Shown one piece after another: positions 1 to 64,000 of a stretch of DNA of 64,000 nucleotides (position 1 is the first letter of the stretch; the number at the start of each line of letters is the position of its first letter). Source of the stretch: Candidatus Tayloriibacteriota bacterium. Lineage in GTDB: Bacteria; Patescibacteriota; Minisyncoccia; Phycocordibacterales; PALSA-1337. The translations under genes and the position numbers were made by a program. Location: contig JACRJP010000004.1 in assembly GCA_016215455.1 (NCBI GenBank), positions 155,787 to 219,786 of the forward strand, in the 5' to 3' direction. The notes beneath the pieces were generated by a model. It saw nothing but the letters and a program-made list of their open reading frames with translations, searched no databases and had not been told where the DNA came from.

Positions 1-92
1 TCGTATTCCTTTCACAAAAACTGCAGATGTTATATTCATGAATAGAGAGTTATATCTATCGTATAGGCACCATACTACCACATAATCTTTTA

Positions 93-121
93 TTGACAGA
101 GTAAAAAATAAATCGTAAATT
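93..121 (+). promoter_or_regulatory. Putative sigma70-type promoter TTGACA-17nt-TAAATT, 37 nt upstream of the GNAT ORF
   Basis: Hexamers TTGACA (93-98) and TAAATT (116-121) with 17-nt spacing, read directly from the sequence. Confidence 0.35.
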
Positions 122-157
122 TTACACAGACGTCCTCAACATTTATCCCGTCGACCT

Positions 158-631
158 ATGTCCTTTGGACCAAAGGCTTTAATTGTCCCCACCGAGACCA
201 TACTTCCACTTCGGTGGCGTGTCCTACGTCCCAACGCACCAAGCCCTGATGAGGCAAGATTTCCGGAAGACGAAATCTTTCCCAACTGGCACATCGGTAT
301 CTTTCCTGGAACATTGCTTGTTCCACGAAATGATCAACTGATGTGTTGTGCTACCTTCGTCCTCACATCAGCCGGAACCATTGTCGCTTGGCAGTTACGA
401 GGAATGGCAACTGCCCCAGAACAACGTGGCCGTGGACTTGGGAGGATCTTGCTCACACGGGCCGAGGAATACATCCTGTCGTTAAGCAGAGTTGCCCCCG
501 TTATTCTATGGTGCAATGCACGCATCGAAGCGGTGGAGTTCTACGAAAAACTCGGCTGGAAGAAAGAAGGGATTGAATTCATCATCAAAGGCATTGGCCG
601 ACACTATCGAATGACTCGGCGCCTGCGATAA
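158..631 (+). CDS. GNAT family N-acetyltransferase (GC-rich island)
   Basis: 157 aa. Motif QLRGMATAPEQRGRGLGRILL matches the GNAT acetyl-CoA binding motif A (Q/R-x-x-G-x-G/A). GC is about 50% against a background of about 38%. Confidence 0.7.
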   Translation: MSFGPKALIVPTETILPLRWRVLRPNAPSPDEARFPEDEIFPNWHIGIFPGTLLVPRNDQLMCCATFVLTSAGTIVAWQLRGMATAPEQRGRGLGRILLTRAEEYILSLSRVAPVILWCNARIEAVEFYEKLGWKKEGIEFIIKGIGRHYRMTRRLR

Positions 632-689
632 CTATCCCACTTTCGGGAATTTTTATTTCTATACAGTAGGGTGATATAATTGAATACTA

Positions 690-1259
690 ATGAAACTCAC
701 CATTGCCATCATTGCTGCGATCCTTGCAATTATTGGTAATGTTCCCTACCTCATTGATATCTTTAAGAAGAAAGTTGAACCTCATGCGTACACATGGTTT
801 GTATGGACAATTGTGTCTGGAGTAACTTTCTTTGGCCAGGTTGCAAAAGGAGCGGGTGTTGGGGCACTACCTACTGCAGCTTCTGAAATTTTTACACTTA
901 TTATTTTTATCTTCTCTCTCCGATATGGTTTCAAACATGTCACCAAAACCGACACAGTATTTCTTATAATTGCATTACTTGGACTTATTCCATGGGCTCT
1001 CACCAAGGACCCAACGATATCAGTTATTATTGTCGTAACTATTGATGTAATCGCCTTTATTCCCACTCTTCGAAAAACTTGGCTCAATCCAGGGACAGAA
1101 ACCCCGCTGTTATACGGTACGAATGCTCTTCGACATATCCTCGCACTGTTCTCACTTCAGGCATATAATATTGCAACAGTACTTCATTCATGCACCATGA
1201 TTGTTACCAACTCATGTATGACAGGAATCATCATGAAGCGACGAAACAAAAAAATATAG
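690..1259 (+). CDS. Hypothetical polytopic membrane protein
   Basis: 189 aa with several hydrophobic helices. An extended -10 element TGATATAAT lies at 672-680. No recognisable family. Confidence 0.4.
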   Translation: MKLTIAIIAAILAIIGNVPYLIDIFKKKVEPHAYTWFVWTIVSGVTFFGQVAKGAGVGALPTAASEIFTLIIFIFSLRYGFKHVTKTDTVFLIIALLGLIPWALTKDPTISVIIVVTIDVIAFIPTLRKTWLNPGTETPLLYGTNALRHILALFSLQAYNIATVLHSCTMIVTNSCMTGIIMKRRNKKI

Positions 1260-1280
1260 TACTATATACAAATACACTCT

Positions 1281-2180
1281 ATGAAAAATTACCAAATCTG
1301 GATCATTCGCATTGTATCTCTTATTCTCATAATCGGGGGAATCATCTGGTATGGAGAATATCGACGTAATCCCGTTGTTACTCAAGTCACTGAAGTCGAA
1401 CGACGCCTAGCCTCAACAACCGAAATACTCACAACACGTATACATGAAATGAGTGAGTCGATCACTGGATTGCAGCGACTTAATACCGATTTAAGTAACA
1501 CACTCCAAGATGAACAAACAAAAAATAGTATGTTTGAGGAGAAAATTAGTAAAGTCAGTGATACTGTTGGTACAATTAATAAATTGAGCACCATTGATCC
1601 TGAGCTTCTTCAAAAATATTCAAAAATATTTTTCCTCAATGAACACTATACTCCTTCTGCTCTAACAGAAATCAATGCTGAATACAGATTCCCCCGTGAT
1701 AAAAAGCTTCAGATTCATGAGAAGGTGAACCCATATCTCGAAAGAATGTTTGCTGCAGCCGCTGCAGACAAATCCCCTCTTCAGGTTGTTTCTGCATACC
1801 GATCATTTAGTGACCAAACAACTCTTAAGGCAACATACAAAATCATCTACGGAGCAGGTACCGCAAATCAATTCTCTGCAGATCAAGGATACTCAGAACA
1901 CCAACTTGGTACCACCGTTGATCTTACAACACCGAAACTAGGCTCATCATTTGATGATGGTTTTGAAAATACTCCTGCGTATACATGGTTGGTCAATAAC
2001 GCACACAAATATGGATTCGTACTTTCGTATCCAAAAAATAATAAATACTATCAATACGAACCGTGGCACTGGCGTTTCGTAGGAGTCGACCTTGCAGAAA
2101 AACTACACAGAGAAAATAAGTTCTTTTATGACCTCGACCAGCGCGTTATCGATCATTACCTATTGGTATTATTTGATTAA
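1281..2180 (+). CDS. D-alanyl-D-alanine carboxypeptidase, VanY / peptidase M15B family, N-terminal TM anchor
   Basis: Motifs SAYRSFSDQ, SEHQLGTTVDL and YEPWHWRFVG match the M15B zinc-binding H/D/H signature. Confidence 0.65.
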   Translation: MKNYQIWIIRIVSLILIIGGIIWYGEYRRNPVVTQVTEVERRLASTTEILTTRIHEMSESITGLQRLNTDLSNTLQDEQTKNSMFEEKISKVSDTVGTINKLSTIDPELLQKYSKIFFLNEHYTPSALTEINAEYRFPRDKKLQIHEKVNPYLERMFAAAAADKSPLQVVSAYRSFSDQTTLKATYKIIYGAGTANQFSADQGYSEHQLGTTVDLTTPKLGSSFDDGFENTPAYTWLVNNAHKYGFVLSYPKNNKYYQYEPWHWRFVGVDLAEKLHRENKFFYDLDQRVIDHYLLVLFD

Positions 2181-2203
2181 GATAACCACTTCAACCAGAA
2201 AGT

Positions 2204-3154
2204 ATGCGAATTTTTTTATCAAAATTACTTAACATACTTGGAATCATTGGGCTTTTAGGAGTCATTGCATATCTTGCTACAACAAATCTCCCAAAGATAA
2301 AAGATCTTCTATTTCCCCCTGAACCATGCGAACGTCCGATTTCGTATTCCCTCGATACAATTGATCTTCGATTTAACGTTTCAACAACTGAATTAATATC
2401 TATTCTCAATCAAGCAGCAAACGTATGGGAACAAGCAGCTAATAAAGATCTTTTTGTGTATGTCCCAGAAGACACGGGTACTGTAAAGATTAATCTTCTC
2501 TACGACTACCGACAAAAGACAACAAAAGACCTACAAACTCTCAACACAGTAATTGATCGAGATCAAACCACCTACGACGGTATTAAACTCACGTACGACA
2601 ACCTCATACGATCATACGGCCAACAGAAGCTAACATTCGAACAACACCTAGCTACATTCAAAAGAAATCAAGCAGAGTATGAACAACAAGTGCAATATTG
2701 GAATAAAAAAGGTGGCGCACCTCGAAATGAATACAATAATCTTGAACAAGTACGACAATCTCTCAACGTAGAGGCAGAAAATATTAAACGAGAACAAGAT
2801 GCTCTTAATTCTCTCATTCCTACTATCCGATCAACAGAAAATGAACTCAACACTCTAGCAAAGAAACTCAATCTTACCGTTTCAAATTTTAATACAACAG
2901 CGTCATCAGTCAAAGAAGAATTCAATGAGGGTGAATATATAAGCGACTCTGAAGGAGAAAGAATAAATATTTATCAATTTGATACTAAAGAAAAATTACT
3001 TCGTGTCATGATTCATGAACTTGGTCATGCTCTAGGACTTGACCATAATGATAATCCTCAAGCGATCATGTATCGTCTTAATTCAGGTAGTACCGTCAAA
3101 CTTGCAACTGAAGATGTTGCAAGTCTCAAACAACTTTGCAAGTTGACAGAATAG
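2204..3154 (+). CDS. Zinc metalloprotease, metzincin (matrixin-like, HExxHxxGxxH)
   Basis: HELGHALGLDH followed by a Met-turn (IMY). N-terminal TM helix. Confidence 0.55.
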   Translation: MRIFLSKLLNILGIIGLLGVIAYLATTNLPKIKDLLFPPEPCERPISYSLDTIDLRFNVSTTELISILNQAANVWEQAANKDLFVYVPEDTGTVKINLLYDYRQKTTKDLQTLNTVIDRDQTTYDGIKLTYDNLIRSYGQQKLTFEQHLATFKRNQAEYEQQVQYWNKKGGAPRNEYNNLEQVRQSLNVEAENIKREQDALNSLIPTIRSTENELNTLAKKLNLTVSNFNTTASSVKEEFNEGEYISDSEGERINIYQFDTKEKLLRVMIHELGHALGLDHNDNPQAIMYRLNSGSTVKLATEDVASLKQLCKLTE

Positions 3155-3201
3155 GTTGTGAGTATTAGTTTTGAAGATAGATTCAACCTTACATTCACCC
3201 C

Positions 3202-3435
3202 GTGAAACTCCACTTGCTTAGGCTTTTGGCCCACATTCTGTTATGGGTATCAAACCTCATCACCATCGGCTTTATCTTGGTATTCCTCACCCGAGGGATC
3301 TTTGATGTAAGCGCATCCCTTTGGAATGGTCTCTTCTACGAGCCATCCTATGGCTTCTTGTTCTTGGCAGCCAATGCGACTGTCATGATTGGAACAAGCT
3401 TAACCCTCTTCATTGGAAAGAAAGGCTCACAATGA
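3202..3435 (+). CDS. Small membrane protein, possible half-transporter partner of the next gene
   Basis: 77 aa with two hydrophobic helices. Its stop overlaps the next start in an ATGA arrangement (translational coupling). Confidence 0.3.
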   Translation: MKLHLLRLLAHILLWVSNLITIGFILVFLTRGIFDVSASLWNGLFYEPSYGFLFLAANATVMIGTSLTLFIGKKGSQ

Positions 3436-3866
3436 GCTGGCAACACTTTTCCTTAGCTTCGTGTTTTCTGTGGGGCTTAACTGGAATCTTTTGCATCAAG
3501 GCGTCAGCAACGGGTCAGAACAACACAGTGTCTTTCCTAGCTTACGTCATCGCATTTGTGTTCACAGCCTTTACAACCTCAATCTCCCAACTTCGGAGTG
3601 GGATGACCTATGATGGAAAGTCACTAGGATTTGCATTCGGTGCTGGGCTCTGTTCAGCTCTCGCAATTATCCTTCAATTCAAAGCACTTGCAGGTTGGAA
3701 AGATCAATCTGCGTGGATCGTGCTCATTGGATGTTTGAATGGAGTAATTGTGGTGCTATACACCCTGTTCTCAGGAGAACGATTCTCCGTGACAAAGTGG
3801 ATGGGTGTCATTTTTGCCATAGTAGCCATTGTGCTCCTCAACTGGCCAAGCAAAGAATCGCGATAA
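3432..3866 (+). CDS. EamA-like (DMT superfamily) small membrane protein
   Basis: Start taken at the internal Met MSWQHF, which overlaps the upstream stop. Four predicted TM helices. The C-terminus GVIFAIVAIVLLNW is typical of an EamA domain. Confidence 0.35.
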   Translation: MSWQHFSLASCFLWGLTGIFCIKASATGQNNTVSFLAYVIAFVFTAFTTSISQLRSGMTYDGKSLGFAFGAGLCSALAIILQFKALAGWKDQSAWIVLIGCLNGVIVVLYTLFSGERFSVTKWMGVIFAIVAIVLLNWPSKESR

Positions 3867-3912
3867 ACTTTGCATTTTTATTTAACACAATAACTAGTGC
3901 TACAATACTAAA

Positions 3913-4077
3913 ATGGACTCAAAAAAGTTAATCTGGTTTGGAATGATAGCAGGTTCATTTATCGGTAGTATTATTCCCATGACTTGGGGAGCAAGTTCAC
4001 TTTCTATCTCTTCGATTGTTTTTACAGCCATTGGTGGCTGTATTGGGATTATCCTCGCTTTCAAAATAAGCCACTAA
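3913..4077 (+). CDS. Small hydrophobic protein (54 aa)
   Basis: ORF below the track threshold: MDSKKLIWFGMIAGSFIGSIIPMTWGAS...ILAFKISH. Two TM segments. Confidence 0.2.
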   Translation: MDSKKLIWFGMIAGSFIGSIIPMTWGASSLSISSIVFTAIGGCIGIILAFKISH

Positions 4078-4090
4078 GAACAACATCATC

Positions 4091-5251
4091 CTAGTGATGA
4101 TGTTGGTGTCCATCAATAGCAGCCAGCTCTGCTTTAATGTTTTGTTCTGAATTTTCTTCCGAATGAGGATTTTTCTTTACGAGCATTACTACAGAAATAT
4201 AGGTAGTAATAGGTACTGCCAAAACAAGTCCGATACTACCAACAAGAGTACGAACTATTTCAGTTGAAAATATTTCTTTATTAAGTGTTAAAGCAACAGG
4301 TGCATTTGAAGCAAAAAATAAGAGGAGAAGAGGTAGTGATGCACCGACGTATGCAATAGCGAGTGTATTTACAAGTGCACCAATATGTTCCCTTCCCATA
4401 CGAAGAGCTCGACGATAGATTTTTGTTCGAGATATATGTGGACCAAGAGCATGTAACTCCTCCACCGATACTGCTTGTCCGATTGCAACATCATATAGAA
4501 CCCCAAGAAGACCGATCATAATTCCACCAAAAAGAAGTCCTGTAAAATTAAGTGAACCTCCTGTGCTCATATTGAGATAGATTGCTTCGTCAGATTCAAA
4601 TCCACTTAAATGCGTTCCTAAAACTGCAAAATATCCGAATACACCAGTAACAATAACAGTTAAAATCATACCAACAACAGCAGACGATGTTGTACGATTC
4701 CATCCATGAGTAACATACGAGCCGACCACTATAATAAGTGATGAGACAAAAATACTCATGAGAACTGGTTGATACCCATGAAGAATTCCGGGCAACAATA
4801 CTCCAAGAATCAATACTAGACTTCCCAAAAGACTCACTAATCCGCGTACCCCCTGCATTCCACCAAAAATAATTACAAGAATTATAAATATAACTCCAAG
4901 AGCTATAAGAAAATTGAGACGATATGGATCTTGAACCGAATAAAGCTTCGCTCCGTCCTCAGTTCGTGTTGTTTCAAGAAGGAATATCTTATCACCCGCA
5001 GACAATCGCATATAATCATTCGATACTGAAATTTGCTTACCGCGCTCCAAACCTTCTGTTATCTCAACAGTCAAAGTTTGCTGTAATCCTTTCAGTCCTA
5101 GACCTGGTGTTATCGACTCAACCTCTGAATCAATACTCACTACACGAGCAACATATGACTTTTCAGTATCGTGTATGATTTCAGCACCAAATGTAATATT
5201 CGGGATAAGACATAGTAGGCCGATAAGACTCGCATATACGAATTTATTCAT
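4091..5251 (-). CDS. YibE/F family membrane protein
   Basis: Start taken at MNKFVYASLIG (ATG at 5251), which gives a signal peptide and avoids overlap with the upstream pilin gene. Polytopic; the YibE/F assignment is from memory of that family's consensus. Confidence 0.5.
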   Translation of the reverse strand: MNKFVYASLIGLLCLIPNITFGAEIIHDTEKSYVARVVSIDSEVESITPGLGLKGLQQTLTVEITEGLERGKQISVSNDYMRLSAGDKIFLLETTRTEDGAKLYSVQDPYRLNFLIALGVIFIILVIIFGGMQGVRGLVSLLGSLVLILGVLLPGILHGYQPVLMSIFVSSLIIVVGSYVTHGWNRTTSSAVVGMILTVIVTGVFGYFAVLGTHLSGFESDEAIYLNMSTGGSLNFTGLLFGGIMIGLLGVLYDVAIGQAVSVEELHALGPHISRTKIYRRALRMGREHIGALVNTLAIAYVGASLPLLLLFFASNAPVALTLNKEIFSTEIVRTLVGSIGLVLAVPITTYISVVMLVKKNPHSEENSEQNIKAELAAIDGHQHHH

Positions 5252-5288
5252 CCTGCTATTATAGTACAGACGAGAAACAAAGCCACAT

Positions 5289-5741
5289 CTATCGAACAGC
5301 AGTAATAGAAGGATTAATTTCTCCCGTTGAACTTGCAGTAATACGCCCACGAGAATCCTGGTAGATAACGTATCCCGTATCATAGTCTGTTGTCGTTGCG
5401 AAATGAGCACCCGGTAAACTTGGATCAAACGGTACAACCGAAATATAGTCAGGTACGATACATGTAGCAAGATCAAACCCTCCTGGGAATTTTATTGGCG
5501 TTGATGTCGATGGCAACATCGTCTGATTTCCTCTACAAACTAGTATTCCTTGATTCTCAGACATATTCTGACTAACCGCATTTACAATTGCACTCACATT
5601 ACTCATACGCTGTGCATCTCGTGCAAGCTTAAACTGTCGAGCAGGATTCACAGCAACAAGAGCGACAGATGACAGGATTGCAATAATACCAATCACAATA
5701 AGAACTTCGAGCAAAGTAAAACCTCTTTTTTTATTTTTCAT
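5289..5741 (-). CDS. Type IV pilin / pseudopilin (prepilin-type N-terminal cleavage/methylation domain)
   Basis: N-terminus MKNKKRGFTLLEVLIVIGIIAIL carries the class III signal-peptide motif G-F-T-L-L-E. Confidence 0.65.
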   Translation of the reverse strand: MKNKKRGFTLLEVLIVIGIIAILSSVALVAVNPARQFKLARDAQRMSNVSAIVNAVSQNMSENQGILVCRGNQTMLPSTSTPIKFPGGFDLATCIVPDYISVVPFDPSLPGAHFATTTDYDTGYVIYQDSRGRITASSTGEINPSITAVR

Positions 5742-5822
5742 CGACGTACATAATTACTAATAATACGAATGTAGTATCTCAAACTATGCATGAAATTCTC
5801 ATAAAGAAGTGATAATTTTTTA

Positions 5823-6200
5823 CTAAAAGATTCGTCTCAAAATACCCGTTATCTCATCGAGTCTATAATTAATAACGGTTGTTGATGCATATAACGAAGA
5901 AAACACTTCGATCTTAATCGAACCATTTTGTAGATATAGAGGTGTACTAGAAAGAATTCGACAAGTATCCATCAAAACGGTCGAAGTACTGACATATGAT
6001 CTCCCTGCAATAGCTCGCAAAGCTATCTCCGTACACGAGATGAGTTTTTGCTCAACAGTAAATTTTTCATACATATATACAGACCTCTCGTAATATTCAT
6101 GTACCAAAGCTGTAGCATACAGTCCCAAGCAAATAATTGTAGTATTAGTAGTAATAAGAACACACCACGCAATAAATCCTTGAGATCTTTTTATATTCAT
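5823..6200 (-). CDS. Hypothetical pilus-operon protein, degenerate pilin-like N-terminus
   Basis: N-terminus SQGFIAWCVLI lacks the Glu at +5. The gene sits in the pilus operon and overlaps the upstream ORF stop in an ATGA arrangement. Confidence 0.35.
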   Translation of the reverse strand: MNIKRSQGFIAWCVLITTNTTIICLGLYATALVHEYYERSVYMYEKFTVEQKLISCTEIALRAIAGRSYVSTSTVLMDTCRILSSTPLYLQNGSIKIEVFSSLYASTTVINYRLDEITGILRRIF

Positions 6201-6334
6201 AGAGAAGTTTCAATATGATGAATAACCCTCCACATCCCCTTCCCGATCTGCATCGTAGAGGATAGTAACACCACACTAATAAGCATAGTGAGTCCAATAT
6301 AGACAATACACTCAATGAGAACGTTTCCTTTCAT
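6197..6334 (-). CDS. Small pseudopilin-like protein (45 aa), absent from the ORF track
   Basis: Manual translation: MKGNVLIECIVYIGLTMLISVVLLSSTMQIGKGMWRVIHHIETSL. Prepilin-like motif G-N-V-L-I-E. Starts 5 nt after the upstream stop and overlaps the downstream start. Confidence 0.3.
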   Translation of the reverse strand: MKGNVLIECIVYIGLTMLISVVLLSSTMQIGKGMWRVIHHIETSL

Positions 6335-6339
6335 AATTA

Positions 6340-7692
6340 TTATCGAGTGATCATAACTACACTTTGCTGTCCAAGTATCGCAAGAGAATTATCTGTACAC
6401 ATCATTGATTTTGGTTTTTCATTAAGAGCAAGGATACCGACAGGTAGAATACTTTTTGTGTAATCTTCTACACGACCAAGATACGAGATACCTCCTCCGA
6501 TAACAGCTAATATTGTCGTACCCGATGAAACTACTCCATATATGCCACTTCCAATATCAGTACTTGTCGCGAGTTTTATTGATCCATTAGTACGATTCAT
6601 CACAAACAATTCATGATTTGTGACTATATTAAAACCTCCTACAGTCCTCCCTAATGTAAGTAGTCGTGGCAAGATATTAATTCTTTTACCCTCTTGAACA
6701 GATGCACCAGTAGGAGTAAAACTCCATACTCGACTTAGAGTAGATTCTTGTACTCGATATTCAGCAAATTGTGGGTCAGATGAGAGTGCAACAAAAATAG
6801 AATAACCATCCAATGCAATATCTTGTACCATTGAATTCGTTTCAGCGGTAAAAGAATTCTTTGGATGTAACGGATCTGATACATCAATCATCTGTAATTC
6901 GGAACCATTCCATTTCTCAGTTCCCATATAAATAATACCGTTTTGATATGCTAAAACTGATGGATCTGGAGGACTTGTTGTTGCTGTCGGTAGAGGAAGT
7001 TTAAATTCTTGTACCACAACAGGGTGTTCAGGAGATTGCAGATCAATAATTTGCAACTGAGAGGCAACGGATGTGTTTCCAGCATAAAGATATCGACCTG
7101 AAGCTACTAAAGTAGAGATTCCTGGACCGGTCGTTAGTGTTGCAACTACATGTAATGTAGGGACCATATCAATCACATAAATGTCAGGATCACTCAATGT
7201 TGCAGTATCGTTTGATACAATTAAATACCTATCATACGGAACGATTGCAGTAAGATTTGCAGAAGGAATTGTAATAGCATCTTTTTGTATAAAACCCACT
7301 GAAGTCCCTGTCATCACGCCGCACCAAGCATTATTCTGAACATCACCGTAACGAGAAAAAACTCTTTCTCCTTGAACCATTTCTGAGCCCTGTAGACCAG
7401 TAACAGAAACATGCACCTTGCTTGTAACACGATCAATGTCGGTAAATATTGTCGTATTAATAGTCGCTGATGTTGTCGCCACAAGTGGAGTAGGATCTTT
7501 TCCAACAATATCTTCATACTTTGTATATTGACCAAGTATTGTTGTGAGTTGTTGTACATGTAGATTTCTTCTCGTATCACGCTCAACAGTTTGCGTAAGG
7601 TGCACATACCATGTATATCCAACAGCTATATATACGGTACCTACCGCACATACAACCATAACTTCAATGAGGCTATATCCTTTTTGAAACAT
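6340..7692 (-). CDS. Large pilin-like protein (prepilin N-terminus) with beta-propeller-like repeats
   Basis: N-terminus MFQKGYSLIEVMVV (G-Y-S-L-I-E). Repeated segments such as YLYAGNTSVASQLQIIDL, GIIYMGTEKWNGSELQMIDV and GYSIFVALSSDPQFAEYRV resemble LVIVD / propeller blades. Confidence 0.5.
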   Translation of the reverse strand: MFQKGYSLIEVMVVCAVGTVYIAVGYTWYVHLTQTVERDTRRNLHVQQLTTILGQYTKYEDIVGKDPTPLVATTSATINTTIFTDIDRVTSKVHVSVTGLQGSEMVQGERVFSRYGDVQNNAWCGVMTGTSVGFIQKDAITIPSANLTAIVPYDRYLIVSNDTATLSDPDIYVIDMVPTLHVVATLTTGPGISTLVASGRYLYAGNTSVASQLQIIDLQSPEHPVVVQEFKLPLPTATTSPPDPSVLAYQNGIIYMGTEKWNGSELQMIDVSDPLHPKNSFTAETNSMVQDIALDGYSIFVALSSDPQFAEYRVQESTLSRVWSFTPTGASVQEGKRINILPRLLTLGRTVGGFNIVTNHELFVMNRTNGSIKLATSTDIGSGIYGVVSSGTTILAVIGGGISYLGRVEDYTKSILPVGILALNEKPKSMMCTDNSLAILGQQSVVMITR

Positions 7693-7695
7693 ACG

Positions 7696-8829
7696 TTATG
7701 GAGTTGTACTAATATTTGAAGTAACTGAATATAAAGGCAACATGAAAGCAAGAGCGACGAGTGCGACAACACAACCTAACAACAGCATGACGAGTGGTTC
7801 AGCAAGCTTAAGTACAATATTTATTTTCTTTGTAAGTTGCTCTGATGCCCTGTCCGCAATTCGTCCACACATTTGAGGTAGCATTCCTCCTCGTTCGCCT
7901 ATAAGAATAAGTTCACCAGCTTCTGGAATAAAGAGAAATTTGAACTGCCGCACAATATCAGAGAATGTCTTACCCCGCGATGTTTGTTCTATAGCTTCAG
8001 TGAGCATTACCACATATTGTTTCTGTGAAGTCATTACTTGAGCATTTTTGAGGGCATTATCAATCCGCGCGTCTGTCTCAAGAAAGATAGCGAGGGTACG
8101 AAATATGAGTATAGTATTTTTTAACACTATCAGATGACGAAATTCAGGAATTTTAAATATAACCCTATCCACAATATGTCGTATTTTTGTATGTCGCATA
8201 AAAAACACACTACACACCAATATAAGAACCGCACCAAAAATTCCCATATACCAAAACCGCTGAATTCCCCCGACGATGAAAATCAATATTCGTGTCAAAA
8301 GAGGTAAGGTAATCTTCATACCAATAAGCACAGGTAATATCTTGGGAAAGATATACAACACCAAAAAGCCGATCAACGAACCCATAGCGACAATGAGGAT
8401 ACATGGATATAAAGAAGCCATGAGTATACTCTGGCGTATCTTTTTCTGTTCAGATATATATTGTGCAGTCAGTGACAATATATCTTGCACAGAACCATGT
8501 ACCTCCCCCACCTGAAGCATCGCAAGTGTCACAGGATGAATTTTAGGAAATACTCTTTGAAGAGACTCAGAGAAAGTGTGTCCAGCTTCAATGGAATGAA
8601 CACATTGAACGATCTCTTTATTGTATGGATGCTTATCATACATCACAACAAGAAGCCTCATTGCGTCGGTGAGAGTTGGAGTACACTGTAATAAATCCAC
8701 TAATCGTGGAATACATATATTCTCGAAGAATTGACTTTGTCGTCTTTTAGAATAACTCTCTACCAAACACTCGATCGACTTCTTCAATGGTAGTGTAACC
8801 TTCTGTAATAAGTTTTTTAGCTTTTTCAT
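7696..8829 (-). CDS. pilC: Type II secretion / type IV pilus platform protein, GspF/PilC family
   Basis: Two GspF domains, e.g. SIEAGHTFSESLQRVFPKIHPVTLAMLQVGEVHGSVQDIL. The ORF is open up to 8916. The start was chosen at MKKLKNLLQK and is uncertain; it overlaps the pilB 3' end by about 80 nt. Confidence 0.75.
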   Translation of the reverse strand: MKKLKNLLQKVTLPLKKSIECLVESYSKRRQSQFFENICIPRLVDLLQCTPTLTDAMRLLVVMYDKHPYNKEIVQCVHSIEAGHTFSESLQRVFPKIHPVTLAMLQVGEVHGSVQDILSLTAQYISEQKKIRQSILMASLYPCILIVAMGSLIGFLVLYIFPKILPVLIGMKITLPLLTRILIFIVGGIQRFWYMGIFGAVLILVCSVFFMRHTKIRHIVDRVIFKIPEFRHLIVLKNTILIFRTLAIFLETDARIDNALKNAQVMTSQKQYVVMLTEAIEQTSRGKTFSDIVRQFKFLFIPEAGELILIGERGGMLPQMCGRIADRASEQLTKKINIVLKLAEPLVMLLLGCVVALVALAFMLPLYSVTSNISTTP

Positions 8830-9874
8830 AGAGAGTAAGATTACCTTGGCTATACTGCAACTTACGGAGCAGTTTTGGTTGTAATGAGGTACGTAGATGC
8901 TGTTGAACTTTTTCATCTATAGCAAGAATCTCATACACCCCTATTCGACCGTTGTATCCAGTCAAAAAGCATTCTGCACAACCACGAGCATTACATGCAC
9001 CACACTTCTTACGAACAAGTCTCTGAGAAATTAAAAGGGTCACCGCCGAAGCAATCAATGAAGTCTCAAGACCGAGATCCTGCAAACGAACACAGCCCTG
9101 AACACAATCTTTTGCATGAAGTGACGACACAACAAGATGTCCTGTTAATGCCGCATTCATTACAACAACAGCAGTTTCTTTATCACGCATTTCTCCTACC
9201 ATGATAACGTCTGGGTCCTGACGTAAGAGGGCTCTCAATCCCTGAGCAAACGTGATATTTTGTCGAGGAGAAACTTGAACCTGTCGAATTCCTTCTAACT
9301 CTGACTCAACAGGATCTTCGATAGTTACAAGCACCCGTGCTTGGCTATATAGATGCCGCAGAAAAGTATACAGAGTTGTTGTCTTTCCTGAGCCTGTTGG
9401 CCCTACAACACAAATACACCCTTGAGGTTGAGCTAGTGCATTCCGAATTTTCTTTGCCTCTTCTGAAGTACATCCGAGTTCCTCAAGAGAAAGTTCAGTG
9501 TTGTTATTCTTAAGAATTCGCACAACACAATTTTCTCCATGATACGTAGGCATAATCGATATGCGCAAATCAACTATGGAATTATCACTGAACTCATAGT
9601 GGATACGTCCATCATGCATGTGCATGTGTTCATCAGTTCGAATACCCGCCAATACTTTAAACCGAGCGATAATTTCTCTATGCGGACATTTAAAATTAGT
9701 AAGTGTTCCTCCAAGAATTCCATTCTTACGGAAACTCACATAAGTACCTCCGCGATGATAATCAATATGAATATCTGAAACTCCAGACATCACAGCATAT
9801 TTCACCAGACCCTCGACCAAAGTTGGTGCAGAATATACCAATACAAGTTCAGATATATCATTTTGATATGTCAT
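8747..9874 (-). CDS. pilB: Type IV pilus assembly ATPase, GspE/PilB family (short form)
   Basis: Walker A VGPTGSGKTTT, a Walker B / Asp box, and a C-terminal tetracysteine CGAC...CAEC. Confidence 0.85.
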   Translation of the reverse strand: MTYQNDISELVLVYSAPTLVEGLVKYAVMSGVSDIHIDYHRGGTYVSFRKNGILGGTLTNFKCPHREIIARFKVLAGIRTDEHMHMHDGRIHYEFSDNSIVDLRISIMPTYHGENCVVRILKNNNTELSLEELGCTSEEAKKIRNALAQPQGCICVVGPTGSGKTTTLYTFLRHLYSQARVLVTIEDPVESELEGIRQVQVSPRQNITFAQGLRALLRQDPDVIMVGEMRDKETAVVVMNAALTGHLVVSSLHAKDCVQGCVRLQDLGLETSLIASAVTLLISQRLVRKKCGACNARGCAECFLTGYNGRIGVYEILAIDEKVQQHLRTSLQPKLLRKLQYSQGNLTLYEKAKKLITEGYTTIEEVDRVFGRELF

Positions 9875-9959
9875 CGACAGTTACTATACCGACAACAACA
9901 TGAAGGACTGATCAAGAAATACTAAAGAATCAATTAAAAAGATGAACTATCAAGATCCA

Positions 9960-9988
9960 TTGTCAAAATGATATTTCCGTGATAAATT
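9960..9988 (+). promoter_or_regulatory. Putative promoter TTGTCA-17nt-TAAATT upstream of the GC-rich kinase-like gene
   Basis: Hexamers read directly; 47 nt upstream of the ATG at 10036. Confidence 0.3.
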
Positions 9989-10035
9989 CACGGGCAGATT
10001 CGCGCAAAATTCACAACTGAACGGAAGCACGTCAC

Positions 10036-10827
10036 ATGGAAACACCTCCCACTCTGGCATCTCTTTTGGGTCCAATCTCCCATGAAATTTCATTTTGTAT
10101 CGTGGGTGGTCCACCAGCAGGTGGTGGATCTCTTCGAGGTGAATTGGTTGCTGGGGCCTGTCGAGACCTTCATGGAAACTTGTTGATCGGTGTCGACTTC
10201 ATCGACATCAGGCCACACATCATCGAACCTCACGTTCGTGATCAAACACCTCTTGGGCTTGAGTTTCTTGCCCACATGGCCAAACAAAAAAACGGGGGTC
10301 TTCAACCGGATACCCCTATCGCCAAAGGGCTCGCAGGCAAAATCATTGAACATCACGAAAAAGGAGTTCGACAGATTGTCTTGCGTGGATACCCACGTAA
10401 CACATTTCAGGCAGGAGAGTTGATCAGCGTTGGTGCGCCAATCAAGACGGTGTTGTTTCAACGAGATCTTGAAGAGTGCAAACGCAACTTCAACAATCCT
10501 TCTCGTCGTGCGGCAAGTCGGGATGATGACGCTGTGGTTCAACAATTGGTCGGGAGATTCGAAAACACATGGCTCAAGGAGACTCTCCCAGCACTAAGGA
10601 AACTGCGCCGGCACGCTCTTAGTCGAGATGGCTCGACTTATCACGAACGGAAAACTCCACCGACGGGACCTGATCTAGCAGCTGACATTCTGTTTCTGCT
10701 CCAACATGGACTGACAATGAGCACCGAAACACTCATTCAAATAATCGCCAATCTGGCGAATAACGAACATCCTGCTGGTCAAAAATTACGACTCTGCACG
10801 GAAGAAGATCGCCGACGGACACTATAA
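10036..10827 (+). CDS. Adenylate kinase (NMP kinase) family homolog with degenerate P-loop (GC-rich island)
   Basis: The P-loop reads IVGGPPAGGGS in place of GxPGxGKGT, so the Lys is missing. VLRGYPRNTFQAGEL matches the adenylate kinase segment LLDGFPRTxxQAxAL. RDDDAVVQQLVGRFEN resembles the LID / C-terminal region. GC is about 52%. Confidence 0.45.
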   Translation: METPPTLASLLGPISHEISFCIVGGPPAGGGSLRGELVAGACRDLHGNLLIGVDFIDIRPHIIEPHVRDQTPLGLEFLAHMAKQKNGGLQPDTPIAKGLAGKIIEHHEKGVRQIVLRGYPRNTFQAGELISVGAPIKTVLFQRDLEECKRNFNNPSRRAASRDDDAVVQQLVGRFENTWLKETLPALRKLRRHALSRDGSTYHERKTPPTGPDLAADILFLLQHGLTMSTETLIQIIANLANNEHPAGQKLRLCTEEDRRRTL

Positions 10828-10997
10828 CTGCACCCACAAGGTCAGTATTTTTATTTCATTTCCTCGAGTAGTACTCATCACCATATCATTGACTATGATA
10901 ATATTTTATGGTAAAAAATATCTAGAAAGCTAAGGTTATGGTTCTCTACCACTAACCTCCTCACATCAACCAACAAAAAGGTTTCAGCCTCTTTTGT

Positions 10998-11894
10998 ATG
11001 CCTAAGAAAAAATCCAACAAAGAAGAGAAACCGAATTCTCTTTTACTCGTCGCACTATTCCTCCTAATTGGAATCGTGCTCATATGTATACCTTTCATTG
11101 GAAATCTTTTGGGACCAACACCTCCCCGCCCACTAACAGCGTCAGAAATTCACGAAAAAGCTCTAGGCTTGGGATTGATCGGTGCTCCCCCGCACATTGA
11201 AGAACGTCACGTCTCCATCAGCAGTCATTCTCACGCATACGGCAGGAATGGAGACATTCCCGTCCATATCGTATCTCGCACCAATTCGACAGAATCATGG
11301 AAATTGGTAGGAACAGGAACCCTCCTCGGTAAATACACAAACCACGTGCTTACTGCCTACCATGTATTCGAGGATCATGCGGGACAATATGGGTATCGAC
11401 ACATCGGTCCCAACGAGTTTACTGGGAATGAGAAAGTCGTTCCCATCATCTCAGTCAAGGACGATGAAGGAAAAGGAAGCGATGTTGTTATTAGTATATC
11501 TGATCCAACTCGTAGTGAATTTCCGGTATTGACTGTGCCCCGCTCAAATAGCATTCCTAATGGATTTGATGCCGATCAGACCTATATGATCGACACGATT
11601 CAACGGGACATATCGTTCTCCACCTACCCTCATCGAAGCATTAGCACGTTCGTAAAGACAAAAATGACTGAGGCGGGTGCAAATTATGTCTTCATTAACT
11701 GGGTAGCAATGCCAGCTGAGAGTGGAACGTCAGCAATACTTGAAGGTGAGGATTCAAACAGTTATGTAGTCATCATTCGAGGGCAAGCCTTGCCTAAAGA
11801 ATTTTACGACAAACTTTCAGAAGAGGTTCAGCAAACCCTGTCATGGACACCAGAAAAGATGTATGCGGTAGGTAACTTCATTCGCATCGATTAA
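10998..11894 (+). CDS. Membrane-anchored trypsin-like (S1) serine protease-like protein
   Basis: N-terminal TM helix. Candidate catalytic triad context: His in LTAYHV, Asp in GSDVVISI, Ser in AMPAESGTSA (GDSGGP-like). Confidence 0.35.
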   Translation: MPKKKSNKEEKPNSLLLVALFLLIGIVLICIPFIGNLLGPTPPRPLTASEIHEKALGLGLIGAPPHIEERHVSISSHSHAYGRNGDIPVHIVSRTNSTESWKLVGTGTLLGKYTNHVLTAYHVFEDHAGQYGYRHIGPNEFTGNEKVVPIISVKDDEGKGSDVVISISDPTRSEFPVLTVPRSNSIPNGFDADQTYMIDTIQRDISFSTYPHRSISTFVKTKMTEAGANYVFINWVAMPAESGTSAILEGEDSNSYVVIIRGQALPKEFYDKLSEEVQQTLSWTPEKMYAVGNFIRID

Positions 11895-12033
11895 GTGTCC
11901 TCTTGGTTTTTTATTTCACAGTTTCTTAGTTATACGCCGACTATATAAGGATAGTTTGACATTGAGGCCAAAATTTGTTTTAATTGAACAACAAATTTTA
12001 TGGGCTACGGCCCGCTTTTAATTAGGTTTATTT

Positions 12034-13839
12034 ATGGAAATACGCAATATCGCAATCATCGCTCACGTGGACCACGGTAAGACAACTCTTACCGATGCTA
12101 TCATGACACAGTGTGGCCACGGAGATGACGGAACTATGGACTCAAACGCTCTTGAACAAGAGCGTGGTATTACCATTTATGCTAAAAACACTTCAGTTGA
12201 GTACAAAGGAACGAAAATCAACATTGTCGATACACCAGGTCACGCCGACTTCGGTTCTGAAGTAGAACGAGTTCTCCGATCAATCGACACAGTTCTTCTT
12301 GTTGTTGACGCTCAGGAAGGCCCTATGCCCCAAACTCGTTTCGTTCTCAAAAAATCTCTTGAACTTGGACTCAAACCAATTGTTATCATTAACAAGATCG
12401 ACAAACCAGCTGCTCGTCCAGATGCAGTACACGAAATGGTACTTGAGCTCTTCCTTGAACTCGGTGCAAATGAAACTCAAATCGACTTCCCTACTGTCTA
12501 TGCTATCGGCCGACAAGGTATTGCTAAAAACAAACTTACCGATGAATCAAAGGATCTTACTCCTCTTCTCGATGTGATCCTTGCTCACGTTCCAGCGGCA
12601 AACACACCAGAACAAGCCAATCTTCCTCTCAAAGCTCAGGTATTTAACCTTGGTTACGATAATTTCCTTGGTCGTCTTGCAGCATGCCGTGTCTACGATG
12701 GTGTTATTAGAGATGGAGGTGCCGTATTCGTAAAGAAAATTAACGGAACTACAGCAGCAGGAAAAATCACTAAACTCTTCACCTACGAAGGAAAGAAGCG
12801 TGTTGAAGTAAAAGAAGCTTTTGCTGGAGACATTGTCATGGTTGCCGGTCTTCCAGAAATCTTCATCGGAGAAACAATCACTGATAAAACTGAGACTGTA
12901 CCACTTCCTGCTATCAAAATCGATGAACCAACTATTTCCCTCAACTTTCTTGTTAACAACTCTCCTTTTGCAGGACGTGAAGGTAAATTCGTTACTGGAC
13001 GACAAATCCGTGAACGACTTGATAAAGAACTCGAAATCAACGTTGGTCTTAAAGTAGACTATAGTTCAGCAGAATATTTCAAAGTATTTGGACGAGGTGA
13101 ACTCCACATTGCTGTTCTTCTTGAAAATATGCGACGTGAAGGATACGAACTTCAGGTGTCACAACCACAAGCGATTGTAAAAGATATCGATGGAGTAAAA
13201 TCAGAACCATTCGAAGAAGTAACTATCGACATTCCTGAGGAATACTCTGGTGTGATTATCGAAAAGATTAGTAAGCGAAAAGGACAGATGCTCGATATGC
13301 GAACAAAAGATGGACAAGTTCGTATGATTTTCGAAGTACCAACACGAGGTCTTCTTGGATATCGTGGTGCTTTCGTTATCGATACTAAGGGTGTTGGAAT
13401 TCTTGCTGCACGATTTACTGATTTTAAACCATACGCTGGAGAAATTGAAAAACACGAGACAGGTTCAATGGCATCAATGGTTGCAGGAAAAACTCTTGCG
13501 TTCGCCCTCTGGAATCTCCAAGATCGAGGACGACTATATGTTGATCCAGGTGTTGATGTATATGAAGGTATGATTGTTGGTGACGTATCAAAGGGTGAAG
13601 ATATGGATGTAAACCCATGTAAGGGTAAGCAGCTTACCAACATGCGAGCATCTGGTTCTGATGAACACATTATGCTTACTCCAGCATACAAACTCGACAT
13701 TGAGAAAGCTCTCGAGCTTATGCGAGAAGATGAATACCTCGAAATTACTCCTATTTCAGTACGTTTGCGAAAGAAATTCCTCACTGCTACAGATCGTGCA
13801 AAGGCGGGACGAAAAGACGGTGGAAAGCAGTTTGCATAA
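12034..13839 (+). CDS. typA: Translational GTPase TypA/BipA
   Basis: N-terminus NIAIIAHVDHGKTTL with G-domain motifs. 601 aa; EF-G-like domain layout. Confidence 0.95.
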   Translation: MEIRNIAIIAHVDHGKTTLTDAIMTQCGHGDDGTMDSNALEQERGITIYAKNTSVEYKGTKINIVDTPGHADFGSEVERVLRSIDTVLLVVDAQEGPMPQTRFVLKKSLELGLKPIVIINKIDKPAARPDAVHEMVLELFLELGANETQIDFPTVYAIGRQGIAKNKLTDESKDLTPLLDVILAHVPAANTPEQANLPLKAQVFNLGYDNFLGRLAACRVYDGVIRDGGAVFVKKINGTTAAGKITKLFTYEGKKRVEVKEAFAGDIVMVAGLPEIFIGETITDKTETVPLPAIKIDEPTISLNFLVNNSPFAGREGKFVTGRQIRERLDKELEINVGLKVDYSSAEYFKVFGRGELHIAVLLENMRREGYELQVSQPQAIVKDIDGVKSEPFEEVTIDIPEEYSGVIIEKISKRKGQMLDMRTKDGQVRMIFEVPTRGLLGYRGAFVIDTKGVGILAARFTDFKPYAGEIEKHETGSMASMVAGKTLAFALWNLQDRGRLYVDPGVDVYEGMIVGDVSKGEDMDVNPCKGKQLTNMRASGSDEHIMLTPAYKLDIEKALELMREDEYLEITPISVRLRKKFLTATDRAKAGRKDGGKQFA

Positions 13840-13863
13840 AACTCATTCTCTCTTATCACTCCT

Positions 13864-13904
13864 ATATACTATATATTGACATATATAGTATATCAATGTA
13901 GAAT
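13864..13904 (+). promoter_or_regulatory. Perfect 13-nt inverted repeat (ATATACTATATAT-TGAC-ATATATAGTATAT) overlapping a TTGACA-17nt-TAGAAT promoter
   Basis: The palindrome spans 13864-13893, TTGACA sits at 13876-13881 and TAGAAT at 13899-13904. It lies between the typA stop and the GC-rich ORF at 13950. Confidence 0.35.
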
Positions 13905-13949
13905 ATTTTTAGGTTCATCAGCTCCGATTCAAATCAACCCCCTCGTTTC

Positions 13950-14804
13950 TTGATGAAATTTGTTCTGCCACTCATTTCTCTGGCTCCACTTCCCTTATTT
14001 GACCTCGATGGCGTGCTCAGAAAAATCCATGAGGCACACTTCACTGGAATCGAAGTTTTGCTTGGCCCAAAAGTGGACCATGCCAAAATCCGCACTCTGG
14101 CACAAACTCACGGTCTCAGTATCAATTGGCACGAAATCTGGTCTCTCACGGACAATCCGACTCACCACGTCAACTATCTCTTGGCGGCTTTAGGAAGAAT
14201 CCCTTGGAAGACCCATCCCCTCAACAGTCAACTTCCCCTAGCGCTCAGCGAGCCTGTTGTCTGTTATGGACATCGTATAGAAGAAGTTCTAGGATACCGC
14301 GACACTAAGCTCCTGTGGCTCCAAACTTGCAAGGTTATGAGCCGGCACTTGCCCTACAAGGAGTTTGTAAAACTTGTCCAAAGATATCGTCTCCCAATCG
14401 TCTTCGATACCCAACATGTCCTTGAATGGATGTGCGACGCCAATGGAGTTACAGAACTCGGTCGACTTCATTCCTCTGAAGAACTCCAACGTCTCCTTCT
14501 TAAAGCATGGGATGACCTCAGTCCCTACACAGAAGAAATCCATGTGGTTAACTTCAAACCACAAGATGGCCACACTAGGGGACGCAACATTTTCTTAAAC
14601 GAAGGAGGTGTCCTCAAGCTCAGAGAATTCGGTCGTGTGGTCAAAAAGAGTGACTGGAACGGTACAATAACCCCTGAGATCGCTCCTGCACACTTCTCCA
14701 CCTTAAGGATTCCTGGTGTTCCCATCAATCTACTGTGGGAGTCGGAACATCTCGGACATCGACTTCTTGAGTTGCGAGAAATCGTAGGGGGTATATTTTC
14801 CTAA
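13950..14804 (+). CDS. Sugar phosphate isomerase/epimerase-like (xylose isomerase-like TIM barrel) protein (GC-rich island)
   Basis: LPIVFDTQHV and EEIHVVNF resemble the metal-ligand motifs of the AP_endonuc_2 TIM-barrel family. GC is about 50%. Confidence 0.35.
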   Translation: MMKFVLPLISLAPLPLFDLDGVLRKIHEAHFTGIEVLLGPKVDHAKIRTLAQTHGLSINWHEIWSLTDNPTHHVNYLLAALGRIPWKTHPLNSQLPLALSEPVVCYGHRIEEVLGYRDTKLLWLQTCKVMSRHLPYKEFVKLVQRYRLPIVFDTQHVLEWMCDANGVTELGRLHSSEELQRLLLKAWDDLSPYTEEIHVVNFKPQDGHTRGRNIFLNEGGVLKLREFGRVVKKSDWNGTITPEIAPAHFSTLRIPGVPINLLWESEHLGHRLLELREIVGGIFS

Positions 14805-14814
14805 CAACAAGCAA

Positions 14815-14860
14815 CTGGTAGTATTCAATGCTTAAGCAACGAGTTCTACCGGCTTTTTAT
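14815..14860 (+). terminator. Weak hairpin plus T-run between convergent genes
   Basis: CTGGTAG (14815-14821) pairs with CTACCGG (14846-14852) through one G-U, followed by CTTTTTATTT. Confidence 0.25.
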
Positions 14861-14866
14861 TTATAA

Positions 14867-15853
14867 CTACTCTCTCCCTTTCCAACGCATTGCAATATAT
14901 TCCTCGGCTTCACTCATACGAAATGGATTAGTTGCGTTACCTGTACGAACAAAAAATTCTTCTTTACCATCAGTACCAATGAGATATGCAGGTTTTGAAC
15001 TTGGTTCAACATCAATGATACACACCTCTTCTTCTCCTATTTTTTCAAAACGAGTATGTATCAAAGAACGGAATTTGATACCAATCATTGCCTTCACTAA
15101 AGCAGTAAAATGATTTTCGAAACTATCACGGTTTTTCTTTGGTAGTGATTCAAAATCTTCTTGAAGTCCTACGACATTACCATCATCATCAACTCCAATA
15201 ACCAATGTTCCACCATCAGCATTAAGAAAACCAATAATTGTTTTCATGATGGCACGTTCTACTTCTTTACTTACCGCTTTCTTACGAATATCCCAACGAA
15301 GAGTTTGTTTAAATTCGATACGTCCTCCTTCTCCTTGGGCAAGAAGGTCTGCAAGGGGTCGAACACGCTGCGCTGGAGTATTTCGAGTATCCACCATATG
15401 TTTGATCTGACTAACGTATTCACCAAACAATTCGACATTACGAATACGGATCTCCATATCAAAAGCGCATTCGATAATGATAGTTCCATGTCGCATTAAT
15501 CTTTCAATCAAGCTTTGTGAAATACCTACCGTCAATATCTGAGTTGCAAGTACTGATTTCTGATGACGGAGAATGAGCCCAGTCTTCCGAACAATCTCAC
15601 GTTCACGAAGTTCATAGTGTGAAAAATACCAACGAAAGAATATCGTGAGAATCAAACCAATCTGAAGTATCGAGAATATAAGGACAAGAAATATATCATA
15701 TCGAGCGAGATTTACTGGTACATACGTACGGAAAATAGCTTCATAGTTTTCAAAGTATGAAGCTATAAACAAAAAAATACTAACAAGGAGTTCAGCACCA
15801 ATAAGATTACGAACAAGGACAAGCGGCCCTTCTTTGATGATCACCCTTTTCAT
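14867..15853 (-). CDS. Membrane bPH_2 (YdbS/YdbT-like) domain fused to a Schlafen-group AlbA_2 putative DNA-binding domain
   Basis: N-terminal half: two TM helices followed by a bacterial PH-like segment (YELREREIVRKTGLILRHQKSVLATQILTVGISQSLIERLMRHGTIIIE). C-terminal half: EGGRIEFKQTLRWD...IIGFLNADGGTLVIGVDDDGNVVGL matches the AlbA_2 consensus (E-x-K ... GG-x-L-x-IGV-x-D-x-G). Confidence 0.5.
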   Translation of the reverse strand: MKRVIIKEGPLVLVRNLIGAELLVSIFLFIASYFENYEAIFRTYVPVNLARYDIFLVLIFSILQIGLILTIFFRWYFSHYELREREIVRKTGLILRHQKSVLATQILTVGISQSLIERLMRHGTIIIECAFDMEIRIRNVELFGEYVSQIKHMVDTRNTPAQRVRPLADLLAQGEGGRIEFKQTLRWDIRKKAVSKEVERAIMKTIIGFLNADGGTLVIGVDDDGNVVGLQEDFESLPKKNRDSFENHFTALVKAMIGIKFRSLIHTRFEKIGEEEVCIIDVEPSSKPAYLIGTDGKEEFFVRTGNATNPFRMSEAEEYIAMRWKGRE

Positions 15854-15880
15854 AGATACAGCTATAGTAGCATATCCGGG

Positions 15881-16666
15881 TTAGGATTTAAAAGTTATAC
15901 AAGAATCAAGGGTATAGGTACCGACCCTTGTCCGTCGAATACTATATGCAAGAGTTGGTGCCCCCACCCATTTCCCTATTTCTCCTATAAGAGCCCGCAC
16001 ATATGTCCCGCTTTGGCAGGTTATTCGAAATTTCCCAATCTGAAATACCCTATCTACCCCCAACACCCGAGTCCACTGTGTTACTATCTCTTTCTGTCGA
16101 AAATCTCCTTGTACCAAAGAAATGTACTGCGTAATACGCTGTAATAGCTGTGTCGAGGTAACTTCAGAGCTTCCCAAAAATTCTGCTGAACCAACTTCCA
16201 TCTCTCGTGACGGAATATCAATCTCACCAAGTCTATCTTCACGAGCCCACATGAAAAGTGGCTTTCCTGAAACCGGCTGAGATGAATATGCTGGATACTC
16301 AAGAAGATGTTTTCCTACTAAACGTTCGGCGCAGTGTTGATATGACCCCACTGAAATCACTTCATCATATACCCCTGTCTCTTGTGCTAGACCAAGAACA
16401 TCTCCAGTGTCAGTTGCAACTCCGAACAACACTTCAAATTCATACTCCTTATCGAGGGCTGTGTAACGATCTTTTGCCTTACATTCATCTCCTATAAGAA
16501 GCACTAAGACACCTGACGCAAGAGGATCAAGTCTCCCTGCATATGTCATTGGTACCGTTGCAGCAATACGATACTCTCGACGAACCCTCTCAAGAGCTTC
16601 AAGTGGAGTCTCACCCACCTTCTTGTCCATAACAATAACCGATGGGTATGTTTGTTCAGCATTCAT
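15881..16666 (-). CDS. truB: tRNA pseudouridine(55) synthase TruB (no PUA domain)
   Basis: YAGRLDPLASGVLVLLIG corresponds to the catalytic Asp motif GxLDPxAxG. Confidence 0.85.
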   Translation of the reverse strand: MNAEQTYPSVIVMDKKVGETPLEALERVRREYRIAATVPMTYAGRLDPLASGVLVLLIGDECKAKDRYTALDKEYEFEVLFGVATDTGDVLGLAQETGVYDEVISVGSYQHCAERLVGKHLLEYPAYSSQPVSGKPLFMWAREDRLGEIDIPSREMEVGSAEFLGSSEVTSTQLLQRITQYISLVQGDFRQKEIVTQWTRVLGVDRVFQIGKFRITCQSGTYVRALIGEIGKWVGAPTLAYSIRRTRVGTYTLDSCITFKS

Positions 16667-16721
16667 ATTCTCATCATATATGTTTCTTTTATCTTTCGCT
16701 ATATTCTGTTAGAATGACCCC

Positions 16722-18035
16722 ATGAATTCAGACGAGTCAAAACCGATCAAAAAACTATCAACCGACAGTTATAAAGGTGTCCGTGACTTCTATCCAGAAG
16801 ACATGGCCGTACAAAACCACATCTTTGGTATTTGGAAAAATACAGTCGAGAAATATGGTTACCAAGAATATAATGCTTCGGTTCTCGAACCAGCAGATCT
16901 CTATCGGGCAAAATCAGGTGAAGAAATAGTTAATGAACAAACATACACCTTTACCGACCGTGGTGATCGTGAAGTAACACTTCGTCCTGAAATGACTCCG
17001 ACTGTAGCTCGTATGGTAGCAGCACAACGCCGAGAACGACCCTTTCCTCTCCGTTGGTATTCTATACCTAACCTTTTCCGCTATGAACAACCTCAGCGAG
17101 GACGTCTTCGTGAACACTGGCAGCTCAATGTTGATATTTTTGGTGTAACAAGTATCCAAGCAGAAGTTGAATGTATTCAAGTTGCTTATGATATTACTCG
17201 TCAATTTGGTCTCAAAGATACTGACTTTGAAGTCCGTCTTAATAATCGTAAAGTGATGAATTACGTCACTCGTGACGTATTCAAGTTGAATGATGAACAA
17301 GCTCACAAGATATCAAAACTCATTGATCGAAAAAACAAAGTTGAAGCAAAGGTTTTTGCTGACGTTGCACAAGAAATTCTTGGTGATGTAGCCGACAAAT
17401 TCCTCACACTTCTTAATTCTCAGAATTTTGAAGAATTCACTTCTCACCTTCCTCAAACTAAAGAAGAACATGAGGGACTTCGTGAAATCCGTGAAGTTAT
17501 AGCCGCTCTTGAAAAACTTGGTATTACTAATGTACGTTTTGATCAAACCCTCATGCGTGGTTTTGATTACTATACCGGCATTGTCTTTGAGATTTTCGAT
17601 AAGAATCCTACAAATCGTCGTGCGGTACTCGGAGGTGGTCGCTATGATGATCTTCTATCTCTTTTTGGAGGCGACAAAGTACCAGCAGTTGGCTTTGGAT
17701 ATGGCGACGTTGTAGCACGTGATCTTCTTGAAACATACACCTCTCTACCAAAGGACATTCGAGCAGCTGATCTCTATCTCTGTGTCATGAATGCATCACA
17801 CTTTGACTATGCACAGGATCTTGCACAAAAACTCCGCACAAAAAATATTAAAGTATCTGTTGACTATTCTGGTAGAAAAGTTGGAGATCAAATTAAAACA
17901 GCCGACCGACTCAAGATTCCATATATTATCTGCATCGGTGATCAAGAAGTTGCATCAGGAGAATTTAAAATAAAAAACCTTGTAACTGGAGAAGAAAAAT
18001 TATCAACTGAAGATACCCTAACAACTCTCAACTAG
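16722..18035 (+). CDS. hisS: Histidyl-tRNA synthetase
   Basis: Class II motifs LRPEMTPTVARM and GGGRYDDL, plus a C-terminal anticodon-binding domain. Confidence 0.92.
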   Translation: MNSDESKPIKKLSTDSYKGVRDFYPEDMAVQNHIFGIWKNTVEKYGYQEYNASVLEPADLYRAKSGEEIVNEQTYTFTDRGDREVTLRPEMTPTVARMVAAQRRERPFPLRWYSIPNLFRYEQPQRGRLREHWQLNVDIFGVTSIQAEVECIQVAYDITRQFGLKDTDFEVRLNNRKVMNYVTRDVFKLNDEQAHKISKLIDRKNKVEAKVFADVAQEILGDVADKFLTLLNSQNFEEFTSHLPQTKEEHEGLREIREVIAALEKLGITNVRFDQTLMRGFDYYTGIVFEIFDKNPTNRRAVLGGGRYDDLLSLFGGDKVPAVGFGYGDVVARDLLETYTSLPKDIRAADLYLCVMNASHFDYAQDLAQKLRTKNIKVSVDYSGRKVGDQIKTADRLKIPYIICIGDQEVASGEFKIKNLVTGEEKLSTEDTLTTLN

Positions 18036-18039
18036 CAGT

Positions 18040-18621
18040 ATGTCTCTCAGAAAAATCATCTTTGACATCGAAACCCGAAATACATTTCAGGAAGCTGGAT
18101 CAAGTGACCCTAAAGATCTTGATATATCAGTCGTATGTGCCTACGACTCTGGTACTGATACCTATACTAGTTACCTTGTAGAAACCCTTAAAGATTTCTG
18201 GCCACTTATCGAACAGGCAGATATGCTTGTAACATTTAACGGCAACCATTTTGATATTCCCCTTCTTAATAAATATTATTCCGGAGACCTTTCAAAGATA
18301 AAAAGTCTTGATCTTCTCGCTGAGGTGCGAGCTTCTCTCGGTCGTCGTATTAAGCTCGATAGTATTGCAGAAGCGACACTTGGACTTAATAAGATAGCTC
18401 ACGGTCTTGAAGCGATTGCATGGTGGAAAGCTGGTGAAATCGATAAAATCATCAAATACTGTATGGAAGACGTACGTATTACAAAAGAAATATACGAATA
18501 CGCACTTAAGAATAAGCACCTCAAATATCCTGATGGAAGTACCATTAAAGATATCAAACTCGATACACGAAATTGGGAAACAAAGGAAGAGACAACAATG
18601 AACTTTACGTTACCGTTCTAA
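18040..18621 (+). CDS. DEDD-family 3'-5' exonuclease (RNase H-like fold)
   Basis: Exo I FDIETRN, Exo II FNGNHFDIPLL, Exo III region H...YCMEDV. Confidence 0.5.
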   Translation: MSLRKIIFDIETRNTFQEAGSSDPKDLDISVVCAYDSGTDTYTSYLVETLKDFWPLIEQADMLVTFNGNHFDIPLLNKYYSGDLSKIKSLDLLAEVRASLGRRIKLDSIAEATLGLNKIAHGLEAIAWWKAGEIDKIIKYCMEDVRITKEIYEYALKNKHLKYPDGSTIKDIKLDTRNWETKEETTMNFTLPF

Positions 18622-18625
18622 TATC

Positions 18626-19435
18626 TCAAGCAAAGAATACAAGTAGTAGCACCGCAACAACGAGTCGGTACCAGATAAAAGGATAGAGAGAGTGGTGTCT
18701 CAGATATTTTATAAGAAAGTGAATTGCACCAAGACCAACCACAAACGCCACAATCGAACCGATCATAATATCGACTCCACCTGCCCCAACAAACCCACCA
18801 TCTTGAGCAACATCAATTATTTTCTTAAGACCTGATCCTAAGATAATAGGAAATGCTAATAAAAAACTAAAACGTGTAGCTGCTTCACGACCTAAACCAT
18901 AGATCAATCCTCCTGATATTGTTGCCCCCGAACGAGATACACCAGGTAACAGTGCAAGAGCCTGGAAACATCCAATGATCCATCCTTTCTTAAGGGTTAA
19001 CGACTGAACTTCACTATATCGACGAGCAAACCATTCAGCAAACGCCATGAGGATACTACCTAGAATGAGAGTACCGGCAACAAATACAACTGACCGGAAT
19101 TTAGTCTCCATAGCGTTTTCAAGAAGAAGACCTAAGATCACTGCAGGAATTGTTCCGAAAATAATTGCATATAACAGCACCTTATCTTCTCGTATCACTT
19201 CCCTACATGTAACTATTTTACAGAAAGTTACCACTAGTCTCCAAAGATCTTTAGAAAAATATACTCCAACAGCAAGAATAGTAGCGAACTGCACAATAGC
19301 ATCAAAAGCGAGACTGCCCGCAAGACTATCACCGAGTACTTGGTGAGCAATAATCAAATGTCCTGACGACGATACAGGAATAAATTCAGTAAGTCCTTGA
19401 ACAATTCCGAGAATACTACTGTCAAATATATTCAT
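18626..19435 (-). CDS. uppP: Undecaprenyl-diphosphatase UppP/BacA
   Basis: GLTEFIPVSSSGHL motif. Start taken at MNIFDSS (ATG at 19435), which avoids overlap with the upstream ZIP gene. Confidence 0.85.
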   Translation of the reverse strand: MNIFDSSILGIVQGLTEFIPVSSSGHLIIAHQVLGDSLAGSLAFDAIVQFATILAVGVYFSKDLWRLVVTFCKIVTCREVIREDKVLLYAIIFGTIPAVILGLLLENAMETKFRSVVFVAGTLILGSILMAFAEWFARRYSEVQSLTLKKGWIIGCFQALALLPGVSRSGATISGGLIYGLGREAATRFSFLLAFPIILGSGLKKIIDVAQDGGFVGAGGVDIMIGSIVAFVVGLGAIHFLIKYLRHHSLYPFIWYRLVVAVLLLVFFA

Positions 19436-19439
19436 AGTT

Positions 19440-20168
19440 CTAATGACTTTCAGCAATACCTATAATCACATAGAGAACAAGGAAACCTAATACCGTCATT
19501 ACAGTAGTCCACTTTGTTGGATGTGAATGATGACTCTCTGGAATCAAATCACTTGCTCCAATATACAAGAAAGATCCACCAAAAATCGCTAGAAGTAACC
19601 CAAGGGTACTTGATGAAATACTAAAGAATGAACTCGCAATAACTCCGAGAACCGGTGCTGTAGCATTCACACACAACCATCGCAAAGCTGAAGATTTTGA
19701 ACCTTCATTCTTTACAATCATACCTACTGTATTAAGCCCATCAGAGAAATGGTGTGCAAGTACTGCAAGAGCTACCGTAAAACCAACGAGTGGAGAAACT
19801 TGGAAAGAAAGTCCAATTACAATACCGTCAAGAAAACTGTGAAAAGAAATGCTTCCTGCGCCGAGATACCCTCGCTTTGTCTGATGATGTTCGTGTGTAC
19901 AATCATCTCCATGAGAGTGGAGTAGGAAAAATCTATCAGCAATCATAAAAATAACAAAGCCAAGAGCAACTAAAGAAGTAATGAATCCTACCTCATAACT
20001 TCCCTCACCAAGCTCAATAGCTTCAGGCAAGAGTTCAAACAAAGCTACAGCAACAACTGCTCCAGCACTAAAGCCAAGAATTAAATGCAACTTGTCTTTA
20101 AAACGAAGTGCAAATAAGCCTCCAAGAACCGTTGCAATAAACACACCGATCGTAACAAATATCAACAT
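19440..20168 (-). CDS. ZIP family metal (zinc) transporter
   Basis: His-rich loop HSHGDDCTHEHHQ and the HSFLDGIVIGLSF signature of ZupT-like proteins. Confidence 0.8.
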   Translation of the reverse strand: MLIFVTIGVFIATVLGGLFALRFKDKLHLILGFSAGAVVAVALFELLPEAIELGEGSYEVGFITSLVALGFVIFMIADRFFLLHSHGDDCTHEHHQTKRGYLGAGSISFHSFLDGIVIGLSFQVSPLVGFTVALAVLAHHFSDGLNTVGMIVKNEGSKSSALRWLCVNATAPVLGVIASSFFSISSSTLGLLLAIFGGSFLYIGASDLIPESHHSHPTKWTTVMTVLGFLVLYVIIGIAESH

Positions 20169-20174
20169 GGTATT

Positions 20175-20642
20175 TTAATGATAATTTTTAATAAACTCAA
20201 TAACTTCAGTAGGATGATCGGCTGGTGTTACTTTCTCAAAATGTCGTATAATCTTTCCTTCTTCATCAATAAGAAATGAATCGCGTTGAATGCCCATATA
20301 CTTTCGTCCATACATTGATTTCTGAACCCATACCCCATACTGATGTACCACCTTCTTATCAACATCAGCAAGTAGTGAAAAATTAAGAGATTCTTTTTCA
20401 CAAAACTTTTTATGTGAAGCTTCGGAATCAACACTGATACCGAGGATAACGGTATTGAGACGTGCAAACTCCTTCTCAAGATCACGGAAACCTTGGGCTT
20501 CAAGCGTACACCCTGATGTCATATCCTTTGGATAGAAATACAGGAGAACCTTCTTACCAAGATACGAAGAGAGACTTCGAGCTTCTCCTTCCTCATTATT
20601 AAGGGTGAAATCTGGAGCTTTGTTGCCTTCTTTGAGAGTCAT
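20175..20642 (-). CDS. bcp: Peroxiredoxin Bcp (thiol peroxidase, PrxQ-like)
   Basis: FYPKDMTSGCT peroxidatic Cys motif. 155 aa. Confidence 0.85.
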   Translation of the reverse strand: MTLKEGNKAPDFTLNNEEGEARSLSSYLGKKVLLYFYPKDMTSGCTLEAQGFRDLEKEFARLNTVILGISVDSEASHKKFCEKESLNFSLLADVDKKVVHQYGVWVQKSMYGRKYMGIQRDSFLIDEEGKIIRHFEKVTPADHPTEVIEFIKNYH

Positions 20643-20708
20643 GGTGGAAGAATTAGAGATATTTCCTATAAGACTATGCTACAATAACGCCATTAACTAT
20701 AGCACAAT

Positions 20709-21446
20709 ATGGAACCAACACCACAAAAACAAGGAATCAATCTACCGACAGCAATTGTCATCGCTGCCCTCCTCATTGCAGGAGCAATAGTATGGAATAA
20801 GCCGGCTCAAGTTATTCCAGGAGCTCAACAAAAAGCACCTGAGAATGTACTCGCGCCAGTAACATCAGAAGATCATGTTCTTGGAAATGAAAATGCGCAA
20901 GTATTCATCGTCGAGTATTCTGATACAGCATGTCCATTCTGTAAACTCTTCCACGTTACGATGAAAAAAATCATGGAGAGTTACGGGAAGCAAGGAAATG
21001 TAGCATGGGTGTATCGTCACTTCCCTCTCGATAAACCAAATGCAGAAGGTTTTATCCTCCATCCAAATGCAGGACGTGAAGCACAAGCTCTTGAATGTGC
21101 AGCTGACATTGGTGGTAATGAAGCTTTCTGGACATACACCAATCGACTCTACGACATAACACCATCAGTTACTTCTCAATCACCTCAGGGTCTCGATCAA
21201 ACACAGCTTTACAAAATAGCTGAATTTACAGGACTTGATGCAGCAAAATTCAAGACTTGTCTTGATAGTGGTAAATTCAAAGAAAAAGTTGAAGAATCAT
21301 ACCTCGAAGGAGTTAACGCGGGTGTAGCAGGAACTCCATACAGTTTCATTATCACTCGAAGTGGAAAGAAGGCTCCAATCAATGGTGCTCGATCATACAA
21401 TGAAGTAAAGGCAGCGATTGACGCAATGCTTGCTCAGGAAAACTAA
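20709..21446 (+). CDS. DsbA-like thiol:disulfide oxidoreductase (membrane-anchored)
   Basis: CPFC active site in a thioredoxin fold. N-terminal TM helix. GTPYSFI near the C-terminus. Confidence 0.7.
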   Translation: MEPTPQKQGINLPTAIVIAALLIAGAIVWNKPAQVIPGAQQKAPENVLAPVTSEDHVLGNENAQVFIVEYSDTACPFCKLFHVTMKKIMESYGKQGNVAWVYRHFPLDKPNAEGFILHPNAGREAQALECAADIGGNEAFWTYTNRLYDITPSVTSQSPQGLDQTQLYKIAEFTGLDAAKFKTCLDSGKFKEKVEESYLEGVNAGVAGTPYSFIITRSGKKAPINGARSYNEVKAAIDAMLAQEN

Positions 21447-24400
21447 GCGGTAAGAATTTTACCGAGACGACAATATTCGCAATCTTTTTCACCGCAACCA
21501 TGCTGTGCAAATTCTCCGCGAATGATCTCATGTGCCACTCGTACAACAGTTTCTTGTAGTTCACCAACTTCTTCATCAGTCACTTCAAAACGTTCTTTTT
21601 TATACTCACCTTTTGCAGTGGGTTCTATGAAGTCGAGTTCGCCTGAAGCAAACACATAGCGTTTTCGTTCATCATTCTCGAGAAGAATTCGATAGAAGGT
21701 AAGCTGACGTTTATAATTACCATCTGAATTCTTTGTTTTTCCTTCAATCTCATTACGTGTCTTTGGTTTGCCTGTTTTATAGTCCACCACATTCACCTTA
21801 TTATCTCCATCTAGAATTTCAATTTTATCAAGTTGACCCTTGAGCAATAGATTGATCTTTGTATCATTCACTGTAAGTGGAATATGAACACCTGCCACTC
21901 CAAATTCAGTAACCAATGCCTTATTCCATGAACCTTTGTATGTATCATAATATCCTCCCAAAGATTCATTTCCTTTCTTGAGGCTATCTTTAAAATCTTT
22001 TTCAGAGATGGGTTGAACCGAAAGATTGTGTTCAAAGAGTTTAAGGAAATCCTTCTTCGTCATCGTCTCATCTTCTTTATACTTATTGAAAAATGTTCGG
22101 AGGGTCTCATGAACAGCAGTACCGTACATTTGATGTTTACTTTTTGCTTGAGGTAAGCGAACAAGGTTAACAAAGAAATACTCCCAAGCACATTTCAAAT
22201 AGTTATTAAGGGCTGTAACTGACAAACCTTGATTAATAAAGATATCAAATAGATATTCAGAATTTTTGAGAGACGTATTTTCAGTCGAGGAACGAGCGGT
22301 CTTTGTGTGATGCAATAACGCAAGTCCAATTGCATCTTCATGTGATTTGATAACATCGGGAGAAATTCGCTCAAGGAATTGACCATCTATTTCTTCTATA
22401 AACTGAGTTGGTAACTGTTCACGACCATCAACTCCAGCTTTGGAATATGAAATTGTAATATGTTTTTTAGCTCGTGTGAGTGCTACATAAAAGAGTCGTC
22501 GTTCATCGTCAATATGACCCGTTGTTCCCCCAACAAGACCGTCAAGGTGAAACTGTTGTCGATTTGTTACATTACCCCAATGACCGTCATAGCAACCAAT
22601 AATATAGACACAATCGAACTCAAGACCTTTCGATCGATGAGCTGTCATGAGTCGTACACCTTTACGCGATGTACTTCCTGAGCCTTTTATAAGAAGTCCG
22701 TGCTCTCGTACCAATTCTATATAATGAAGAAAATCTTCAAGTCGATATTCTTTTTTAACCCCCGCCATCTTACGCACCTCGATAAAGAACGAATCGAGAA
22801 CAGAAAGACGTTCAAGACTATCATTACCCTTCATCAAGGAATCAAGAAAACCAGAATCACGAATAATCTTCTCGAACATATCAATGAATGCCGTATGACG
22901 AGCATCTTGTGACCATGCCTGAATCTTAAGGTGTGTAGTAGTTATCTGTGCAGGATCACTCACACGAGCTTCTTCAAGTAAGACTTTTGATCTACAAACC
23001 TCATAGATAGGAAGTCTCTTATGTGAAGCAGTTTGGAGAATCTTATACACATCAAGAGATGAAATACCGAAAAAATCATTAAAAAGAACCTTTCCCCATA
23101 ATTCAGAATTTGCTAAGTCACCGAGCAATAAAAATAATGTGAGTAATTTTTCAACATCAGGATGTTTCAAAATATCTTGATCTGATTCAATACGAAATTC
23201 AACTCCAGCACGATCCAAGGCATGCGCCATAGCAAAGGCATCTCCATTATTTCGATAAAGGATCGCTATATCTTCAGACGGAGTCCCTTCTTTTATTATA
23301 CGCGCAACATCTTGAGCGATAAAAATATGTTCATAGTCATACTTAGAAAATTCATAGACTGAGATCATACGATTGTTCTCTTTCCCATGTGCCTGAAGAC
23401 GGACTCGTTCAGTTCCTTGAGCCGTATGATCAATCAAACTATGTGATGCATCGAGAATATACTGAGATGATCGATAATTAGTCTGTAGATTAATAACAAC
23501 AGCATTGGGATACAACTTTTTAAAATATAAAAAGTTAGCGAGCGATGCACCCTGGAAACGAAAGATTGCCTGTTTTTCATCACCTACAATAAAAAGATTC
23601 GGAGTATCATGAAAATTCGATAATAATTCGAGAATGGCATTTTGAGCACTGTTAGCATCCTGATGTTCATCAGCCAAAATATATTGATATGTCTCTTGAA
23701 GAATCAAACGAAAGTCATCATCTGATGAAAGAGCTTTTACAAATTCAATGATCATATCTTCAAAGTCGTACATCTTTTGAGTACGCAAAGATTTCTCATA
23801 CGCTCTATATATCAACAACAGTTCTTTGTTTTTGTGTATCTGTTTCTCCTTATCAATCCACTCACCCTTCATTTTCCCTTTATGCGCACCTTTACTGTGA
23901 ATTTTATCGGGATTATCAGCAAAATCTTTCTCTGATTGCTGAATATACATCTCTAACTTTTCAGGAGAAACACCTTCTCGTTTAAGATTTTTTATTTGAC
24001 CCAAAACACCACGAACGTAGTGCAGAGGATCTCCATATGGACGAAGTAGATCAAGATCTTCTTCAGTGATACATTTCTCAACGATCTTTGTTTGATCGAC
24101 ATCAGTGATTGCCACAGAACCAATACTTCGAGGAAATCTTTCAGGATATTGCATAATAACTGAGTTCGCAAAACCATGGAATGTAGTGATGGTAACTTTA
24201 TACGCAGCAGTACCAATAATATCGAGAAGTTTCTTTCTCATTGCATGTACTCCTGATTCAGTAAATGTAAGAGCAAGAATATTTTCAGGGGCAGTATCCG
24301 TAGTCCGTAAAATATTTGCAATACGCAATGTAAGGATAGATGTCTTACCAGTACCTGGCCCTGCAATAACCATTACAGGACCTTCAATAGTATCGACAGC

Positions 24401-24457
24401 TCGACGCTGTTCGGTGTTTAATTTTTTATACAGAGAATCAAAAACACTCGTATTCAT
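21443..24457 (-). CDS. UvrD/PcrA-family helicase fused to a C-terminal RecB-like PD-(D/E)xK nuclease (AddA-like)
   Basis: N-terminus: MVIAGPGTGKTS Walker A and UvrD motifs. C-terminus: VDYKTGK...YKRQLTFYRILL plus the Cys cluster CGEKDCEYC, typical of an AddA/Cas4-type nuclease. The ORF is open to 24514; the start was chosen at MNTSVFD (24457). Confidence 0.8.
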   Translation of the reverse strand: MNTSVFDSLYKKLNTEQRRAVDTIEGPVMVIAGPGTGKTSILTLRIANILRTTDTAPENILALTFTESGVHAMRKKLLDIIGTAAYKVTITTFHGFANSVIMQYPERFPRSIGSVAITDVDQTKIVEKCITEEDLDLLRPYGDPLHYVRGVLGQIKNLKREGVSPEKLEMYIQQSEKDFADNPDKIHSKGAHKGKMKGEWIDKEKQIHKNKELLLIYRAYEKSLRTQKMYDFEDMIIEFVKALSSDDDFRLILQETYQYILADEHQDANSAQNAILELLSNFHDTPNLFIVGDEKQAIFRFQGASLANFLYFKKLYPNAVVINLQTNYRSSQYILDASHSLIDHTAQGTERVRLQAHGKENNRMISVYEFSKYDYEHIFIAQDVARIIKEGTPSEDIAILYRNNGDAFAMAHALDRAGVEFRIESDQDILKHPDVEKLLTLFLLLGDLANSELWGKVLFNDFFGISSLDVYKILQTASHKRLPIYEVCRSKVLLEEARVSDPAQITTTHLKIQAWSQDARHTAFIDMFEKIIRDSGFLDSLMKGNDSLERLSVLDSFFIEVRKMAGVKKEYRLEDFLHYIELVREHGLLIKGSGSTSRKGVRLMTAHRSKGLEFDCVYIIGCYDGHWGNVTNRQQFHLDGLVGGTTGHIDDERRLFYVALTRAKKHITISYSKAGVDGREQLPTQFIEEIDGQFLERISPDVIKSHEDAIGLALLHHTKTARSSTENTSLKNSEYLFDIFINQGLSVTALNNYLKCAWEYFFVNLVRLPQAKSKHQMYGTAVHETLRTFFNKYKEDETMTKKDFLKLFEHNLSVQPISEKDFKDSLKKGNESLGGYYDTYKGSWNKALVTEFGVAGVHIPLTVNDTKINLLLKGQLDKIEILDGDNKVNVVDYKTGKPKTRNEIEGKTKNSDGNYKRQLTFYRILLENDERKRYVFASGELDFIEPTAKGEYKKERFEVTDEEVGELQETVVRVAHEIIRGEFAQHGCGEKDCEYCRLGKILTA

Positions 24458-24513
24458 AGGCTCATTATACTCTTTGCTCTCGTCAAAATTATGTTGCCAA
24501 ACTGAATACTTCA

Positions 24514-26175
24514 ATGTATAATAATCTACCTATAATAAAAAATAATATAACCCTCATGCATTTCTTTCTGAGTCGCCTACAGAGTAATTGGAAGTCAGGT
24601 CTTACAGTCGCTCTTGTATCGGTTCCCATGTCAGTCTCTCTCGCTGTTGCTTCAGGAACAAATCCAACTGTCGGTATCATCACCGCTGTATGGGCAGGAC
24701 TCCTTGGTGCAATCTTTGGAGGAAGTCACTTCGACATCATGGGTCCTGCAGGTGCTCTCTCAGGAATCCTTGCAGCTTTCGCTCTTCAGCAAGGAGCTCA
24801 TCTCCTTCCAATGCTTGCTATCGTCACTGGTGTTATTGTCTTCATCTCATACGCACTTCGTTTCGAAAAATATCTTACATTCATCCCTGCAAGTACAGTT
24901 CATGGCTTTACCCTTGGTGTTGGCCTCATTTTGGCCTTTGGACAAATGGGATTCGCTTTTGGTCTACCTACCCTTCCACGACATCAAGAATTTTTTGCTA
25001 ATGTCATCGAAGCATTCAAACATATAGGTTCATCTCATATTCCTACAACAATTACATTCATTGTGACCCTTGCTCTCATGTTTGTGTTCCTTAAATATGT
25101 TAAAAAAGTTCCTCCAGCAATCATCGTTACACCTTTCGCTATTCTCCTCGGTTATCTCGGATATATTGGTGAATTGCCATTTGCACTTCAAACTCTTGGT
25201 GAAAAGTTTCCGAATATCAGTTCAACACTTTTCATTCTTCCAACATTTCATATTGATGTGAAGTTACTCACTACAGCTCTCACAGTTGCGTTCGTAGCAA
25301 TCCTCGAAACAATGCTCTGCGGTAAAGTAGCTGATGGAATGACTGGTACCAAATACAATCGCCGTAAAGAAATGTTTGGTCTTTCAATCGCAAACATCGG
25401 AGCAGGTCTTGCTGGTGGTCTTCCTGCTACAGCAGTTCTCGCCCGAACAGCTCTCAATGCAAAATCTGGAGCAAATCATAAGATGTCACAAGGTATTAAT
25501 GCTGTGTTTGTCGCAATCATCTCTCTCGTCTTCTTAGGGACATTCAAATACATCCCCCTCTCTGTTATCGCAGCTATTCTTGTCTTCACATCAATTCGCA
25601 TGATCGAAAGTCATCATTTCATTCGAATGTATCGCTATGACAAAATAAGTTTTGGCCTATCTCTCATAGTTGCTTTTGCAACACTGTATTGGGACCCAAC
25701 TATTGGAATTCTTGTTGGAACAGCAGTGTCACTCCTCTTCTTTGTCGAAAAGATTTCAAAGGGACAGTTTGAACTTATCGCAAATGACATTGCTCAGAAA
25801 GCAATCGTCGACAGAATTTCAGGGGTTACCATAAAGACCTTGCCAGAAAACTGCGACACACTCGTATATTCAGTTAAAGGAGAACTCGCATATATCAATG
25901 CACAAGCACATATTAGTCGATTCGAAACAATACCAGATCACCATAAAAATATCGTGTTGCGTATGCGAGAACTTTCATTCATCGACCTCGACGGAGTTGA
26001 TGCATTTGATGAAATCGTTGATATTCTTGAAAAACAAGGAAAGAAAGTACTCGTAACTGGTATCAATCCAATTCTCGAAAAAAGTTTTGCTGATAGTAAG
26101 GCGTACACAAGACTTACTGAATCTAAGCTTGTATTTGAACGAACAGGTCACGCACTTAGCTCTCTTGGGTACTAG
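24514..26175 (+). CDS. SulP family anion (sulfate) permease with C-terminal STAS domain
   Basis: SulP TM core GLTVALVSVPMSVSLAVASG and a C-terminal STAS-like region. The true start may be the downstream Met at 24556. Confidence 0.85.
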   Translation: MYNNLPIIKNNITLMHFFLSRLQSNWKSGLTVALVSVPMSVSLAVASGTNPTVGIITAVWAGLLGAIFGGSHFDIMGPAGALSGILAAFALQQGAHLLPMLAIVTGVIVFISYALRFEKYLTFIPASTVHGFTLGVGLILAFGQMGFAFGLPTLPRHQEFFANVIEAFKHIGSSHIPTTITFIVTLALMFVFLKYVKKVPPAIIVTPFAILLGYLGYIGELPFALQTLGEKFPNISSTLFILPTFHIDVKLLTTALTVAFVAILETMLCGKVADGMTGTKYNRRKEMFGLSIANIGAGLAGGLPATAVLARTALNAKSGANHKMSQGINAVFVAIISLVFLGTFKYIPLSVIAAILVFTSIRMIESHHFIRMYRYDKISFGLSLIVAFATLYWDPTIGILVGTAVSLLFFVEKISKGQFELIANDIAQKAIVDRISGVTIKTLPENCDTLVYSVKGELAYINAQAHISRFETIPDHHKNIVLRMRELSFIDLDGVDAFDEIVDILEKQGKKVLVTGINPILEKSFADSKAYTRLTESKLVFERTGHALSSLGY

Positions 26176-26195
26176 AAGGATATACACACGATCTG

Positions 26196-26224
26196 TTGAC
26201 AGATAATAATCTCAGTAGTAGAAT
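26196..26224 (+). promoter_or_regulatory. Putative promoter TTGACA-17nt-TAGAAT
   Basis: Read directly from the sequence; 44 nt upstream of the GC-rich ORF at 26268. Confidence 0.4.
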
Positions 26225-26267
26225 TGTTCGCTAGATCCATCGTAACTGTTCCACCCTATACCCCAGT

Positions 26268-26774
26268 ATGCCTCACGACGCAACAACAGTAGCGGAAGGA
26301 CCGCTAGCTCCCGTCAAAGTGTTCGCGATCACATGTCGCGATCCGAGATTCAAACCCTTCTTTTTGAAACTCCTTGAGGGAATCACAGAAGGGATCACGA
26401 ATGGCTACTTCCGACTGACACAGTTTGGAGGAATTGCTCACCTGAGTGAAAACCTCCCTATCAGTCGCCGCTTCGCCCGATCCATCACCGATGAGATGGT
26501 CATGGGCTGTGGCTTGATGAAACCCGAGGAGCTTGTCCTCGTAACTCATCAGAACTGCGCCGGTTGCAAGACCCTCAACTACATCACAGACGGTGAAGAG
26601 GATGCGGTATTCCAGAAACGAAAACTGGTGGCCGCCACACGGAAACTCCTTCCTCTCGCCCGTCGTTGCGACACCCTCGCGACGATCAGATGTTTCCATG
26701 TGTATGCGAACGGCACATGGGAGGAATTGGCTCCGACTCCCGTAAAACGGCGTCGAAAGAAATCTAAGGCTTGA
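26268..26774 (+). CDS. Hypothetical protein with a CxxC motif (GC-rich island)
   Basis: 168 aa at about 53% GC. THQNCAGC motif and a basic C-terminal tail. No family recognised. Confidence 0.4.
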   Translation: MPHDATTVAEGPLAPVKVFAITCRDPRFKPFFLKLLEGITEGITNGYFRLTQFGGIAHLSENLPISRRFARSITDEMVMGCGLMKPEELVLVTHQNCAGCKTLNYITDGEEDAVFQKRKLVAATRKLLPLARRCDTLATIRCFHVYANGTWEELAPTPVKRRRKKSKA

Positions 26775-26803
26775 CCGAAGAATTTCAACAATTTTTATTC
26801 AAC

Positions 26804-26832
26804 AAAAAACCGACATAGTATGTCGGTTTTTT
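26804..26832. terminator. Bidirectional rho-independent terminator (perfect 13-bp stem AAAAACCGACATA / TATGTCGGTTTTT)
   Basis: Hairpin flanked by an A-run and a T-run between the convergent genes ending at 26774 and 26845. Confidence 0.6.
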
Positions 26833-26844
26833 GTTGTGTTGAAA

Positions 26845-28086
26845 TTAGTAGTTCTTCAATCGATTAATACGATCATGTTGACGAATCTTTTCGTGAGCCT
26901 TAGCTTCAATCTGACGAATACGTTCACGAGTCACTCCGAATTCCTTCCCCACTTCCTCAAGTGTATGTGTAATACCGTCAATCAAACCATGACGCATCTC
27001 AAGAATCTTTCGTTCCTTAATTGAAAGATCATCAAGAATCTCACGTACCTGATCACTCAAAATACGTCGAGATGATTCTTGATCCGGTGAAAGAATCTTA
27101 TCATCAAACAAAAAGTCACCAAGAGTAGATCGTCCTTCATCACTATCATCACCTACTGGAGCTTCAAGAGAAACAGTATCCTGATCAATCTTTTCGATCT
27201 GATATATCTTATCAACATCCAATCCCATTTCTGTTGCAATTTCTTCTGCAAGAGGTTCACGACCAAGGTCCTGACTCAAACGTCGCACTACCTGCTTGTA
27301 CTTCGCTATAGTTTCAACCATGTGTACTGGAACTCGAATAGTTCGAGACTGATCAGCAAGCGCTCGAGTAATTGCCTGACGGATCCACCATGTTGCGTAT
27401 GTTGAGAATTTGAAGCCCTTTGTCCAGTCGAATTTATCAACTGCTTTGAAAAGACCAAGGTTACCTTCCTGAATGAGATCAAGAAGTGTGAGGTCGGGTG
27501 ATCGGCCAACATACTTCTTTGCAATAGAAACAACGAGACGTAGGTTTGCTCGAGCAAGAAGATTCTTTGCTTCACTATCACCAGCAATGATGCGACGAGC
27601 CAACTCCTTTTCCATAGCAGCTGATACAAGAGAATACTGACCAATCTCTTTAAGGTACATCTGGATCGAATCGTATGAAGAGTCTGCTGAACGAGCACCG
27701 TAGGTATACTTCTTTGTTTGTACTGGTTCAGGCTCTACTTCGAGAAGTCCACCTCCTTCGAGAACATCAACCCCTGCTTCATTAAACTTTGAGTACAAAT
27801 CATCGAGGAATGTAATATCAGTTTCGATTGTTGGAAATTCCTTAAGAATTTCATCAAATGTCACAAAACCTCGCTCCTTACCTTTGACGATAAGTCGATT
27901 TGCCTTTGTTTCAAATTCTTTTGCCTTTTGTGCACCTGCGAGCTTTTTTACTGGCGCAGTTTTAGGAACCTTGTTTGTAGGCTTCTTATTTTTTGATATT
28001 GGTTTCTTTTGTTGTGCCACCTTTTTATTGAGAACTTTCGCTTTCACCACCTTCTTCTTCGAATGTGTTTTTGTTGTGCGCTTCAT
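26845..28086 (-). CDS. rpoD: RNA polymerase sigma factor RpoD/SigA
   Basis: Regions 1.2 to 4 present, including YATWWIRQAITRA (region 2.4/3) and a region 4 HTH. Confidence 0.93.
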   Translation of the reverse strand: MKRTTKTHSKKKVVKAKVLNKKVAQQKKPISKNKKPTNKVPKTAPVKKLAGAQKAKEFETKANRLIVKGKERGFVTFDEILKEFPTIETDITFLDDLYSKFNEAGVDVLEGGGLLEVEPEPVQTKKYTYGARSADSSYDSIQMYLKEIGQYSLVSAAMEKELARRIIAGDSEAKNLLARANLRLVVSIAKKYVGRSPDLTLLDLIQEGNLGLFKAVDKFDWTKGFKFSTYATWWIRQAITRALADQSRTIRVPVHMVETIAKYKQVVRRLSQDLGREPLAEEIATEMGLDVDKIYQIEKIDQDTVSLEAPVGDDSDEGRSTLGDFLFDDKILSPDQESSRRILSDQVREILDDLSIKERKILEMRHGLIDGITHTLEEVGKEFGVTRERIRQIEAKAHEKIRQHDRINRLKNY

Positions 28087-28138
28087 ATGAAATATCGATT
28101 ATAGTACCTTACTTTTTAAGGAAATACAAGGGGTCTCA

Positions 28139-29965
28139 CTAGAAGATCTTTGCACTCTTTCGAGTTGATATCTCTCTCATCTTTTCAGTTAAATCCTTAC
28201 ACATATTGAGTAATTCGGTCGCTTTCGATGCATCCTTATCACGCTCAGCCCCTGACAACGCCACCATAGTCTCTGTAAACTTGAGTTTTAGAATATCTTC
28301 TTCCAAATTCAAAAGAAGTTCCTCGACTGATGCCTTAAAACCTTTTGCCGCTGCTGGATCACCAAAACGAGCCTCCGCTTCAAGAATGAGTTCACTTGTT
28401 CGAAGACCAAACTGTGCTGATAGATCAGAATATGAAGCGCCAAGTATACGTTCAAGTTCACTACGAAGATTCATCGGATCAATATTAAAAATATCTTTTC
28501 GTTCTTTTTTCTCTTCAAGGAAAAATACTACACCAAATAAATGTCTGAGAATTGCATCCTGCTTATCAAACTTTTGCTTTGCTTGTGTTACAAAAGTTGA
28601 AGAAGACGGTGTACCTGAAGTGATCGCTTTTGCTTGTTTTGAAATAACATCTTTAAGATCCTCGCGGATAGCATCTTCTCCAAGACCAGCAACATCATGT
28701 ATCTTTCGAACGTACTGATCACGTTGCATTGCTCCATCAAGCCGAGCAATATAAGGAAGTACTCTTGTTTTGATTTCCTTTGGTAAATCTCTTTTAGCAA
28801 CACTTTTAACTACCGTATCAAGTTCGAAATCAATGACATGCTTTGCTTCACGCAAAACCTGTTTCCATTGTTCTTTATCAGCAAGTACAAGGTCAGCGGG
28901 GTCTTTTCCTTCAGGAAGATCAGCGATTTTTACTTCCATCCCCAATGACAAAGCAATTTGAGCTGAACGCATTGCTGCATTTCTTCCCGCTTTATCAGAA
29001 TCAAATGCCAAAATGATATTTGGAGAAAGTCGACGAACAATACCAAGATTGTTGACGACATTTTCTTCAGTAACAACTGAATCTTTAAGGGCTGTACCTG
29101 AAACAGCTACAGTGTTTTTAATTCCAGCCTGATGTGACAATGTGAGATCCATCTGACCTTCAACAAGAATCGTATAGTTTCGAGCACGGATCTCTGTCTT
29201 TGCTTTATCAATACCAAAAAGTACTTCTGATTTTTTGAAAAGTATCGTATCAGGACTATTGAGATATTTTGCTGACTTACCATCATCATGAACAATACGC
29301 CCTGAAAATGCTATGACACGACCACTCGAGTCTGATATAGGGAAAATGATACGGTCTCGAAAACGGTCATATGGGCGAGGTTCTTCCCCTCTTCCTATAG
29401 CCTTTCCAGAGCCTCCCTCAGCCTTTTCTGGTCTCTTTACCAAACCTGCCTGTTCGAGCTCTATATCGCTAAATTTGAGCGTTTTAAGGTGGGTATACAG
29501 GCTTCTCCACTCATTCGGAGCATATCCAATACGAAAATGCTCAATCGTAGCGTCTGTGAGACCACGACTATGAATATATGCTCGAGCTTCAGAATTAGTC
29601 TTAAGACGACTCTGAAAAAAATCAGTTGCTGCCTCCATGACTGCAAGCATTCTTTCTCGGGTATCCTTACTCTCTGATTTTTCAAAAGTAAGTTCAACTC
29701 CAGCTTTCTGAGCTAATAACTTGAGTGCGCCCATGAAATCCAAACCTTCAAACTGTTGAACGAAACTAAAAATGTCTCCCTTCGCATTACAACCAAAGCA
29801 ATAGTATGTTCCCCGATCCGGTGACACAAAAAAAGAAGGTGTCTTTTCGTTATGGAATGGACACTTCCCTTTGAGACTACTTCCTGTACGATCAAGCTTT
29901 ACATACTCACCAATGAGGTCAGCAATGTTAAGTTTCTCTTTAATCTTTTCTACCGGCGTCGACAT
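28139..29965 (-). CDS. dnaG: DNA primase DnaG
   Basis: CHC2 zinc finger CPFHNEKTPSF...CFGC, a Toprim domain, and the classic dnaG-rpoD gene order. Confidence 0.92.
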   Translation of the reverse strand: MSTPVEKIKEKLNIADLIGEYVKLDRTGSSLKGKCPFHNEKTPSFFVSPDRGTYYCFGCNAKGDIFSFVQQFEGLDFMGALKLLAQKAGVELTFEKSESKDTRERMLAVMEAATDFFQSRLKTNSEARAYIHSRGLTDATIEHFRIGYAPNEWRSLYTHLKTLKFSDIELEQAGLVKRPEKAEGGSGKAIGRGEEPRPYDRFRDRIIFPISDSSGRVIAFSGRIVHDDGKSAKYLNSPDTILFKKSEVLFGIDKAKTEIRARNYTILVEGQMDLTLSHQAGIKNTVAVSGTALKDSVVTEENVVNNLGIVRRLSPNIILAFDSDKAGRNAAMRSAQIALSLGMEVKIADLPEGKDPADLVLADKEQWKQVLREAKHVIDFELDTVVKSVAKRDLPKEIKTRVLPYIARLDGAMQRDQYVRKIHDVAGLGEDAIREDLKDVISKQAKAITSGTPSSSTFVTQAKQKFDKQDAILRHLFGVVFFLEEKKERKDIFNIDPMNLRSELERILGASYSDLSAQFGLRTSELILEAEARFGDPAAAKGFKASVEELLLNLEEDILKLKFTETMVALSGAERDKDASKATELLNMCKDLTEKMREISTRKSAKIF

Positions 29966-30010
29966 GTAGCAATTATACAGAACTACGGAGGTTAATAAAG
30001 ACTAGCGGAC

Positions 30011-30037
30011 AAGCAATATTTGAGCTACAAAATAAAA
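30011..30037. repeat. 27-nt direct repeat copy A (AAGCAATATTTGAGCTACAAAATAAAA); copy B is at 31664-31690
   Basis: The two copies differ at a single position (G/A) and bracket the GC-rich gene at 30085-31515 together with its promoter and terminator. Confidence 0.6.
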
Positions 30038-30063
30038 GACCCGCGGCACGTCAGTGTCGCGGG
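30029..30063 (-). terminator. Rho-independent terminator of the 30085-31515 gene
   Basis: 10-bp GC-rich stem (CCCGCGGCAC / GTGTCGCGGG with one G-U) with tetraloop GTCA, followed on the minus strand by CTTTTATTTT. Confidence 0.5.
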
Positions 30064-30084
30064 CTGCTTTGTGGAAAGATTCCC

Positions 30085-31515
30085 TTAGGGTCTAACCATG
30101 CGATAGAACTTGAGGTCACTTTCCGTATCGAACTTGTAACCACGAAGACCATCCTCAGCCATGGAAAGCGTTTCGATGAGACTCCATGACTTGAGGTCAG
30201 GCGAGCCTTCGAGACGATAGGCTGTATCCGGCTGTCCCGACATGAGAATGTTCACGTAAGTGAAACCTGCGGGAGCCAGACTGATACTGACCGTCGCGGG
30301 CCACACGTAAGGATCGAGGTTCATGCCGTTAAGCGTCGCACGCGTAATGGGTCCAACAAAACCTGTTGCTGGAATTCCGTTAGCAGCTTGAAATGCTTTG
30401 ACTCCTGCTTGGGTAAGTTCACCGAAGTAAGGGCTGCCATCCACCTCATACGTCTCGAGGGAAACACCCAAGAACCGTTGCAGGATGAGCACGTCATAAC
30501 CAACACTGCCGACAGTCAGATTCGTCGCAAAAAGGAATCGTGCAAGCGACCTGACTACGATACCTTGATTGGCATTGTTGATCGTCGGCAGAAGTTGATA
30601 TCCCAACGCGTCCGTAGCTGTTCCAAAAGAACCACATTCCGCACTCAGGGTTACCCCTGTCGGGAAATTCGTTCCGAGGATACCCGTCACGATGAACTGA
30701 TGAATCCCCTTCGGAATCTTGATATCGCCATTGAAGACGACTCCGCTTGAAACCTTGTTGTCAAAGGGTATTGCATCAAAGGATCCACCGATCTGCGTGC
30801 CATTTTCGTCGGTCAGGGTAATTGATTGAGTGATAGCCCTCTCACCCCCCGACAAATTGAACGCGACAGAAAAATACGGAATTGTGACATCCGTGCCCTC
30901 CACGGTTACCGTAAACTTGGCAAGCACAACAGGATTTGTGCTTCCTTGCACCGATGTAGGCGCAGTGGTATTTTGAATGTCGAGCTTTCCTACAACGACG
31001 TTGGTATCGATCGTGTAGAAATTTCCACGAATCGGGAACGGAGTTGCAAATGTGACCCGATCAGACAACTCAGTGAAATATCCATCAGCCGCAGCTCCGA
31101 CGACTTCGAGTCCAACATTTTGCCCTTGGAAGAGCGTGAGATCGGAAGCGAATTGGGCGGAGATGACTACGGTATTGGTCTCACCCTGCGTGAGAAATAT
31201 CGGGCCCACGAGTATGGGAGAGTGAGGAAGAAATCCAAAAGGACCTCGACTTATCTCCTTCAGGTCACTTCCGACATAAATGCCGGTCATAGGATTTCCA
31301 TTCCATAGTGAGTTTCCCATTGGTTGCACTGCAAGATACAGCGGCGGAGGGAACTTTTTGTCGCTCTCAGTCACGAGGACCGTGAGCATGGGCACAATAG
31401 CCCCCTGGGCAGCCGACATAAGTGGTGGTTGATTGGTCGTCTCCAGGATGGAGAACGTGGTGGCATAGACACGGAGGAAGCTCACAAGAGCCAGGACCAA
31501 CAATGAGATCTTCAT
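30085..31515 (-). CDS. Secreted protein with C-terminal peptidoglycan-binding (PG_binding_1-like) domain (GC-rich island)
   Basis: Start at MKISLLVLALVSFLRVYA (signal peptide). The segment VGYDVLILQRFLGVSLETYEVDGSPYFGELTQAGVKAFQAANGIPATGFVGPITRATL matches the PG_binding_1 consensus. Confidence 0.5.
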   Translation of the reverse strand: MKISLLVLALVSFLRVYATTFSILETTNQPPLMSAAQGAIVPMLTVLVTESDKKFPPPLYLAVQPMGNSLWNGNPMTGIYVGSDLKEISRGPFGFLPHSPILVGPIFLTQGETNTVVISAQFASDLTLFQGQNVGLEVVGAAADGYFTELSDRVTFATPFPIRGNFYTIDTNVVVGKLDIQNTTAPTSVQGSTNPVVLAKFTVTVEGTDVTIPYFSVAFNLSGGERAITQSITLTDENGTQIGGSFDAIPFDNKVSSGVVFNGDIKIPKGIHQFIVTGILGTNFPTGVTLSAECGSFGTATDALGYQLLPTINNANQGIVVRSLARFLFATNLTVGSVGYDVLILQRFLGVSLETYEVDGSPYFGELTQAGVKAFQAANGIPATGFVGPITRATLNGMNLDPYVWPATVSISLAPAGFTYVNILMSGQPDTAYRLEGSPDLKSWSLIETLSMAEDGLRGYKFDTESDLKFYRMVRP

Positions 31516-31591
31516 GGTTTTCAGTGAACAGACGTTATAGTGATATTCAAGGCTTCTACGCATAGGCGTAAAAATCAAGAATCTGCCAAAT

Positions 31592-31621
31592 ATTATACCA
31601 TATAATACTACATATAGTCAA
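31592..31621 (-). promoter_or_regulatory. Putative promoter TTGACT-18nt-TATAAT for the 30085-31515 gene
   Basis: Reverse complement of 31592-31621 reads TTGACTATATGTAGTATTATATGGTATAAT. Confidence 0.4.
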
Positions 31622-31663
31622 TCTTCTAGAAGTAACAAAAACCATCACTGATTGTCTGTAAAG

Positions 31664-31690
31664 AAGCAATATTTAAGCTACAAAATAAAA
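31664..31690. repeat. 27-nt direct repeat copy B (AAGCAATATTTAAGCTACAAAATAAAA)
   Basis: Matches 30011-30037 at 26 of 27 positions. Confidence 0.6.
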
Positions 31691-31701
31691 ATCGAGGACC
31701 A

Positions 31702-31974
31702 CTAAGGCACTCTTCCTAACACAACCACGAGAAAGGCATCAATGAAACCGAGACAGAGGCTCTTGGGCAAACTCACCTTTCCATAGCCAAAGCAATGTAA
31801 ACTCGACCATCGTGCCATGAAGGCAACAAAGCCGGCGATGATATGCGTGAGGACCAAAAGCGGCACCAAGAGCTCACGGTTTTGCTTGCCGCACAAAACA
31901 GCAAGACCCACCATCAAACCAACAACATACACGATGACCACACGGTCACCTCTATTTAAGGGAATTATTCTCAT
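31702..31974 (-). CDS. Hypothetical small membrane protein
   Basis: About 90 aa with three hydrophobic helices. The ORF is open to 32034; the start is uncertain. Confidence 0.2.
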   Translation of the reverse strand: MRIIPLNRGDRVVIVYVVGLMVGLAVLCGKQNRELLVPLLVLTHIIAGFVAFMARWSSLHCFGYGKVSLPKSLCLGFIDAFLVVVLGRVP

Positions 31975-32082
31975 GGGAGTAGCAAAGAATTCTAGAGATG
32001 TAATATCATATATATAAAATAAGTTCAACAACAAAAAACAGCCATCTCTGGCTGTCTTTTGTTAAACGTATATTTTCTAAAA

Positions 32083-35000
32083 CTATTCCTCAATCACCTC
32101 TTCCCCTCGTGGTTGTGCTGCTTCAATCATCTTCTGCTTTGGACTTCCCTTAAATCCACTACCAGCAGGGATAAGACGACCGATAATAACGTTTTCCATG
32201 AGACCTGAAAGATGATCATCTGAACCACGGAGCGCACTGTGGATGAGAACTCGGTTTGTGTGCTGGAATGATGCAGCTGCCAACCAACTCTTTCGAGAAA
32301 GTGAGAGCTCCGTAATACCCATCACTACACCTTCAGTTTTTGCCTTCTCACCACCCGCCTCAACCGCTGTTGCATTCTCATCTTCAAGAAGACCTGAGTC
32401 AACGATTTCACCCATTGCGAAGTCAGTAGCTCCTGACTCAACAACTCGCTGTCGTGAGAACATCTGTCGTACGATAATTTCGATATGCTTTCGTGACACT
32501 GTTTCTCCCTGAAGTTCATAAATCTTTGAAACTTCCTTAATAACATATTCACGAGCCTTTTCCTTACCACCATACTTGAACACCTCATCAATTTCAGCAG
32601 AACCGTCAGTAATGATATCTCCCTTCTTTACATGTTCACCAACCTTAACGAGTGGCATACGCTTGTAATGGAATGAGTATTCAACTTCTGAAGCTCCCTT
32701 CTTTGCTTTAGCTCGATCTTCGAGATCAGCGATAACCTTAATGATTTTTTCTTTTCCGAGATCCTTCACTTCAGAAACTGTACCATCAACAGTAGCAACT
32801 ACTGCAGGATTCTTTGGCTTTCGCTTTTCGAAGATTTCTTCAACTCGAGGGAGACCTGAAGTAATGTCTCCGCCAACAGACGCTGTACCTCCGGCGTGGA
32901 ATGTACGCATTGTGAGCTGTGTTCCTGGTTCACCGATCGCCTGAGCAGCAACTGTACCTACAGCTTCACCGAGATCAACCGGCTTGTTCTTACCAAGATC
33001 AAGTCCGTAACACTTTGCACATACACCTCGAACACTTCGACAAACAAGAGGTGAGCGAACTGCAACTTCACTCACACCTGATTCTTCAATCTTCTGTGAA
33101 TCCGCCTTTGAAAGAAGGTGTCCCTTCTTAAAGAGAACATTTCCTTTCGCGTCAGCAATATCAGTTGCAAGATTTCGTCCTCGAATGTTCTTTGAGAGAG
33201 CGATTTCAATACCTGATGCTGTTTCCTTTCGGATACTAATAGATTCTTTTGTACCACAATCATCTTCCGCAACCATCACGTCCTGTGCCACAACGAAGAG
33301 CTTTCGAGTAAGGTAACCGGCCTTAGCAGTGTTAAGTGCTGTGTCAGTAAGACCCTTTCGAGAACCGTGAGTTGTAATAAAGTATTCAAGAGGTGTAAGA
33401 CCTTCCTTTGAACATGAGAGAATTGGGAATTCAATTGTATCTCCAGAACCTGAAGCAATAAGACCCTTCATACCCGCCATCTGTGTAATCTGAGCAAGAG
33501 AACCTCGAGCTCCAGATGTCACCATGTCGTAGACTGATCCCATTTTATTAAGAGAAGCTGGAATGAGTTTTTCAACATCACCCTTAGCCTTGTGCCAAAT
33601 TTCAACATTCTTTCGAAGTCGTTCTTCTTCTGTAAGGAGACCTTCGTTGTACTGATGCATAACGAGATCTGATTGAACCTTTGCCTTACCAATGATATCG
33701 AACTTTCCTTGTGGAATTTGTACATCATCAATACCCCAAGTTGTACCTGAGTATGTTGCGTACTTGAAACCGAATGCCTTTACCTTGTCGAGAATCGCTG
33801 GAATAGCATTTACTCCGTAACGACCGATCATGTCATCAATTGATGCTGAAAGTTTCTTTCGATCAATATCTTTATTGATGAATGGGTAATCAACTGGAAG
33901 GATCTGGTTGAAGAGGATTCGTCCAACTGTTGTTTCAAAAAGTTTACCTTCAAATTCTGCAAATTTTTCTCCTGCTTCTGGTCGAACCTTAATCTTTGCT
34001 CGGAGAGAAATATCACCGAAACTATGTGCGAGAATTGCACTTTCAGGACTTTCAAACACCTTACCTTCCCCCTTATCACCATCAACTGATTTTGTGATCC
34101 AGTAACAACCGAGAACAATATCAAGAAGTTTTGAAGCGATTGTAGGATCTCCGTTACCTGGCTTCAAGATGTTCTTATCAGCAGCCATGATTTCCTTTGC
34201 TTCCATCTGAGCTTCTGTTCCGAGTGGTACGTGAACGGCCATCTGGTCACCGTCGAAGTCAGCGTTGAACGCTGTACATACAAGTGGGTGAACTTGAATA
34301 GCGTTACCTTCAATGAGTACTGGTCGGAATGCCTGAATACCGAGTCGGTGAAGTGTTGGAGCACGGTTCAAGAGAACGTACTTACCAGCAATCACTTCTT
34401 CGAGAATTGCCCACACCTCTGGAATACCATCGTCAATGAGACGACCTGCTCCACGAATGTTGAACGCTAATTCTTTCTTCAAGAGTCCTGAAATAACGAA
34501 TGGTCGGAAAAGTTCCAATGCCATATGCTTTGGAAGACCACACTGGTCGAGAGCAAGTTCTGGACCCACAACGATCACTGATCGTCCTGAGTAGTCAACT
34601 CGCTTACCAAGCAAGTTTGCTCGGAAGAGACCTCGCTTACCCTTCAAGTTATCTGAGAGAGATTTGAGTGCTCGCTTCTGTGCCTGTGTACCTGCTGATA
34701 CTGCACTGTTTCCGTGTCGGATAGAGTTGTCGATAAGGGCATCAACAGCTTCCTGGAGAATACGCTTCTCGTTTCGGAGAATAACGTCAGGGGCCATGAT
34801 CTCCTTCAACTTCAAGAGACGATTGTTTCGGTTAATAACACGTCGATAGAGATCGTTAACATCTGATGTTGCATAACGTCCTCCATCAAGAGCAACCATA
34901 GGTCGAAGTGCTGGTGGAATAACTGGAATTCGAGTAAGGAACATCCATTCTGGACGAGCTCCTGACTTAATCATTGCCTTCAATACTGCAAGTCGCTTAT

Positions 35001-35757
35001 TAATCTTTTCTCGATCAAGTGAACTTGCTTTTTCAAGCTCTTTTTCAAGTCGTTCAACAAGAACCTTAAGATCAGTCTTCTTCAAAACATCGAAGATTGC
35101 TTCTGCACCAATTCCTGCTTCAAAGAGTACACCGTACTTCATTGAATACTTATGGAATTGAACTTCATCAAGAACAAGACCTTCATTAAGAGATTCGATC
35201 TCTCGACGAGCATTGAGAACGAGTTCCTTCAATGTTTCCTTTGTCTTATCATCCTGTGCTGTTTTTACCTTTGACTTATATTCTGAATCGAGATCCTTAA
35301 GGAAACGTTCTTTTTCTTCGTGATTAACCTTCGTAACGATGTATCCAGCAAAGTACACAACCTTTTCAAGTTCTGCTGCTGACATACCCATTACAAGACC
35401 AATACGAGATGGCATGTTGCGAAGGAACCAGATATGAGAAACTGGTGTCGCAAGCTCAATATGTCCCATTCGCTCACGTCGAACAATTGATCGAGTTATT
35501 TCAACTCCACACTTTTCACAAACAATTCCCTTATAGCGAATACCGCGGTACTTTCCACAGTAACACTCATAATCTCGATCTGGACCGAAGATCTTTTCAT
35601 CAAACAAACCACTCTTCTCACTTCGCTGTGTACGATAGTTAATCGTCTCAGGCTTTGTAATTTCTCCGAATGACCACTCAAGAATGCGCTCAGGTGAAGC
35701 TAGCGACAATCCTACGAGTTCAAAGTCATTTGGTTCTGAATGTTTTTGGTTTATCAT
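32083..35757 (-). CDS. rpoC: DNA-directed RNA polymerase subunit beta'
   Basis: 1224 aa. Zinc-binding CYCGKYRGIRYKGIVCEKCG and the catalytic NADFDGD motif. Confidence 0.97.
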   Translation of the reverse strand: MINQKHSEPNDFELVGLSLASPERILEWSFGEITKPETINYRTQRSEKSGLFDEKIFGPDRDYECYCGKYRGIRYKGIVCEKCGVEITRSIVRRERMGHIELATPVSHIWFLRNMPSRIGLVMGMSAAELEKVVYFAGYIVTKVNHEEKERFLKDLDSEYKSKVKTAQDDKTKETLKELVLNARREIESLNEGLVLDEVQFHKYSMKYGVLFEAGIGAEAIFDVLKKTDLKVLVERLEKELEKASSLDREKINKRLAVLKAMIKSGARPEWMFLTRIPVIPPALRPMVALDGGRYATSDVNDLYRRVINRNNRLLKLKEIMAPDVILRNEKRILQEAVDALIDNSIRHGNSAVSAGTQAQKRALKSLSDNLKGKRGLFRANLLGKRVDYSGRSVIVVGPELALDQCGLPKHMALELFRPFVISGLLKKELAFNIRGAGRLIDDGIPEVWAILEEVIAGKYVLLNRAPTLHRLGIQAFRPVLIEGNAIQVHPLVCTAFNADFDGDQMAVHVPLGTEAQMEAKEIMAADKNILKPGNGDPTIASKLLDIVLGCYWITKSVDGDKGEGKVFESPESAILAHSFGDISLRAKIKVRPEAGEKFAEFEGKLFETTVGRILFNQILPVDYPFINKDIDRKKLSASIDDMIGRYGVNAIPAILDKVKAFGFKYATYSGTTWGIDDVQIPQGKFDIIGKAKVQSDLVMHQYNEGLLTEEERLRKNVEIWHKAKGDVEKLIPASLNKMGSVYDMVTSGARGSLAQITQMAGMKGLIASGSGDTIEFPILSCSKEGLTPLEYFITTHGSRKGLTDTALNTAKAGYLTRKLFVVAQDVMVAEDDCGTKESISIRKETASGIEIALSKNIRGRNLATDIADAKGNVLFKKGHLLSKADSQKIEESGVSEVAVRSPLVCRSVRGVCAKCYGLDLGKNKPVDLGEAVGTVAAQAIGEPGTQLTMRTFHAGGTASVGGDITSGLPRVEEIFEKRKPKNPAVVATVDGTVSEVKDLGKEKIIKVIADLEDRAKAKKGASEVEYSFHYKRMPLVKVGEHVKKGDIITDGSAEIDEVFKYGGKEKAREYVIKEVSKIYELQGETVSRKHIEIIVRQMFSRQRVVESGATDFAMGEIVDSGLLEDENATAVEAGGEKAKTEGVVMGITELSLSRKSWLAAASFQHTNRVLIHSALRGSDDHLSGLMENVIIGRLIPAGSGFKGSPKQKMIEAAQPRGEEVIEE

Positions 35758-35771
35758 GGTAGTCGTTATAA

Positions 35772-38700
35772 TTATTCTTCTCCTGTAAACGCTTCATCTC
35801 CCTTTTTCTTAAGCTCGACATCGAGAGCAAGTCCTCTCAAACTCTTAAGAAGCACATTGAATGACGCAGGGATGTTTGGCTGACGCAAACGTTCACCCTT
35901 AACAATAGAGTCGAATGCTTGTGATCGTCCGACAATGTCGTCTGACTTGATCGTGAGCATTTCTCGAAGAGTATATGCTGCACCGTGACCCAAAAGTGCC
36001 CACACTTCCATTTCTCCAAATCGCTGACCTCCTCCTTGTGCCTTACCTCCGAGTGGCTGCTGAGTAATGAGAGAGTAGGGACCAATAGAACGCATGTGAA
36101 TCTTATCTTCCACCATGTGGTGAAGTTTCAAGATGTACATATATCCAACTGCAACTGGCTGCTGGAATTCATCTCCAGTTCGGCCATCGCGAAGCTTCAT
36201 CTTTCCTGAAGCATCAAATCCTGCTTTAACCAATTCTTCTTTGATTTCGGTATCTGTCGCACCTGCAAATGGAGGTACGATAGCCTGATAATCAAGTGTG
36301 TTTGCTGCGAGACCCAAGTGGAGCTCGAGAATCTGACCGAGGTTCATACGTGATGGCACACCAAGTGGTGTAAGGATCATGTCGACTGGTCGACCATCTG
36401 CCATGTATGGCATATCTTCTTCAGGAAGAATTCGTGAGATAACACCCTTGTTACCGTGTCGTCCAGCAAGTTTGTCACCCACTGAAACGTTTCGAACTTC
36501 AGCAACTTCAATGTAAATCTTCTTAATGATTCCTGATTCAAGCTTGTCACCCTTCTCTCGTGAGAATACCTTTACTGAAATAACACGACCTCGCTTTCCA
36601 CCTTCCATTCGCTTTGAAGTATCTTTTACGTCACGAGCCTTTTCACCGAAGATTGATCGGAGAAGTCGTTCTTCTGGAGTGAGTTGAGTTTCGCCCTTTG
36701 GAGAAATCTTTCCAACAAGAATATCGCCTGGTCGAACTTCTGCACCAACTCGAACAACACCGTCTTCTGCGAGGTTCTTGAGCTTTGCTTCACCAACGTT
36801 TGGAATGTCACATGTTGTAACTTCAGGACCGAGCTTTGTATCTCGAACGTTAACAACGAATTCTTCAATATGGATTGAGGTAAACTTACTTGCCTTTACA
36901 AGTCGTTCTGAAATGATGATGGCATCTTCGTAGTTTGATCCAGACCATGACATGAAAGCAATGAGTGCGTTTTGTCCAAGTGCTACTTCTCCACCATCTG
37001 ATGTTGAAGTATCAACAAGTACATCACCCTTCTTTACTTTCTGACCAAGAGAAACGATAGGTCGCTGATGGAAAGCAGTGAAACCGTTTGTTCGCTGGAA
37101 GTGGATAAGAGAATACTTATGTTCTTGCTTCTTTCCCTTAAGTACCACTTCTCGAGCATCAACAGCAATGATCTCTCCATCTTCTGGAGCAACGAAGATA
37201 CGTCCTGTATCAACAACAGTTTTCTTTTCAATACCTGTCGCAACAAGTGGAGCTTCTGGAATGACACATGGTGTCGCCTGCTTCTGCATGTTTGATCCCA
37301 TGAGTGCTCGGTTTGCATCGTCGTGGTTCAAGAATGGAATAAGAGATGTAGCAACTGAGAATGCTTGGTTTGTTGCAACGTCGATGAAGTCAACTTCTTC
37401 ACGTGGACAAAGACCCGGCTTACCATTCAAACGAACTTCTACTTCGTCGATAGTAATCTTTCCCTTATCGTCACATGGAGTTGCTGCGTGAGCAATCTTA
37501 AAGTTTTCTTCTTCAAGTGCATTGAGATATACAATTTCTTCTGTAACCTTGCCTCCCTTTACCTTTGCGTACGGAGTTTCGATCATACCGAAATCGTTGA
37601 TGCGAGCATATGTCGCAAGACGAAGTACGAGACCGATGTTCGGACCTTCTGGTGTGTGGATTGGACAAAGTCGGCCGTAGTGTGAAGGATGAACGTCACG
37701 AACTTCGAAACCAGCTCGTTCTCGTGTAAGACCTCCGGGACCGAGAGCTGTAAGTGTTCGCAAGTGTTCGAGCTCAGCAAGAACGTTTTCCTGGAGCATG
37801 AACTGTGAGTTCTGGTTTGTTGTGAAGAATTCCTTAATACGAGCCTGGAGAGGTCGTGGGAATACGAATTGAACTGGCATAGTTACATCAGGGTCGACTG
37901 TCGACATTTTGTCCTGAATGTTTCGCTTCATCTGAGTCATACCAACACGAACTTTTTGCTGAAGAAGTTCTCCGGCATATCGCACACGTCGAGAACCGAG
38001 GTGATCGATATCATCTTCGATTGCGTCTGGTGTGTTGTTGAGTTCTACAATGTGAGCAATGATAACCGCCAAGTCATCGAGATTAATCGTCTTTCGTTCA
38101 AGTGCCTTTTCATCCATAGGCTTCTTGAAACGCTTATTGAAACCAAATCGTCCTACTCGAGAGAGGTCGTAACGATCTGAGTTGAAAATACCACCGATAA
38201 ATTCCTTAGCATGTTCTGGAGTAGCAATATCACCATCTCGAAGTCGCTTGTAGATTTCTACATATGAGTCATCTGTAGTCTTAGCATGATCCTTAGCAAG
38301 AGTGATCTCCATTGCCTGACGTGCCGCTTCATTTCCTTTGAAGAGATCCATGATCACCTCAGTAGATTCAGCACCAAGAATACGAAGGAGTGATGAGATC
38401 GCGAACTTTCGCTTCTTATCGATTCGTACATATATAGCACCATCAGCGTCAGACTCAATTTCAGTCCAAACACCTCGTGCTGGGATAATCTTCGCACCAA
38501 AGTAATTCTTACCCTTAGTTTCTGAAGCGGTGAAGAAAATACCGAACGAACGAGCAAGCTGAGGAACGATAACACGTTCAATACCATTGATAATGAATGT
38601 ACCGTGCGGAGTCATCAAAGGGAAGTCAGCAAGGAAAATTTCTTGCTCCTTTGTTGAATCAAGCATCTTATTCTTCAACTTTACCTTTGCCTTAAGCTGA

Positions 38701-38948
38701 CCTTCATATGACAACTTATTAACCTTCGCATAGTTCTCATCGTACTTCGGCTTTGAAAGCTCGAAGCTTGTAAATGAGAGTTCGAACTTTTTCTCAGCGT
38801 AATCTCGTATTGGAGAAAACTCTTTGAAACTTTCCTCAAGACCTTTTTCGATAAGCCAATTAAACGAGGTGATTTGTGAATCAACCAAGTTTGGCATCGT
38901 CGTCAAAGGCTGTTTGAACCGGCCGAAATATTTTTTCGTGATTTTCAT
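35772..38948 (-). CDS. rpoB: DNA-directed RNA polymerase subunit beta (compact, 1058 aa)
   Basis: Conserved Rpb2 domains, e.g. GRHGNKGVISRILPEEDMP. Immediately upstream of rpoC. Confidence 0.97.
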   Translation of the reverse strand: MKITKKYFGRFKQPLTTMPNLVDSQITSFNWLIEKGLEESFKEFSPIRDYAEKKFELSFTSFELSKPKYDENYAKVNKLSYEGQLKAKVKLKNKMLDSTKEQEIFLADFPLMTPHGTFIINGIERVIVPQLARSFGIFFTASETKGKNYFGAKIIPARGVWTEIESDADGAIYVRIDKKRKFAISSLLRILGAESTEVIMDLFKGNEAARQAMEITLAKDHAKTTDDSYVEIYKRLRDGDIATPEHAKEFIGGIFNSDRYDLSRVGRFGFNKRFKKPMDEKALERKTINLDDLAVIIAHIVELNNTPDAIEDDIDHLGSRRVRYAGELLQQKVRVGMTQMKRNIQDKMSTVDPDVTMPVQFVFPRPLQARIKEFFTTNQNSQFMLQENVLAELEHLRTLTALGPGGLTRERAGFEVRDVHPSHYGRLCPIHTPEGPNIGLVLRLATYARINDFGMIETPYAKVKGGKVTEEIVYLNALEEENFKIAHAATPCDDKGKITIDEVEVRLNGKPGLCPREEVDFIDVATNQAFSVATSLIPFLNHDDANRALMGSNMQKQATPCVIPEAPLVATGIEKKTVVDTGRIFVAPEDGEIIAVDAREVVLKGKKQEHKYSLIHFQRTNGFTAFHQRPIVSLGQKVKKGDVLVDTSTSDGGEVALGQNALIAFMSWSGSNYEDAIIISERLVKASKFTSIHIEEFVVNVRDTKLGPEVTTCDIPNVGEAKLKNLAEDGVVRVGAEVRPGDILVGKISPKGETQLTPEERLLRSIFGEKARDVKDTSKRMEGGKRGRVISVKVFSREKGDKLESGIIKKIYIEVAEVRNVSVGDKLAGRHGNKGVISRILPEEDMPYMADGRPVDMILTPLGVPSRMNLGQILELHLGLAANTLDYQAIVPPFAGATDTEIKEELVKAGFDASGKMKLRDGRTGDEFQQPVAVGYMYILKLHHMVEDKIHMRSIGPYSLITQQPLGGKAQGGGQRFGEMEVWALLGHGAAYTLREMLTIKSDDIVGRSQAFDSIVKGERLRQPNIPASFNVLLKSLRGLALDVELKKKGDEAFTGEE

Positions 38949-39832
38949 TATTCGGTTATATTATTTCTCACACATTTGAGACCCAAAAGTTATCCACAGT
39001 CCCCTTAACGCAAAAATACCTTTCCGGGATGAAAACGTCGGAAAAGGTTGTGGGTTTAAAGGATTGTAGAGCGTGGGTTGCTCAAAAAGGACCAATTTAA
39101 GCCTTGTAATCCTTCATGCGGCGGGCGTGACTCAATCAGCTGAAGTTGAGATGAACTCTATAGGAAGACATGATGTTTGTCAACAAAGCTTTCTCTCCTA
39201 TTCCCCTACAATCTAACTAAATAAAAATAAAGCATGTCATCACCAGTGGTAGCTAGGAACACAGTCTAGCTTTCTGAACAATCCCCAAACGAGTTTTCGT
39301 GCCGGGTTTGAGACGTGCGCTTGCAAAGATCTTGACCGGCGCATCAGAGGAATGATGTCCATTACCAAGACCTTTACGGACCGCCTTATCGTGAGCTTGG
39401 CGAGATTTACTACCCGCCCGACGAGTGCCATTGTGGTGTCGCTTCATACAACATAAGGGAGAACTGAACTACTTCCGCTAGAATACGATGATAAGCAAAA
39501 TAAAAAAATGTGTCAAATAAAAATTGGCACTTCTCAGAAGGAGTTGTACCGAACGAGACAGGTAGTCGTTTACCGCCTCAGCGTCTTGTGACCCGGCGCC
39601 TGCGCAACGCGACCTCCCGCGAGCTTGGTGCCGGGCTTGATTCTGGTAGTGTGGACGACGGGTGAACCTTTACGACCGTGTGACGACATGGTGAGGAACG
39701 GGTTTGGTTATGCTGTTGTTACACTAAGGAGCAATCACGGATATATCAATAGATTTCCTACGCGACTGATCCGGGAAAGTATGGTACGCTTCTTTTTGAA
39801 ATACGTCAAGGATACCTGGGGAAAGGTGTTAT

Positions 39833-40516
39833 TTACACTAACTTCTCACGGTTTTCTTTACGCCACTCTTCAATGAGTTTGTGATTTCCTGAGAGAAGAA
39901 CTTCCGGTACACGATATTTTTTCTTTTTATATTCAAATACTTCTGGACGTGTATAGACATCATCACTTGCGGCACGAGTTTCTTCTCGAGAATCAAAGTT
40001 TCCAAGAACTCCCTTGATCTGACGAGCCATAACATCAATCACAATCATTGCTGGTAACTCCCCTCCTGTAAGCACAAAAGGACCAACTGAAATATCTTCC
40101 ATTTTAAATACCTTCTTGATACGAGCATCGATTCCCTCATAGCGACCACATACAAAAATAATATCAGTGTACTTTGTTACTGTGACCTGAGCGTATTCAT
40201 TAGTAAGTTGTGCACCTCCTGGAGAAAAGAAGATTATCTTCACTTTCTTTTTATTACCCTTAGCTTTTTCAATTGCTTTAATGACAGGTAATGCTTCAAT
40301 TACCATACCAGGTCCCCCTCCATATGGCTTATCATCCACTCGTCGATCAGCATATGAAAGCTTTTTCTTTCCTTTTGTAAGTTTCGGAAGAAAGTCTCGA
40401 GGATTATAGAATTTAAAACGAATCTTCTTATCTTCCTGAGCACGCTTTAAGATAGACTCATTGAGATATGAGTCGAGGGACTGAGGAAATAGTGTAACGA
40501 TATGAAATGTGATCAT
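39833..40516 (-). CDS. trmD: tRNA (guanine37-N1)-methyltransferase TrmD
   Basis: SPOUT knot motifs: N-terminal MITFHIVTLFPQ and C-terminal GGELPAMIVIDVMARQIKGVLG. Confidence 0.92.
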   Translation of the reverse strand: MITFHIVTLFPQSLDSYLNESILKRAQEDKKIRFKFYNPRDFLPKLTKGKKKLSYADRRVDDKPYGGGPGMVIEALPVIKAIEKAKGNKKKVKIIFFSPGGAQLTNEYAQVTVTKYTDIIFVCGRYEGIDARIKKVFKMEDISVGPFVLTGGELPAMIVIDVMARQIKGVLGNFDSREETRAASDDVYTRPEVFEYKKKKYRVPEVLLSGNHKLIEEWRKENREKLV

Positions 40517-40582
40517 ACAAAAAATCGTAATAGTATAATATCACGATTTTTTGTATTTGTAAATATTTCTTCCTAACTAAAT

Positions 40583-40909
40583 TTAGATCTTCAAGTCTGC
40601 CATTGCTTCATCGAGACTCTTTGAAGCTTTATCTGCCGACATCCCTCCAGCTGCTCCCTCACCTCCTGCTGGTTCGTTAATCTTAAGATTAACTCGAGAA
40701 TTGTTCTTCATACCAACTACACGGAGAAGTGTTCGTATTGCCTTTGCAGTATTTCCCTGTCGGCCAATAATCTTACCCATGTCAGCTGCGTTTACTTCAA
40801 GAGTCATGAGTACCCCCATCTCATCAACTGTTCGATTAATCTTCACGTCGTTCGGGTTATCTACCAAAGCTTTGATGGTGTAATCTAAGAATTTTGTATC
40901 TGCTTCCAT
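40583..40909 (-). CDS. KH-domain RNA-binding protein (KhpA / YlqC-like)
   Basis: GKIIGRQGNTAKAIRTLL is a KH GxxG-type motif. The gene sits between rpsP and trmD, as in the usual rpsP-ylqC-rimM-trmD operon; rimM is absent here. Confidence 0.7.
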   Translation of the reverse strand: MEADTKFLDYTIKALVDNPNDVKINRTVDEMGVLMTLEVNAADMGKIIGRQGNTAKAIRTLLRVVGMKNNSRVNLKINEPAGGEGAAGGMSADKASKSLDEAMADLKI

Positions 40910-41000
40910 GTAAGTATATTAATCTGCTAGTACGGTATAATTCTACCCCACACGAGGGGTACGTCAAACGAGTTTGTACACAGGCTATGAGAACTTTAGC

Positions 41001-41366
41001 TTATGCAGCAGGTGCTTCTACTGGGGCTTCAGCTGCCGGTGCAGCGGGTGCAGCAGCTACTGTTTCAGCTGGAACATCCTTCTTGATAGGAGTCTTCTTT
41101 GGGAGGGCGTTGACCTTCTTACCTGAAATCACCTTTCCATGAACAAGAAAATTATGGAGAGTATCAGAGAGTTTAGCTCCCTTTGAAATCCAGTACTTGA
41201 TCTTTTCTACATCGAGCTGCTTTACATCATTTTTGATGCGAGCATCGTATGAACCAAGCACTTCTACATACTTTCCACTCTTAGGTCCGTTCTTTGAATC
41301 AGTAAGAACTACACGAAACTTTGGTTCGTGTATTCGTCCAACGCGCTGTAATCGAATCATTAACAT
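41001..41366 (-). CDS. rpsP: 30S ribosomal protein S16 with Ala/Pro-rich C-terminal extension
   Basis: MLMIRLQRVGRIHEPKFRVVLTDSKN matches the S16 N-terminus. Confidence 0.9.
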   Translation of the reverse strand: MLMIRLQRVGRIHEPKFRVVLTDSKNGPKSGKYVEVLGSYDARIKNDVKQLDVEKIKYWISKGAKLSDTLHNFLVHGKVISGKKVNALPKKTPIKKDVPAETVAAAPAAPAAEAPVEAPAA

Positions 41367-41427
41367 GAGGGCTATACTACCAGACAGCTAGAAAAAAGGC
41401 AAGATATATGCTAGCCTTAGGCTATAA

Positions 41428-43407
41428 ATGAAATTATCTATAGTAGAGGGCGTTATATCAACGACAAGTAAAGGTTTCGGCTTTATTGAAGATCCAGAGA
41501 ACGCAGACAAAGACATATTTATTGAGGTTGGTAATCTCAATACAGCACTTAATGGTGACACTGTTAAGGTTAAGGTGCATGGAACTCTCAGCCCTAAAGG
41601 AAAAACAGGCGAGGTTGTTGAAGTGGTAAGTCGTGCCAAAGAACTTTTTGTTGGAACGGTAACTCTAGAAAAAGGAGCTATCGTAGTTGTCCCGGATGAT
41701 AAGAGAATGTATGTATCTATTAGTATTCCAGCAAAAAATACTCCTACTGAAGTTAAAAACGGTGATAAAGTATATCTTCAGCTTTCTCCATGGACAGATC
41801 CGAAACAAAATCCTCAAGGGACAATCCTTCGAGTACTCGGACAAAAAGGTATCAATGATGTTGAAATGGAGTCGATCGTACTTGAAAAAGGATTCGACAC
41901 TAAGTTCCCTGCTGGAGTTGAAAAAGAAGCCCACGAAATCGAAAAAAGAAAGCAACAATCTCTCGACGAAGAGCTCAAGACTCGCCGAGATATGCGCTCA
42001 ACCCTTACACTCACTATCGACCCATTTGATGCAAAAGACTTCGATGATGCAATCTCTTTTGTTGATCACAAAGATGGTACATATGAGATAGGGGTTCATA
42101 TTGCTGATGTGTCATATTACGTCACTGAAGGCTCAGCACTCGATAAAGAAGCTATCCATCGAGGTTGTTCAATCTACCTTGTCGACCGAACAATTCCGAT
42201 GCTTCCTGAAATTCTTTCAAACGATGTATGTAGTCTTAATCCAGGATCAGATAAACTCGCTTTTTCAGCCGTCTTCACCATGAATGATCAAGGTGCGGTA
42301 CTCAAGCGATGGTTTGGTCGCACAGTTATTAATTCCGCATTTCGTTTTACCTATGAAACAGCTCAGGCTGTCATTGATGACAAAACCTCATCAGATCACG
42401 AACATGCAAAAGTAAGTAATCCTGTAGAGGGACTCAAATATCGACCAGAACTTCTCAAACTCAACACTATTGCCAAAATTCTCCAGAAAGAAAAGTTTGC
42501 AAAGGGTGCAATTGAATTCGAACAAGACGAAATCAAATTCAAACTTGATGCACACGGTAAACCAATTGGAGTGTATCGTAAATCACGCCTTGATACCCAC
42601 AAACTTGTTGAGGAATACATGCTCCTCGCAAACCGAGAAGTGGCAAAATATATTTCTGATGAAATTATTCGCAAGGGTCATAAACATGCAGCTTCGGTAT
42701 ACCGTATTCACGATGTACCTGACAAAGAAAAGATTCTTGATCTTTCTCTTTTTGCCAAAGCACTTGGGTATGATCTGCACGTAGGAGAAAAGGGTGTCAC
42801 TGTACATGCCCTCAAGAGTCTCATCAAACAAGTTGAAGGAACTCCTCACGAATCACTCATCAAGACAGCAACTGTACGTTCAATGCAAAAAGCTATCTAT
42901 TCAACCAAGAATATCGGGCACTTTGGACTCGCTTTTGAATTCTATACACACTTCACTTCCCCAATCCGTCGTTACCCCGACCTCCTTGTTCATCGCATTC
43001 TTGAGAATCATTTGAAACACAATAAGTTTGGTGATAAAGAAATGGCGATCTTCCAACATATCGCTGATAAATCAACACAACGTGAAATCTCTGCAGCTGA
43101 AGCCGAGCGTGCTTCAATCAAACTCAAGCAAGTTGAATACATGGCGGACAAAGTCGGTAAAGAATTCGATGGTACCATCTCAGGTGTTACTGAATGGGGT
43201 ATGTACGTTGAAGAAAATGAATCAAAGTCTGAAGGAATGATCAAGCTTCGTGACTTGAGTGATGACTTCTATAGTTTTAACAAGAAAACATATTCTCTCA
43301 TTGGTCAGAAGACAGGTAAAACCTACACCCTCGGTGGTCCTGTTCGCTTTAAAGTTGTCGCGGCTGATCTCGATAAAAAAGTACTCGATTTTGTACTTGT
43401 ACCATAA
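41428..43407 (+). CDS. rnr: Ribonuclease R / RNase II family exoribonuclease
   Basis: Cold-shock / OB N-terminus, an RNB catalytic domain (DFDDAISFVD...HIADVSYYV) and a C-terminal S1 domain. Confidence 0.9.
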   Translation: MKLSIVEGVISTTSKGFGFIEDPENADKDIFIEVGNLNTALNGDTVKVKVHGTLSPKGKTGEVVEVVSRAKELFVGTVTLEKGAIVVVPDDKRMYVSISIPAKNTPTEVKNGDKVYLQLSPWTDPKQNPQGTILRVLGQKGINDVEMESIVLEKGFDTKFPAGVEKEAHEIEKRKQQSLDEELKTRRDMRSTLTLTIDPFDAKDFDDAISFVDHKDGTYEIGVHIADVSYYVTEGSALDKEAIHRGCSIYLVDRTIPMLPEILSNDVCSLNPGSDKLAFSAVFTMNDQGAVLKRWFGRTVINSAFRFTYETAQAVIDDKTSSDHEHAKVSNPVEGLKYRPELLKLNTIAKILQKEKFAKGAIEFEQDEIKFKLDAHGKPIGVYRKSRLDTHKLVEEYMLLANREVAKYISDEIIRKGHKHAASVYRIHDVPDKEKILDLSLFAKALGYDLHVGEKGVTVHALKSLIKQVEGTPHESLIKTATVRSMQKAIYSTKNIGHFGLAFEFYTHFTSPIRRYPDLLVHRILENHLKHNKFGDKEMAIFQHIADKSTQREISAAEAERASIKLKQVEYMADKVGKEFDGTISGVTEWGMYVEENESKSEGMIKLRDLSDDFYSFNKKTYSLIGQKTGKTYTLGGPVRFKVVAADLDKKVLDFVLVP

Positions 43408-43413
43408 GCACTA

Positions 43414-45582
43414 CTAAAGAACAGTCTCTGACGAAGTTGCAACTTCCTCCACAGTTGATACAGGCTCAGGAGTTGGGGTTACTTCTTCAATTGTTGTTAC
43501 AGGAGCTGGAATTACTTCCTCAGTAGTTGTTGCAGGGGTTTCAGACGACACTTCAGGTTTTACCAACTCAACTAAAGTAGTAGTACCAACATCTATTGCT
43601 ACAGGTGTCGTTGTAGATGTATCTGGTATGACGACAATTTCTGGAGTAGCCACAGTGTTACTTACAACATTTGCGCTGCCGCACTGTCCCATTCTCTTAA
43701 ACCAATCACCGTTACGGATAGTAAAACAGTATGTATCTCCTGTTGCTTCATCTTTCATTTCAATACCACCAGCTGACAAACTCTTAGTTGTAACATTATT
43801 ACTTATTACCTTATCAACTTCTATCGTAGAAGTTGCTGTATACGTCATATGACCCTTAAGAAAATCTATCTGTGACTGGAGTTCCTGCATCCCCTTTACA
43901 ATATATGGAATAACTTGAGCATACAGAACTGATTTAATTCCACTAGCATCTGTTCTCACGAGTTCAGGAAACACTCGTTCAACATCCTGAGCCAAGAAAC
44001 CAACCTGTTGATCAGAATCAGGATTTGATTTCCAATTAAAATACACTGATCGTAATGTGAGAAGTTTACCTAACGATGATTTTGGTAGTTCTGTTATATT
44101 CGTTTTGAGATTTTCATCAGATGTACATGAGAAACCTGTACCAGCAACAACAGTACACTGAGTACCTCCTGACCCTTCAAAACGTGCCACGTTGGTCGTT
44201 GTGGTTGTTGAAACATGAAGGCGATATAAAGGAGACGCTATTCCAATACCCAAACTTCCACGAGCTGCAGAAGTACCTTCATCAACATAGTCTGAATACA
44301 AGACATTACCGATATTCATACCATTCGATCGATTAGTAAATCCTGTACCCGCACCAATTAAAATATTATTTGATCCAGTTGTAAGATTGTTACCTGCACT
44401 AGAACCAATTACCACATTACTACTTCCTGTATTAATATCGTCCGCAGCAGAAGAACCGATGACAACATTGTACCCACCGGAAGAAATATACTCTCCCGAT
44501 TCACTACCGATGGCCACGTTTCCTTTTCCTGAAGTCAGACGAGTTAGTGCCTGATATCCAATAGCAGTAGAATTGTAATTATACCCAGACCCTATACCAG
44601 CCATTGCTTCATACCCTATTGCCACCGAATAATTACCTGATCCACTTTCGAGATTATTTGCTGCGTATGATCCTACAAATACCGCACTATTAGGTACATA
44701 TGTCTGGCTTGTATTATTACTATATATGTTATCACCAATCAAAACACTATAACCATTACCGCTGTCGAGATACGGTGCCACATTATCTCCTACCAAAGTC
44801 ATACCATACATACTACTAGTAATAGAACCTAACCCTGTCCTTCCTATTAAGGTTACATCTTGTTCTGGAAAAACTCGAAAAACAGGACTTGATGAAGCAG
44901 TTATAAAGCTTCCATTTGTTAACTCTAATCTTCCACTGACCGTTGTTGTTCCAACAACAGCTAGAGCTGATACAGGTGAAGTTGTTCCTATACCCAAAAA
45001 CCCAGTCACTGTTACATCATCTGAGAATGAAGTATCTCCAGAAAACGAAGCTCCTGTTACAGAAGGACTTGCGATTGTTGAATTAGAAATTGTAGCACCG
45101 CTGATGTTTGATACGTTTGCAGTAATTGCCTGACTTATCGAACGACGATCTGAATCATTCTGTCGTGTTTGATGAGCTCGTAATGCAGTAAGTTCGTTTC
45201 GAAACTGTTGCATCGCCATAGCATCAACCGTATTAAATACTTGCGTAATTGGTGATACGTAAATTGGTTTTTCTATTTCCCGTACTAACGTCTCACGAAT
45301 CACAGTTGTTGTAGCGTATAACACAGGAGAGGTAGACGAAGCTGTACTTGTCGCACTTAAATCACTCAATATCGCTTGAGATGTCTGTAGAGCACTAACG
45401 GTATTTGCTACAGAAGCAGCAGATCCTTCTGACAATACATTACGTACAACACCGAATATAGATGTGATTTTTTTACCAAGATCTTCAAATGAAAAAGCAT
45501 GGGTAACGGATGGTACAAGACACACGACCATTGCAATAGCTACAACTCGACGTATCAACTTTGTATTATTAAATATTCTCAT
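43414..45582 (-). CDS. Secreted tail-fibre-like surface protein: Hep_Hag-like Gly-rich repeats plus Peptidase_S74 intramolecular chaperone domain plus Thr/Pro-rich tail
   Basis: Signal peptide MRIFNNTKLIRRVVAIAMVVCLVPSVTHA. Repeats such as NVVIGSSAADDINTGSSNVVIGSSAGNNLTTGSNNILIGAGTG. S74-like segment SDENLKTNITELPKSSLGKLLTLRSVYFNWKSNPDSDQQVGFLAQDVERVFPELV. Confidence 0.55.
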   Translation of the reverse strand: MRIFNNTKLIRRVVAIAMVVCLVPSVTHAFSFEDLGKKITSIFGVVRNVLSEGSAASVANTVSALQTSQAILSDLSATSTASSTSPVLYATTTVIRETLVREIEKPIYVSPITQVFNTVDAMAMQQFRNELTALRAHQTRQNDSDRRSISQAITANVSNISGATISNSTIASPSVTGASFSGDTSFSDDVTVTGFLGIGTTSPVSALAVVGTTTVSGRLELTNGSFITASSSPVFRVFPEQDVTLIGRTGLGSITSSMYGMTLVGDNVAPYLDSGNGYSVLIGDNIYSNNTSQTYVPNSAVFVGSYAANNLESGSGNYSVAIGYEAMAGIGSGYNYNSTAIGYQALTRLTSGKGNVAIGSESGEYISSGGYNVVIGSSAADDINTGSSNVVIGSSAGNNLTTGSNNILIGAGTGFTNRSNGMNIGNVLYSDYVDEGTSAARGSLGIGIASPLYRLHVSTTTTTNVARFEGSGGTQCTVVAGTGFSCTSDENLKTNITELPKSSLGKLLTLRSVYFNWKSNPDSDQQVGFLAQDVERVFPELVRTDASGIKSVLYAQVIPYIVKGMQELQSQIDFLKGHMTYTATSTIEVDKVISNNVTTKSLSAGGIEMKDEATGDTYCFTIRNGDWFKRMGQCGSANVVSNTVATPEIVVIPDTSTTTPVAIDVGTTTLVELVKPEVSSETPATTTEEVIPAPVTTIEEVTPTPEPVSTVEEVATSSETVL

Positions 45583-45646
45583 ATAATTTTAGAGCTTCTT
45601 ACTAACAATAATACCATACGGCTCTACACCGAATCGATGTGGATAT

Positions 45647-47914
45647 CTATTTCGCTACCTTTACTGCTTCATCAAATTGAATTGAAAGAAGTTTTGATCC
45701 CCCATCAGCTCCCATAGTTACTCCGTAGAGGGTTCCGGCACGTGACATTGTTTCGCGGTTATGAGTAATGAGAATAAGCTGAGAATACTTCGCGAGACTT
45801 TCGATCATGTCTCCATATTTTCGAGAATTAGCTTCATCGAGTGCTGCGTCTGTTTCATCAAGAATGATAAATGGAGGTGGATTTACTTGAGAAATAGCAA
45901 AGAGAAGTGCAATCGATGTCAGTGCTCGTTCTCCACCTGAAAGCATCATAAGACTTTTTACTTTCTTTCGTGGAAGATTTACCGCAATCTCAATCCCCTC
46001 TCGACCATCTTCATCTTCAGTATTCTCAGGTAGCGGTGCCTCATCATCAAGAAGAACGCTAAGATCTGTGTCACTTTTCTTACGTTTCTTCTCTCGAATC
46101 ACCTGAAGCTCAGCAGAACCTCCCCCGAACATAAGCGAGAAGAAATGAGAAAACTGGGCATTGATTTTGAGAATCCCCTCTTTGAATTCAAGATCGAGAC
46201 GAGTGTCGAGATCAGCAATAAGATTTTCAAGAGACTGCTTGGCTAAAACAAGGTCAGTAAGTTCTTTCTCAAGAAATGCATCACGTTCTTCTACTTCTTT
46301 GCATTCCTTAAGTACATCATCAGCGTTACCTGTTCCTGAATCTTCAATACGGATTTTAAGTTTTTCAAGTACACGTTTACGATCCTCCTGAGCTTGTCGA
46401 GGTTCGACAAAATGAGGATCAACAACAATACTCTTTACGTCAACCGCCTCTCGTCCTGCAAGAATATATGCTTCATTAAGTTCACGCTTGTACGCATCCT
46501 CTTCAAGAGAAATCCGTTCACTGCGACCATTCAATGTATTAAGAATTGATCGTACTTCATTCTGGCGGGCAATAATACGAAACACTTCCTTTTCAGCATC
46601 ACGATTTGAATCTTTTTCTCGTTCAATAGAATCTTTGAGGACTGCGTAACGATGACCAAGTTCTTTTTCACGAACTTCCGCATTCTCACTTTGAGCAGTA
46701 AGTTTTTTCTTTGAATCTTCAAGTTTGTTAATTTCAGCTTCAGTGGTAACACCCTTGTCAGTCGGTGCTGTCGTAGTTTTATGAAGAGAAATAAAACCAA
46801 AGAGTAATTCTTTGATACTTCCAAAAATACTCTGAAGCTCTTCAACTGACTTCTTTTCAAAAGAATGTCCAATGTGTTGGTCAACTTTACGAACGATTTC
46901 TTCAACATCCTTGAGGTACACAGTTTTAGAATCCTCACGTGCCTGCTGTTCTCTTTCTTTTGCAATGACGCGCTTAAGAGCTCCAATTTCTCCATCAATC
47001 TGACCAAGTTCACGTGTATACCCATCTCGTTCACGTCGAATATCAGCAAGTGCCTTTTCAAGAGCAATTACTTCATTACTTGTACCATCTTTGTTTTTTG
47101 ATTTCTCGAGTACAGATCGAGCGTGTTCAAGTTCTTTATCAAGCCGAGCTAATTCATGTGCTGGTTGTGCTTTTTCTTTAGCGATAGTATTTTTCTCACG
47201 AGCCAAATATATTTCTTCACGTTTAAGATATTCACGATATAGGCCTCGCAATTCTTCTCGCATTTCACGAACTTTCTCCGCTTTTTCTACCTGCTTTTTG
47301 AGAAATTTGAGATGTGGAGCAATCTCCTTTCGAAGTGACTCAACTTGCTCCATATTTTCTTCTGTTTTCTCGAGCTTACGAATACTTTCCTGCTTTTTAT
47401 AGTGATAGACCTTGAGACCAAGAGCATCTTCGATCATCTCACGTCGTTCATGCATGTTTGCTGAAAGAATTCGATCAGCTTCACCTTGAGAGATAATATG
47501 ATGACCTGACGCGCCAATATGTGCTCCAGCAAGAAGTTCGATGACATCTTTAAGACGAACTTGGCTACCATTAATGAGATACTCATTAATTCCATCTCGA
47601 TGAACAAGACGTTCAATTGTTACTTCATCAAAATCAATATTGAGAATTCTCTTCGCATTATCAAACACAACCTTGACCGAGGCACGATTCACACGACCAG
47701 CTTCAGCGCTGCCATTGAAAATAAGATCTTCTCCCCGCTTACCACGCATCGATTTGATTGATTGCTCTCCAAGTACAAAACGAAAAGCTTCCGCGACGTT
47801 TGATTTACCAGAACCATTTGGTCCTACGATTGATGCGATGGGAGAAGTAAAAGAAAGCGTTGCCTTTTTGGCAAACGACTTGAATCCAGAAATCTCGAGT
47901 GACTTCAAATACAT
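45647..47914 (-). CDS. smc: Chromosome segregation ATPase SMC (short, 755 aa)
   Basis: N-terminal Walker A GPNGSGKSN, a long coiled-coil, and the C-terminal signature LSGGERALTSIALLFA followed by Walker B ILDETDAALD. Confidence 0.8.
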   Translation of the reverse strand: MYLKSLEISGFKSFAKKATLSFTSPIASIVGPNGSGKSNVAEAFRFVLGEQSIKSMRGKRGEDLIFNGSAEAGRVNRASVKVVFDNAKRILNIDFDEVTIERLVHRDGINEYLINGSQVRLKDVIELLAGAHIGASGHHIISQGEADRILSANMHERREMIEDALGLKVYHYKKQESIRKLEKTEENMEQVESLRKEIAPHLKFLKKQVEKAEKVREMREELRGLYREYLKREEIYLAREKNTIAKEKAQPAHELARLDKELEHARSVLEKSKNKDGTSNEVIALEKALADIRRERDGYTRELGQIDGEIGALKRVIAKEREQQAREDSKTVYLKDVEEIVRKVDQHIGHSFEKKSVEELQSIFGSIKELLFGFISLHKTTTAPTDKGVTTEAEINKLEDSKKKLTAQSENAEVREKELGHRYAVLKDSIEREKDSNRDAEKEVFRIIARQNEVRSILNTLNGRSERISLEEDAYKRELNEAYILAGREAVDVKSIVVDPHFVEPRQAQEDRKRVLEKLKIRIEDSGTGNADDVLKECKEVEERDAFLEKELTDLVLAKQSLENLIADLDTRLDLEFKEGILKINAQFSHFFSLMFGGGSAELQVIREKKRKKSDTDLSVLLDDEAPLPENTEDEDGREGIEIAVNLPRKKVKSLMMLSGGERALTSIALLFAISQVNPPPFIILDETDAALDEANSRKYGDMIESLAKYSQLILITHNRETMSRAGTLYGVTMGADGGSKLLSIQFDEAVKVAK

Positions 47915-48042
47915 GGCACTATTTTAGCATATAAATAAACTTGTCTGATGATTTCAAATAATATTTGACATACATAAAATATCATGTAATGATACTCTTT
48001 AGAAAATTAACCTCAGTCGTAATTACGATTCACATTTCAGAT

Positions 48043-48276
48043 ATGAAATCTCGTATTTGGTCTCTTCTCATCCTGATACTGTTCCTCATTGCGTGCACTG
48101 TAGGTGCACTTCAATTACACCAGTGGGCGCAGAATGATCCAGAGAACAGCGAAACACCTCTCGGAATTTGGTGGATGTTTCTCTTTTTTGTTGGAGGGGG
48201 TATTATCGCAGAAACATGCAACCTTATTACATTCATCAGAGAATCACGTAAACGTCGTAGTCAAACAGCACTTTAG
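48043..48276 (+). CDS. Hypothetical small 2-TM membrane protein
   Basis: Start chosen at MKSRIWSLLILILF. No homology recognised. Confidence 0.2.
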   Translation: MKSRIWSLLILILFLIACTVGALQLHQWAQNDPENSETPLGIWWMFLFFVGGGIIAETCNLITFIRESRKRRSQTAL

Positions 48277-48292
48277 TTTTGAAAATTTTTAT

Positions 48293-48997
48293 TTACCACC
48301 CCTTCACTTCAAGTGCCTTCTCGGCCGCTTTTTGTTCTGCTTCTTGTTTTGAGAGTCCTGCACCAGTCGCTATTTGTACATCACCGAGAAATACAGCAAG
48401 AGTAAATTGCTTACTATGATCTGGTCCTGTTTCCTTAAGTGTCTTATACGACGGTGTAATACCATGAACCTCCTGAGCTTTTTCTTGAAAACGACTCTTT
48501 GCATCAAGCCATAGTTTCTTCGCTACAATCTCTTCAATATCAATGACCTCAAGAATGTGTTGAGAAATAAAATTTGCAGCAGCTCCATATCCTTGATCAA
48601 CGTAGATAGCGCCGATAATAGCCTCAATTGCATCAGCGAGAATAATGCCACGAGCACGACCATTGTCACGTGATTCACCACGAGAAAGAAGGATGTAATT
48701 ATTAACCTCAAGATACTGGGCTACTTTTGAAAGACTTACTGTATTCACAATAGCCGAACGATACGCGGTCAAATCACCTTCTGCATGACCAGGGTATTTT
48801 TGAAAAAGGAAAAATGTTACTACAAGTTCAAGTACTGCATCTCCAAGAAATTCAAGACGTTCGTTATGTTCCAAACCAAGTCCTTTATTTTCATTTATAT
48901 ATGAACGATGCGTACATGCACGTCGAAGAATAGCCTTATCCTTAAAGGATACGCCTATTTTTCTCTCTAATTCTTCAAAATTTACATATTGCTTCAT
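48293..48997 (-). CDS. rnc: Ribonuclease III
   Basis: ERLEFLGDAVLELVV RNase III signature and a C-terminal dsRBD. Confidence 0.92.
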   Translation of the reverse strand: MKQYVNFEELERKIGVSFKDKAILRRACTHRSYINENKGLGLEHNERLEFLGDAVLELVVTFFLFQKYPGHAEGDLTAYRSAIVNTVSLSKVAQYLEVNNYILLSRGESRDNGRARGIILADAIEAIIGAIYVDQGYGAAANFISQHILEVIDIEEIVAKKLWLDAKSRFQEKAQEVHGITPSYKTLKETGPDHSKQFTLAVFLGDVQIATGAGLSKQEAEQKAAEKALEVKGW

Positions 48998-49034
48998 GTA
49001 TAAGATGACTATACCAAACTACAATCCTTATGTC

Positions 49035-49964
49035 CTACTTAACCACCTTCTCCTTGGCAGTTTTTTTCTCGGTAAGTAACATCACTGCTTTTGTGACAAT
49101 CGGAAGAATGTCGTTATAGAAATTGAGTTCAAGAATATCAGTGAGACGAAACCATCGAGCATCATCTAGTCCTCCACTTGTACCAAGAGTGATCTGATCA
49201 AAATTAGCCTTTCCTAGATAGTAGTGTACCTGCTTACGAAGTTTTCCTTTCTCAGGATCAGAAGCAATATATTCATTACTTCCCAAGTCTTCGATAATCT
49301 CAATATCAAGACCCATCTCTTCTTTGATCTCACGAATAGTTCCGGCTGGTACATCCTCGTCAGGTTCTATCTTACCTTTTGAAAGAGTCCAATGTCCGAA
49401 TACATCATGTACAAGTGCGAGATATATTTCTCCTTCATTGTGAGCATACACCACAGCACCTCCAAGTTTCTGAATTGGCATCTTCTCATATGGAATATCA
49501 GGAATCTTTACTTTCTTTTTGCGAGGAGCTGCATCTTTACCTGGTTCACCGAGTTCTTTATACACTGATCCAAGTACACCGTTAATGAACTTACTACTAT
49601 TTTCACCACCGAATGTTTTAGCAAGTTCGATTGATTCATTGATCGCTACTTTTGCAGGAACTTCATCACGATTAGCAAAAATGAGTTCATACAAACCAAG
49701 ACGAAGGATATTACGATCAACAGGAGAAATTTTGTCGAGAGGCCAATCTGGAGCAGCTTTTTCAATGACATTATCAAGATCAGGTCGTTTAGAAATTATA
49801 TTCTTTGCAAGATCTTCGATAAAAGAAAAGTCGCCCATACCAGGAGCATACTCCTCTGCATTGCGGGCGACAATTTTCTTTATTTCTTCATCATGGCGAC
49901 CTCTGAAATCCCACTCAAAGAGTGATTGTAGAACTACGGAGCGTGAGAGATGTCGATTTGCCAT
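49035..49964 (-). CDS. nusB: NusB transcription antitermination factor fused to a C-terminal Nudix hydrolase domain
   Basis: N-terminal half is NusB-like (SRSVVLQSLFEWDF...RNILRLGLYEL). C-terminal half has the Nudix box GKIEPDEDVPAGTIREIKEEMGL. Start chosen at MANRHL (49964); the ORF is open to 49994. Confidence 0.8.
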   Translation of the reverse strand: MANRHLSRSVVLQSLFEWDFRGRHDEEIKKIVARNAEEYAPGMGDFSFIEDLAKNIISKRPDLDNVIEKAAPDWPLDKISPVDRNILRLGLYELIFANRDEVPAKVAINESIELAKTFGGENSSKFINGVLGSVYKELGEPGKDAAPRKKKVKIPDIPYEKMPIQKLGGAVVYAHNEGEIYLALVHDVFGHWTLSKGKIEPDEDVPAGTIREIKEEMGLDIEIIEDLGSNEYIASDPEKGKLRKQVHYYLGKANFDQITLGTSGGLDDARWFRLTDILELNFYNDILPIVTKAVMLLTEKKTAKEKVVK

Positions 49965-50002
49965 ATTTTTGTGAAGATCTTCTATAAAACCCAACCTGTC
50001 AT

Positions 50003-50233
50003 CTATCGTGCTACTGTTGTTTCTTTTGCTTTTGCCTTATTGAGCTTCTTATCAACTGCAGCTTTCATATCAACTACCATTCTCCCTTTATAATACCCAC
50101 ATTGACCACACATAACGTGAGAGCGGTGCAGAGCAGCGCAATTTGAACACTTTGAAAGACGAGCATCACTCAAAGCGTGATGTGATCGTCGATTGTCTCG
50201 GTGAGCCCGAGTAGCACGCATTCTGTTTACCAT
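50003..50233 (-). CDS. rpmF: 50S ribosomal protein L32 (zinc-ribbon type)
   Basis: RDNRRSHHAL matches the L32 signature, followed by the Cys cluster CSNC...CGQCGYYKGR. Start taken at MVNRMRA. Confidence 0.85.
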   Translation of the reverse strand: MVNRMRATRAHRDNRRSHHALSDARLSKCSNCAALHRSHVMCGQCGYYKGRMVVDMKAAVDKKLNKAKAKETTVAR

Positions 50234-50333
50234 ATACCCGCCAGTATACATTAATTTCCCATAAAGGCAAGAGGTTACAGGCCATATACGGTATAAAGAG
50301 AATATCTGTAAAATTAATAAAAATTTGGCTCAT

Positions 50334-50897
50334 TCAATCTCGAAGAATGTCGAGCCGATGCAAAACGGTCCCAAAACTTTCTTGTTCCGGACCAGAGAGG
50401 TATTTCAGATAGGCGTTGGCCGCCTGAATGAACCCCTCCCTGTGATTTGCAAAACACCACCGCATAAAGACCTCAAGAGGAACTGGGCGTGCCCAGATGT
50501 AATCTCCATCAGGCTCCCTGCGCCAATCAGCTTGATTGATGTCAGGGAAAACATGTGAGGTTGCGGTCGGCAATGTCGTGAAGACTGGCGTAATATTGCT
50601 TACCCGCCACTCCGTGACGAGAAAGAAATACTTGGTGTGACTCGCGTAACTGCGATCACAAAAGGCTTCCGAGGAACTGATGACCGAGACACCTGTCTCG
50701 TTCAAGAGCTCTCTCGCTAAACAATGTTGAGGAGATTCTGACTCCTCCTTCATCCCCGAACCTCCGGGAAGTTTGACCTCATCGGTGAACCGGCTACTTG
50801 TAACCCCGATTACCGTCCATGTGGCGCCAATCTTGGCAAACATGGCCCCGGCGGCAAAAAACGTCGACGAATCCTTTTTCTTTGATTTCATTGGCAT
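50334..50897 (-). CDS. Nudix hydrolase (GC-rich island)
   Basis: Nudix box LPGGSGMKEESESPQHCLARELLNETGV. GC is about 52%. Confidence 0.65.
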   Translation of the reverse strand: MPMKSKKKDSSTFFAAGAMFAKIGATWTVIGVTSSRFTDEVKLPGGSGMKEESESPQHCLARELLNETGVSVISSSEAFCDRSYASHTKYFFLVTEWRVSNITPVFTTLPTATSHVFPDINQADWRREPDGDYIWARPVPLEVFMRWCFANHREGFIQAANAYLKYLSGPEQESFGTVLHRLDILRD

Positions 50898-50984
50898 CCT
50901 TACTCATGGAGAACCTTAAAAAATCACACGAATACATCGTGCGCGTGAGTGTTTGAAAATCACATCAAGGTTCTAGCTAAAATG

Positions 50985-51013
50985 ACTATACTACATAATA
51001 TAAATATAGTCAA
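50985..51013 (-). promoter_or_regulatory. Putative promoter TTGACT-17nt-TATAGT for the GC-rich Nudix gene
   Basis: Reverse complement of 50985-51013 reads TTGACTATATTTATATTATGTAGTATAGT. Confidence 0.3.
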
Positions 51014-51039
51014 TATCTCTATTCTAAACCTATACTACA

Positions 51040-51630
51040 TCAATTTTGAGCAAGGAAATTAGCCAAAAATGAGCGTCGATGAACAACTGACACTCCTTTG
51101 TTTCTCAGAGCTGTATAGTGGTTTTTAGTACCATATCCTTTATGCACTTCAAACCCGTATCCTGGATATTTTTTTGCCAACTGTGTCATCTTGCGATCAC
51201 GAAGAACCTTCGCAACAATGGAAGCAAGAGCAATAGCAAGCTCTTTTTCATCTCCTTTTATAATCGTTGTTTGATGTAAGTATTGTGCTGGTGCCTTAAG
51301 TCCCCCATCAAGAAGTACGTGAGATTTTTGGGGTGACACTTTGAGCTTCGTAAGCGACGTACTTAAAGCAGACCGAATCGCATAGGAAAGACCTTTTGAG
51401 TCAATTATCTTTTCACTGACAAATGTCACTTTTGTTTTCAGTAGTCCCTTTTTCTCAGCATCATATATTCGCTTGAACCACTCTTCTCTCTGTCGTTCAG
51501 AAAGTTTCTTTGAATCTTTAAAATTCTTAAAACTCAGTGCAATTCTTGGTACGAGTAAAACACACGCCCCAACAGCAACGGGACCGGCGATAGGGCCACG
51601 ACCAACTTCATCAATACCAATAAGATACAT
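51040..51630 (-). CDS. rnhB: Ribonuclease HII
   Basis: MYLIGIDEVGRGPIAGPV N-terminal catalytic motif (DEVGRG). Confidence 0.9.
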   Translation of the reverse strand: MYLIGIDEVGRGPIAGPVAVGACVLLVPRIALSFKNFKDSKKLSERQREEWFKRIYDAEKKGLLKTKVTFVSEKIIDSKGLSYAIRSALSTSLTKLKVSPQKSHVLLDGGLKAPAQYLHQTTIIKGDEKELAIALASIVAKVLRDRKMTQLAKKYPGYGFEVHKGYGTKNHYTALRNKGVSVVHRRSFLANFLAQN

Positions 51631-51638
51631 ATCTATTA

Positions 51639-52199
51639 CTACTGCACAATAACTGTCATTAAATTATTACTGAATCCAGGGCACTGCTGCGATGTAATTT
51701 TTCCATCAGTGTTATATGCATATAGGATATTAAGACCTGGACAAACTCTTCCTCCTTGCGGAGAACTCATCCACCAACAATTATTTCCTGTACCTGTACC
51801 AGGAGCACCAACTGGTGGTCCCTTATCTGATGTCGTATCACAGTAAGCGAAACCGTAATAACGCCATACTGTTGGACCTGCCTCATTACTCACTGGATCA
51901 ACCGGTACCTTAGACATATATTTTGGAACCAGAGCACTTATAAAACTAGCAGTCCAATCACCAGCTACCGCTGCTGAATATGCCCCGAGAGGAGGATATG
52001 CTCCATTATTATCCGATTGATATAAAGCGATAGCATTTCTAATCTGAGTCAGATGCTGTATTCGTAATGCATCTCGAGAACGAGCACGAGCCTGTGTTAG
52101 TGATGCAAGTACTACTGATGACAAAAGACCGATTATTGAAATAACAACAAGAAGTTCTATTAATGTAAAGCCCGCACTTTTCCGAGTTTGTATTTTCAT
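51639..52199 (-). CDS. Type IV pilin (PilA-like; candidate major pilin)
   Basis: KSAGFTLIELLVVISIIGLLSSVVL is a canonical prepilin motif and hydrophobic helix. The C-terminal region has Cys residues. Confidence 0.7.
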   Translation of the reverse strand: MKIQTRKSAGFTLIELLVVISIIGLLSSVVLASLTQARARSRDALRIQHLTQIRNAIALYQSDNNGAYPPLGAYSAAVAGDWTASFISALVPKYMSKVPVDPVSNEAGPTVWRYYGFAYCDTTSDKGPPVGAPGTGTGNNCWWMSSPQGGRVCPGLNILYAYNTDGKITSQQCPGFSNNLMTVIVQ

Positions 52200-52237
52200 T
52201 AGACCAATTCTAACATAATCATATATACTATAGACAT

Positions 52238-55200
52238 ATGTCTTCGCGATTTATCCATCTCCACACCCACAGCCACTACTCTCTCTTGAATGCGCTACCA
52301 AAAATCGATGAACTCATTGATGAAGCAAAGAGCTATGGTATGCATGCACTCGCATTGACTGACGCAGGTAATCTCTACGGAGCGGTTGAATTCTACAAAA
52401 CATGCAAAAAGAAAGAAATCAAACCCATTATCGGCATTGATGCATACGTTGCAGTACGTTCACGTAAAGATATGCAGGCGGGTATCGACAATCGCCGTAA
52501 CCGACTTGTTCTTCTCGCTAAAGACTACAAAGGATATCAAAATCTTGTAGCGCTTGTTACTCTTTCACACCTTGAAGGTTTCTACTACAAACCTCGTATC
52601 GATGCCGAGCTTATTGAAAAATATTCCGAGGGACTTGTGGCTATCGCTCCTTCATTCTCAAGTGACATCAGTGCTGCTCTCAAAGCAAAAGACATTGAAA
52701 AAGCAAAAACACTCATCGCTTTTTACACCAAGGTATATGGTCATGAAAATTTTTATATCGAAATTACCCGACACCCTGAAATTGATGGACATGAAGGTTT
52801 GATGAATCAACTCATTAAACTAGCGGGAGAAACAGGGACACAACTCGTTGCGGGACATGATATTTATTATCTCAAACCAGAAGATAAGATTGCTCGAGAA
52901 ACACTAACCCTCGTAAATACTCACGGAGATATCAGTGAGCGAGTTAATACTGATAACGATGATGACTACTCTTTCATTTCTCCTCTTGAAATGGAAAAAC
53001 GCTTCATGGATATTCCTCAAGCGATCGCTAATACCGTAAAAATTGCGGACATGTGTAATCTTGATCTTACGCTTGGTAAATGGATTTTTCCAAACTATAT
53101 TGTCGAAAGTGGTCTCTCATATGACGATGAACTTCGTCGTATTGCTTATGAAGGTATTCCAAAACGAGGGCTTGAGCCAACACCAGAAATTGTTGAGCGA
53201 CTTGAATATGAACTTAAGGTCATTAAAGATAAGGGATACCCTCAATATTTTCTTGTAGTATCAGATCTCCTCAAATACGCTCATGACCACGGAATCCTCA
53301 CCAACATTCGAGGTTCAGTTGCTGGTTCACTCACCACATATGTAACAGGAATTACCAATGTAAATCCACTTGAATACAAACTCCCCTTTGAACGATTTCT
53401 CAACCCTCAGCGACCTTCAGCACCTGATATCGACATGGACTATGCCGATAACCGTCGAGACGAAATAATTGAATACACCCGCAAGAAATACGGATACGAT
53501 AAGGTGGCTCAGATTGGTACATTCGGTACCATGATGGCCCGCGGTGCTGTTCGTGATGTCTCTCGTGCTATGGGCTACGACTATGAAGTTGGTGACCGAA
53601 TATCAAAACTCATTCCAATGGGTGCACAGGGTTTTCCAATGACAATTGATCGAGCACTTGAAGAAGTAAACGAATTAAAAGAAATCTATGAAAAAGATGA
53701 GACTGCAAAGCGTATCATCGACATGGCAAAAAAGATTGAAGGTTGTGCTCGTCACATCTCTGTTCACGCAGCTGGAGTGGTGATTGCTCCCCGCCCTCTC
53801 ATTGAATATGTACCTCTGCAGTACGATACAAAAGGTGAACAAAAGATTATTACTCAATACGACATGCACGCTGTAGGTGAAGATGGTATCGGACTTCTTA
53901 AATTCGACTTTCTTGGTATCAAAAACCTTTCAATTCTTGCTGATGCTGTTGATCGTGTAAAAAAGATTGAAAAAATCGATGTCGACATTGAAAACATTCC
54001 TCTCGATGATAAAAAAACATTTGAAATGCTTGCTCGTGGCGAAACGATCGGCCTTTTCCAGTTGAACGGAAGTGGAATGACCAAATTCCTTGTTGAACTC
54101 AAACCTTCAACAATCCACGATATCAATGCTATGGTCGCCCTCTATCGACCAGGACCGATCGAATCAATTCCTCAATATATTGAACGAAAACACGACCCAT
54201 CAAAAATCGAGTTCCTTGATCCACGGATGAAAACTATCCTCGAACGTTCATATGGTGTTATCACCTACCAAGACGACGTTATGATGATTGCTATCGAACT
54301 CGGTGGATATTCTTGGCTTGAAGCTGACAAGCTCCGTAAAGCGATGGGTAAAAAGATTCCAAAAGAAATGGAAGAACAGAAAGGAAAACTTTTTGATGGT
54401 CTCATAAAAAATGGCATGAAGGAAGCGAAAGCTAAAAAACTCTGGTCGCTCATTGAACCATTCGCAGCGTACGGATTCAACAAAGCTCACGCTGCAAGTT
54501 ATGGTCGTGTTGCCTACCAAACTTCATATATGAAGGCGAACTTCCCTGCTATATATATGTCTGCAGTACTCACCGCCGACTCAGGTGATGTAGAAAAGAT
54601 TGGTGAAATAATCACAGAATGTAAGCGTATGGGTATTCCGATTCTTCCACCAGACGTTAATGAAAGTTTCAGTCAGTTCACTGTGATCCGAGGAGAAATT
54701 AATCCTACAACTGGCGAAAAAGAAAAAGACCGTATTCGTTTCGGACTTGTTACTATCAAAAACTTCGGACAAGGTATTGCTACTGCCATCATTGATGAAC
54801 GTAAAAAAGGTGGGGCCTTTACCTCACTCATCAACTTCCTTGATCGAGTCAAAGATCGTAACCTTAATAAAAAATCTCTCGAATCACTCATCAAAGCAGG
54901 AGCACTCGATTGCTTTGGAGTTGAACGTGGAAAACTTCTTGGAAATATTGAAACTCTCCTTAATTACAACAAAGAGCATGATCGAACTCCAGCAGGACAA
55001 GATTCTCTCTTTGGTCTCATGTCTGACACATCAACTCTCCCAACTCTCAAACTTGCTGATGTCCCCCCTATCTCGCCTCGCGAAGCTCTCGTCTGGGAAA
55101 AAGAACTCCTTGGTCTCTATATTTCAGGTCACCCTCTCGATCGCTATCGAGCAATTATTGAGAAGCGCGATATGAACATCGTCAAAGCAAAAGAATTACT

Positions 55201-55453
55201 CACTGATGGTAAAGAGGTTATTTTTGCTGCAATCATAGAAGAAATAAAACCTATTATGAGTAAAAAAAGTGAGATGATGGCATTCCTCCGACTTACCGAT
55301 TTCACTGGTTCAATCGAGTCAGTTATCTTCCCCAAACTCTTCACCCAATACAAAAATCTCATGGTTGTCGACAAATGTCTTGCTATCAAAGGAAAGATGT
55401 CAGAACGTAATGGTCAGAAAAGTATTATTATCGACAAACTTCAAGAACTATAG
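52238..55453 (+). CDS. dnaE: DNA polymerase III alpha subunit (compact, 1071 aa)
   Basis: PHP domain HLHTHSHYSLL, a polymerase core, and a C-terminal OB fold. Confidence 0.95.
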   Translation: MSSRFIHLHTHSHYSLLNALPKIDELIDEAKSYGMHALALTDAGNLYGAVEFYKTCKKKEIKPIIGIDAYVAVRSRKDMQAGIDNRRNRLVLLAKDYKGYQNLVALVTLSHLEGFYYKPRIDAELIEKYSEGLVAIAPSFSSDISAALKAKDIEKAKTLIAFYTKVYGHENFYIEITRHPEIDGHEGLMNQLIKLAGETGTQLVAGHDIYYLKPEDKIARETLTLVNTHGDISERVNTDNDDDYSFISPLEMEKRFMDIPQAIANTVKIADMCNLDLTLGKWIFPNYIVESGLSYDDELRRIAYEGIPKRGLEPTPEIVERLEYELKVIKDKGYPQYFLVVSDLLKYAHDHGILTNIRGSVAGSLTTYVTGITNVNPLEYKLPFERFLNPQRPSAPDIDMDYADNRRDEIIEYTRKKYGYDKVAQIGTFGTMMARGAVRDVSRAMGYDYEVGDRISKLIPMGAQGFPMTIDRALEEVNELKEIYEKDETAKRIIDMAKKIEGCARHISVHAAGVVIAPRPLIEYVPLQYDTKGEQKIITQYDMHAVGEDGIGLLKFDFLGIKNLSILADAVDRVKKIEKIDVDIENIPLDDKKTFEMLARGETIGLFQLNGSGMTKFLVELKPSTIHDINAMVALYRPGPIESIPQYIERKHDPSKIEFLDPRMKTILERSYGVITYQDDVMMIAIELGGYSWLEADKLRKAMGKKIPKEMEEQKGKLFDGLIKNGMKEAKAKKLWSLIEPFAAYGFNKAHAASYGRVAYQTSYMKANFPAIYMSAVLTADSGDVEKIGEIITECKRMGIPILPPDVNESFSQFTVIRGEINPTTGEKEKDRIRFGLVTIKNFGQGIATAIIDERKKGGAFTSLINFLDRVKDRNLNKKSLESLIKAGALDCFGVERGKLLGNIETLLNYNKEHDRTPAGQDSLFGLMSDTSTLPTLKLADVPPISPREALVWEKELLGLYISGHPLDRYRAIIEKRDMNIVKAKELLTDGKEVIFAAIIEEIKPIMSKKSEMMAFLRLTDFTGSIESVIFPKLFTQYKNLMVVDKCLAIKGKMSERNGQKSIIIDKLQEL

Positions 55454-55489
55454 CGTCTCTACCAAAATAGGCTATTTTTTGATATAGTC

Positions 55490-57244
55490 ATGCGTATGAA
55501 TACACATGAAGAACTTCCACAGATCCGCCATTCTTTGGCGCATTTGTTAGCTGCCGCAGTCCAAGAACTCCACCCTGGGACCAAAAACACCATCGGCCCT
55601 GCTATTGACGATGGCTTCTACTATGACTTTGAATTCATGTCCCCTATTTCAGACAAGGAACTCCCTGCTCTTGAAAAGAAAATGCGATCACTTCTTCCAA
55701 CATGGAAAGAATTTACTCACAAAGAAATTTCAGAAAAAGAAGCTCGAGAATATTTTAAAGATAATCCTTACAAACTTGAATTAATTGAAGAAATCACAAA
55801 GAAAGGTGAGAAAATTACCCTCTACACGAGTGGTACTTTTACTGATCTTTGTCGTGGTGGTCATGTAGGATGTCCTGCAAAAGATATCAGAGCAGATGCA
55901 TTTCGTCTCACTCGAATAGCTGGTGCCTACTGGCGAGGTGACGAAAAAAATACCATGCTCACTCGTATATATGGTCATGCATTCGAGACGAAAGAGCGAC
56001 TTGATGATTACGAAACAATGCAAGAAGAAGCAAAAAAACGCGATCACAAGAAACTCGGTCGTGAACTTGGTCTCTTTACCATCTCACCTCTTGTTGGAGC
56101 AGGACTTCCTCTCATGCAACCAAAAGGTATGGTTATCAGAAAAGCGGTAGAAGACTATCTTTGGGAACTTCATAAAGTACGCGGCTACCAGCGTGTTTGG
56201 ACTCCTCACATCGCAAAGGAAGAACTGTATATCACATCTGGTCATGCTGCAAAATTTGGTGATGAACTTTTCCGTGTCCAAGGTAAAGATGAGAAATTCA
56301 TTATGAAACCGATGAATTGTCCTCATCACATGCAAATCTTTGCTGATAATCAATTCTCATACCGACATATGCCGGTACGCTACTTTGAACCTGCAACAGT
56401 CTATCGTGATGAGAAGACAGGGCAACTCGGAGGACTCACTCGTGTGCGTTCTATCACCCAAGATGATGGACATCTCTTCTGCCGTGTAAGTCAGATTAAT
56501 CAAGAAGTAAGTGCTATCGTCGATATCATTCGAAATTTCTACACAACCATCGGTCTCATGAATGACTACTGGGTAAGTCTCTCTGTACGTGGAGATGATA
56601 AAAGTAAGTACCTTGGAACAGATGAGGCTTGGGAAACAGCTGAAGCAGCACTCGAACAAGCAGCAAAAGATAATAAACTCAACTACAAGCGAGTTACCGG
56701 CGAAGCTGCATTCTACGGACCAAAACTCGACTTCATGTTCAAAGATGCAATTGGTCGTGAGTGGCAACTTGGAACTATCCAATGTGACTTCAACCTTCCT
56801 GAACGCTTTGACCTTTCATTTATCAATGAAAAAGGTGAGAAGGAACGACCGGTAGTCATCCACCGTGCTATATCAGGATCACTTGAACGATTCCTTGGAA
56901 TTATCATTGAACACTTTGTTGGCAAGTTCCCTCTCTGGCTTTCACCTGTACAAACTCGCATCATCCCTATCGGTGAAGCACATCATGCGGAAGCAATACG
57001 TATTCACGATATGCTCTCAGCTCTCGATATCCGTTCAGAAATCGACTTGAGCCATGACAACTTTGGTAAAAAGGTTCGAGCAGCAAAAACAGAACACATT
57101 CCTTATTTCATTATCATTGGAGATAAAGATATTGCTGCAGGAAAAATAACTCTTGAAAGTCGTGATAAAGGCCAAATTGGACAAATATCACCTGAAGAAT
57201 TGGTAGCAAAACTAACTCAAGAGATTAAAACTCGAGCACTTTAG
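55490..57244 (+). CDS. thrS: Threonyl-tRNA synthetase lacking the N-terminal TGS domain
   Basis: Editing-domain HxxxH motif (RHSLAHLL), class II catalytic core and anticodon-binding domain. 584 aa. Confidence 0.93.
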   Translation: MRMNTHEELPQIRHSLAHLLAAAVQELHPGTKNTIGPAIDDGFYYDFEFMSPISDKELPALEKKMRSLLPTWKEFTHKEISEKEAREYFKDNPYKLELIEEITKKGEKITLYTSGTFTDLCRGGHVGCPAKDIRADAFRLTRIAGAYWRGDEKNTMLTRIYGHAFETKERLDDYETMQEEAKKRDHKKLGRELGLFTISPLVGAGLPLMQPKGMVIRKAVEDYLWELHKVRGYQRVWTPHIAKEELYITSGHAAKFGDELFRVQGKDEKFIMKPMNCPHHMQIFADNQFSYRHMPVRYFEPATVYRDEKTGQLGGLTRVRSITQDDGHLFCRVSQINQEVSAIVDIIRNFYTTIGLMNDYWVSLSVRGDDKSKYLGTDEAWETAEAALEQAAKDNKLNYKRVTGEAAFYGPKLDFMFKDAIGREWQLGTIQCDFNLPERFDLSFINEKGEKERPVVIHRAISGSLERFLGIIIEHFVGKFPLWLSPVQTRIIPIGEAHHAEAIRIHDMLSALDIRSEIDLSHDNFGKKVRAAKTEHIPYFIIIGDKDIAAGKITLESRDKGQIGQISPEELVAKLTQEIKTRAL

Positions 57245-57271
57245 CAGATAAAATTCTGATAAAGTTTTTAT

Positions 57272-57308
57272 AAAAATCCCCATTGTGAATGTACGCTGGG
57301 GATTTTAT
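57272..57308 (+). terminator. Rho-independent terminator after thrS
   Basis: AATCCCCA (57275-57282) pairs with TGGGGATT (57297-57304), followed by TTTATAAT. Confidence 0.5.
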
Positions 57309-57340
57309 AATTGTCCTATTATTAATTAACTCCATAACTC

Positions 57341-57616
57341 ATGCTCGAAACTGAACCAAAATATTTTACTGATTTTAGAAAGATTGTACTCACAAGATTT
57401 GATCAGATAGATAAAAAGTTTAACTCTATTGAAAAAAGACTTGATGATGAGTTTGAAGGTATCAACGCACGACTCGATAGTCATGCCGAACAGATAGCTG
57501 AAATGGCGACTAACATCATCACCATCAAACACCTCCTCCATAAAAAAGCCGACAAAGGTGATGTGGAATCACTTGATCGACGAGTTACTTCTCTTGAAAA
57601 AGCAAGCAACATATAA
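57341..57616 (+). CDS. Hypothetical coiled-coil protein (91 aa) between two terminators
   Basis: Heptad-like charged sequence (IDKKFNSIEKRLDDEFEGINARLDSHAEQIAEM). Stand-alone transcription unit. Confidence 0.35.
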   Translation: MLETEPKYFTDFRKIVLTRFDQIDKKFNSIEKRLDDEFEGINARLDSHAEQIAEMATNIITIKHLLHKKADKGDVESLDRRVTSLEKASNI

Positions 57617-57650
57617 TAAAAGAACCGACATATGTCGGTTCTTTTATTAT
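57617..57650. terminator. Bidirectional terminator; 24-nt perfect palindrome AAGAACCGACATATGTCGGTTCTT sharing its core with the 26.8 kb terminator
   Basis: Core AACCGACATA..TATGTCGGTT is identical to the stem at 26804-26832. It sits between convergent genes. Confidence 0.55.
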
Positions 57651-57704
57651 ATGTTTCAGACAGCTGTACTCAGTAATTTAGACATTTTATACCCTCGCAA
57701 ACCT

Positions 57705-59057
57705 TTATATCTTACTCTTATTAAAGAGAAGATACATAACAGTTCCGAAGAGTACGAAGATAACAATAATTGCTACTGCGCCCCAAGGAACATTGTTGAG
57801 AGCAAGGAATGAAGATGCTGTCTGTGCTGATGCCTCTGGAGTTGCTGCAGGCTTTGCGGCAACAACAGGAGCCGTAGACTTACGAGCAACTTGCTGTTTG
57901 TAATTAACCTGGACACTTGTTGCACATGTAGTTGAGACTGTTCGTCCAGCTGAAGTAACAGTAACCGTAGCACTCTTACTTCCTGTTGCAGGATATGCCG
58001 TCACCGTCATTCGCTGTGAACCAATGAGTCCATCAGTACCTGTCCATGAGTATGCATAGACACCATTACCTCCAGTCGGAGTAGCTGTCCACGTAATTGG
58101 TGTACTTGGTGCTACATCTGTCTTATCTGGATAACATGTCACACCGAGAGTACCTGCTGTTGTATTTCCGTAGTATGAAGTATTTGTTGGGATACCAATA
58201 TTTACGTAACCACATGATTGAGTAACAACTCGTCCATTTGAACGAACAGTTACATTCGCAAACTTAGGACCAGTCGCATTGTATCGAACATTTGTATATG
58301 AATCTCCACCATAGATATGGTCACTGCCTGTCCATGAATATGTGTAGTATCCTGAACCGCCAGTAACAGAAGCTGTCCATGTAACATATTCACCAACCTG
58401 AGCAAAATTAACTGAAGGAGAACAGATTACTGAAATAGGTCCTGAGTCATAGTAACGGCCATCATAACGATTGTTACTGTAATCATAGTAATCGTATGAA
58501 TAATGACGATCGTTGTAATACGGTCCATCATAGTCATCATAACGACTTTCAACAGTTACAGAGTTTGAACAAGAAATTCGAATAGATTGATTTCCTGATG
58601 TAATTCGTACAGAAGCATTCTTTATACCAGAGTTACTGTATGAACGATAGAGAGTTGAACCTGATCCATTAAGACCATCAGTTCCATCCCAATCATACGA
58701 ATAACTACCTGTACCACCGTAGGCGTTAGCTCTCCATGTTACCGTTGTACCAGTTCGAGCATATGTAGGGTCGACATTACAAGAACCACTCAAAGAACCC
58801 TGGTATGGAGGATATGTTGGATATGAAGTGTTGTAATCACTATACACAACAGGAACTACACCAGGTGTAATAACAGTACCACCAGGACTATTAACGTTAC
58901 TATTAACGTTGTTACTGTTGGTATTATTAATCACTGATGGCTGATCATCTTCAAACACTCCGAATGGATCAAGAGGGTTAAAAGCTTGTGCAGAGATCGG
59001 AAACACAGACAAAACAAGCGCAATCGCAAGAATGCCGAAAATATTATTTTTATTCAT
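57705..59057 (-). CDS. Cell-surface protein with signal peptide, three Cys-bracketed PKD-like repeats and a C-terminal TM anchor
   Basis: Start at MNKNNIFGILAIALVLSVFPISAQA (ATG at 59057, preceded by an AGGAAA ribosome-binding site). Three repeats of about 80 aa, each with C...V(T)W-x-A...GG-x-G-x-Y-x-Y-x-W-x-G-(S/T)-D...C, e.g. YSWTGSD, YDWDGTDG, YSWTGTDG. C-terminus WGAVAIIVIFVLFGTVMYLLF. Confidence 0.5.
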   Translation of the reverse strand: MNKNNIFGILAIALVLSVFPISAQAFNPLDPFGVFEDDQPSVINNTNSNNVNSNVNSPGGTVITPGVVPVVYSDYNTSYPTYPPYQGSLSGSCNVDPTYARTGTTVTWRANAYGGTGSYSYDWDGTDGLNGSGSTLYRSYSNSGIKNASVRITSGNQSIRISCSNSVTVESRYDDYDGPYYNDRHYSYDYYDYSNNRYDGRYYDSGPISVICSPSVNFAQVGEYVTWTASVTGGSGYYTYSWTGSDHIYGGDSYTNVRYNATGPKFANVTVRSNGRVVTQSCGYVNIGIPTNTSYYGNTTAGTLGVTCYPDKTDVAPSTPITWTATPTGGNGVYAYSWTGTDGLIGSQRMTVTAYPATGSKSATVTVTSAGRTVSTTCATSVQVNYKQQVARKSTAPVVAAKPAATPEASAQTASSFLALNNVPWGAVAIIVIFVLFGTVMYLLFNKSKI

Positions 59058-59148
59058 ATATTTGTTTCCTATATTAGTCATGGTAAGCATTATATATTAT
59101 ATTTACTGAAAAGTCAATAGCACTAAAAATAGCTTACACAAAGGGTCT

Positions 59149-59523
59149 TTATCCAACCCTACCCCCATACAGAAGGGCCTGAATCTTAAGATTAGGCGGT
59201 TGCTGCCACGATCGGTTAGTCAGAGCGATCTCAACGTATGGGGTTTCAGGACCCAGATCAGGAGATGGAATTCTGGCGGTCAATATCGGAAGACGCGTAT
59301 CGTCCTTCCTTTCGACAATCAAACCGTTCCCTATAAAGAATTGCTTCACAATATCGACAAAGGTTTCATCTGCGACTGGCTCTTCGAGAAGGATCTCGAA
59401 GTCACTATCAGGCATTTGAGCCAATGGATTAGGATTGAGTTGTCCCTCAAAAACCCCAACGAGATAGTCCGAGAGACCTACACGAGGATCGATAGAAGTA
59501 GATCCGAGTTTTTTTACACTCAT
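59149..59523 (-). CDS. Hypothetical protein (GC-rich island)
   Basis: 124 aa at about 50% GC. No recognisable family. Confidence 0.3.
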   Translation of the reverse strand: MSVKKLGSTSIDPRVGLSDYLVGVFEGQLNPNPLAQMPDSDFEILLEEPVADETFVDIVKQFFIGNGLIVERKDDTRLPILTARIPSPDLGPETPYVEIALTNRSWQQPPNLKIQALLYGGRVG

Positions 59524-59585
59524 GAGTCAGAGATGTATGTGGTGTGATACGAAGAGTTTTCTCTCAATAACTTATCAGACCCCTA

Positions 59586-61679
59586 CTATATGTCAATTGT
59601 CGCTTTCTTTGCGTTTGATTGGATAAACAACTTACGTGAAGGTACATCAGTACCCATGAGCATATCAAAAATCTTATCAGCTTCCTGAGCATCTTCAATG
59701 TTCACCTTCTTCAAGATACGTCGTTCAGGATCCATAGTTGTTTCCCAAAGTTCTTCTGAGTTCATCTCTCCGAGACCCTTGTATCGCTGGATCGTAACCT
59801 TCTGAACTCTCTTCCCCTTTCCATCATCTACCATTTCAACTTCGCGATCAGCATCATCTGCAGGCGCATCAGCTCGTTCAAGAAGTTCGTCACGACCAGT
59901 CTCATCCAACGGATTTATCTCCGGAGTATCATTACCAAGTTCTTTGATCTTATCTTCATCATTGTAGAAATACATGATTTCTTTACCACGCTTCACTTTG
60001 TATAGTGGTGGTTGGGCGATGTAAATGTATCCACCTTCAACGAGCGGACGGAAATATCGGTAAAAGAGTGTGAGAAGAAGTGTACGAATGTGAGCACCGT
60101 CAACGTCGGCATCAGTAGCAATGATAATTTTGTGGTAGCGAAGCTTTGAAAGATCGAATGTATCTGCAATCGCAGTACCAAGAGCCAACACGAGATTTTT
60201 AATTTGCTCAGAACCAAGCATTCGATCAAGTCGAGCTCGTTCGATGTTCAAGATTTTTCCTCGAAGAGGAAGAATCGCTTGGATACGTCGATCACGACCA
60301 GTCTTTGCTGTTCCTCCCGCAGAGTCTCCCTCCACAATGAAGAGTTCTGATTCTGAAGCGTCGCGTGTCTGACAGTCAGCGAGCTTACCTGGCAATGTCA
60401 TACCTTCAAGGACTCCCTTTCGAAGAACACTGTCCTTAGCCGCCTTAGCAGCTTTACGTGCCTTGAGTGCAAGAACTACTTTACCAATGATTGCTCGCGC
60501 ATCATCAGGATTTTCTTCAAGGAAAGCTGCGAATGCTTCTCCAAAGACGTTTTCTGTTGCTCCTCGAGCCTCAATACTTCCGAGTTTTGCTTTTGTTTGA
60601 CCTTCAAACTGAATTTCTCGCATCTTTATCGACACAGCAGCTGTAAGACCTTCTGCGACATCATCTCCAGTGAAATTATCTTCACTTTCTTTGACGAGAT
60701 TGTTCTTACGAGCATACGCATTGAGTGTTCGCGTAAGGGATGTTTTGAAACCGGTAATATGTGTACCTCCTTCACTGTTATAGATATTGTTTGCAAATGG
60801 AAGAACACGTGACGAAATATCATCAACATACTGGAGAGCAATTTCAACTGATTCAACACCTTCTACTTGCTTTTCAATATAGAAAACATTCTTATGGATC
60901 GGCTTCAAGATCTGATTAGTGAATCGAACAAGAGAAACAAGACCTCCTTCAAAGAAGAAGGTATACGAAGGTGCGTCAATAGCAAGATCACGGAAATAGA
61001 ATACATCTTCAAGATCAGGTATTTTTGCTGCTCCTCGAGCATCGATCACAGAGATACGGAGACTTGGTACGAGATATGCCTGCTGTCGCATGTAACTAAC
61101 AATTCGATGAAAATCAAATGTCTGCTTTCCGAAAATAATTTCGTCAGGTGTAAAAGTTACAATTGTTCCATTACGCTTTGTAGAACCAAGTTTTTTTGTT
61201 GCTGCTTTTTTCTTTCCCTGAGAATATTCCTGAAAGAAATGTCCTTCATCTATTTTATGTACGTCAACTCGACAATAAACTGAGAGTGCGTTAACTACCG
61301 ATGCTCCCACACCGTGAAGACCTCCAGAAACCTTATATCCTTCTCCGCCGAATTTACCTCCGGCATGGAGTACTGTCATGATTGTCTCAAGAGCAGAAAC
61401 TTTTGTCTGCTTATGAATACCTACTGGAATACCTCGGCCGTTGTCAGTTACACGAACAGTCTCATTAGGGAGAAGTACTATTTCAATATCATTCGCATGA
61501 CCTCCCATCGCTTCGTCACGAGAGTTATCGAAGATTTCATTAATGAGATGATGAAAACCATCAGGTCCTGTAGTACCAATGTACATTCCGGGACGCTTTC
61601 GAACTGGATCAAGACCTTCAAGAACTTGGATCGAATCGGCTCCGTAATTACTCTTCTTTTCAGCTGGTTCTTTAGCCAT
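59586..61679 (-). CDS. gyrB: DNA gyrase subunit B
   Basis: GHKL ATPase N-terminus (LEGLDPVRKRPGMYIGTTG...HHLINEIFDNSRDEAMGG), Toprim domain EGDSAGG, and a C-terminal tail. Confidence 0.93.
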   Translation of the reverse strand: MAKEPAEKKSNYGADSIQVLEGLDPVRKRPGMYIGTTGPDGFHHLINEIFDNSRDEAMGGHANDIEIVLLPNETVRVTDNGRGIPVGIHKQTKVSALETIMTVLHAGGKFGGEGYKVSGGLHGVGASVVNALSVYCRVDVHKIDEGHFFQEYSQGKKKAATKKLGSTKRNGTIVTFTPDEIIFGKQTFDFHRIVSYMRQQAYLVPSLRISVIDARGAAKIPDLEDVFYFRDLAIDAPSYTFFFEGGLVSLVRFTNQILKPIHKNVFYIEKQVEGVESVEIALQYVDDISSRVLPFANNIYNSEGGTHITGFKTSLTRTLNAYARKNNLVKESEDNFTGDDVAEGLTAAVSIKMREIQFEGQTKAKLGSIEARGATENVFGEAFAAFLEENPDDARAIIGKVVLALKARKAAKAAKDSVLRKGVLEGMTLPGKLADCQTRDASESELFIVEGDSAGGTAKTGRDRRIQAILPLRGKILNIERARLDRMLGSEQIKNLVLALGTAIADTFDLSKLRYHKIIIATDADVDGAHIRTLLLTLFYRYFRPLVEGGYIYIAQPPLYKVKRGKEIMYFYNDEDKIKELGNDTPEINPLDETGRDELLERADAPADDADREVEMVDDGKGKRVQKVTIQRYKGLGEMNSEELWETTMDPERRILKKVNIEDAQEADKIFDMLMGTDVPSRKLFIQSNAKKATIDI

Positions 61680-61800
61680 ATTTATAGTTTTTTATGTGTA
61701 AATTATACCAAAAAATAGCCATAAATTCTCTATTGACTGTGGGAAAAGTGAGTGGTAGTGTGAGGCAAGAAAAACAGACAGAACAACACAGAACATATCC

Positions 61801-62247
61801 ATGCACACAACCACTCTCTGGGACCTCACCAAAGGATTCGAAGCCATTTTTAACAGTCCAACATTTGCAGGCCAAAACTGGCCACAGTTTGAGCATCGTG
61901 CGTTGCACGATCTCTCCTCCGGCCATTTCCTCGATCGCGGTTATGAAGTCGTGCGCGGGGAGGTTGGAAGGCTACCTATCTTCCTTCAAGGTGGTAGCGA
62001 CCGCGTCGAGCTAATCGCTTCAGACGTGCCGCCACACATCGCCTATGCCACGCGGCACTTCAGCGATTTGAGAGCCCTCATGAACCATCTCGTCGAGAGT
62101 AAGGAGTTCGAACTCGTCGAGGGAGGACGGTTCGACGTTGATCGCAACGACTTACGGGCAGTGCTCCTCAAGCACGTGACCTCGGGTGATGTCATTCAAC
62201 TCATCTGGCGGCATAAACAGATCTTTAGAGGAGTATTCCCAGAATAA
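61801..62247 (+). CDS. Hypothetical protein (GC-rich island)
   Basis: 148 aa at about 55% GC. A putative TTGACT-17nt-TAGTGT promoter lies upstream near 61731-61759. No family recognised. Confidence 0.3.
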   Translation: MHTTTLWDLTKGFEAIFNSPTFAGQNWPQFEHRALHDLSSGHFLDRGYEVVRGEVGRLPIFLQGGSDRVELIASDVPPHIAYATRHFSDLRALMNHLVESKEFELVEGGRFDVDRNDLRAVLLKHVTSGDVIQLIWRHKQIFRGVFPE

Positions 62248-62265
62248 CCTTGTGACTATTTTTAT

Positions 62266-64000
62266 TTATCGTATCTCCCAACCCTTAGCTTTGAGTGCTT
62301 CGTAGATAGCATTCATTGGTGTTGTAATTTCTTCTTCGGTAAGAGTTTTATCAGAAGCCTGGAACACAAGGCGAAATGCATACGAAGTCTTTCCTTCTTT
62401 TGTAAAGACATCAAAGAGTCGAAAACGAACACAATATAAACCTTTAAGTGGACCTATTACGTCCTTAACTGCTTCAGCAGTAATACCTTCAGGAACAAAC
62501 ACCGCCACATCACGCACAGCAAATGGATAATGCGAGATTGGAACATACTTGATCGTTGACGAAGCACCGAATGAAAGGTCTGTATAACTTGCAGGAACCT
62601 TATATGAAGCAATGATTGTATCAAGAGAACACTCTCCCCACGCGAGAAGTCCTGATGATTCGATAGTAAATTCAAAACCTATACCAAATTTTTCTGAAAG
62701 TTTTGCAACTGCAGCCTTGAGTACATCAACAGGAGTTGTACCTTTTATTTTCTTAGCAAAACCAACAGCAAGACCAAGATGAAGGTGTTCCCCATCTTTA
62801 TCAAATACCTTTCCTACTTCAAATTGTTGCACGATCTCTTGCTCAAGTAGATCTGCGTTACGAGTGTTCATGGTAATACTTGCCTCAAGATTTGGGAGAT
62901 GTGATGTTCGTAAGAATGCCTTATCAGTCGCCACTGGATATGCAGTTTCGTAATACCCTTTCTTACCAAGAGTATAGAGAATCGTTTCAGAATATCCTTC
63001 ATCGATAAGAATATTTTTAACAAATTCACTTATATAAAACTGCTTCTGTACCTGAGGAATAAAATTAGTTTTTCCAGGAAGTTTCGGTACAATTTTGTCA
63101 TAACCAACAAGACGACCAATTTCCTCTGTAATATCTTCAGGAATAACGAGATCAAGACGGAAGTGAGGTATTTTGATTATCCAACTATCAGCTTTCTTTT
63201 CTACTACTACAATCTCAAGGAGATTTAAAATCTTTTCCATCTCAGTCTGTTCTACTTCATGTCCGAGTGTACTTGATACTACTGCAGGTGAAAAAGAAAC
63301 TGTTCGCTCCTGAGCTGGCTTTGGATATACGTCTACAATTTCACCAAATTCTGCCTGAGGAGAACTTTCAGCAATGAGTGATGAGAGGAGGTCCATTCCC
63401 TGCGCAGCTGTTTCAGGCGAAAGATCATTCTCAAAACGTTTTGATGAATCATTCTTAATCTGTACTTTTGTTGAAGTACGACGAACTGACGTTGGATCAA
63501 AATTTGCAGACTCGAGAATGAGGTTCTTTGTTTCTAATGTTACTTCTGCTCTTTTTCCACCCTTTACACCGGCAATAGCAAGAGGACCATTATCATCGGC
63601 AATAACAAGCATTGAATCATTGAGGGAAACTTCTTTTCCATCAAGCGTGGTTATTTTTTCTCCTTCTTGTGCACGACGTACCGTAAGAGTTCCAACAACC
63701 TTATCAGCATCAAAGGCATGAAGTGGTTGACCACTGTAGAGCATGACGTAATTCGTCGCATCGACAATAGAGTTGATTGAACGCTGTCCCACAGCTTCTA
63801 GACCAGATTTGAGCCATTCAGGAGAGGTTGTGACTGTTACTCCTCGCACCCTACGACCCATATAGCGACGGCAAAGCTCAGTATCAACAACTTTCAGATT
63901 AAGTTTGAGATCTTGATCAACTTTTGCAGTAACATTTGGTACTTCTGCTTTCTTTCGAGGAACACCGAGTGCAGCTGCGAGTTCATACGCAATACCGTCC
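62266..64000 (-). CDS. pheT: Phenylalanyl-tRNA synthetase beta subunit (3' part; gene continues past the window end)
   Basis: B3_4 domain (GQPLHAFDADKV), a B5 domain and a C-terminal FDX-ACB-like end. The reading frame stays open upstream of 63861 to the window edge (...IAYELAAALGVPRKKAEV...). Confidence 0.9.
   Translation of the reverse strand, partial: DGIAYELAAALGVPRKKAEVPNVTAKVDQDLKLNLKVVDTELCRRYMGRRVRGVTVTTSPEWLKSGLEAVGQRSINSIVDATNYVMLYSGQPLHAFDADKVVGTLTVRRAQEGEKITTLDGKEVSLNDSMLVIADDNGPLAIAGVKGGKRAEVTLETKNLILESANFDPTSVRRTSTKVQIKNDSSKRFENDLSPETAAQGMDLLSSLIAESSPQAEFGEIVDVYPKPAQERTVSFSPAVVSSTLGHEVEQTEMEKILNLLEIVVVEKKADSWIIKIPHFRLDLVIPEDITEEIGRLVGYDKIVPKLPGKTNFIPQVQKQFYISEFVKNILIDEGYSETILYTLGKKGYYETAYPVATDKAFLRTSHLPNLEASITMNTRNADLLEQEIVQQFEVGKVFDKDGEHLHLGLAVGFAKKIKGTTPVDVLKAAVAKLSEKFGIGFEFTIESSGLLAWGECSLDTIIASYKVPASYTDLSFGASSTIKYVPISHYPFAVRDVAVFVPEGITAEAVKDVIGPLKGLYCVRFRLFDVFTKEGKTSYAFRLVFQASDKTLTEEEITTPMNAIYEALKAKGWEIR

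Follow-up and report, generated by a model that had tools for sequence, protein, structure and literature searches.

The window analysed here is a 64-kb stretch of DNA (64,000 nt) from a Candidatus Taylorbacteria genome, with about 49 genes. Part of it carries, on the minus strand, the end of rpoC, a 90-aa orphan ORF, a gene for a peptidoglycan-binding protein (the PG gene) and the start of dnaG. The PG gene is bracketed by two copies of a 27-nt direct repeat, and the features of the interval are as follows:

29963–29977, minus strand: dnaG start region, TATAAT 6 nt ahead of the ATG, without a Shine-Dalgarno sequence
30011–30037, minus strand: repeat copy 1, coding strand TTTTATTTTGTAGCTCAAATATTGCTT
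30040–30063, minus strand: GC-rich hairpin, predicted intrinsic terminator of the PG gene, with a stem of 10 bp, 8 of them G-C
30085–31515, minus strand: ORF of the PG-binding protein, 476 aa (Pfam; NCBI "peptidoglycan-binding protein", MBI5126800.1)
31592–31621, minus strand: predicted sigma-70-type promoter of the PG gene, TTGACT, 18-nt spacer and TG-extended TATAAT, 11 of 12 consensus positions
31664–31690, minus strand: repeat copy 2, coding strand TTTTATTTTGTAGCTTAAATATTGCTT
31694–31712, minus strand: weak hairpin that overlaps the 90-aa ORF's stop codon; next come GA and the copy-2 U-tract
31702–31974, minus strand: 90-aa orphan ORF, hydrophobic, GC3 0.549, hypothetical protein HZA80_03495
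32038–32055, minus strand: rpoC terminator hairpin, -22.3 kcal/mol, z = -5.3, followed by TTTTTTGTTG

The repeat, AAGCAATATTT(G/A)AGCTACAAAATAAAA, was present at 30011–30037 and 31664–31690 with 26 of 27 positions identical, and reads TTTTATTTTG followed by GTAGCTYAAATATTGCTT on the coding strand. The copies are separated by 1,626 bp (1,653 bp start to start). The original prediction had reported this pair at these positions, and it lies far above shuffle expectation: allowing up to three mismatches, the window holds two matches, whereas 100 dinucleotide-preserving shuffles averaged 0.00, and the next-best match has 8 mismatches. It is also the longest local exact direct repeat of the window (15 + 11 nt, others at most 14 nt). 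The search for further copies that had been proposed returned no third one in 74 kb of the genome (the window at up to nine mismatches, local alignment, and 10 kb more of the contig). A degenerate candidate behind the rpoC terminator scored no better than background and was rejected. Searched with a 20-nt core of the repeat, the genome_contigs and metagenome_contigs collections yielded no more than single matches in unrelated organisms, the best public-collection match, of 25 nt, falling between genes in very AT-rich sequence of an unrelated contig; the source genome itself was not among the matches in the scan of the species-representative collection. No match was found in viral contigs, nor in Rfam at E ≤ 1. 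The 27-mer has no dyad symmetry and folds at only -1.2 kcal/mol (z = 0.3), on either strand. Judged by its sequence, the repeat is a true duplication by descent and not a product of chance.

Copy 1 lies 46–72 nt upstream of the dnaG ATG, whilst copy 2 begins 11 nt past the 90-aa ORF's stop codon and ends 42 nt ahead of the -35 box in the PG-gene promoter. Enclosed between them is one minus-strand transcription unit minus its U-tract. The expectation of a self-contained unit was borne out, as promoter, signal-peptide ORF and GC-rich hairpin were all found and amount to exactly one unit; the promoter would give a leader of ~70 nt. The 40 nt holding the PG-gene hairpin fold at -17.1 kcal/mol, compared with a shuffle average of -9.6. 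On the coding strand the hairpin is followed by TCTTTTATTTTG, and this terminator U-tract is the start of copy 1, the rest of which is a 17-nt tail. The predicted terminator has the layout of an intrinsic terminator, a G+C-rich hairpin with a U-tract directly after it. The hairpin over the stop codon of the 90-aa ORF (centroid -6.9 kcal/mol, no better than shuffles) is followed by GATTTTTATTTTG, and together with the U-tract of copy 2 makes a marginal candidate terminator. Both repeat copies begin 2–3 nt past a hairpin, and the two hairpins are unrelated to each other. The original prediction had offered a duplicated terminator module as an alternative to an att-like site, and this came close, since the coding strand of each copy opens with a U-tract directly after a hairpin, as in intrinsic terminators. 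Terminators normally have no further identical bases in common downstream of the U-tract, whereas the two copies carry 17–23 more.

On either side of this unit the neighbors have signals of their own. The sequence TTTTTTGTTG after the rpoC hairpin is of the core-gene terminator type, and the rpoC terminator is the upstream edge of a GC-rich accessory interval. The 90-aa ORF, just outside copy 2, is a second GC3-rich unit with the common 3' tail, and no homolog of it was found in a word-indexed search of 5.8 billion proteins. The dnaG mRNA is probably leaderless, judging by the spacing of TATAAT from the ATG and the lack of a Shine-Dalgarno sequence, and the same start layout was seen in the closest relative (L025).

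The 476-aa protein has a signal-peptide-like N-terminus, MKISLLVLALVSFLRVYA, and a match to PG_binding_1 (PF01471; E = 8.8e-9, 35.9 bits against a Pfam gathering cut-off of 23) at residues 354–395. In the AF2 model (mean pLDDT 83.6) a three-helix bundle occupies residues about 340–396. Family alignment and the model together gave an architecture of signal peptide, two Ig-like beta-sandwich domains, the PG_binding_1 three-helix domain and a C-terminal beta-sandwich. Foldseek matches were to integrin calf/thigh domains, PrgB Ig-like domains and pilins. The modeled structure suggests that this is probably a wall-tethered, adhesin-like surface protein. Between strains, synonymous changes in its gene outnumber non-synonymous ones. 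No viral relative was found in the viral collection. In other CPR genomes the family occurs at different loci, which points to relocation over evolutionary time; these homologs are GC-richer than their neighboring genes and have their own complete terminators (hairpin and T-tract). No repeats flank them, and no promoter or leader is conserved among them.

With a GC content of 0.509 and a GC3 of 0.537, the PG gene stands out from the window (GC 0.413) and from the mean gene (GC3 0.34). It had been described as compositionally foreign, and the GC-richness held up; its specificity did not, as 14 further GC3-rich genes were found in the 74 kb, the ORF directly outside the repeat among them, and the homologs elsewhere are GC-rich too. 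Such genes make up about 20% of genes in the 74 kb and form single-gene units with their own ATTGACW promoter, a weak hairpin and a strikingly uniform T5AT2-3 tract. Similar units also occur in related Parcubacteria. The first 8–10 nt of the repeat are this generic terminator U-tract: T4-5AT2-4 follows 14 of the 15 GC3-rich genes and none of about 50 low-GC3 genes. A common intergenic motif had been named as the outcome that would speak against insertion, and this applies to the opening TTTT(T)ATT and not to the whole 27-mer. The part that is duplicated at this locus specifically is therefore only the remaining 17 nt, or up to about 23 nt in strain L002. Around the other 12 GC3-rich units no flanking repeats of at least 12 nt were found, and the other adjacent GC3-rich pair (10036–10827 and 10998–11894) has only the U-tract in common.

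Three strains, 98.7–100% identical, were recovered by exact look-ups with DnaG, the 90-aa ORF and variants of the PG protein, and all have the PG gene and both repeat copies; look-ups of RpoC and PheT gave no matches. No empty site was present among these three occupied strains, and the next relative, with 71% identity in DnaG, gives only 162 nt upstream of dnaG, in which there is no recognizable 27-mer. In relatives whose DnaG is 56% identical, dnaG-rpoD-UvrD is kept downstream, and upstream there are RNase HII and small ORFs, not rpoC, which makes the upstream side of dnaG a rearrangement point, or synteny breakpoint. Directly upstream of dnaG, the relative L029 has a mini-ORF with a GC3 of 0.64 and its own promoter and terminator. 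Within the three strains copy 1 is invariant and copy 2 is polymorphic only at 31675. Strain L002 has the copy-1 base at this position, so that its repeat is identical at 27 of 27 positions and extends to 33 nt with one mismatch. Compared with the window, L002 has three clustered changes (31675, 31661 and 31659) within 17 nt, all towards copy 1, which shows that the copies are homologous by descent and that sequence exchange between them is ongoing.

The L002 patch bears on the main rival explanation, secondary homogenization. Two terminators that already ended in T5AT3-4 could have become alike if 9–10 nt of microhomology primed a template switch or ectopic gene conversion that carried 17–23 nt across from one to the other, in which case the repeat would be uninformative about the arrival of the gene. 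The repeat does start exactly at the generic U-tract of 14 of 15 GC3-rich genes, homologs of the PG gene bring their own hairpin and T-tract so that an incoming gene need not borrow one, and L002 shows such an event directly, with three bases of copy 2 in the copy-1 state and identity carried past the 27-mer. However, priming on only 9–10 nt with the far end resolved without homology would be rare, the patch is equally explained as ordinary conversion once a 27-nt repeat exists, and the other adjacent GC3-rich pair stayed alike in the U-tract only. Most descriptions of ectopic conversion concern longer repeats, for example rRNA genes, IS elements and paralogs; the patch, which makes copy 2 equal to copy 1 and extends the identity, resembles such conversion or template-switch homogenization, although the substrate here is shorter than 35 nt. 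Overall we regard homogenization as the origin of the repeat as rather unlikely, though it is the strongest competitor.

The strain comparison also bears on function. The 17-nt tail might be a cis-element, a putative site for a regulator or a termination/anti-termination factor, selected ahead of the PG and dnaG-rpoD promoters. Both copies are in intergenic DNA upstream of promoters, and across the three strains one copy is invariant and the other has a single polymorphic site. Against this, the repeats, with 1 SNP in 54 nt, cannot be told apart in SNP density from the intergenic DNA around them (9 in about 250 nt). The distances also differ (about -46 to -72 from the dnaG start, about -79 to -105 from the PG promoter), and ahead of dnaG in the closest relative the site is not conserved. 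Near-perfect identity over 27–33 nt exceeds what binding sites usually keep, and the lack of dyad symmetry and of an Rfam match also argues against such a site, leaving this explanation very doubtful. A role as a promoter UP-element was rejected, because the copies stand at unequal distances from the promoters.

The proposed search for a nearby integrase or recombinase was negative: no integrase, resolvase, recombinase or transposase family (Phage_integrase, Resolvase, Recombinase or DDE in Pfam) matched any of the 48 window proteins scanned, a set that excluded eight large genes, rpoC and rpoB among them. ARAGORN found no tRNA or tmRNA genes in the 64-kb window, and the repeat site is intergenic, behind an orphan ORF. 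Direct repeats are present at both ends of the unit, as for an att core (26/27, with 0 expected by chance), but no terminal inverted repeats pair the two ends and inspection of the 27-mer revealed no ATAA-N6-TTAT-like core. To our knowledge, a 27-nt duplication is longer than known target-site duplications. The att-like, site-specific reading of the original prediction was accordingly not upheld, with no recombinase among the 48 proteins, no tRNA or tmRNA, no terminal inverted repeats, no dyad symmetry, no further copy in the 74 kb and no related sequences in the collections.

It might still be argued that the unit is a non-autonomous cassette, akin to a cis-mobilizable element, which host functions independent of RecA, or a recombinase with its gene elsewhere in the genome, would excise and integrate, with the 27–33-mer as the crossover. 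The length of the repeats is typical for attL/attR cores, the unit is complete in itself, and the genome has many GC3-rich single-gene units. Like the attL/attR of integrase-borne islands and prophages, the repeats are tens of bp long and surround a compositionally atypical intergenic insert; unlike those islands, the unit has no integrase, no tRNA/tmRNA target and no inverted-repeat core, consists of one 1.4-kb gene only, and showed neither an empty site in three strains nor a second copy in 74 kb. As a single-gene unit with short bounding sites it is reminiscent of integron cassettes (attC) and of Xer/dif modules (IMEX, pdif), and dif sites are about as long as the 27–28-nt repeat, with an 11-6-11 layout. 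By inspection and folding, however, the 27-mer has neither dyad symmetry nor spacer-separated paired arms, and in contrast to these modules the unit has its own strong predicted promoter, with no IntI or Xer gene found in the window. Integrase-less islands with imperfect direct repeats can excise, as in the E. coli microcin H47 island, where 13 kb are associated with long imperfect repeats in four homology blocks and excision was experimentally shown (PMC5426353). The PG unit is similar in having flanking direct repeats, no encoded recombinase and a possible deletion by repeat recombination, but differs in its size (1.65 kb), its repeat length (27–33 nt) and the absence of an observed excision product. 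The asymmetry of the 27-mer, the lack of a recombinase in the 64 kb (48 proteins scanned) and of a second target in the 74 kb, the absence of copies beyond chance matches from the viral, genome and metagenome collections, the other 12 GC3-rich units without flanking repeats, and three occupied strains whose recombination breakpoints do not coincide with the repeats all make an active site improbable.

The repeat instead resembles a passive scar in the form of a duplicated terminator tail, with no sign of an active mobile-element attachment site. Our preferred reading, to which we give a probability of about 0.4, is that the 27-mer is an insertion or duplication scar at the synteny breakpoint upstream of dnaG. 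It would be a local duplication of a terminator tail, made up of the generic U-tract (T4-5AT3-4) and about 17–23 nt of the DNA behind it. Most likely the PG unit (spacer, promoter, leader, ORF and hairpin) would have been inserted between the terminator of the 90-aa ORF and the dnaG promoter, leaving the resident tail once on either side. A circular fragment could have integrated by a single crossover (Campbell-type), or the insertion could have been staggered and microhomology-mediated, and the downstream copy would now supply the PG-gene terminator with its U-tract. The unit would now be fixed and functional, and nothing found suggests an autonomous mobile element. As the copies still interact, judging by the multi-nucleotide patch in L002, they could mediate rare loop-out deletion.

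This scar reading is supported by a repeat that is far beyond chance and unique to the locus, by copies that both abut hairpins and enclose one unit minus its U-tract, by the rearranged upstream side of dnaG in relatives, with a GC3-rich mini-ORF there in L029, by the relocation of the PG family, and by the patch in L002, which shows descent. It is weakened by the three strains all being occupied and the 71%-DnaG relative having no recognizable 27-mer in 162 nt, and by the missing recombinase, tRNA, terminal inverted repeats and dyad symmetry; we know of no transposase for which a target duplication of 27–33 bp is typical, and this too counts against it. The left edge of the repeat is moreover the U-tract of the GC3-rich genes, and secondary copying primed by microhomology predicts the same; homologs have their own terminators and no flanking repeats, and the GC-richness spans the ORF outside the repeat. 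On a bolder extension, to which we give little credence, the GC3-rich units would be cassettes of CPR-specific gene accretion, each recombined in at a resident terminator tail, and the PG-gene repeat would be the youngest junction, with its crossover still visible.

At present the repeat is a locus-specific curiosity of modest weight, with its mechanism at the level of a proposal. If it is an insertion scar, it would date and delimit the event by which an uncultured CPR bacterium with a reduced genome acquired a surface-protein gene. The acquired protein, probably wall-tethered and adhesin-like, could mediate host or cell contact, and the repeat predicts a simple route to loss of its gene, by loop-out between the copies. 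The accessory genes here are marked by a "dialect" of their own, high GC3 with a T5AT2-3 terminator, which may matter more than the repeat itself: it offers an inexpensive way to recognize flexible genes in Parcubacteria MAGs and to approach the question of their origin.

The stretch derives from a metagenome-assembled genome of Candidatus Taylorbacteria (Parcubacteria/CPR). NCBI lists its DnaG, its PG-binding protein and the product of its 90-aa ORF as MBI5126799-801 (locus tag HZA80_03495); the contig that carries them is 221,737 nt long. All genes at the repeat locus have minus-strand orientation. The features, listed in the direction of transcription, are:

32083-35757, minus strand, rpoC, preceded by rpoB
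32038-32055, minus strand, strong terminator hairpin after rpoC
31702-31974, minus strand, hydrophobic orphan ORF of 90 aa
31690-31664, minus strand, repeat copy 2
31621-31592, minus strand, PG-gene promoter, TTGACT-18-TG-extended TATAAT (11/12 consensus positions)
between promoter and ORF, minus strand, PG-gene leader of ~70 nt
31515-30085, minus strand, PG-gene ORF of 476 aa
30063-30040, minus strand, GC-rich hairpin after the PG gene (10-bp stem, 8 G-C pairs)
30037-30011, minus strand, repeat copy 1
29965-28139, minus strand, dnaG, followed by rpoD

The predicted 27-nt direct repeat was confirmed: two copies of the 27-mer are present, differing at a single position (expectation in shuffled sequence, 0.00 matches), the next-best match within the 64 kb has 8 mismatches, and it is the sole long local direct repeat of the window. 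The promoter and terminator proposed for the PG gene were also borne out, with a 40-nt fold containing the hairpin reaching -17.1 kcal/mol, as was its GC-richness (GC 0.51 and GC3 0.54, vs a window GC of 0.41 and mean GC3 of 0.34). The leaders of the PG gene (31516-31591) and of two homologues (contigs L032, ~150-230, and L033, ~7930-8000) are all ~70 nt long, each with a short palindrome (ACGCCTATGCGT, TGCATTTCATGCA and ATGGGC...GCCCAT) that may form a leader hairpin; they share no sequence conservation and match no Rfam family.

On the coding strand the repeat reads TTTTATTTTGTAGCTYAAATATTGCTT. Both copies start 2-3 nt past a hairpin (strong after the PG gene; weak, and overlapping the stop codon, after the 90-aa ORF), which identifies the initial 8-10 nt as a terminator U-tract, and a generic one. 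In the window and 10 kb further along the contig, TTTT(T)ATT(T) follows 14 of the 15 genes with a GC3 of ~0.40 or more and none of the ~50 lower-GC3 genes (Fisher p = 2.5e-13), lying on the gene's own strand, 8-49 nt past the stop codon and mostly right behind a short or weak hairpin. Core-gene terminators differ, with an A-tract, a hairpin and then TTTTTTGT. Behind the tract the units have nothing in common except for the PG/90-aa pair, and the locus-specific duplication is therefore the remaining 17 nt, GTAGCTYAAATATTGCTT (a few bases longer in other strains). Hence the 27-mer is a common motif in its first part only. A terminator tail has genuinely been duplicated here, and its two copies enclose just one transcription unit, at a site prone to rearrangement. 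Our first-ranked reading, at a probability of about 40%, is an insertion scar: a resident terminator tail would have been duplicated on integration of the PG unit, and the duplicated tails would have been homogenised afterwards. A serious, if less probable, rival is secondary copying between two neighboring terminators that already had a common U-tract, which accounts for the repeat beginning exactly at the generic motif.

The PG gene and both repeat copies are present in all three assemblies of the species (the window, identical to L001; L002, 99.2%; L031, 98.7%). L002 differs from the window at 31675, 31661 and 31659, always toward the copy-1 sequence, and both L002 and L031 differ at 30010. 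Together these changes make the L002 repeat identical at 27/27 positions, extending to 33 nt with one mismatch. Since the strains diverge by ~1% overall, three changes in a span of 17 nt suggest one multi-nucleotide event: either L002 has kept a longer original duplication, or ectopic copying took place between the copies. Both readings mean that the copies are homologous by descent; secondary copying draws support from the same patch, as showing that such copying occurs at the locus. SNP patterns across the locus are mosaic, indicating homologous recombination between strains, with no breakpoint coinciding with the repeats. In L031 rpoC, five substitutions clustered in 13 nt (window 32353-32365) look like a short patch of recombined or templated sequence, akin to that at copy 2 in L002. 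Between strains, the PG gene has 10-12 synonymous vs 4-6 non-synonymous differences, consistent with purifying selection.

The original prediction also raised an att-like site. The duplicated terminator tail around one unit stands; the att-like part found no recombinase to go with it. Pfam scans of 48 window proteins, which left out eight large genes (rpoC, rpoB, a UvrD-type helicase, a STAS transporter, rpoD and the ORFs at 52238-55453, 59586-61679 and 5289-5741), returned no integrase, resolvase or transposase families. The window has no tRNA or tmRNA genes and no Rfam matches, the unit's ends have no terminal inverted repeats, and the 27-mer has no dyad symmetry. Its 20-nt core gave just single matches to unrelated organisms in genome and metagenome collections and none in viral contigs, and no viral relative of the PG-gene protein was found. 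Integrase-less, repeat-flanked islands still able to excise are known (PMC5426353), but with every testable supporting feature missing we consider an active att/cassette system very unlikely. The locus can be classed with repeat-flanked single-gene islets or insertion scars.

The nearest other DnaG (L025, 71% identical) has 162 nt of contig upstream of its gene. This stretch shows the same arrangement of terminator hairpin and TATAAT as the window, with TATAAT exactly 6 nt ahead of the dnaG ATG (L025 150-165; window 29963-29977) and no Shine-Dalgarno sequence in either, which suggests from sequence a conserved leaderless dnaG-rpoD mRNA. The 27-mer was not found in these 162 nt. That the repeat is a selected cis-element is hardly probable, as it is not conserved in this closest relative and the copies lie at different distances from promoters. 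In relatives with ~56% DnaG identity, dnaG-rpoD-UvrD is kept downstream, and upstream lie RNase HII and small ORFs (L026 and L029: ThrRS, Pol III alpha, RNase HII, two small ORFs, dnaG, rpoD, UvrD). Compared with these two, the window (30000-51700) has ~21 kb (NusB, RNase III, SMC, S16, TrmD, rpoB, rpoC and others) between RNase HII and dnaG, so the junction upstream of dnaG is a synteny breakpoint. Directly upstream of dnaG in L029 is a 49-aa ORF (6719-6868, GC3 0.64) with its own TTGACA promoter and a GC-rich hairpin plus TTTTTTTATATT (T7A tract). The insertion position matches that of the window, but the cargo is different.

A word-indexed homologue search with the PG-gene protein gave full-length matches from the same species only; exhaustive HMMER searching found ~10 full-length family representatives (28-45% identity). 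Their alignment served to build an AlphaFold model (mean pLDDT 83.6), which predicts:

N-terminal to the domains, signal peptide
residues 18-322, two Ig-like beta-sandwich domains
residues 340-396, PG_binding_1 helical domain
residues 408-474, C-terminal beta-sandwich with a conserved SxDLxxW...FFRLVxxP signature

Foldseek matched generic tandem Ig-like domains (integrin legs, PrgB, pilins), and no catalytic domain was found in the protein, which is best described as a putative wall-tethered, adhesin-like surface protein. The window encodes two more large, low-GC3 putative surface proteins (43414-45582 and 57705-59090). One contains Peptidase_S74, an endosialidase chaperone domain characteristic of phage tail fibres; the second matches PKD/SprB weakly and carries 64-nt internal repeats at 58033 and 58321.

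The two homologues with readable contigs are found at different loci with CPR-like surroundings, each with its own promoter and complete hairpin/T-tract terminator and with no flanking repeats. Both are GC-richer than their neighbors (GC3 0.68 vs 0.31-0.55, and 0.57 vs 0.33). High GC3 thus characterises the PG protein family and a whole class of accessory genes; the gene once called compositionally foreign is GC-rich, but this is no proof that this particular copy is of recent foreign origin. Members of the class (GC3 0.40-0.65 vs ~0.30) are mostly monocistronic, each with its own ATTGACW-17/18-TAnnnT promoter.

Table. Genes of the GC3-rich class.
Window: 158-631, 3321-3866, 10036-10827, 10998-11894, 13950-14804, 26268-26774, 30085-31515, 31702-31974, 50334-50897, 61801-62247
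L035 (listed alongside the window): 1760-2182, 2339-3163, 6642-7199, 8864-9295

A 37-nt near-perfect palindrome (AAAAAACCGACATAGTATGTCGGTTTTTT, within window 26775-26845) separates rpoD from a convergent 168-aa ORF and looks like a bidirectional terminator common to both; the ORF has its own additional TTTTTATT ahead of it. The apparently genome-wide association of GC3-rich accessory genes with a uniform T5AT2-3 terminator tract is a more unusual observation than the repeat itself.

Follow-up and report, generated by a model that had tools for sequence, protein, structure and literature searches.

A NusB-Nudix fusion in Paceibacteria and the repeated erosion of its Nudix box

Introduction

Why would a bacterium attach a nucleotide-handling domain to NusB? 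This protein is a universal core factor of transcription and ribosome biogenesis, normally a bare protein of 140 aa, and its fold consists of seven helices. The question is raised by a locus in a 64-kb window (the whole stretch of DNA that was analysed) from Candidatus Tayloriibacteriota, for which a preliminary description had read the C-terminus of NusB as extended by a complete Nudix domain with an intact Nudix box. It had also placed a foreign stand-alone Nudix hydrolase gene 370 nt away, with rpmF alone between the two, and, as Nudix enzymes decap RNAs capped with NAD or other nucleotides, had suggested that the NusB-tethered domain might couple RNA 5'-end surveillance to the transcription complex. 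Here, we consider whether the fusion is real, how widely it is distributed, what the Nudix domain most resembles, and which of its properties are conserved.

Results

One conserved gene encodes NusB and a Nudix domain

The fusion gene and its parts are as follows.

49035..49964, minus strand: nusB-nudix fusion CDS, 309 aa, ATG start at 49964
49551..49964, minus strand: NusB domain, residues 1-138, seven helices; Pfam PF01029
49476..49550, minus strand: flexible linker, residues 139-163; a conserved GEPGKD motif, then a Lys-rich stretch
49065..49475, minus strand: Nudix domain, Ap4A-hydrolase-like, residues 164-300; Pfam PF00293
49308..49376, minus strand: Nudix box GKIEPDEDVPAGTIREIKEEMGL, residues 197-219; canonical here, read from the sequence

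The uninterrupted single ORF runs over 49035-49994 (minus strand) and encodes 319 aa, its upstream extension reaching a TTG at 49994; since all homologues start with MANRHLSRS, the true start of the fusion is the ATG at 49964, which gives a protein of 309 aa. Along the 319-aa ORF, Pfam places NusB at residues 17-146 (E 6.8e-34; PF01029, 117.6 bits against a cut-off of 23.1) and NUDIX at residues 184-294 (E 8.8e-14; PF00293, 52.1 bits against 21.1), and the ORF also passes the NCBIfam nusB equivalog TIGR01951 (123.2 bits against 88.35). This confirms the layout: NusB is complete, a Lys-rich, disordered linker follows it, and the protein ends in a Nudix domain whose box, GKIEPDE-DVPAGTI-REIKEEMGL, fits GX5EX7REUXEEXGU exactly. 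Both the complete extension and the intact box of the preliminary description are thereby borne out.

The AF2 model of the fusion shows two confident domains joined by a disordered linker, with no confident packing between them: the seven helices fall within residues 4-138 at a pLDDT mostly of 75-92, linker residues 141-154 drop below 50, and the pTM of the whole model is 0.50. With ~25 residues, the tether could span up to ~9 nm. With phmmer, the NusB part matches solved NusB structures at E-values down to 1e-19.

Could an assembly error or a frameshift have joined two separate genes? A few database entries do appear split or truncated, one beginning inside the linker (P0227) and two being interrupted (L043 and L050). 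However, no stop or frameshift separates the halves here, four further assemblies encode the 309-aa protein at 100% identity, and the full-length fusions collected number more than 200, with hundreds of full-length homologues coming from different projects; we consider such an artefact ruled out, its probability being close to nil. Strain variants of the gene differ by 9-10 synonymous and 0 non-synonymous changes, a mark of strong purifying selection. Public records call the protein just 'transcription antitermination factor NusB', and the identical database protein (P0001) is labelled NusB of Candidatus Taylorbacteria.

The fusion occupies the place of ordinary nusB

Three neighbouring genes define the setting.

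50003..50251, minus strand: rpmF (ribosomal protein L32), Pfam Ribosomal_L32p E 8.5e-16 and TIGR01031; adjoins the fusion upstream
48293..48997, minus strand: rnc (RNase III), Pfam Ribonucleas_3_3 and dsrm; 37 nt downstream of the fusion
51040..51630, minus strand: rnhB (RNase HII), Pfam RNase_HII E 5.6e-39; upstream edge of a variable slot

The true start of rpmF is probably the ATG at 50233. Around the fusion, the array rnhB-rpmF-nusB-rnc-smc is conserved, and sister lineages hold NusB alone in the same slot. When the best 80 species loci of GTDB are compared, the Nudix part is present in 50, whilst 29 have NusB only; 74 of the 80 have rpmF upstream of nusB, and in nearly all of them rnc comes after nusB or nusB-nudix. 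Both kinds of locus sit in rpmF-nusB-rnc(-smc), which argues that the fusion is the orthologue of ordinary nusB and the organism's housekeeping copy. No second nusB occurs within the 64-kb window, and an Rfam scan of the window gave zero matches, with no rRNA operon or boxA in it.

The distribution of the fusion, which the preliminary description had left to a domain-architecture search, turns out to be wide. Full-length fusions are found across the Paceibacteria, under the record names Taylor-, Kaiser-, Zambryski-, Nomura-, Niyogi-, Ryan- and Komeili-bacteria, and form ~50 clusters at 50% identity, reaching down to 30% identity; the 120 closest homologues are all ~300 aa long, nearly all with both Pfam domains. 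The NusB-Nudix fusion is real and widespread in one large CPR/Paceibacteria group, and is apparently undescribed: within the literature on NusB, Nudix and CPR/Patescibacteria, we found no published paper on this architecture.

As for its origin, the NusB-only proteins of sister lineages already end in an E[IML]GEP[GML]KD motif and a charged tail, and sequence comparison places the Nudix domain at the tip of a Lys-rich, disordered tail with which NusB in this phylum was already equipped. Capture of an adjacent Nudix gene was considered and, as far as extant relatives go, rejected: in 29 of 29 NusB-only loci rnc directly follows nusB, with no Nudix ORF between. Stand-alone close relatives of the fused domain do exist, namely two proteins of 142 aa with canonical boxes (P0261 and P0243), which are 52-60% identical to it.

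The fused domain most resembles Ap4A hydrolases

The fused domain has the alpha/beta/alpha Nudix fold, as both Pfam (above cut-off) and Foldseek indicate. Its top Foldseek match is the Aquifex Ap4A hydrolase 3i7u (target-normalised TM 0.87), and the other best matches are Rv2985/MutT1, the C. elegans and human Ap4A hydrolases, Ndx1 and, as hit 5, the Nudix domain of NrtR. Ap4A and Ap6A hydrolases and MutT1, a mycobacterial diadenosine polyphosphatase, are thus the nearest neighbours in both sequence and structure. MutT1 is the best match by sequence, and AraR is also matched (E 2e-4). Of the Ap4A-hydrolase signature residues (the His and Lys of HWTPPKG and two base-stacking Tyr), the window protein carries H191, K196 and Y283, the last of which aligns with the adenine-stacking Tyr121 of C. 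elegans Ap4A hydrolase; the equivalent of C. elegans Y76 is ambiguous, with a Ser aligned there and Y232 three residues away.

The curated models for better-known functions score far below their cut-offs: the NAD(+) diphosphatase (NudC) model NF001299 reaches 15.5 bits against 158, and the RppH models NF001936 23.4 against 118, and NF001937 and NF001938 14-15 against 116-139. The domain is therefore neither of the NAD-decapping NudC type nor of the RppH type. The model for MutT1, an 8-oxo-(d)GTP phosphatase, gives 33.4 bits against 475 (NF052459); the Nudix part alone aligns, and the window protein stops after it, without the C-terminal histidine-phosphatase domain. Taken together, sequence and fold comparisons place the fused domain nearest to the Ap4A/Np(n)N hydrolases, rather than to NudC or RppH.

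The catalytic box is often lost whilst the domain is kept

The full catalytic box (E..RE..EE, with all Glu and Arg) is kept in only 74 of the 222 fusions on which these statistics were made. The Glu of the RE pair, the residue altered in the E58A crystal-structure variant of human Ap4A hydrolase, is kept in 38% of the 222, and 62% of the box-degenerate proteins have a Lys instead. On an NJ tree, box state changes at least 33 times, and it can differ even within pairs whose NusB parts are more than 90% identical. Degenerate boxes include a 'V...FK...EE' type (P0022) and a deletion type (P0026). The final Glu of the box is conserved at 92%.

The rest of the domain tells a different story. Outside the box, pairs of box-degenerate proteins are as conserved as pairs of box-intact ones, and W192, T193, K196, Y232, K244, Y248, W271 and Y283 are kept in 89-97% of the box-degenerate proteins; conserved Lys, Tyr and Trp residues of this kind are typical of ligand binding. 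Because catalytic residues are often lost whilst the remainder is equally conserved, the family-wide role of the Nudix domain is probably to bind a nucleoside polyphosphate or an RNA 5' end, and not to cut it. By the same token, repeated loss of the catalytic Glu from a retained domain means that catalysis cannot be the function that is conserved, and 5'-end surveillance as an obligatory catalytic role falls away with it for the family, though box-intact members such as the window protein may still have it. Hydrolysis may well be retained in some members, plausibly including the window protein. Non-canonical boxes do work in some Nudix enzymes, such that a 'degenerate' box need not mean an inactive one.

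A separate Nudix-like gene lies in a variable slot upstream

The second gene, its box and the elements that precede it are the following.

50334..50897, minus strand: stand-alone, GC3-rich, marginally Nudix-like gene, 187 aa; 185 aa from ATG 50891 in other assemblies
50688..50756, minus strand: deviant Nudix box of this gene, GMKEESE-SPQHCLA-RELLNETGV, residues 48-70; read from the sequence
51013-50985, minus strand: promoter-like TTGACT-17-TATAGT, upstream of the stand-alone gene; found by consensus scan
50943-50925, minus strand: hairpin and T-run after the promoter-like site, upstream of the stand-alone gene (whole element 50925..51013)

As the preliminary description had it, rpmF (50003-50251) is the only gene between the two, and the distance from the fusion start to the stop of the upstream ORF comes to 340-370 nt. 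Its view of the upstream gene as a foreign Nudix hydrolase holds for composition (GC 0.51, the window mean being 0.41, z 2.9; GC3 0.55 against 0.23-0.33 in the neighbours) but less so for the enzyme: the Pfam NUDIX match passes marginally (22.4 bits against 21.1) and covers residues 42-92 only, and the box reads G48-x5-E54-x7-R62 E63 L L N66 E67 T G V, with N66 in place of the first Glu of the EE pair, which departs from the canonical pattern. The box region aligns to MutT-type and DIPP-type Nudix boxes, the DIPP alignments spanning residues 27-98, and the best PDB match is the 8-oxo-dGTPase 7syc (E 7e-4).

The gene is found in three other assemblies, with synonymous to non-synonymous codon differences of 7:2 and 11:6, and this synonymous bias argues that it is a real gene. 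Against 5.8 billion proteins, the sole match of its product was its own strain variant; an AF2 model made without an alignment had a mean pLDDT of 38 and was unusable. A profile search with four Nudix proteins from the slot returned those four and one more protein only, and the rnhB-rpmF spacing in relatives varies from ~26 nt to 1.4 kb. The gene is one of a sparse set of small, fast-evolving Nudix genes in the rnhB-rpmF slot: a separate, laterally acquired Nudix-like gene. Searches against phage and plasmid collections by tblastn gave no match that would place its origin there, and PHROGs and PADLOC returned generic weak Nudix matches only. The promoter-like site is a lead only, as such sites are no more numerous in the region than in shuffles.

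We saw no functional link between this gene and the fusion. A duplicate of the fused Nudix domain was considered and rejected (hhalign probability 10%; no BLASTP alignment at E <= 10 with the fused Nudix as query), and the two are unrelated beyond the level of the superfamily. Compensation by a slot Nudix for a degenerate fused box is rejected as well, given that three of its four hosts have an intact one.

Discussion

The explanation that we favour, with middling confidence, is that of a housekeeping NusB with a tethered nucleoside-polyphosphate-binding Nudix module. Across a large Paceibacteria clade (Parcubacteria, CPR), nusB has picked up, at its C-terminal end, a Nudix domain that belongs with the Ap4A/Np(n)N hydrolases. 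The NusB part presumably keeps its binding to S10 (NusE) and boxA RNA, and presumably travels with RNA polymerase along rRNA and other transcripts that carry boxA. We propose that the Nudix module acts as a tethered unit for binding nucleoside polyphosphates: its ligand could be a free dinucleoside polyphosphate, or the 5' terminus, (p)pp or Np4, of a boxA-bearing leader as it is being transcribed, an assignment suggested by resemblance at ~25% identity only. Box-intact members, the window protein included, would probably also cleave this ligand. The gene itself lies in the conserved rpmF-nusB-rnc array, beside the RNase that processes pre-rRNA.

One could argue instead that the domain is an active enzyme, which NusB brings to the transcription complex to remove NAD, Np4 or triphosphate 5' ends from nascent RNA. 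The canonical box of the window protein and of a third of the fusions speaks for such an enzyme, as do its sequence and fold neighbours, which include the Ap4A-type hydrolases and Dcp2. In addition, boxA is located in 5' leaders, and a NusB-tethered domain would hence be held close to a 5' end. Np(n)N caps do occur in bacteria, where the Nudix enzyme RppH takes them off (PMC7044304, PMC8833179). Nevertheless, the catalytic Glu residues have been lost time and again from a domain that is kept, the curated NudC and RppH models are not matched, and the Nudix part revealed no feature for RNA binding, all of which make this reading unlikely. Loss of the box from a retained domain would also suit a pseudoenzyme that binds no nucleotide and serves as a protein-protein scaffold in the antitermination complex of Paceibacteria, as a functional analogue of SuhB. 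Yet K196, K244 and Y283, which in Ap4A hydrolases bind the polyphosphate or stack on the base, are still conserved along with the last Glu of the box, and ligand binding fits this pattern better than a bare scaffold does; a third of the members have a perfect box, and AF2 packs the two domains together with no confidence. We regard the scaffold as decidedly unlikely.

A more prosaic thought is that of a Rosetta-stone fusion, in which a Nudix enzyme for Ap4A or 8-oxo-GTP housecleaning is simply co-expressed with NusB, with no mechanistic coupling between the two. The stand-alone relatives with canonical boxes are in keeping with it, as is MutT1 being the best sequence match, and for box-intact members such a plain fusion is possible. 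However, the fusion is stable across proteins down to ~30% identity, and a housecleaning enzyme devoid of catalytic residues should decay or vanish, whereas here the domain is as conserved as in box-intact lineages; across the family, we consider this very unlikely.

If the module does bind nucleotides, we could go one step further, in what is admittedly a doubtful extension of our preferred reading: the NusB of a major CPR lineage might be a nucleotide-sensing factor, whose tethered Nudix domain, often a pseudoenzyme, binds an alarmone (Ap4A, for example) or the Np4 or triphosphate 5' end of the pre-rRNA leader during its synthesis. Stress or nucleotide state would then feed into how the complex for rRNA antitermination and processing assembles or works, and the domain would take over, as part of NusB itself, from accessory subunits of the SuhB kind. 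A whole clade of bacteria with reduced genomes has permanently attached a nucleotide-handling domain to NusB, which suggests a lineage-specific layer on the way rRNA is transcribed and processed in bacteria that as yet cannot be grown alone. Should the module turn out to bind Np(n)N alarmones or non-canonical 5' caps, the fusion would tie these molecules directly and physically to the transcription machinery. Furthermore, the box-intact and box-eroded orthologues constitute a natural experiment, in which an enzyme may be watched turning into a binding module.

How, then, does the fusion compare with known systems? With the bacterial NusB of the NusB-NusE-boxA antitermination module (TIGR01951/PF01029), it shares the N-terminal 138 residues, the seven helices and the rpmF-nusB-rnc position, and differs by the ~170 C-terminal residues of tether and Nudix domain. 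With the Ap4A/Np(n)N hydrolases (Aquifex aq_158, 3i7u; C. elegans, 1kt9/1ktg; human NUDT2, 3u53; T. thermophilus Ndx1; Chlamydia CT771) and with M. tuberculosis Rv2985/MutT1, it shares the HWTxxKG motif ahead of the box and the alignment of Tyr283 with Tyr121; identity is only 22-28%, however, the fused domain is tethered to NusB, and two thirds of the fusion orthologues lack the catalytic residues of the hydrolases, chiefly the RE Glu. RppH and NudC, the models for 5'-end surveillance (PMC7044304, PMC8833179), have the Nudix superfamily in common with the fused domain, which falls short of their curated models.

The NrtR/AraR-type regulators join a non-catalytic Nudix domain to a nucleic-acid-binding domain and sense ADP-ribose and related ligands, and are alike in using an eroded-box Nudix fold as a ligand-binding module on a transcription factor; here, though, the partner is the RNA-binding NusB and not a winged-helix DNA binder, and the box is intact in a third of the fusions, including that of the window. 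RsmB/Sun, in which an N-terminal NusB-like domain is fused to a 16S rRNA m5C methyltransferase, offers a precedent for a NusB-fold RNA-binding module joined to an enzyme whose target is rRNA. RsmB models do align at ~48-153 of the 319-aa ORF (~38-143 of the 309-aa protein; E 3e-13), but the fusion stays far under their cut-offs (49 against 319 bits), has no methyltransferase domain, and its NusB is a bona fide orthologue. Finally, SuhB joins the NusB/NusE/boxA complex of E. coli, where its growth phenotype does not depend on enzymatic activity (PMC4807359, PMC6614797, PMC6614801). As an enzyme-fold protein in the company of NusB, NusE and boxA, this component of the rRNA antitermination complex may be the counterpart of the fused Nudix domain by analogy, although its IMPase fold is unrelated to Nudix and it is a separate subunit, whereas the Paceibacteria carry their enzyme fold on NusB itself.

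A NusB-Nudix fusion at the rpmF-rnc locus

The preliminary description placed NusB and a Nudix domain in one reading frame, and both its coordinates and its content proved correct: the 319-aa ORF carries Pfam NusB (residues 17-146 of that ORF, E 6.8e-34) and NUDIX (residues 184-294 of that ORF, E 8.8e-14), and passes the NCBIfam nusB equivalog TIGR01951 (123 bits vs a cut-off of 88). Neither a second nusB nor a further Nudix gene was found in the 64-kb window besides this fusion and the 187-aa ORF upstream of rpmF.

Genes of the locus, in order of transcription
51040-51630, minus strand: rnhB
50334-50897, minus strand: 187-aa ORF, between rnhB and rpmF
50003-50251, minus strand: rpmF (L32), between the 187-aa ORF and the fusion ORF
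49035-49994, minus strand: 319-aa ORF (NusB + NUDIX), between rpmF and rnc
48293-48997, minus strand: rnc (RNase III), downstream of the fusion ORF
45647-47914, minus strand: short smc, downstream of rnc

All homologues start MANRHLSRS, which fixes the start codon as the ATG at 49964; the resulting protein has 309 aa, and residues are numbered on it hereafter. Its Nudix box is intact, as had been claimed, with G197-KIEPD-E-DVPAGTI-RE-I-K-EE-M-G-L219 fitting GX5EX7REUXEEXGU exactly. The AlphaFold2 model has a mean pLDDT of 80.8 and a pTM of 0.50; at this pTM the interdomain packing is not confident, so the Nudix domain is best called tethered.

Domains of the fusion in the AlphaFold2 model
Residues 4-138: seven-helix NusB domain
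Residues 141-154: disordered segment (pLDDT <50)
Residues 164-300: alpha/beta Nudix domain

An invariant GEPGKD motif opens the linker and a Lys-rich stretch comes next, and many NusB-only relatives end in E[IML]GEP[GML]KD with a charged tail of 20-45 residues. As these relatives already possess both motif and tail, the Nudix domain was joined to a tail that NusB already had.

The fusion is real and under selection. A 100% identical protein stands in public collections as NusB of 'Candidatus Taylorbacteria', the identical 309-aa protein is encoded on four further contigs from different samples, and in two strain variants the fusion gene departs from that of the window at 9-10 codons, all synonymously; the chance of an artefact is negligible. 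The search for its distribution that had been proposed found the architecture to be abundant in public data, annotated solely as 'NusB'. The 120 best database matches are all ~300 aa and 71-80% identical, nearly all with both Pfam domains, and among 1.84 billion cluster representatives, searched exhaustively with HMMER, ~50 clusters of full-length fusions came up, with identity down to ~30%. Among the best 80 loci on GTDB contigs (one genome per species), 50 encode the Nudix part (record titles Kaiser-, Zambryski-, Niyogi-, Nomura-, Ryan-, Komeili-bacteria and 'Paceibacterota') and 29 encode NusB alone (Moran-, Yanofsky-, Azam-, Staskawicz-, Wildermuth- and Nealson-bacteria). The array (rnhB)-rpmF-nusB-rnc-(smc) is common to fusion and NusB-only loci, which makes the fusion an orthologue of ordinary nusB. 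Capture of the Nudix module from a neighbouring gene surviving in sister lineages was rejected, as rnc directly follows nusB in the NusB-only loci. A full-text literature search did not find a paper describing this architecture.

Several variants were observed. One related species (L049:38-532) encodes a NusB-only protein of 165 aa, immediately followed by rnc. At 64% identity it stands nearer to the NusB domain of the window than do the proteins of many species that have the fusion, which suggests that the Nudix part was lost secondarily. Two others (L043 and L050) show a break in the fusion ORF, possibly through a frameshift, pseudogenisation or assembly error. Stand-alone Nudix proteins also exist, P0261 and P0243 at 142 aa and P0227 at 149 aa; they show 52-60% identity to the fused domain and combine a generic 'PGG' box region with a fusion-type C-terminal half (NEY.ASDP...GLDDARWF...LNFY.D). 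Of these, P0227 begins within the linker (MGEPD...), perhaps as a natural split of the fusion.

An Ap4A-hydrolase-like domain with an optional catalytic box

The best solved sequence relative of the fused Nudix domain is M. tuberculosis Rv2985/MutT1 (E 3.5e-10), a diadenosine polyphosphatase and 8-oxo-GTPase, followed by the C. elegans and Aquifex Ap4A hydrolases and the Ap6A hydrolase Ndx1 of T. thermophilus. By fold, the Aquifex Ap4A hydrolase 3i7u comes first (target-normalised TM 0.87), then Rv2985, Dcp2, the non-catalytic NrtR Nudix domain, the C. elegans and human Ap4A hydrolases and CT771. The HWTPPKG of Ap4A hydrolases corresponds to H191-W-T-x-x-K196-G of the fusion, and Y283 falls opposite Tyr121, the adenine-stacking residue of the C. 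elegans enzyme. The NAD-decapping activity first envisaged found no support, the fusion scoring 15.5 vs 158 bits against the curated NudC model, and likewise falling short of those for RppH (23.4 vs 118) and MutT1 (33 vs 475). The better lead is a dinucleoside-polyphosphate or Np4-type ligand.

Across an alignment of 222 full-length fusions, from which box positions were read, E..RE..EE is complete in only 74. Retention is 54% for the Gx5E Glu, 55% for the Arg, 38% for the RE Glu, and 86% and 92% for the first and second EE Glu. The RE Glu has become Lys in 62% of box-degenerate proteins; the equivalent residue is the one changed in the E58A crystallography mutant of human Ap4A hydrolase (ALRETQEE in 3u53, ALRATQEE in 4ick/4ijx). 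With the box columns left out of a neighbour-joining tree, the intact or degenerate state must change at least 33 times; it differs in 31 pairs of proteins >90% identical in NusB, and the box is intact in ~38% of GTDB species representatives.

Outside the box, at equal NusB divergence, degenerate and intact pairs are alike in Nudix identity (0.81 vs 0.80 in the 0.8-0.9 bin, 0.72 vs 0.76 in the 0.7-0.8 bin), and by this measure the domain does not decay after box loss. W192, T193, K196, Y232, K244, Y248, W271 and Y283 are retained in 89-97% of box-degenerate proteins, a pattern that fits continued nucleoside-polyphosphate binding. A Pfam scan of 48 diverse members recognised NUDIX in 39 and NusB in all 48. 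As the box is lost repeatedly whilst the rest of the domain is kept, the conserved, selected property is not canonical hydrolysis, and the catalytic box is, judging from the alignment, dispensable in this family.

The rnhB-rpmF slot and its surroundings

The 187-aa ORF had been described as a second, GC-rich Nudix hydrolase. GC-rich it is (GC 0.51; GC3 0.55 vs 0.23-0.33 in its neighbours), and compositionally foreign; as a clear Nudix hydrolase it does not stand. Its Nudix character is marginal: Pfam NUDIX reaches 22.4 bits vs a cut-off of 21.1 and covers no more than residues 42-92, the best PDB match is an 8-oxo-dGTPase (E 7e-4), and the box G48x5E54x7R62E63LLN66E67TGV has Asn in place of a catalytic Glu. 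It is a real gene: three further assemblies have it called at this position, and strain differences lean towards synonymous codons, with 7 synonymous and 2 non-synonymous changes in one variant and 11 and 6 in a second. Among 5.8 billion proteins its own strain variant was the sole match, and phage and plasmid collections held none. Direct sequence and profile comparison rejected its being a copy of the fused domain.

Between rnhB and rpmF lies a slot whose length varies from 26 nt to 1.4 kb in relatives, and in three other fusion-bearing species (L016, L017, L019) it holds small, very divergent Nudix genes. The four slot proteins share, beyond the box, KxPGG, an FFL strand, a DG motif and a C-terminal [FY]xxH...A...L helix; those of L016 and L019 are clearly homologous (E 2e-21), and a profile search with all four found one further protein only. 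The 187-aa gene is best regarded as belonging to a sparse and rapidly evolving family of slot genes, probably passed between Paceibacteria that differ in GC content. There is no evidence of a functional link to the fusion, and the gene's occurrence does not follow the state of the fused box. The slot of L017 (2236-3690) has two tandem Nudix-like ORFs, of 176 aa (perfect box) and 196 aa (degenerate box); unrelated ORFs of 125-223 aa occupy it in L032, L035, L037 and L046.

Eight single genes among core genes have a GC3 of 0.43-0.60, vs 0.22-0.36 elsewhere in the window, including a GNAT acetyltransferase, an EamA transporter fragment, a PG_binding protein and several ORFs without a Pfam family; higher-GC accessory genes seem to have been inserted one at a time at many places in the genome.

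Higher-GC3 single genes in the window
158-631
3321-3866
10998-11894
13950-14804
26268-26774
30085-31578
50334-50897
61801-62247

The SMC homologue (45647-47914, minus strand) has only 755 aa, with both ATPase head halves (Walker A N-terminal, LSGGE/DE C-terminal) and no hinge-domain match in the Pfam scan; such shortening seems typical of the clade, as relatives align over a similar ~2.2 kb. Adjoining smc, 43414-45582 (minus strand) encodes a 722-aa protein with Peptidase_S74 at residues 488-543, an intramolecular chaperone of endosialidase and tail-fibre proteins; phage tail fibres are its usual setting, whereas this gene belongs to a CPR genome. Directly upstream of rnhB, 51639-52199 (minus strand) is a type IV pilin-like gene (N_methyl motif) of unusually low GC3 (0.23) and high GC2 (0.50), its position kept in strain variants. 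An Rfam scan of 1-64000 gave nothing at gathering score, be it tRNA, rRNA, riboswitch or leader. In the gap from rnhB to the 187-aa gene, 50925-51013 (minus strand) holds the region's best promoter-like site, TTGACT-17-TATAGT, with a GC hairpin and T-run ~40 nt past it, ahead of the 187-aa gene's start codon; promoter-like sites in the region do not exceed shuffles in number, and the element could be an rnhB terminator plus promoter, or a short leader.

A proposed tethered nucleotide binder on NusB

The fusion is a housekeeping NusB orthologue bearing an Ap4A-hydrolase-like Nudix module on a flexible tether, with conserved linkage to rpmF and rnc, catalytic residues that are optional and ligand-type residues that are conserved. 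We posit that the NusB part would bind S10 and boxA and travel with RNA polymerase, whilst the Nudix module would bind a nucleoside-polyphosphate moiety, either free Np(n)N or the (p)pp/Np4 5' end of a boxA-bearing leader, which NusB would hold near the module. In box-intact members, including the window's protein, the bound moiety would probably also be cleaved. We give even chances to this reading of a tethered binder that is sometimes a hydrolase.

Obligate catalytic surveillance of RNA 5' ends agrees with the exact box of the window's protein but not with its erosion in most of the family, and we consider it unlikely. A pure scaffold, to which the lost box is no obstacle and the retained Lys, Tyr and Trp residues are, seems somewhat less probable still; slightly below it we place a fusion without mechanistic coupling, for which the stand-alone relatives of the fused domain speak and the many fusions with a maintained Nudix domain do not. 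The protein is a NusB with an accessory domain, and that domain a Nudix drifting towards a pseudoenzyme; the function we infer is readily testable and may somewhat surprise transcription specialists.

Precedents render the tethered binder plausible. Np(n)N caps occur on bacterial RNA and are removed by the Nudix enzyme RppH (PMC7044304, PMC8833179), and the E. coli rRNA antitermination complex includes an enzyme-fold subunit, SuhB, whose growth phenotype is not associated with mutants defective in IMPase activity (PMC4807359). Eroded Nudix domains serve as ligand sensors in NrtR-type regulators, and in RsmB a NusB fold is already fused to an rRNA enzyme.
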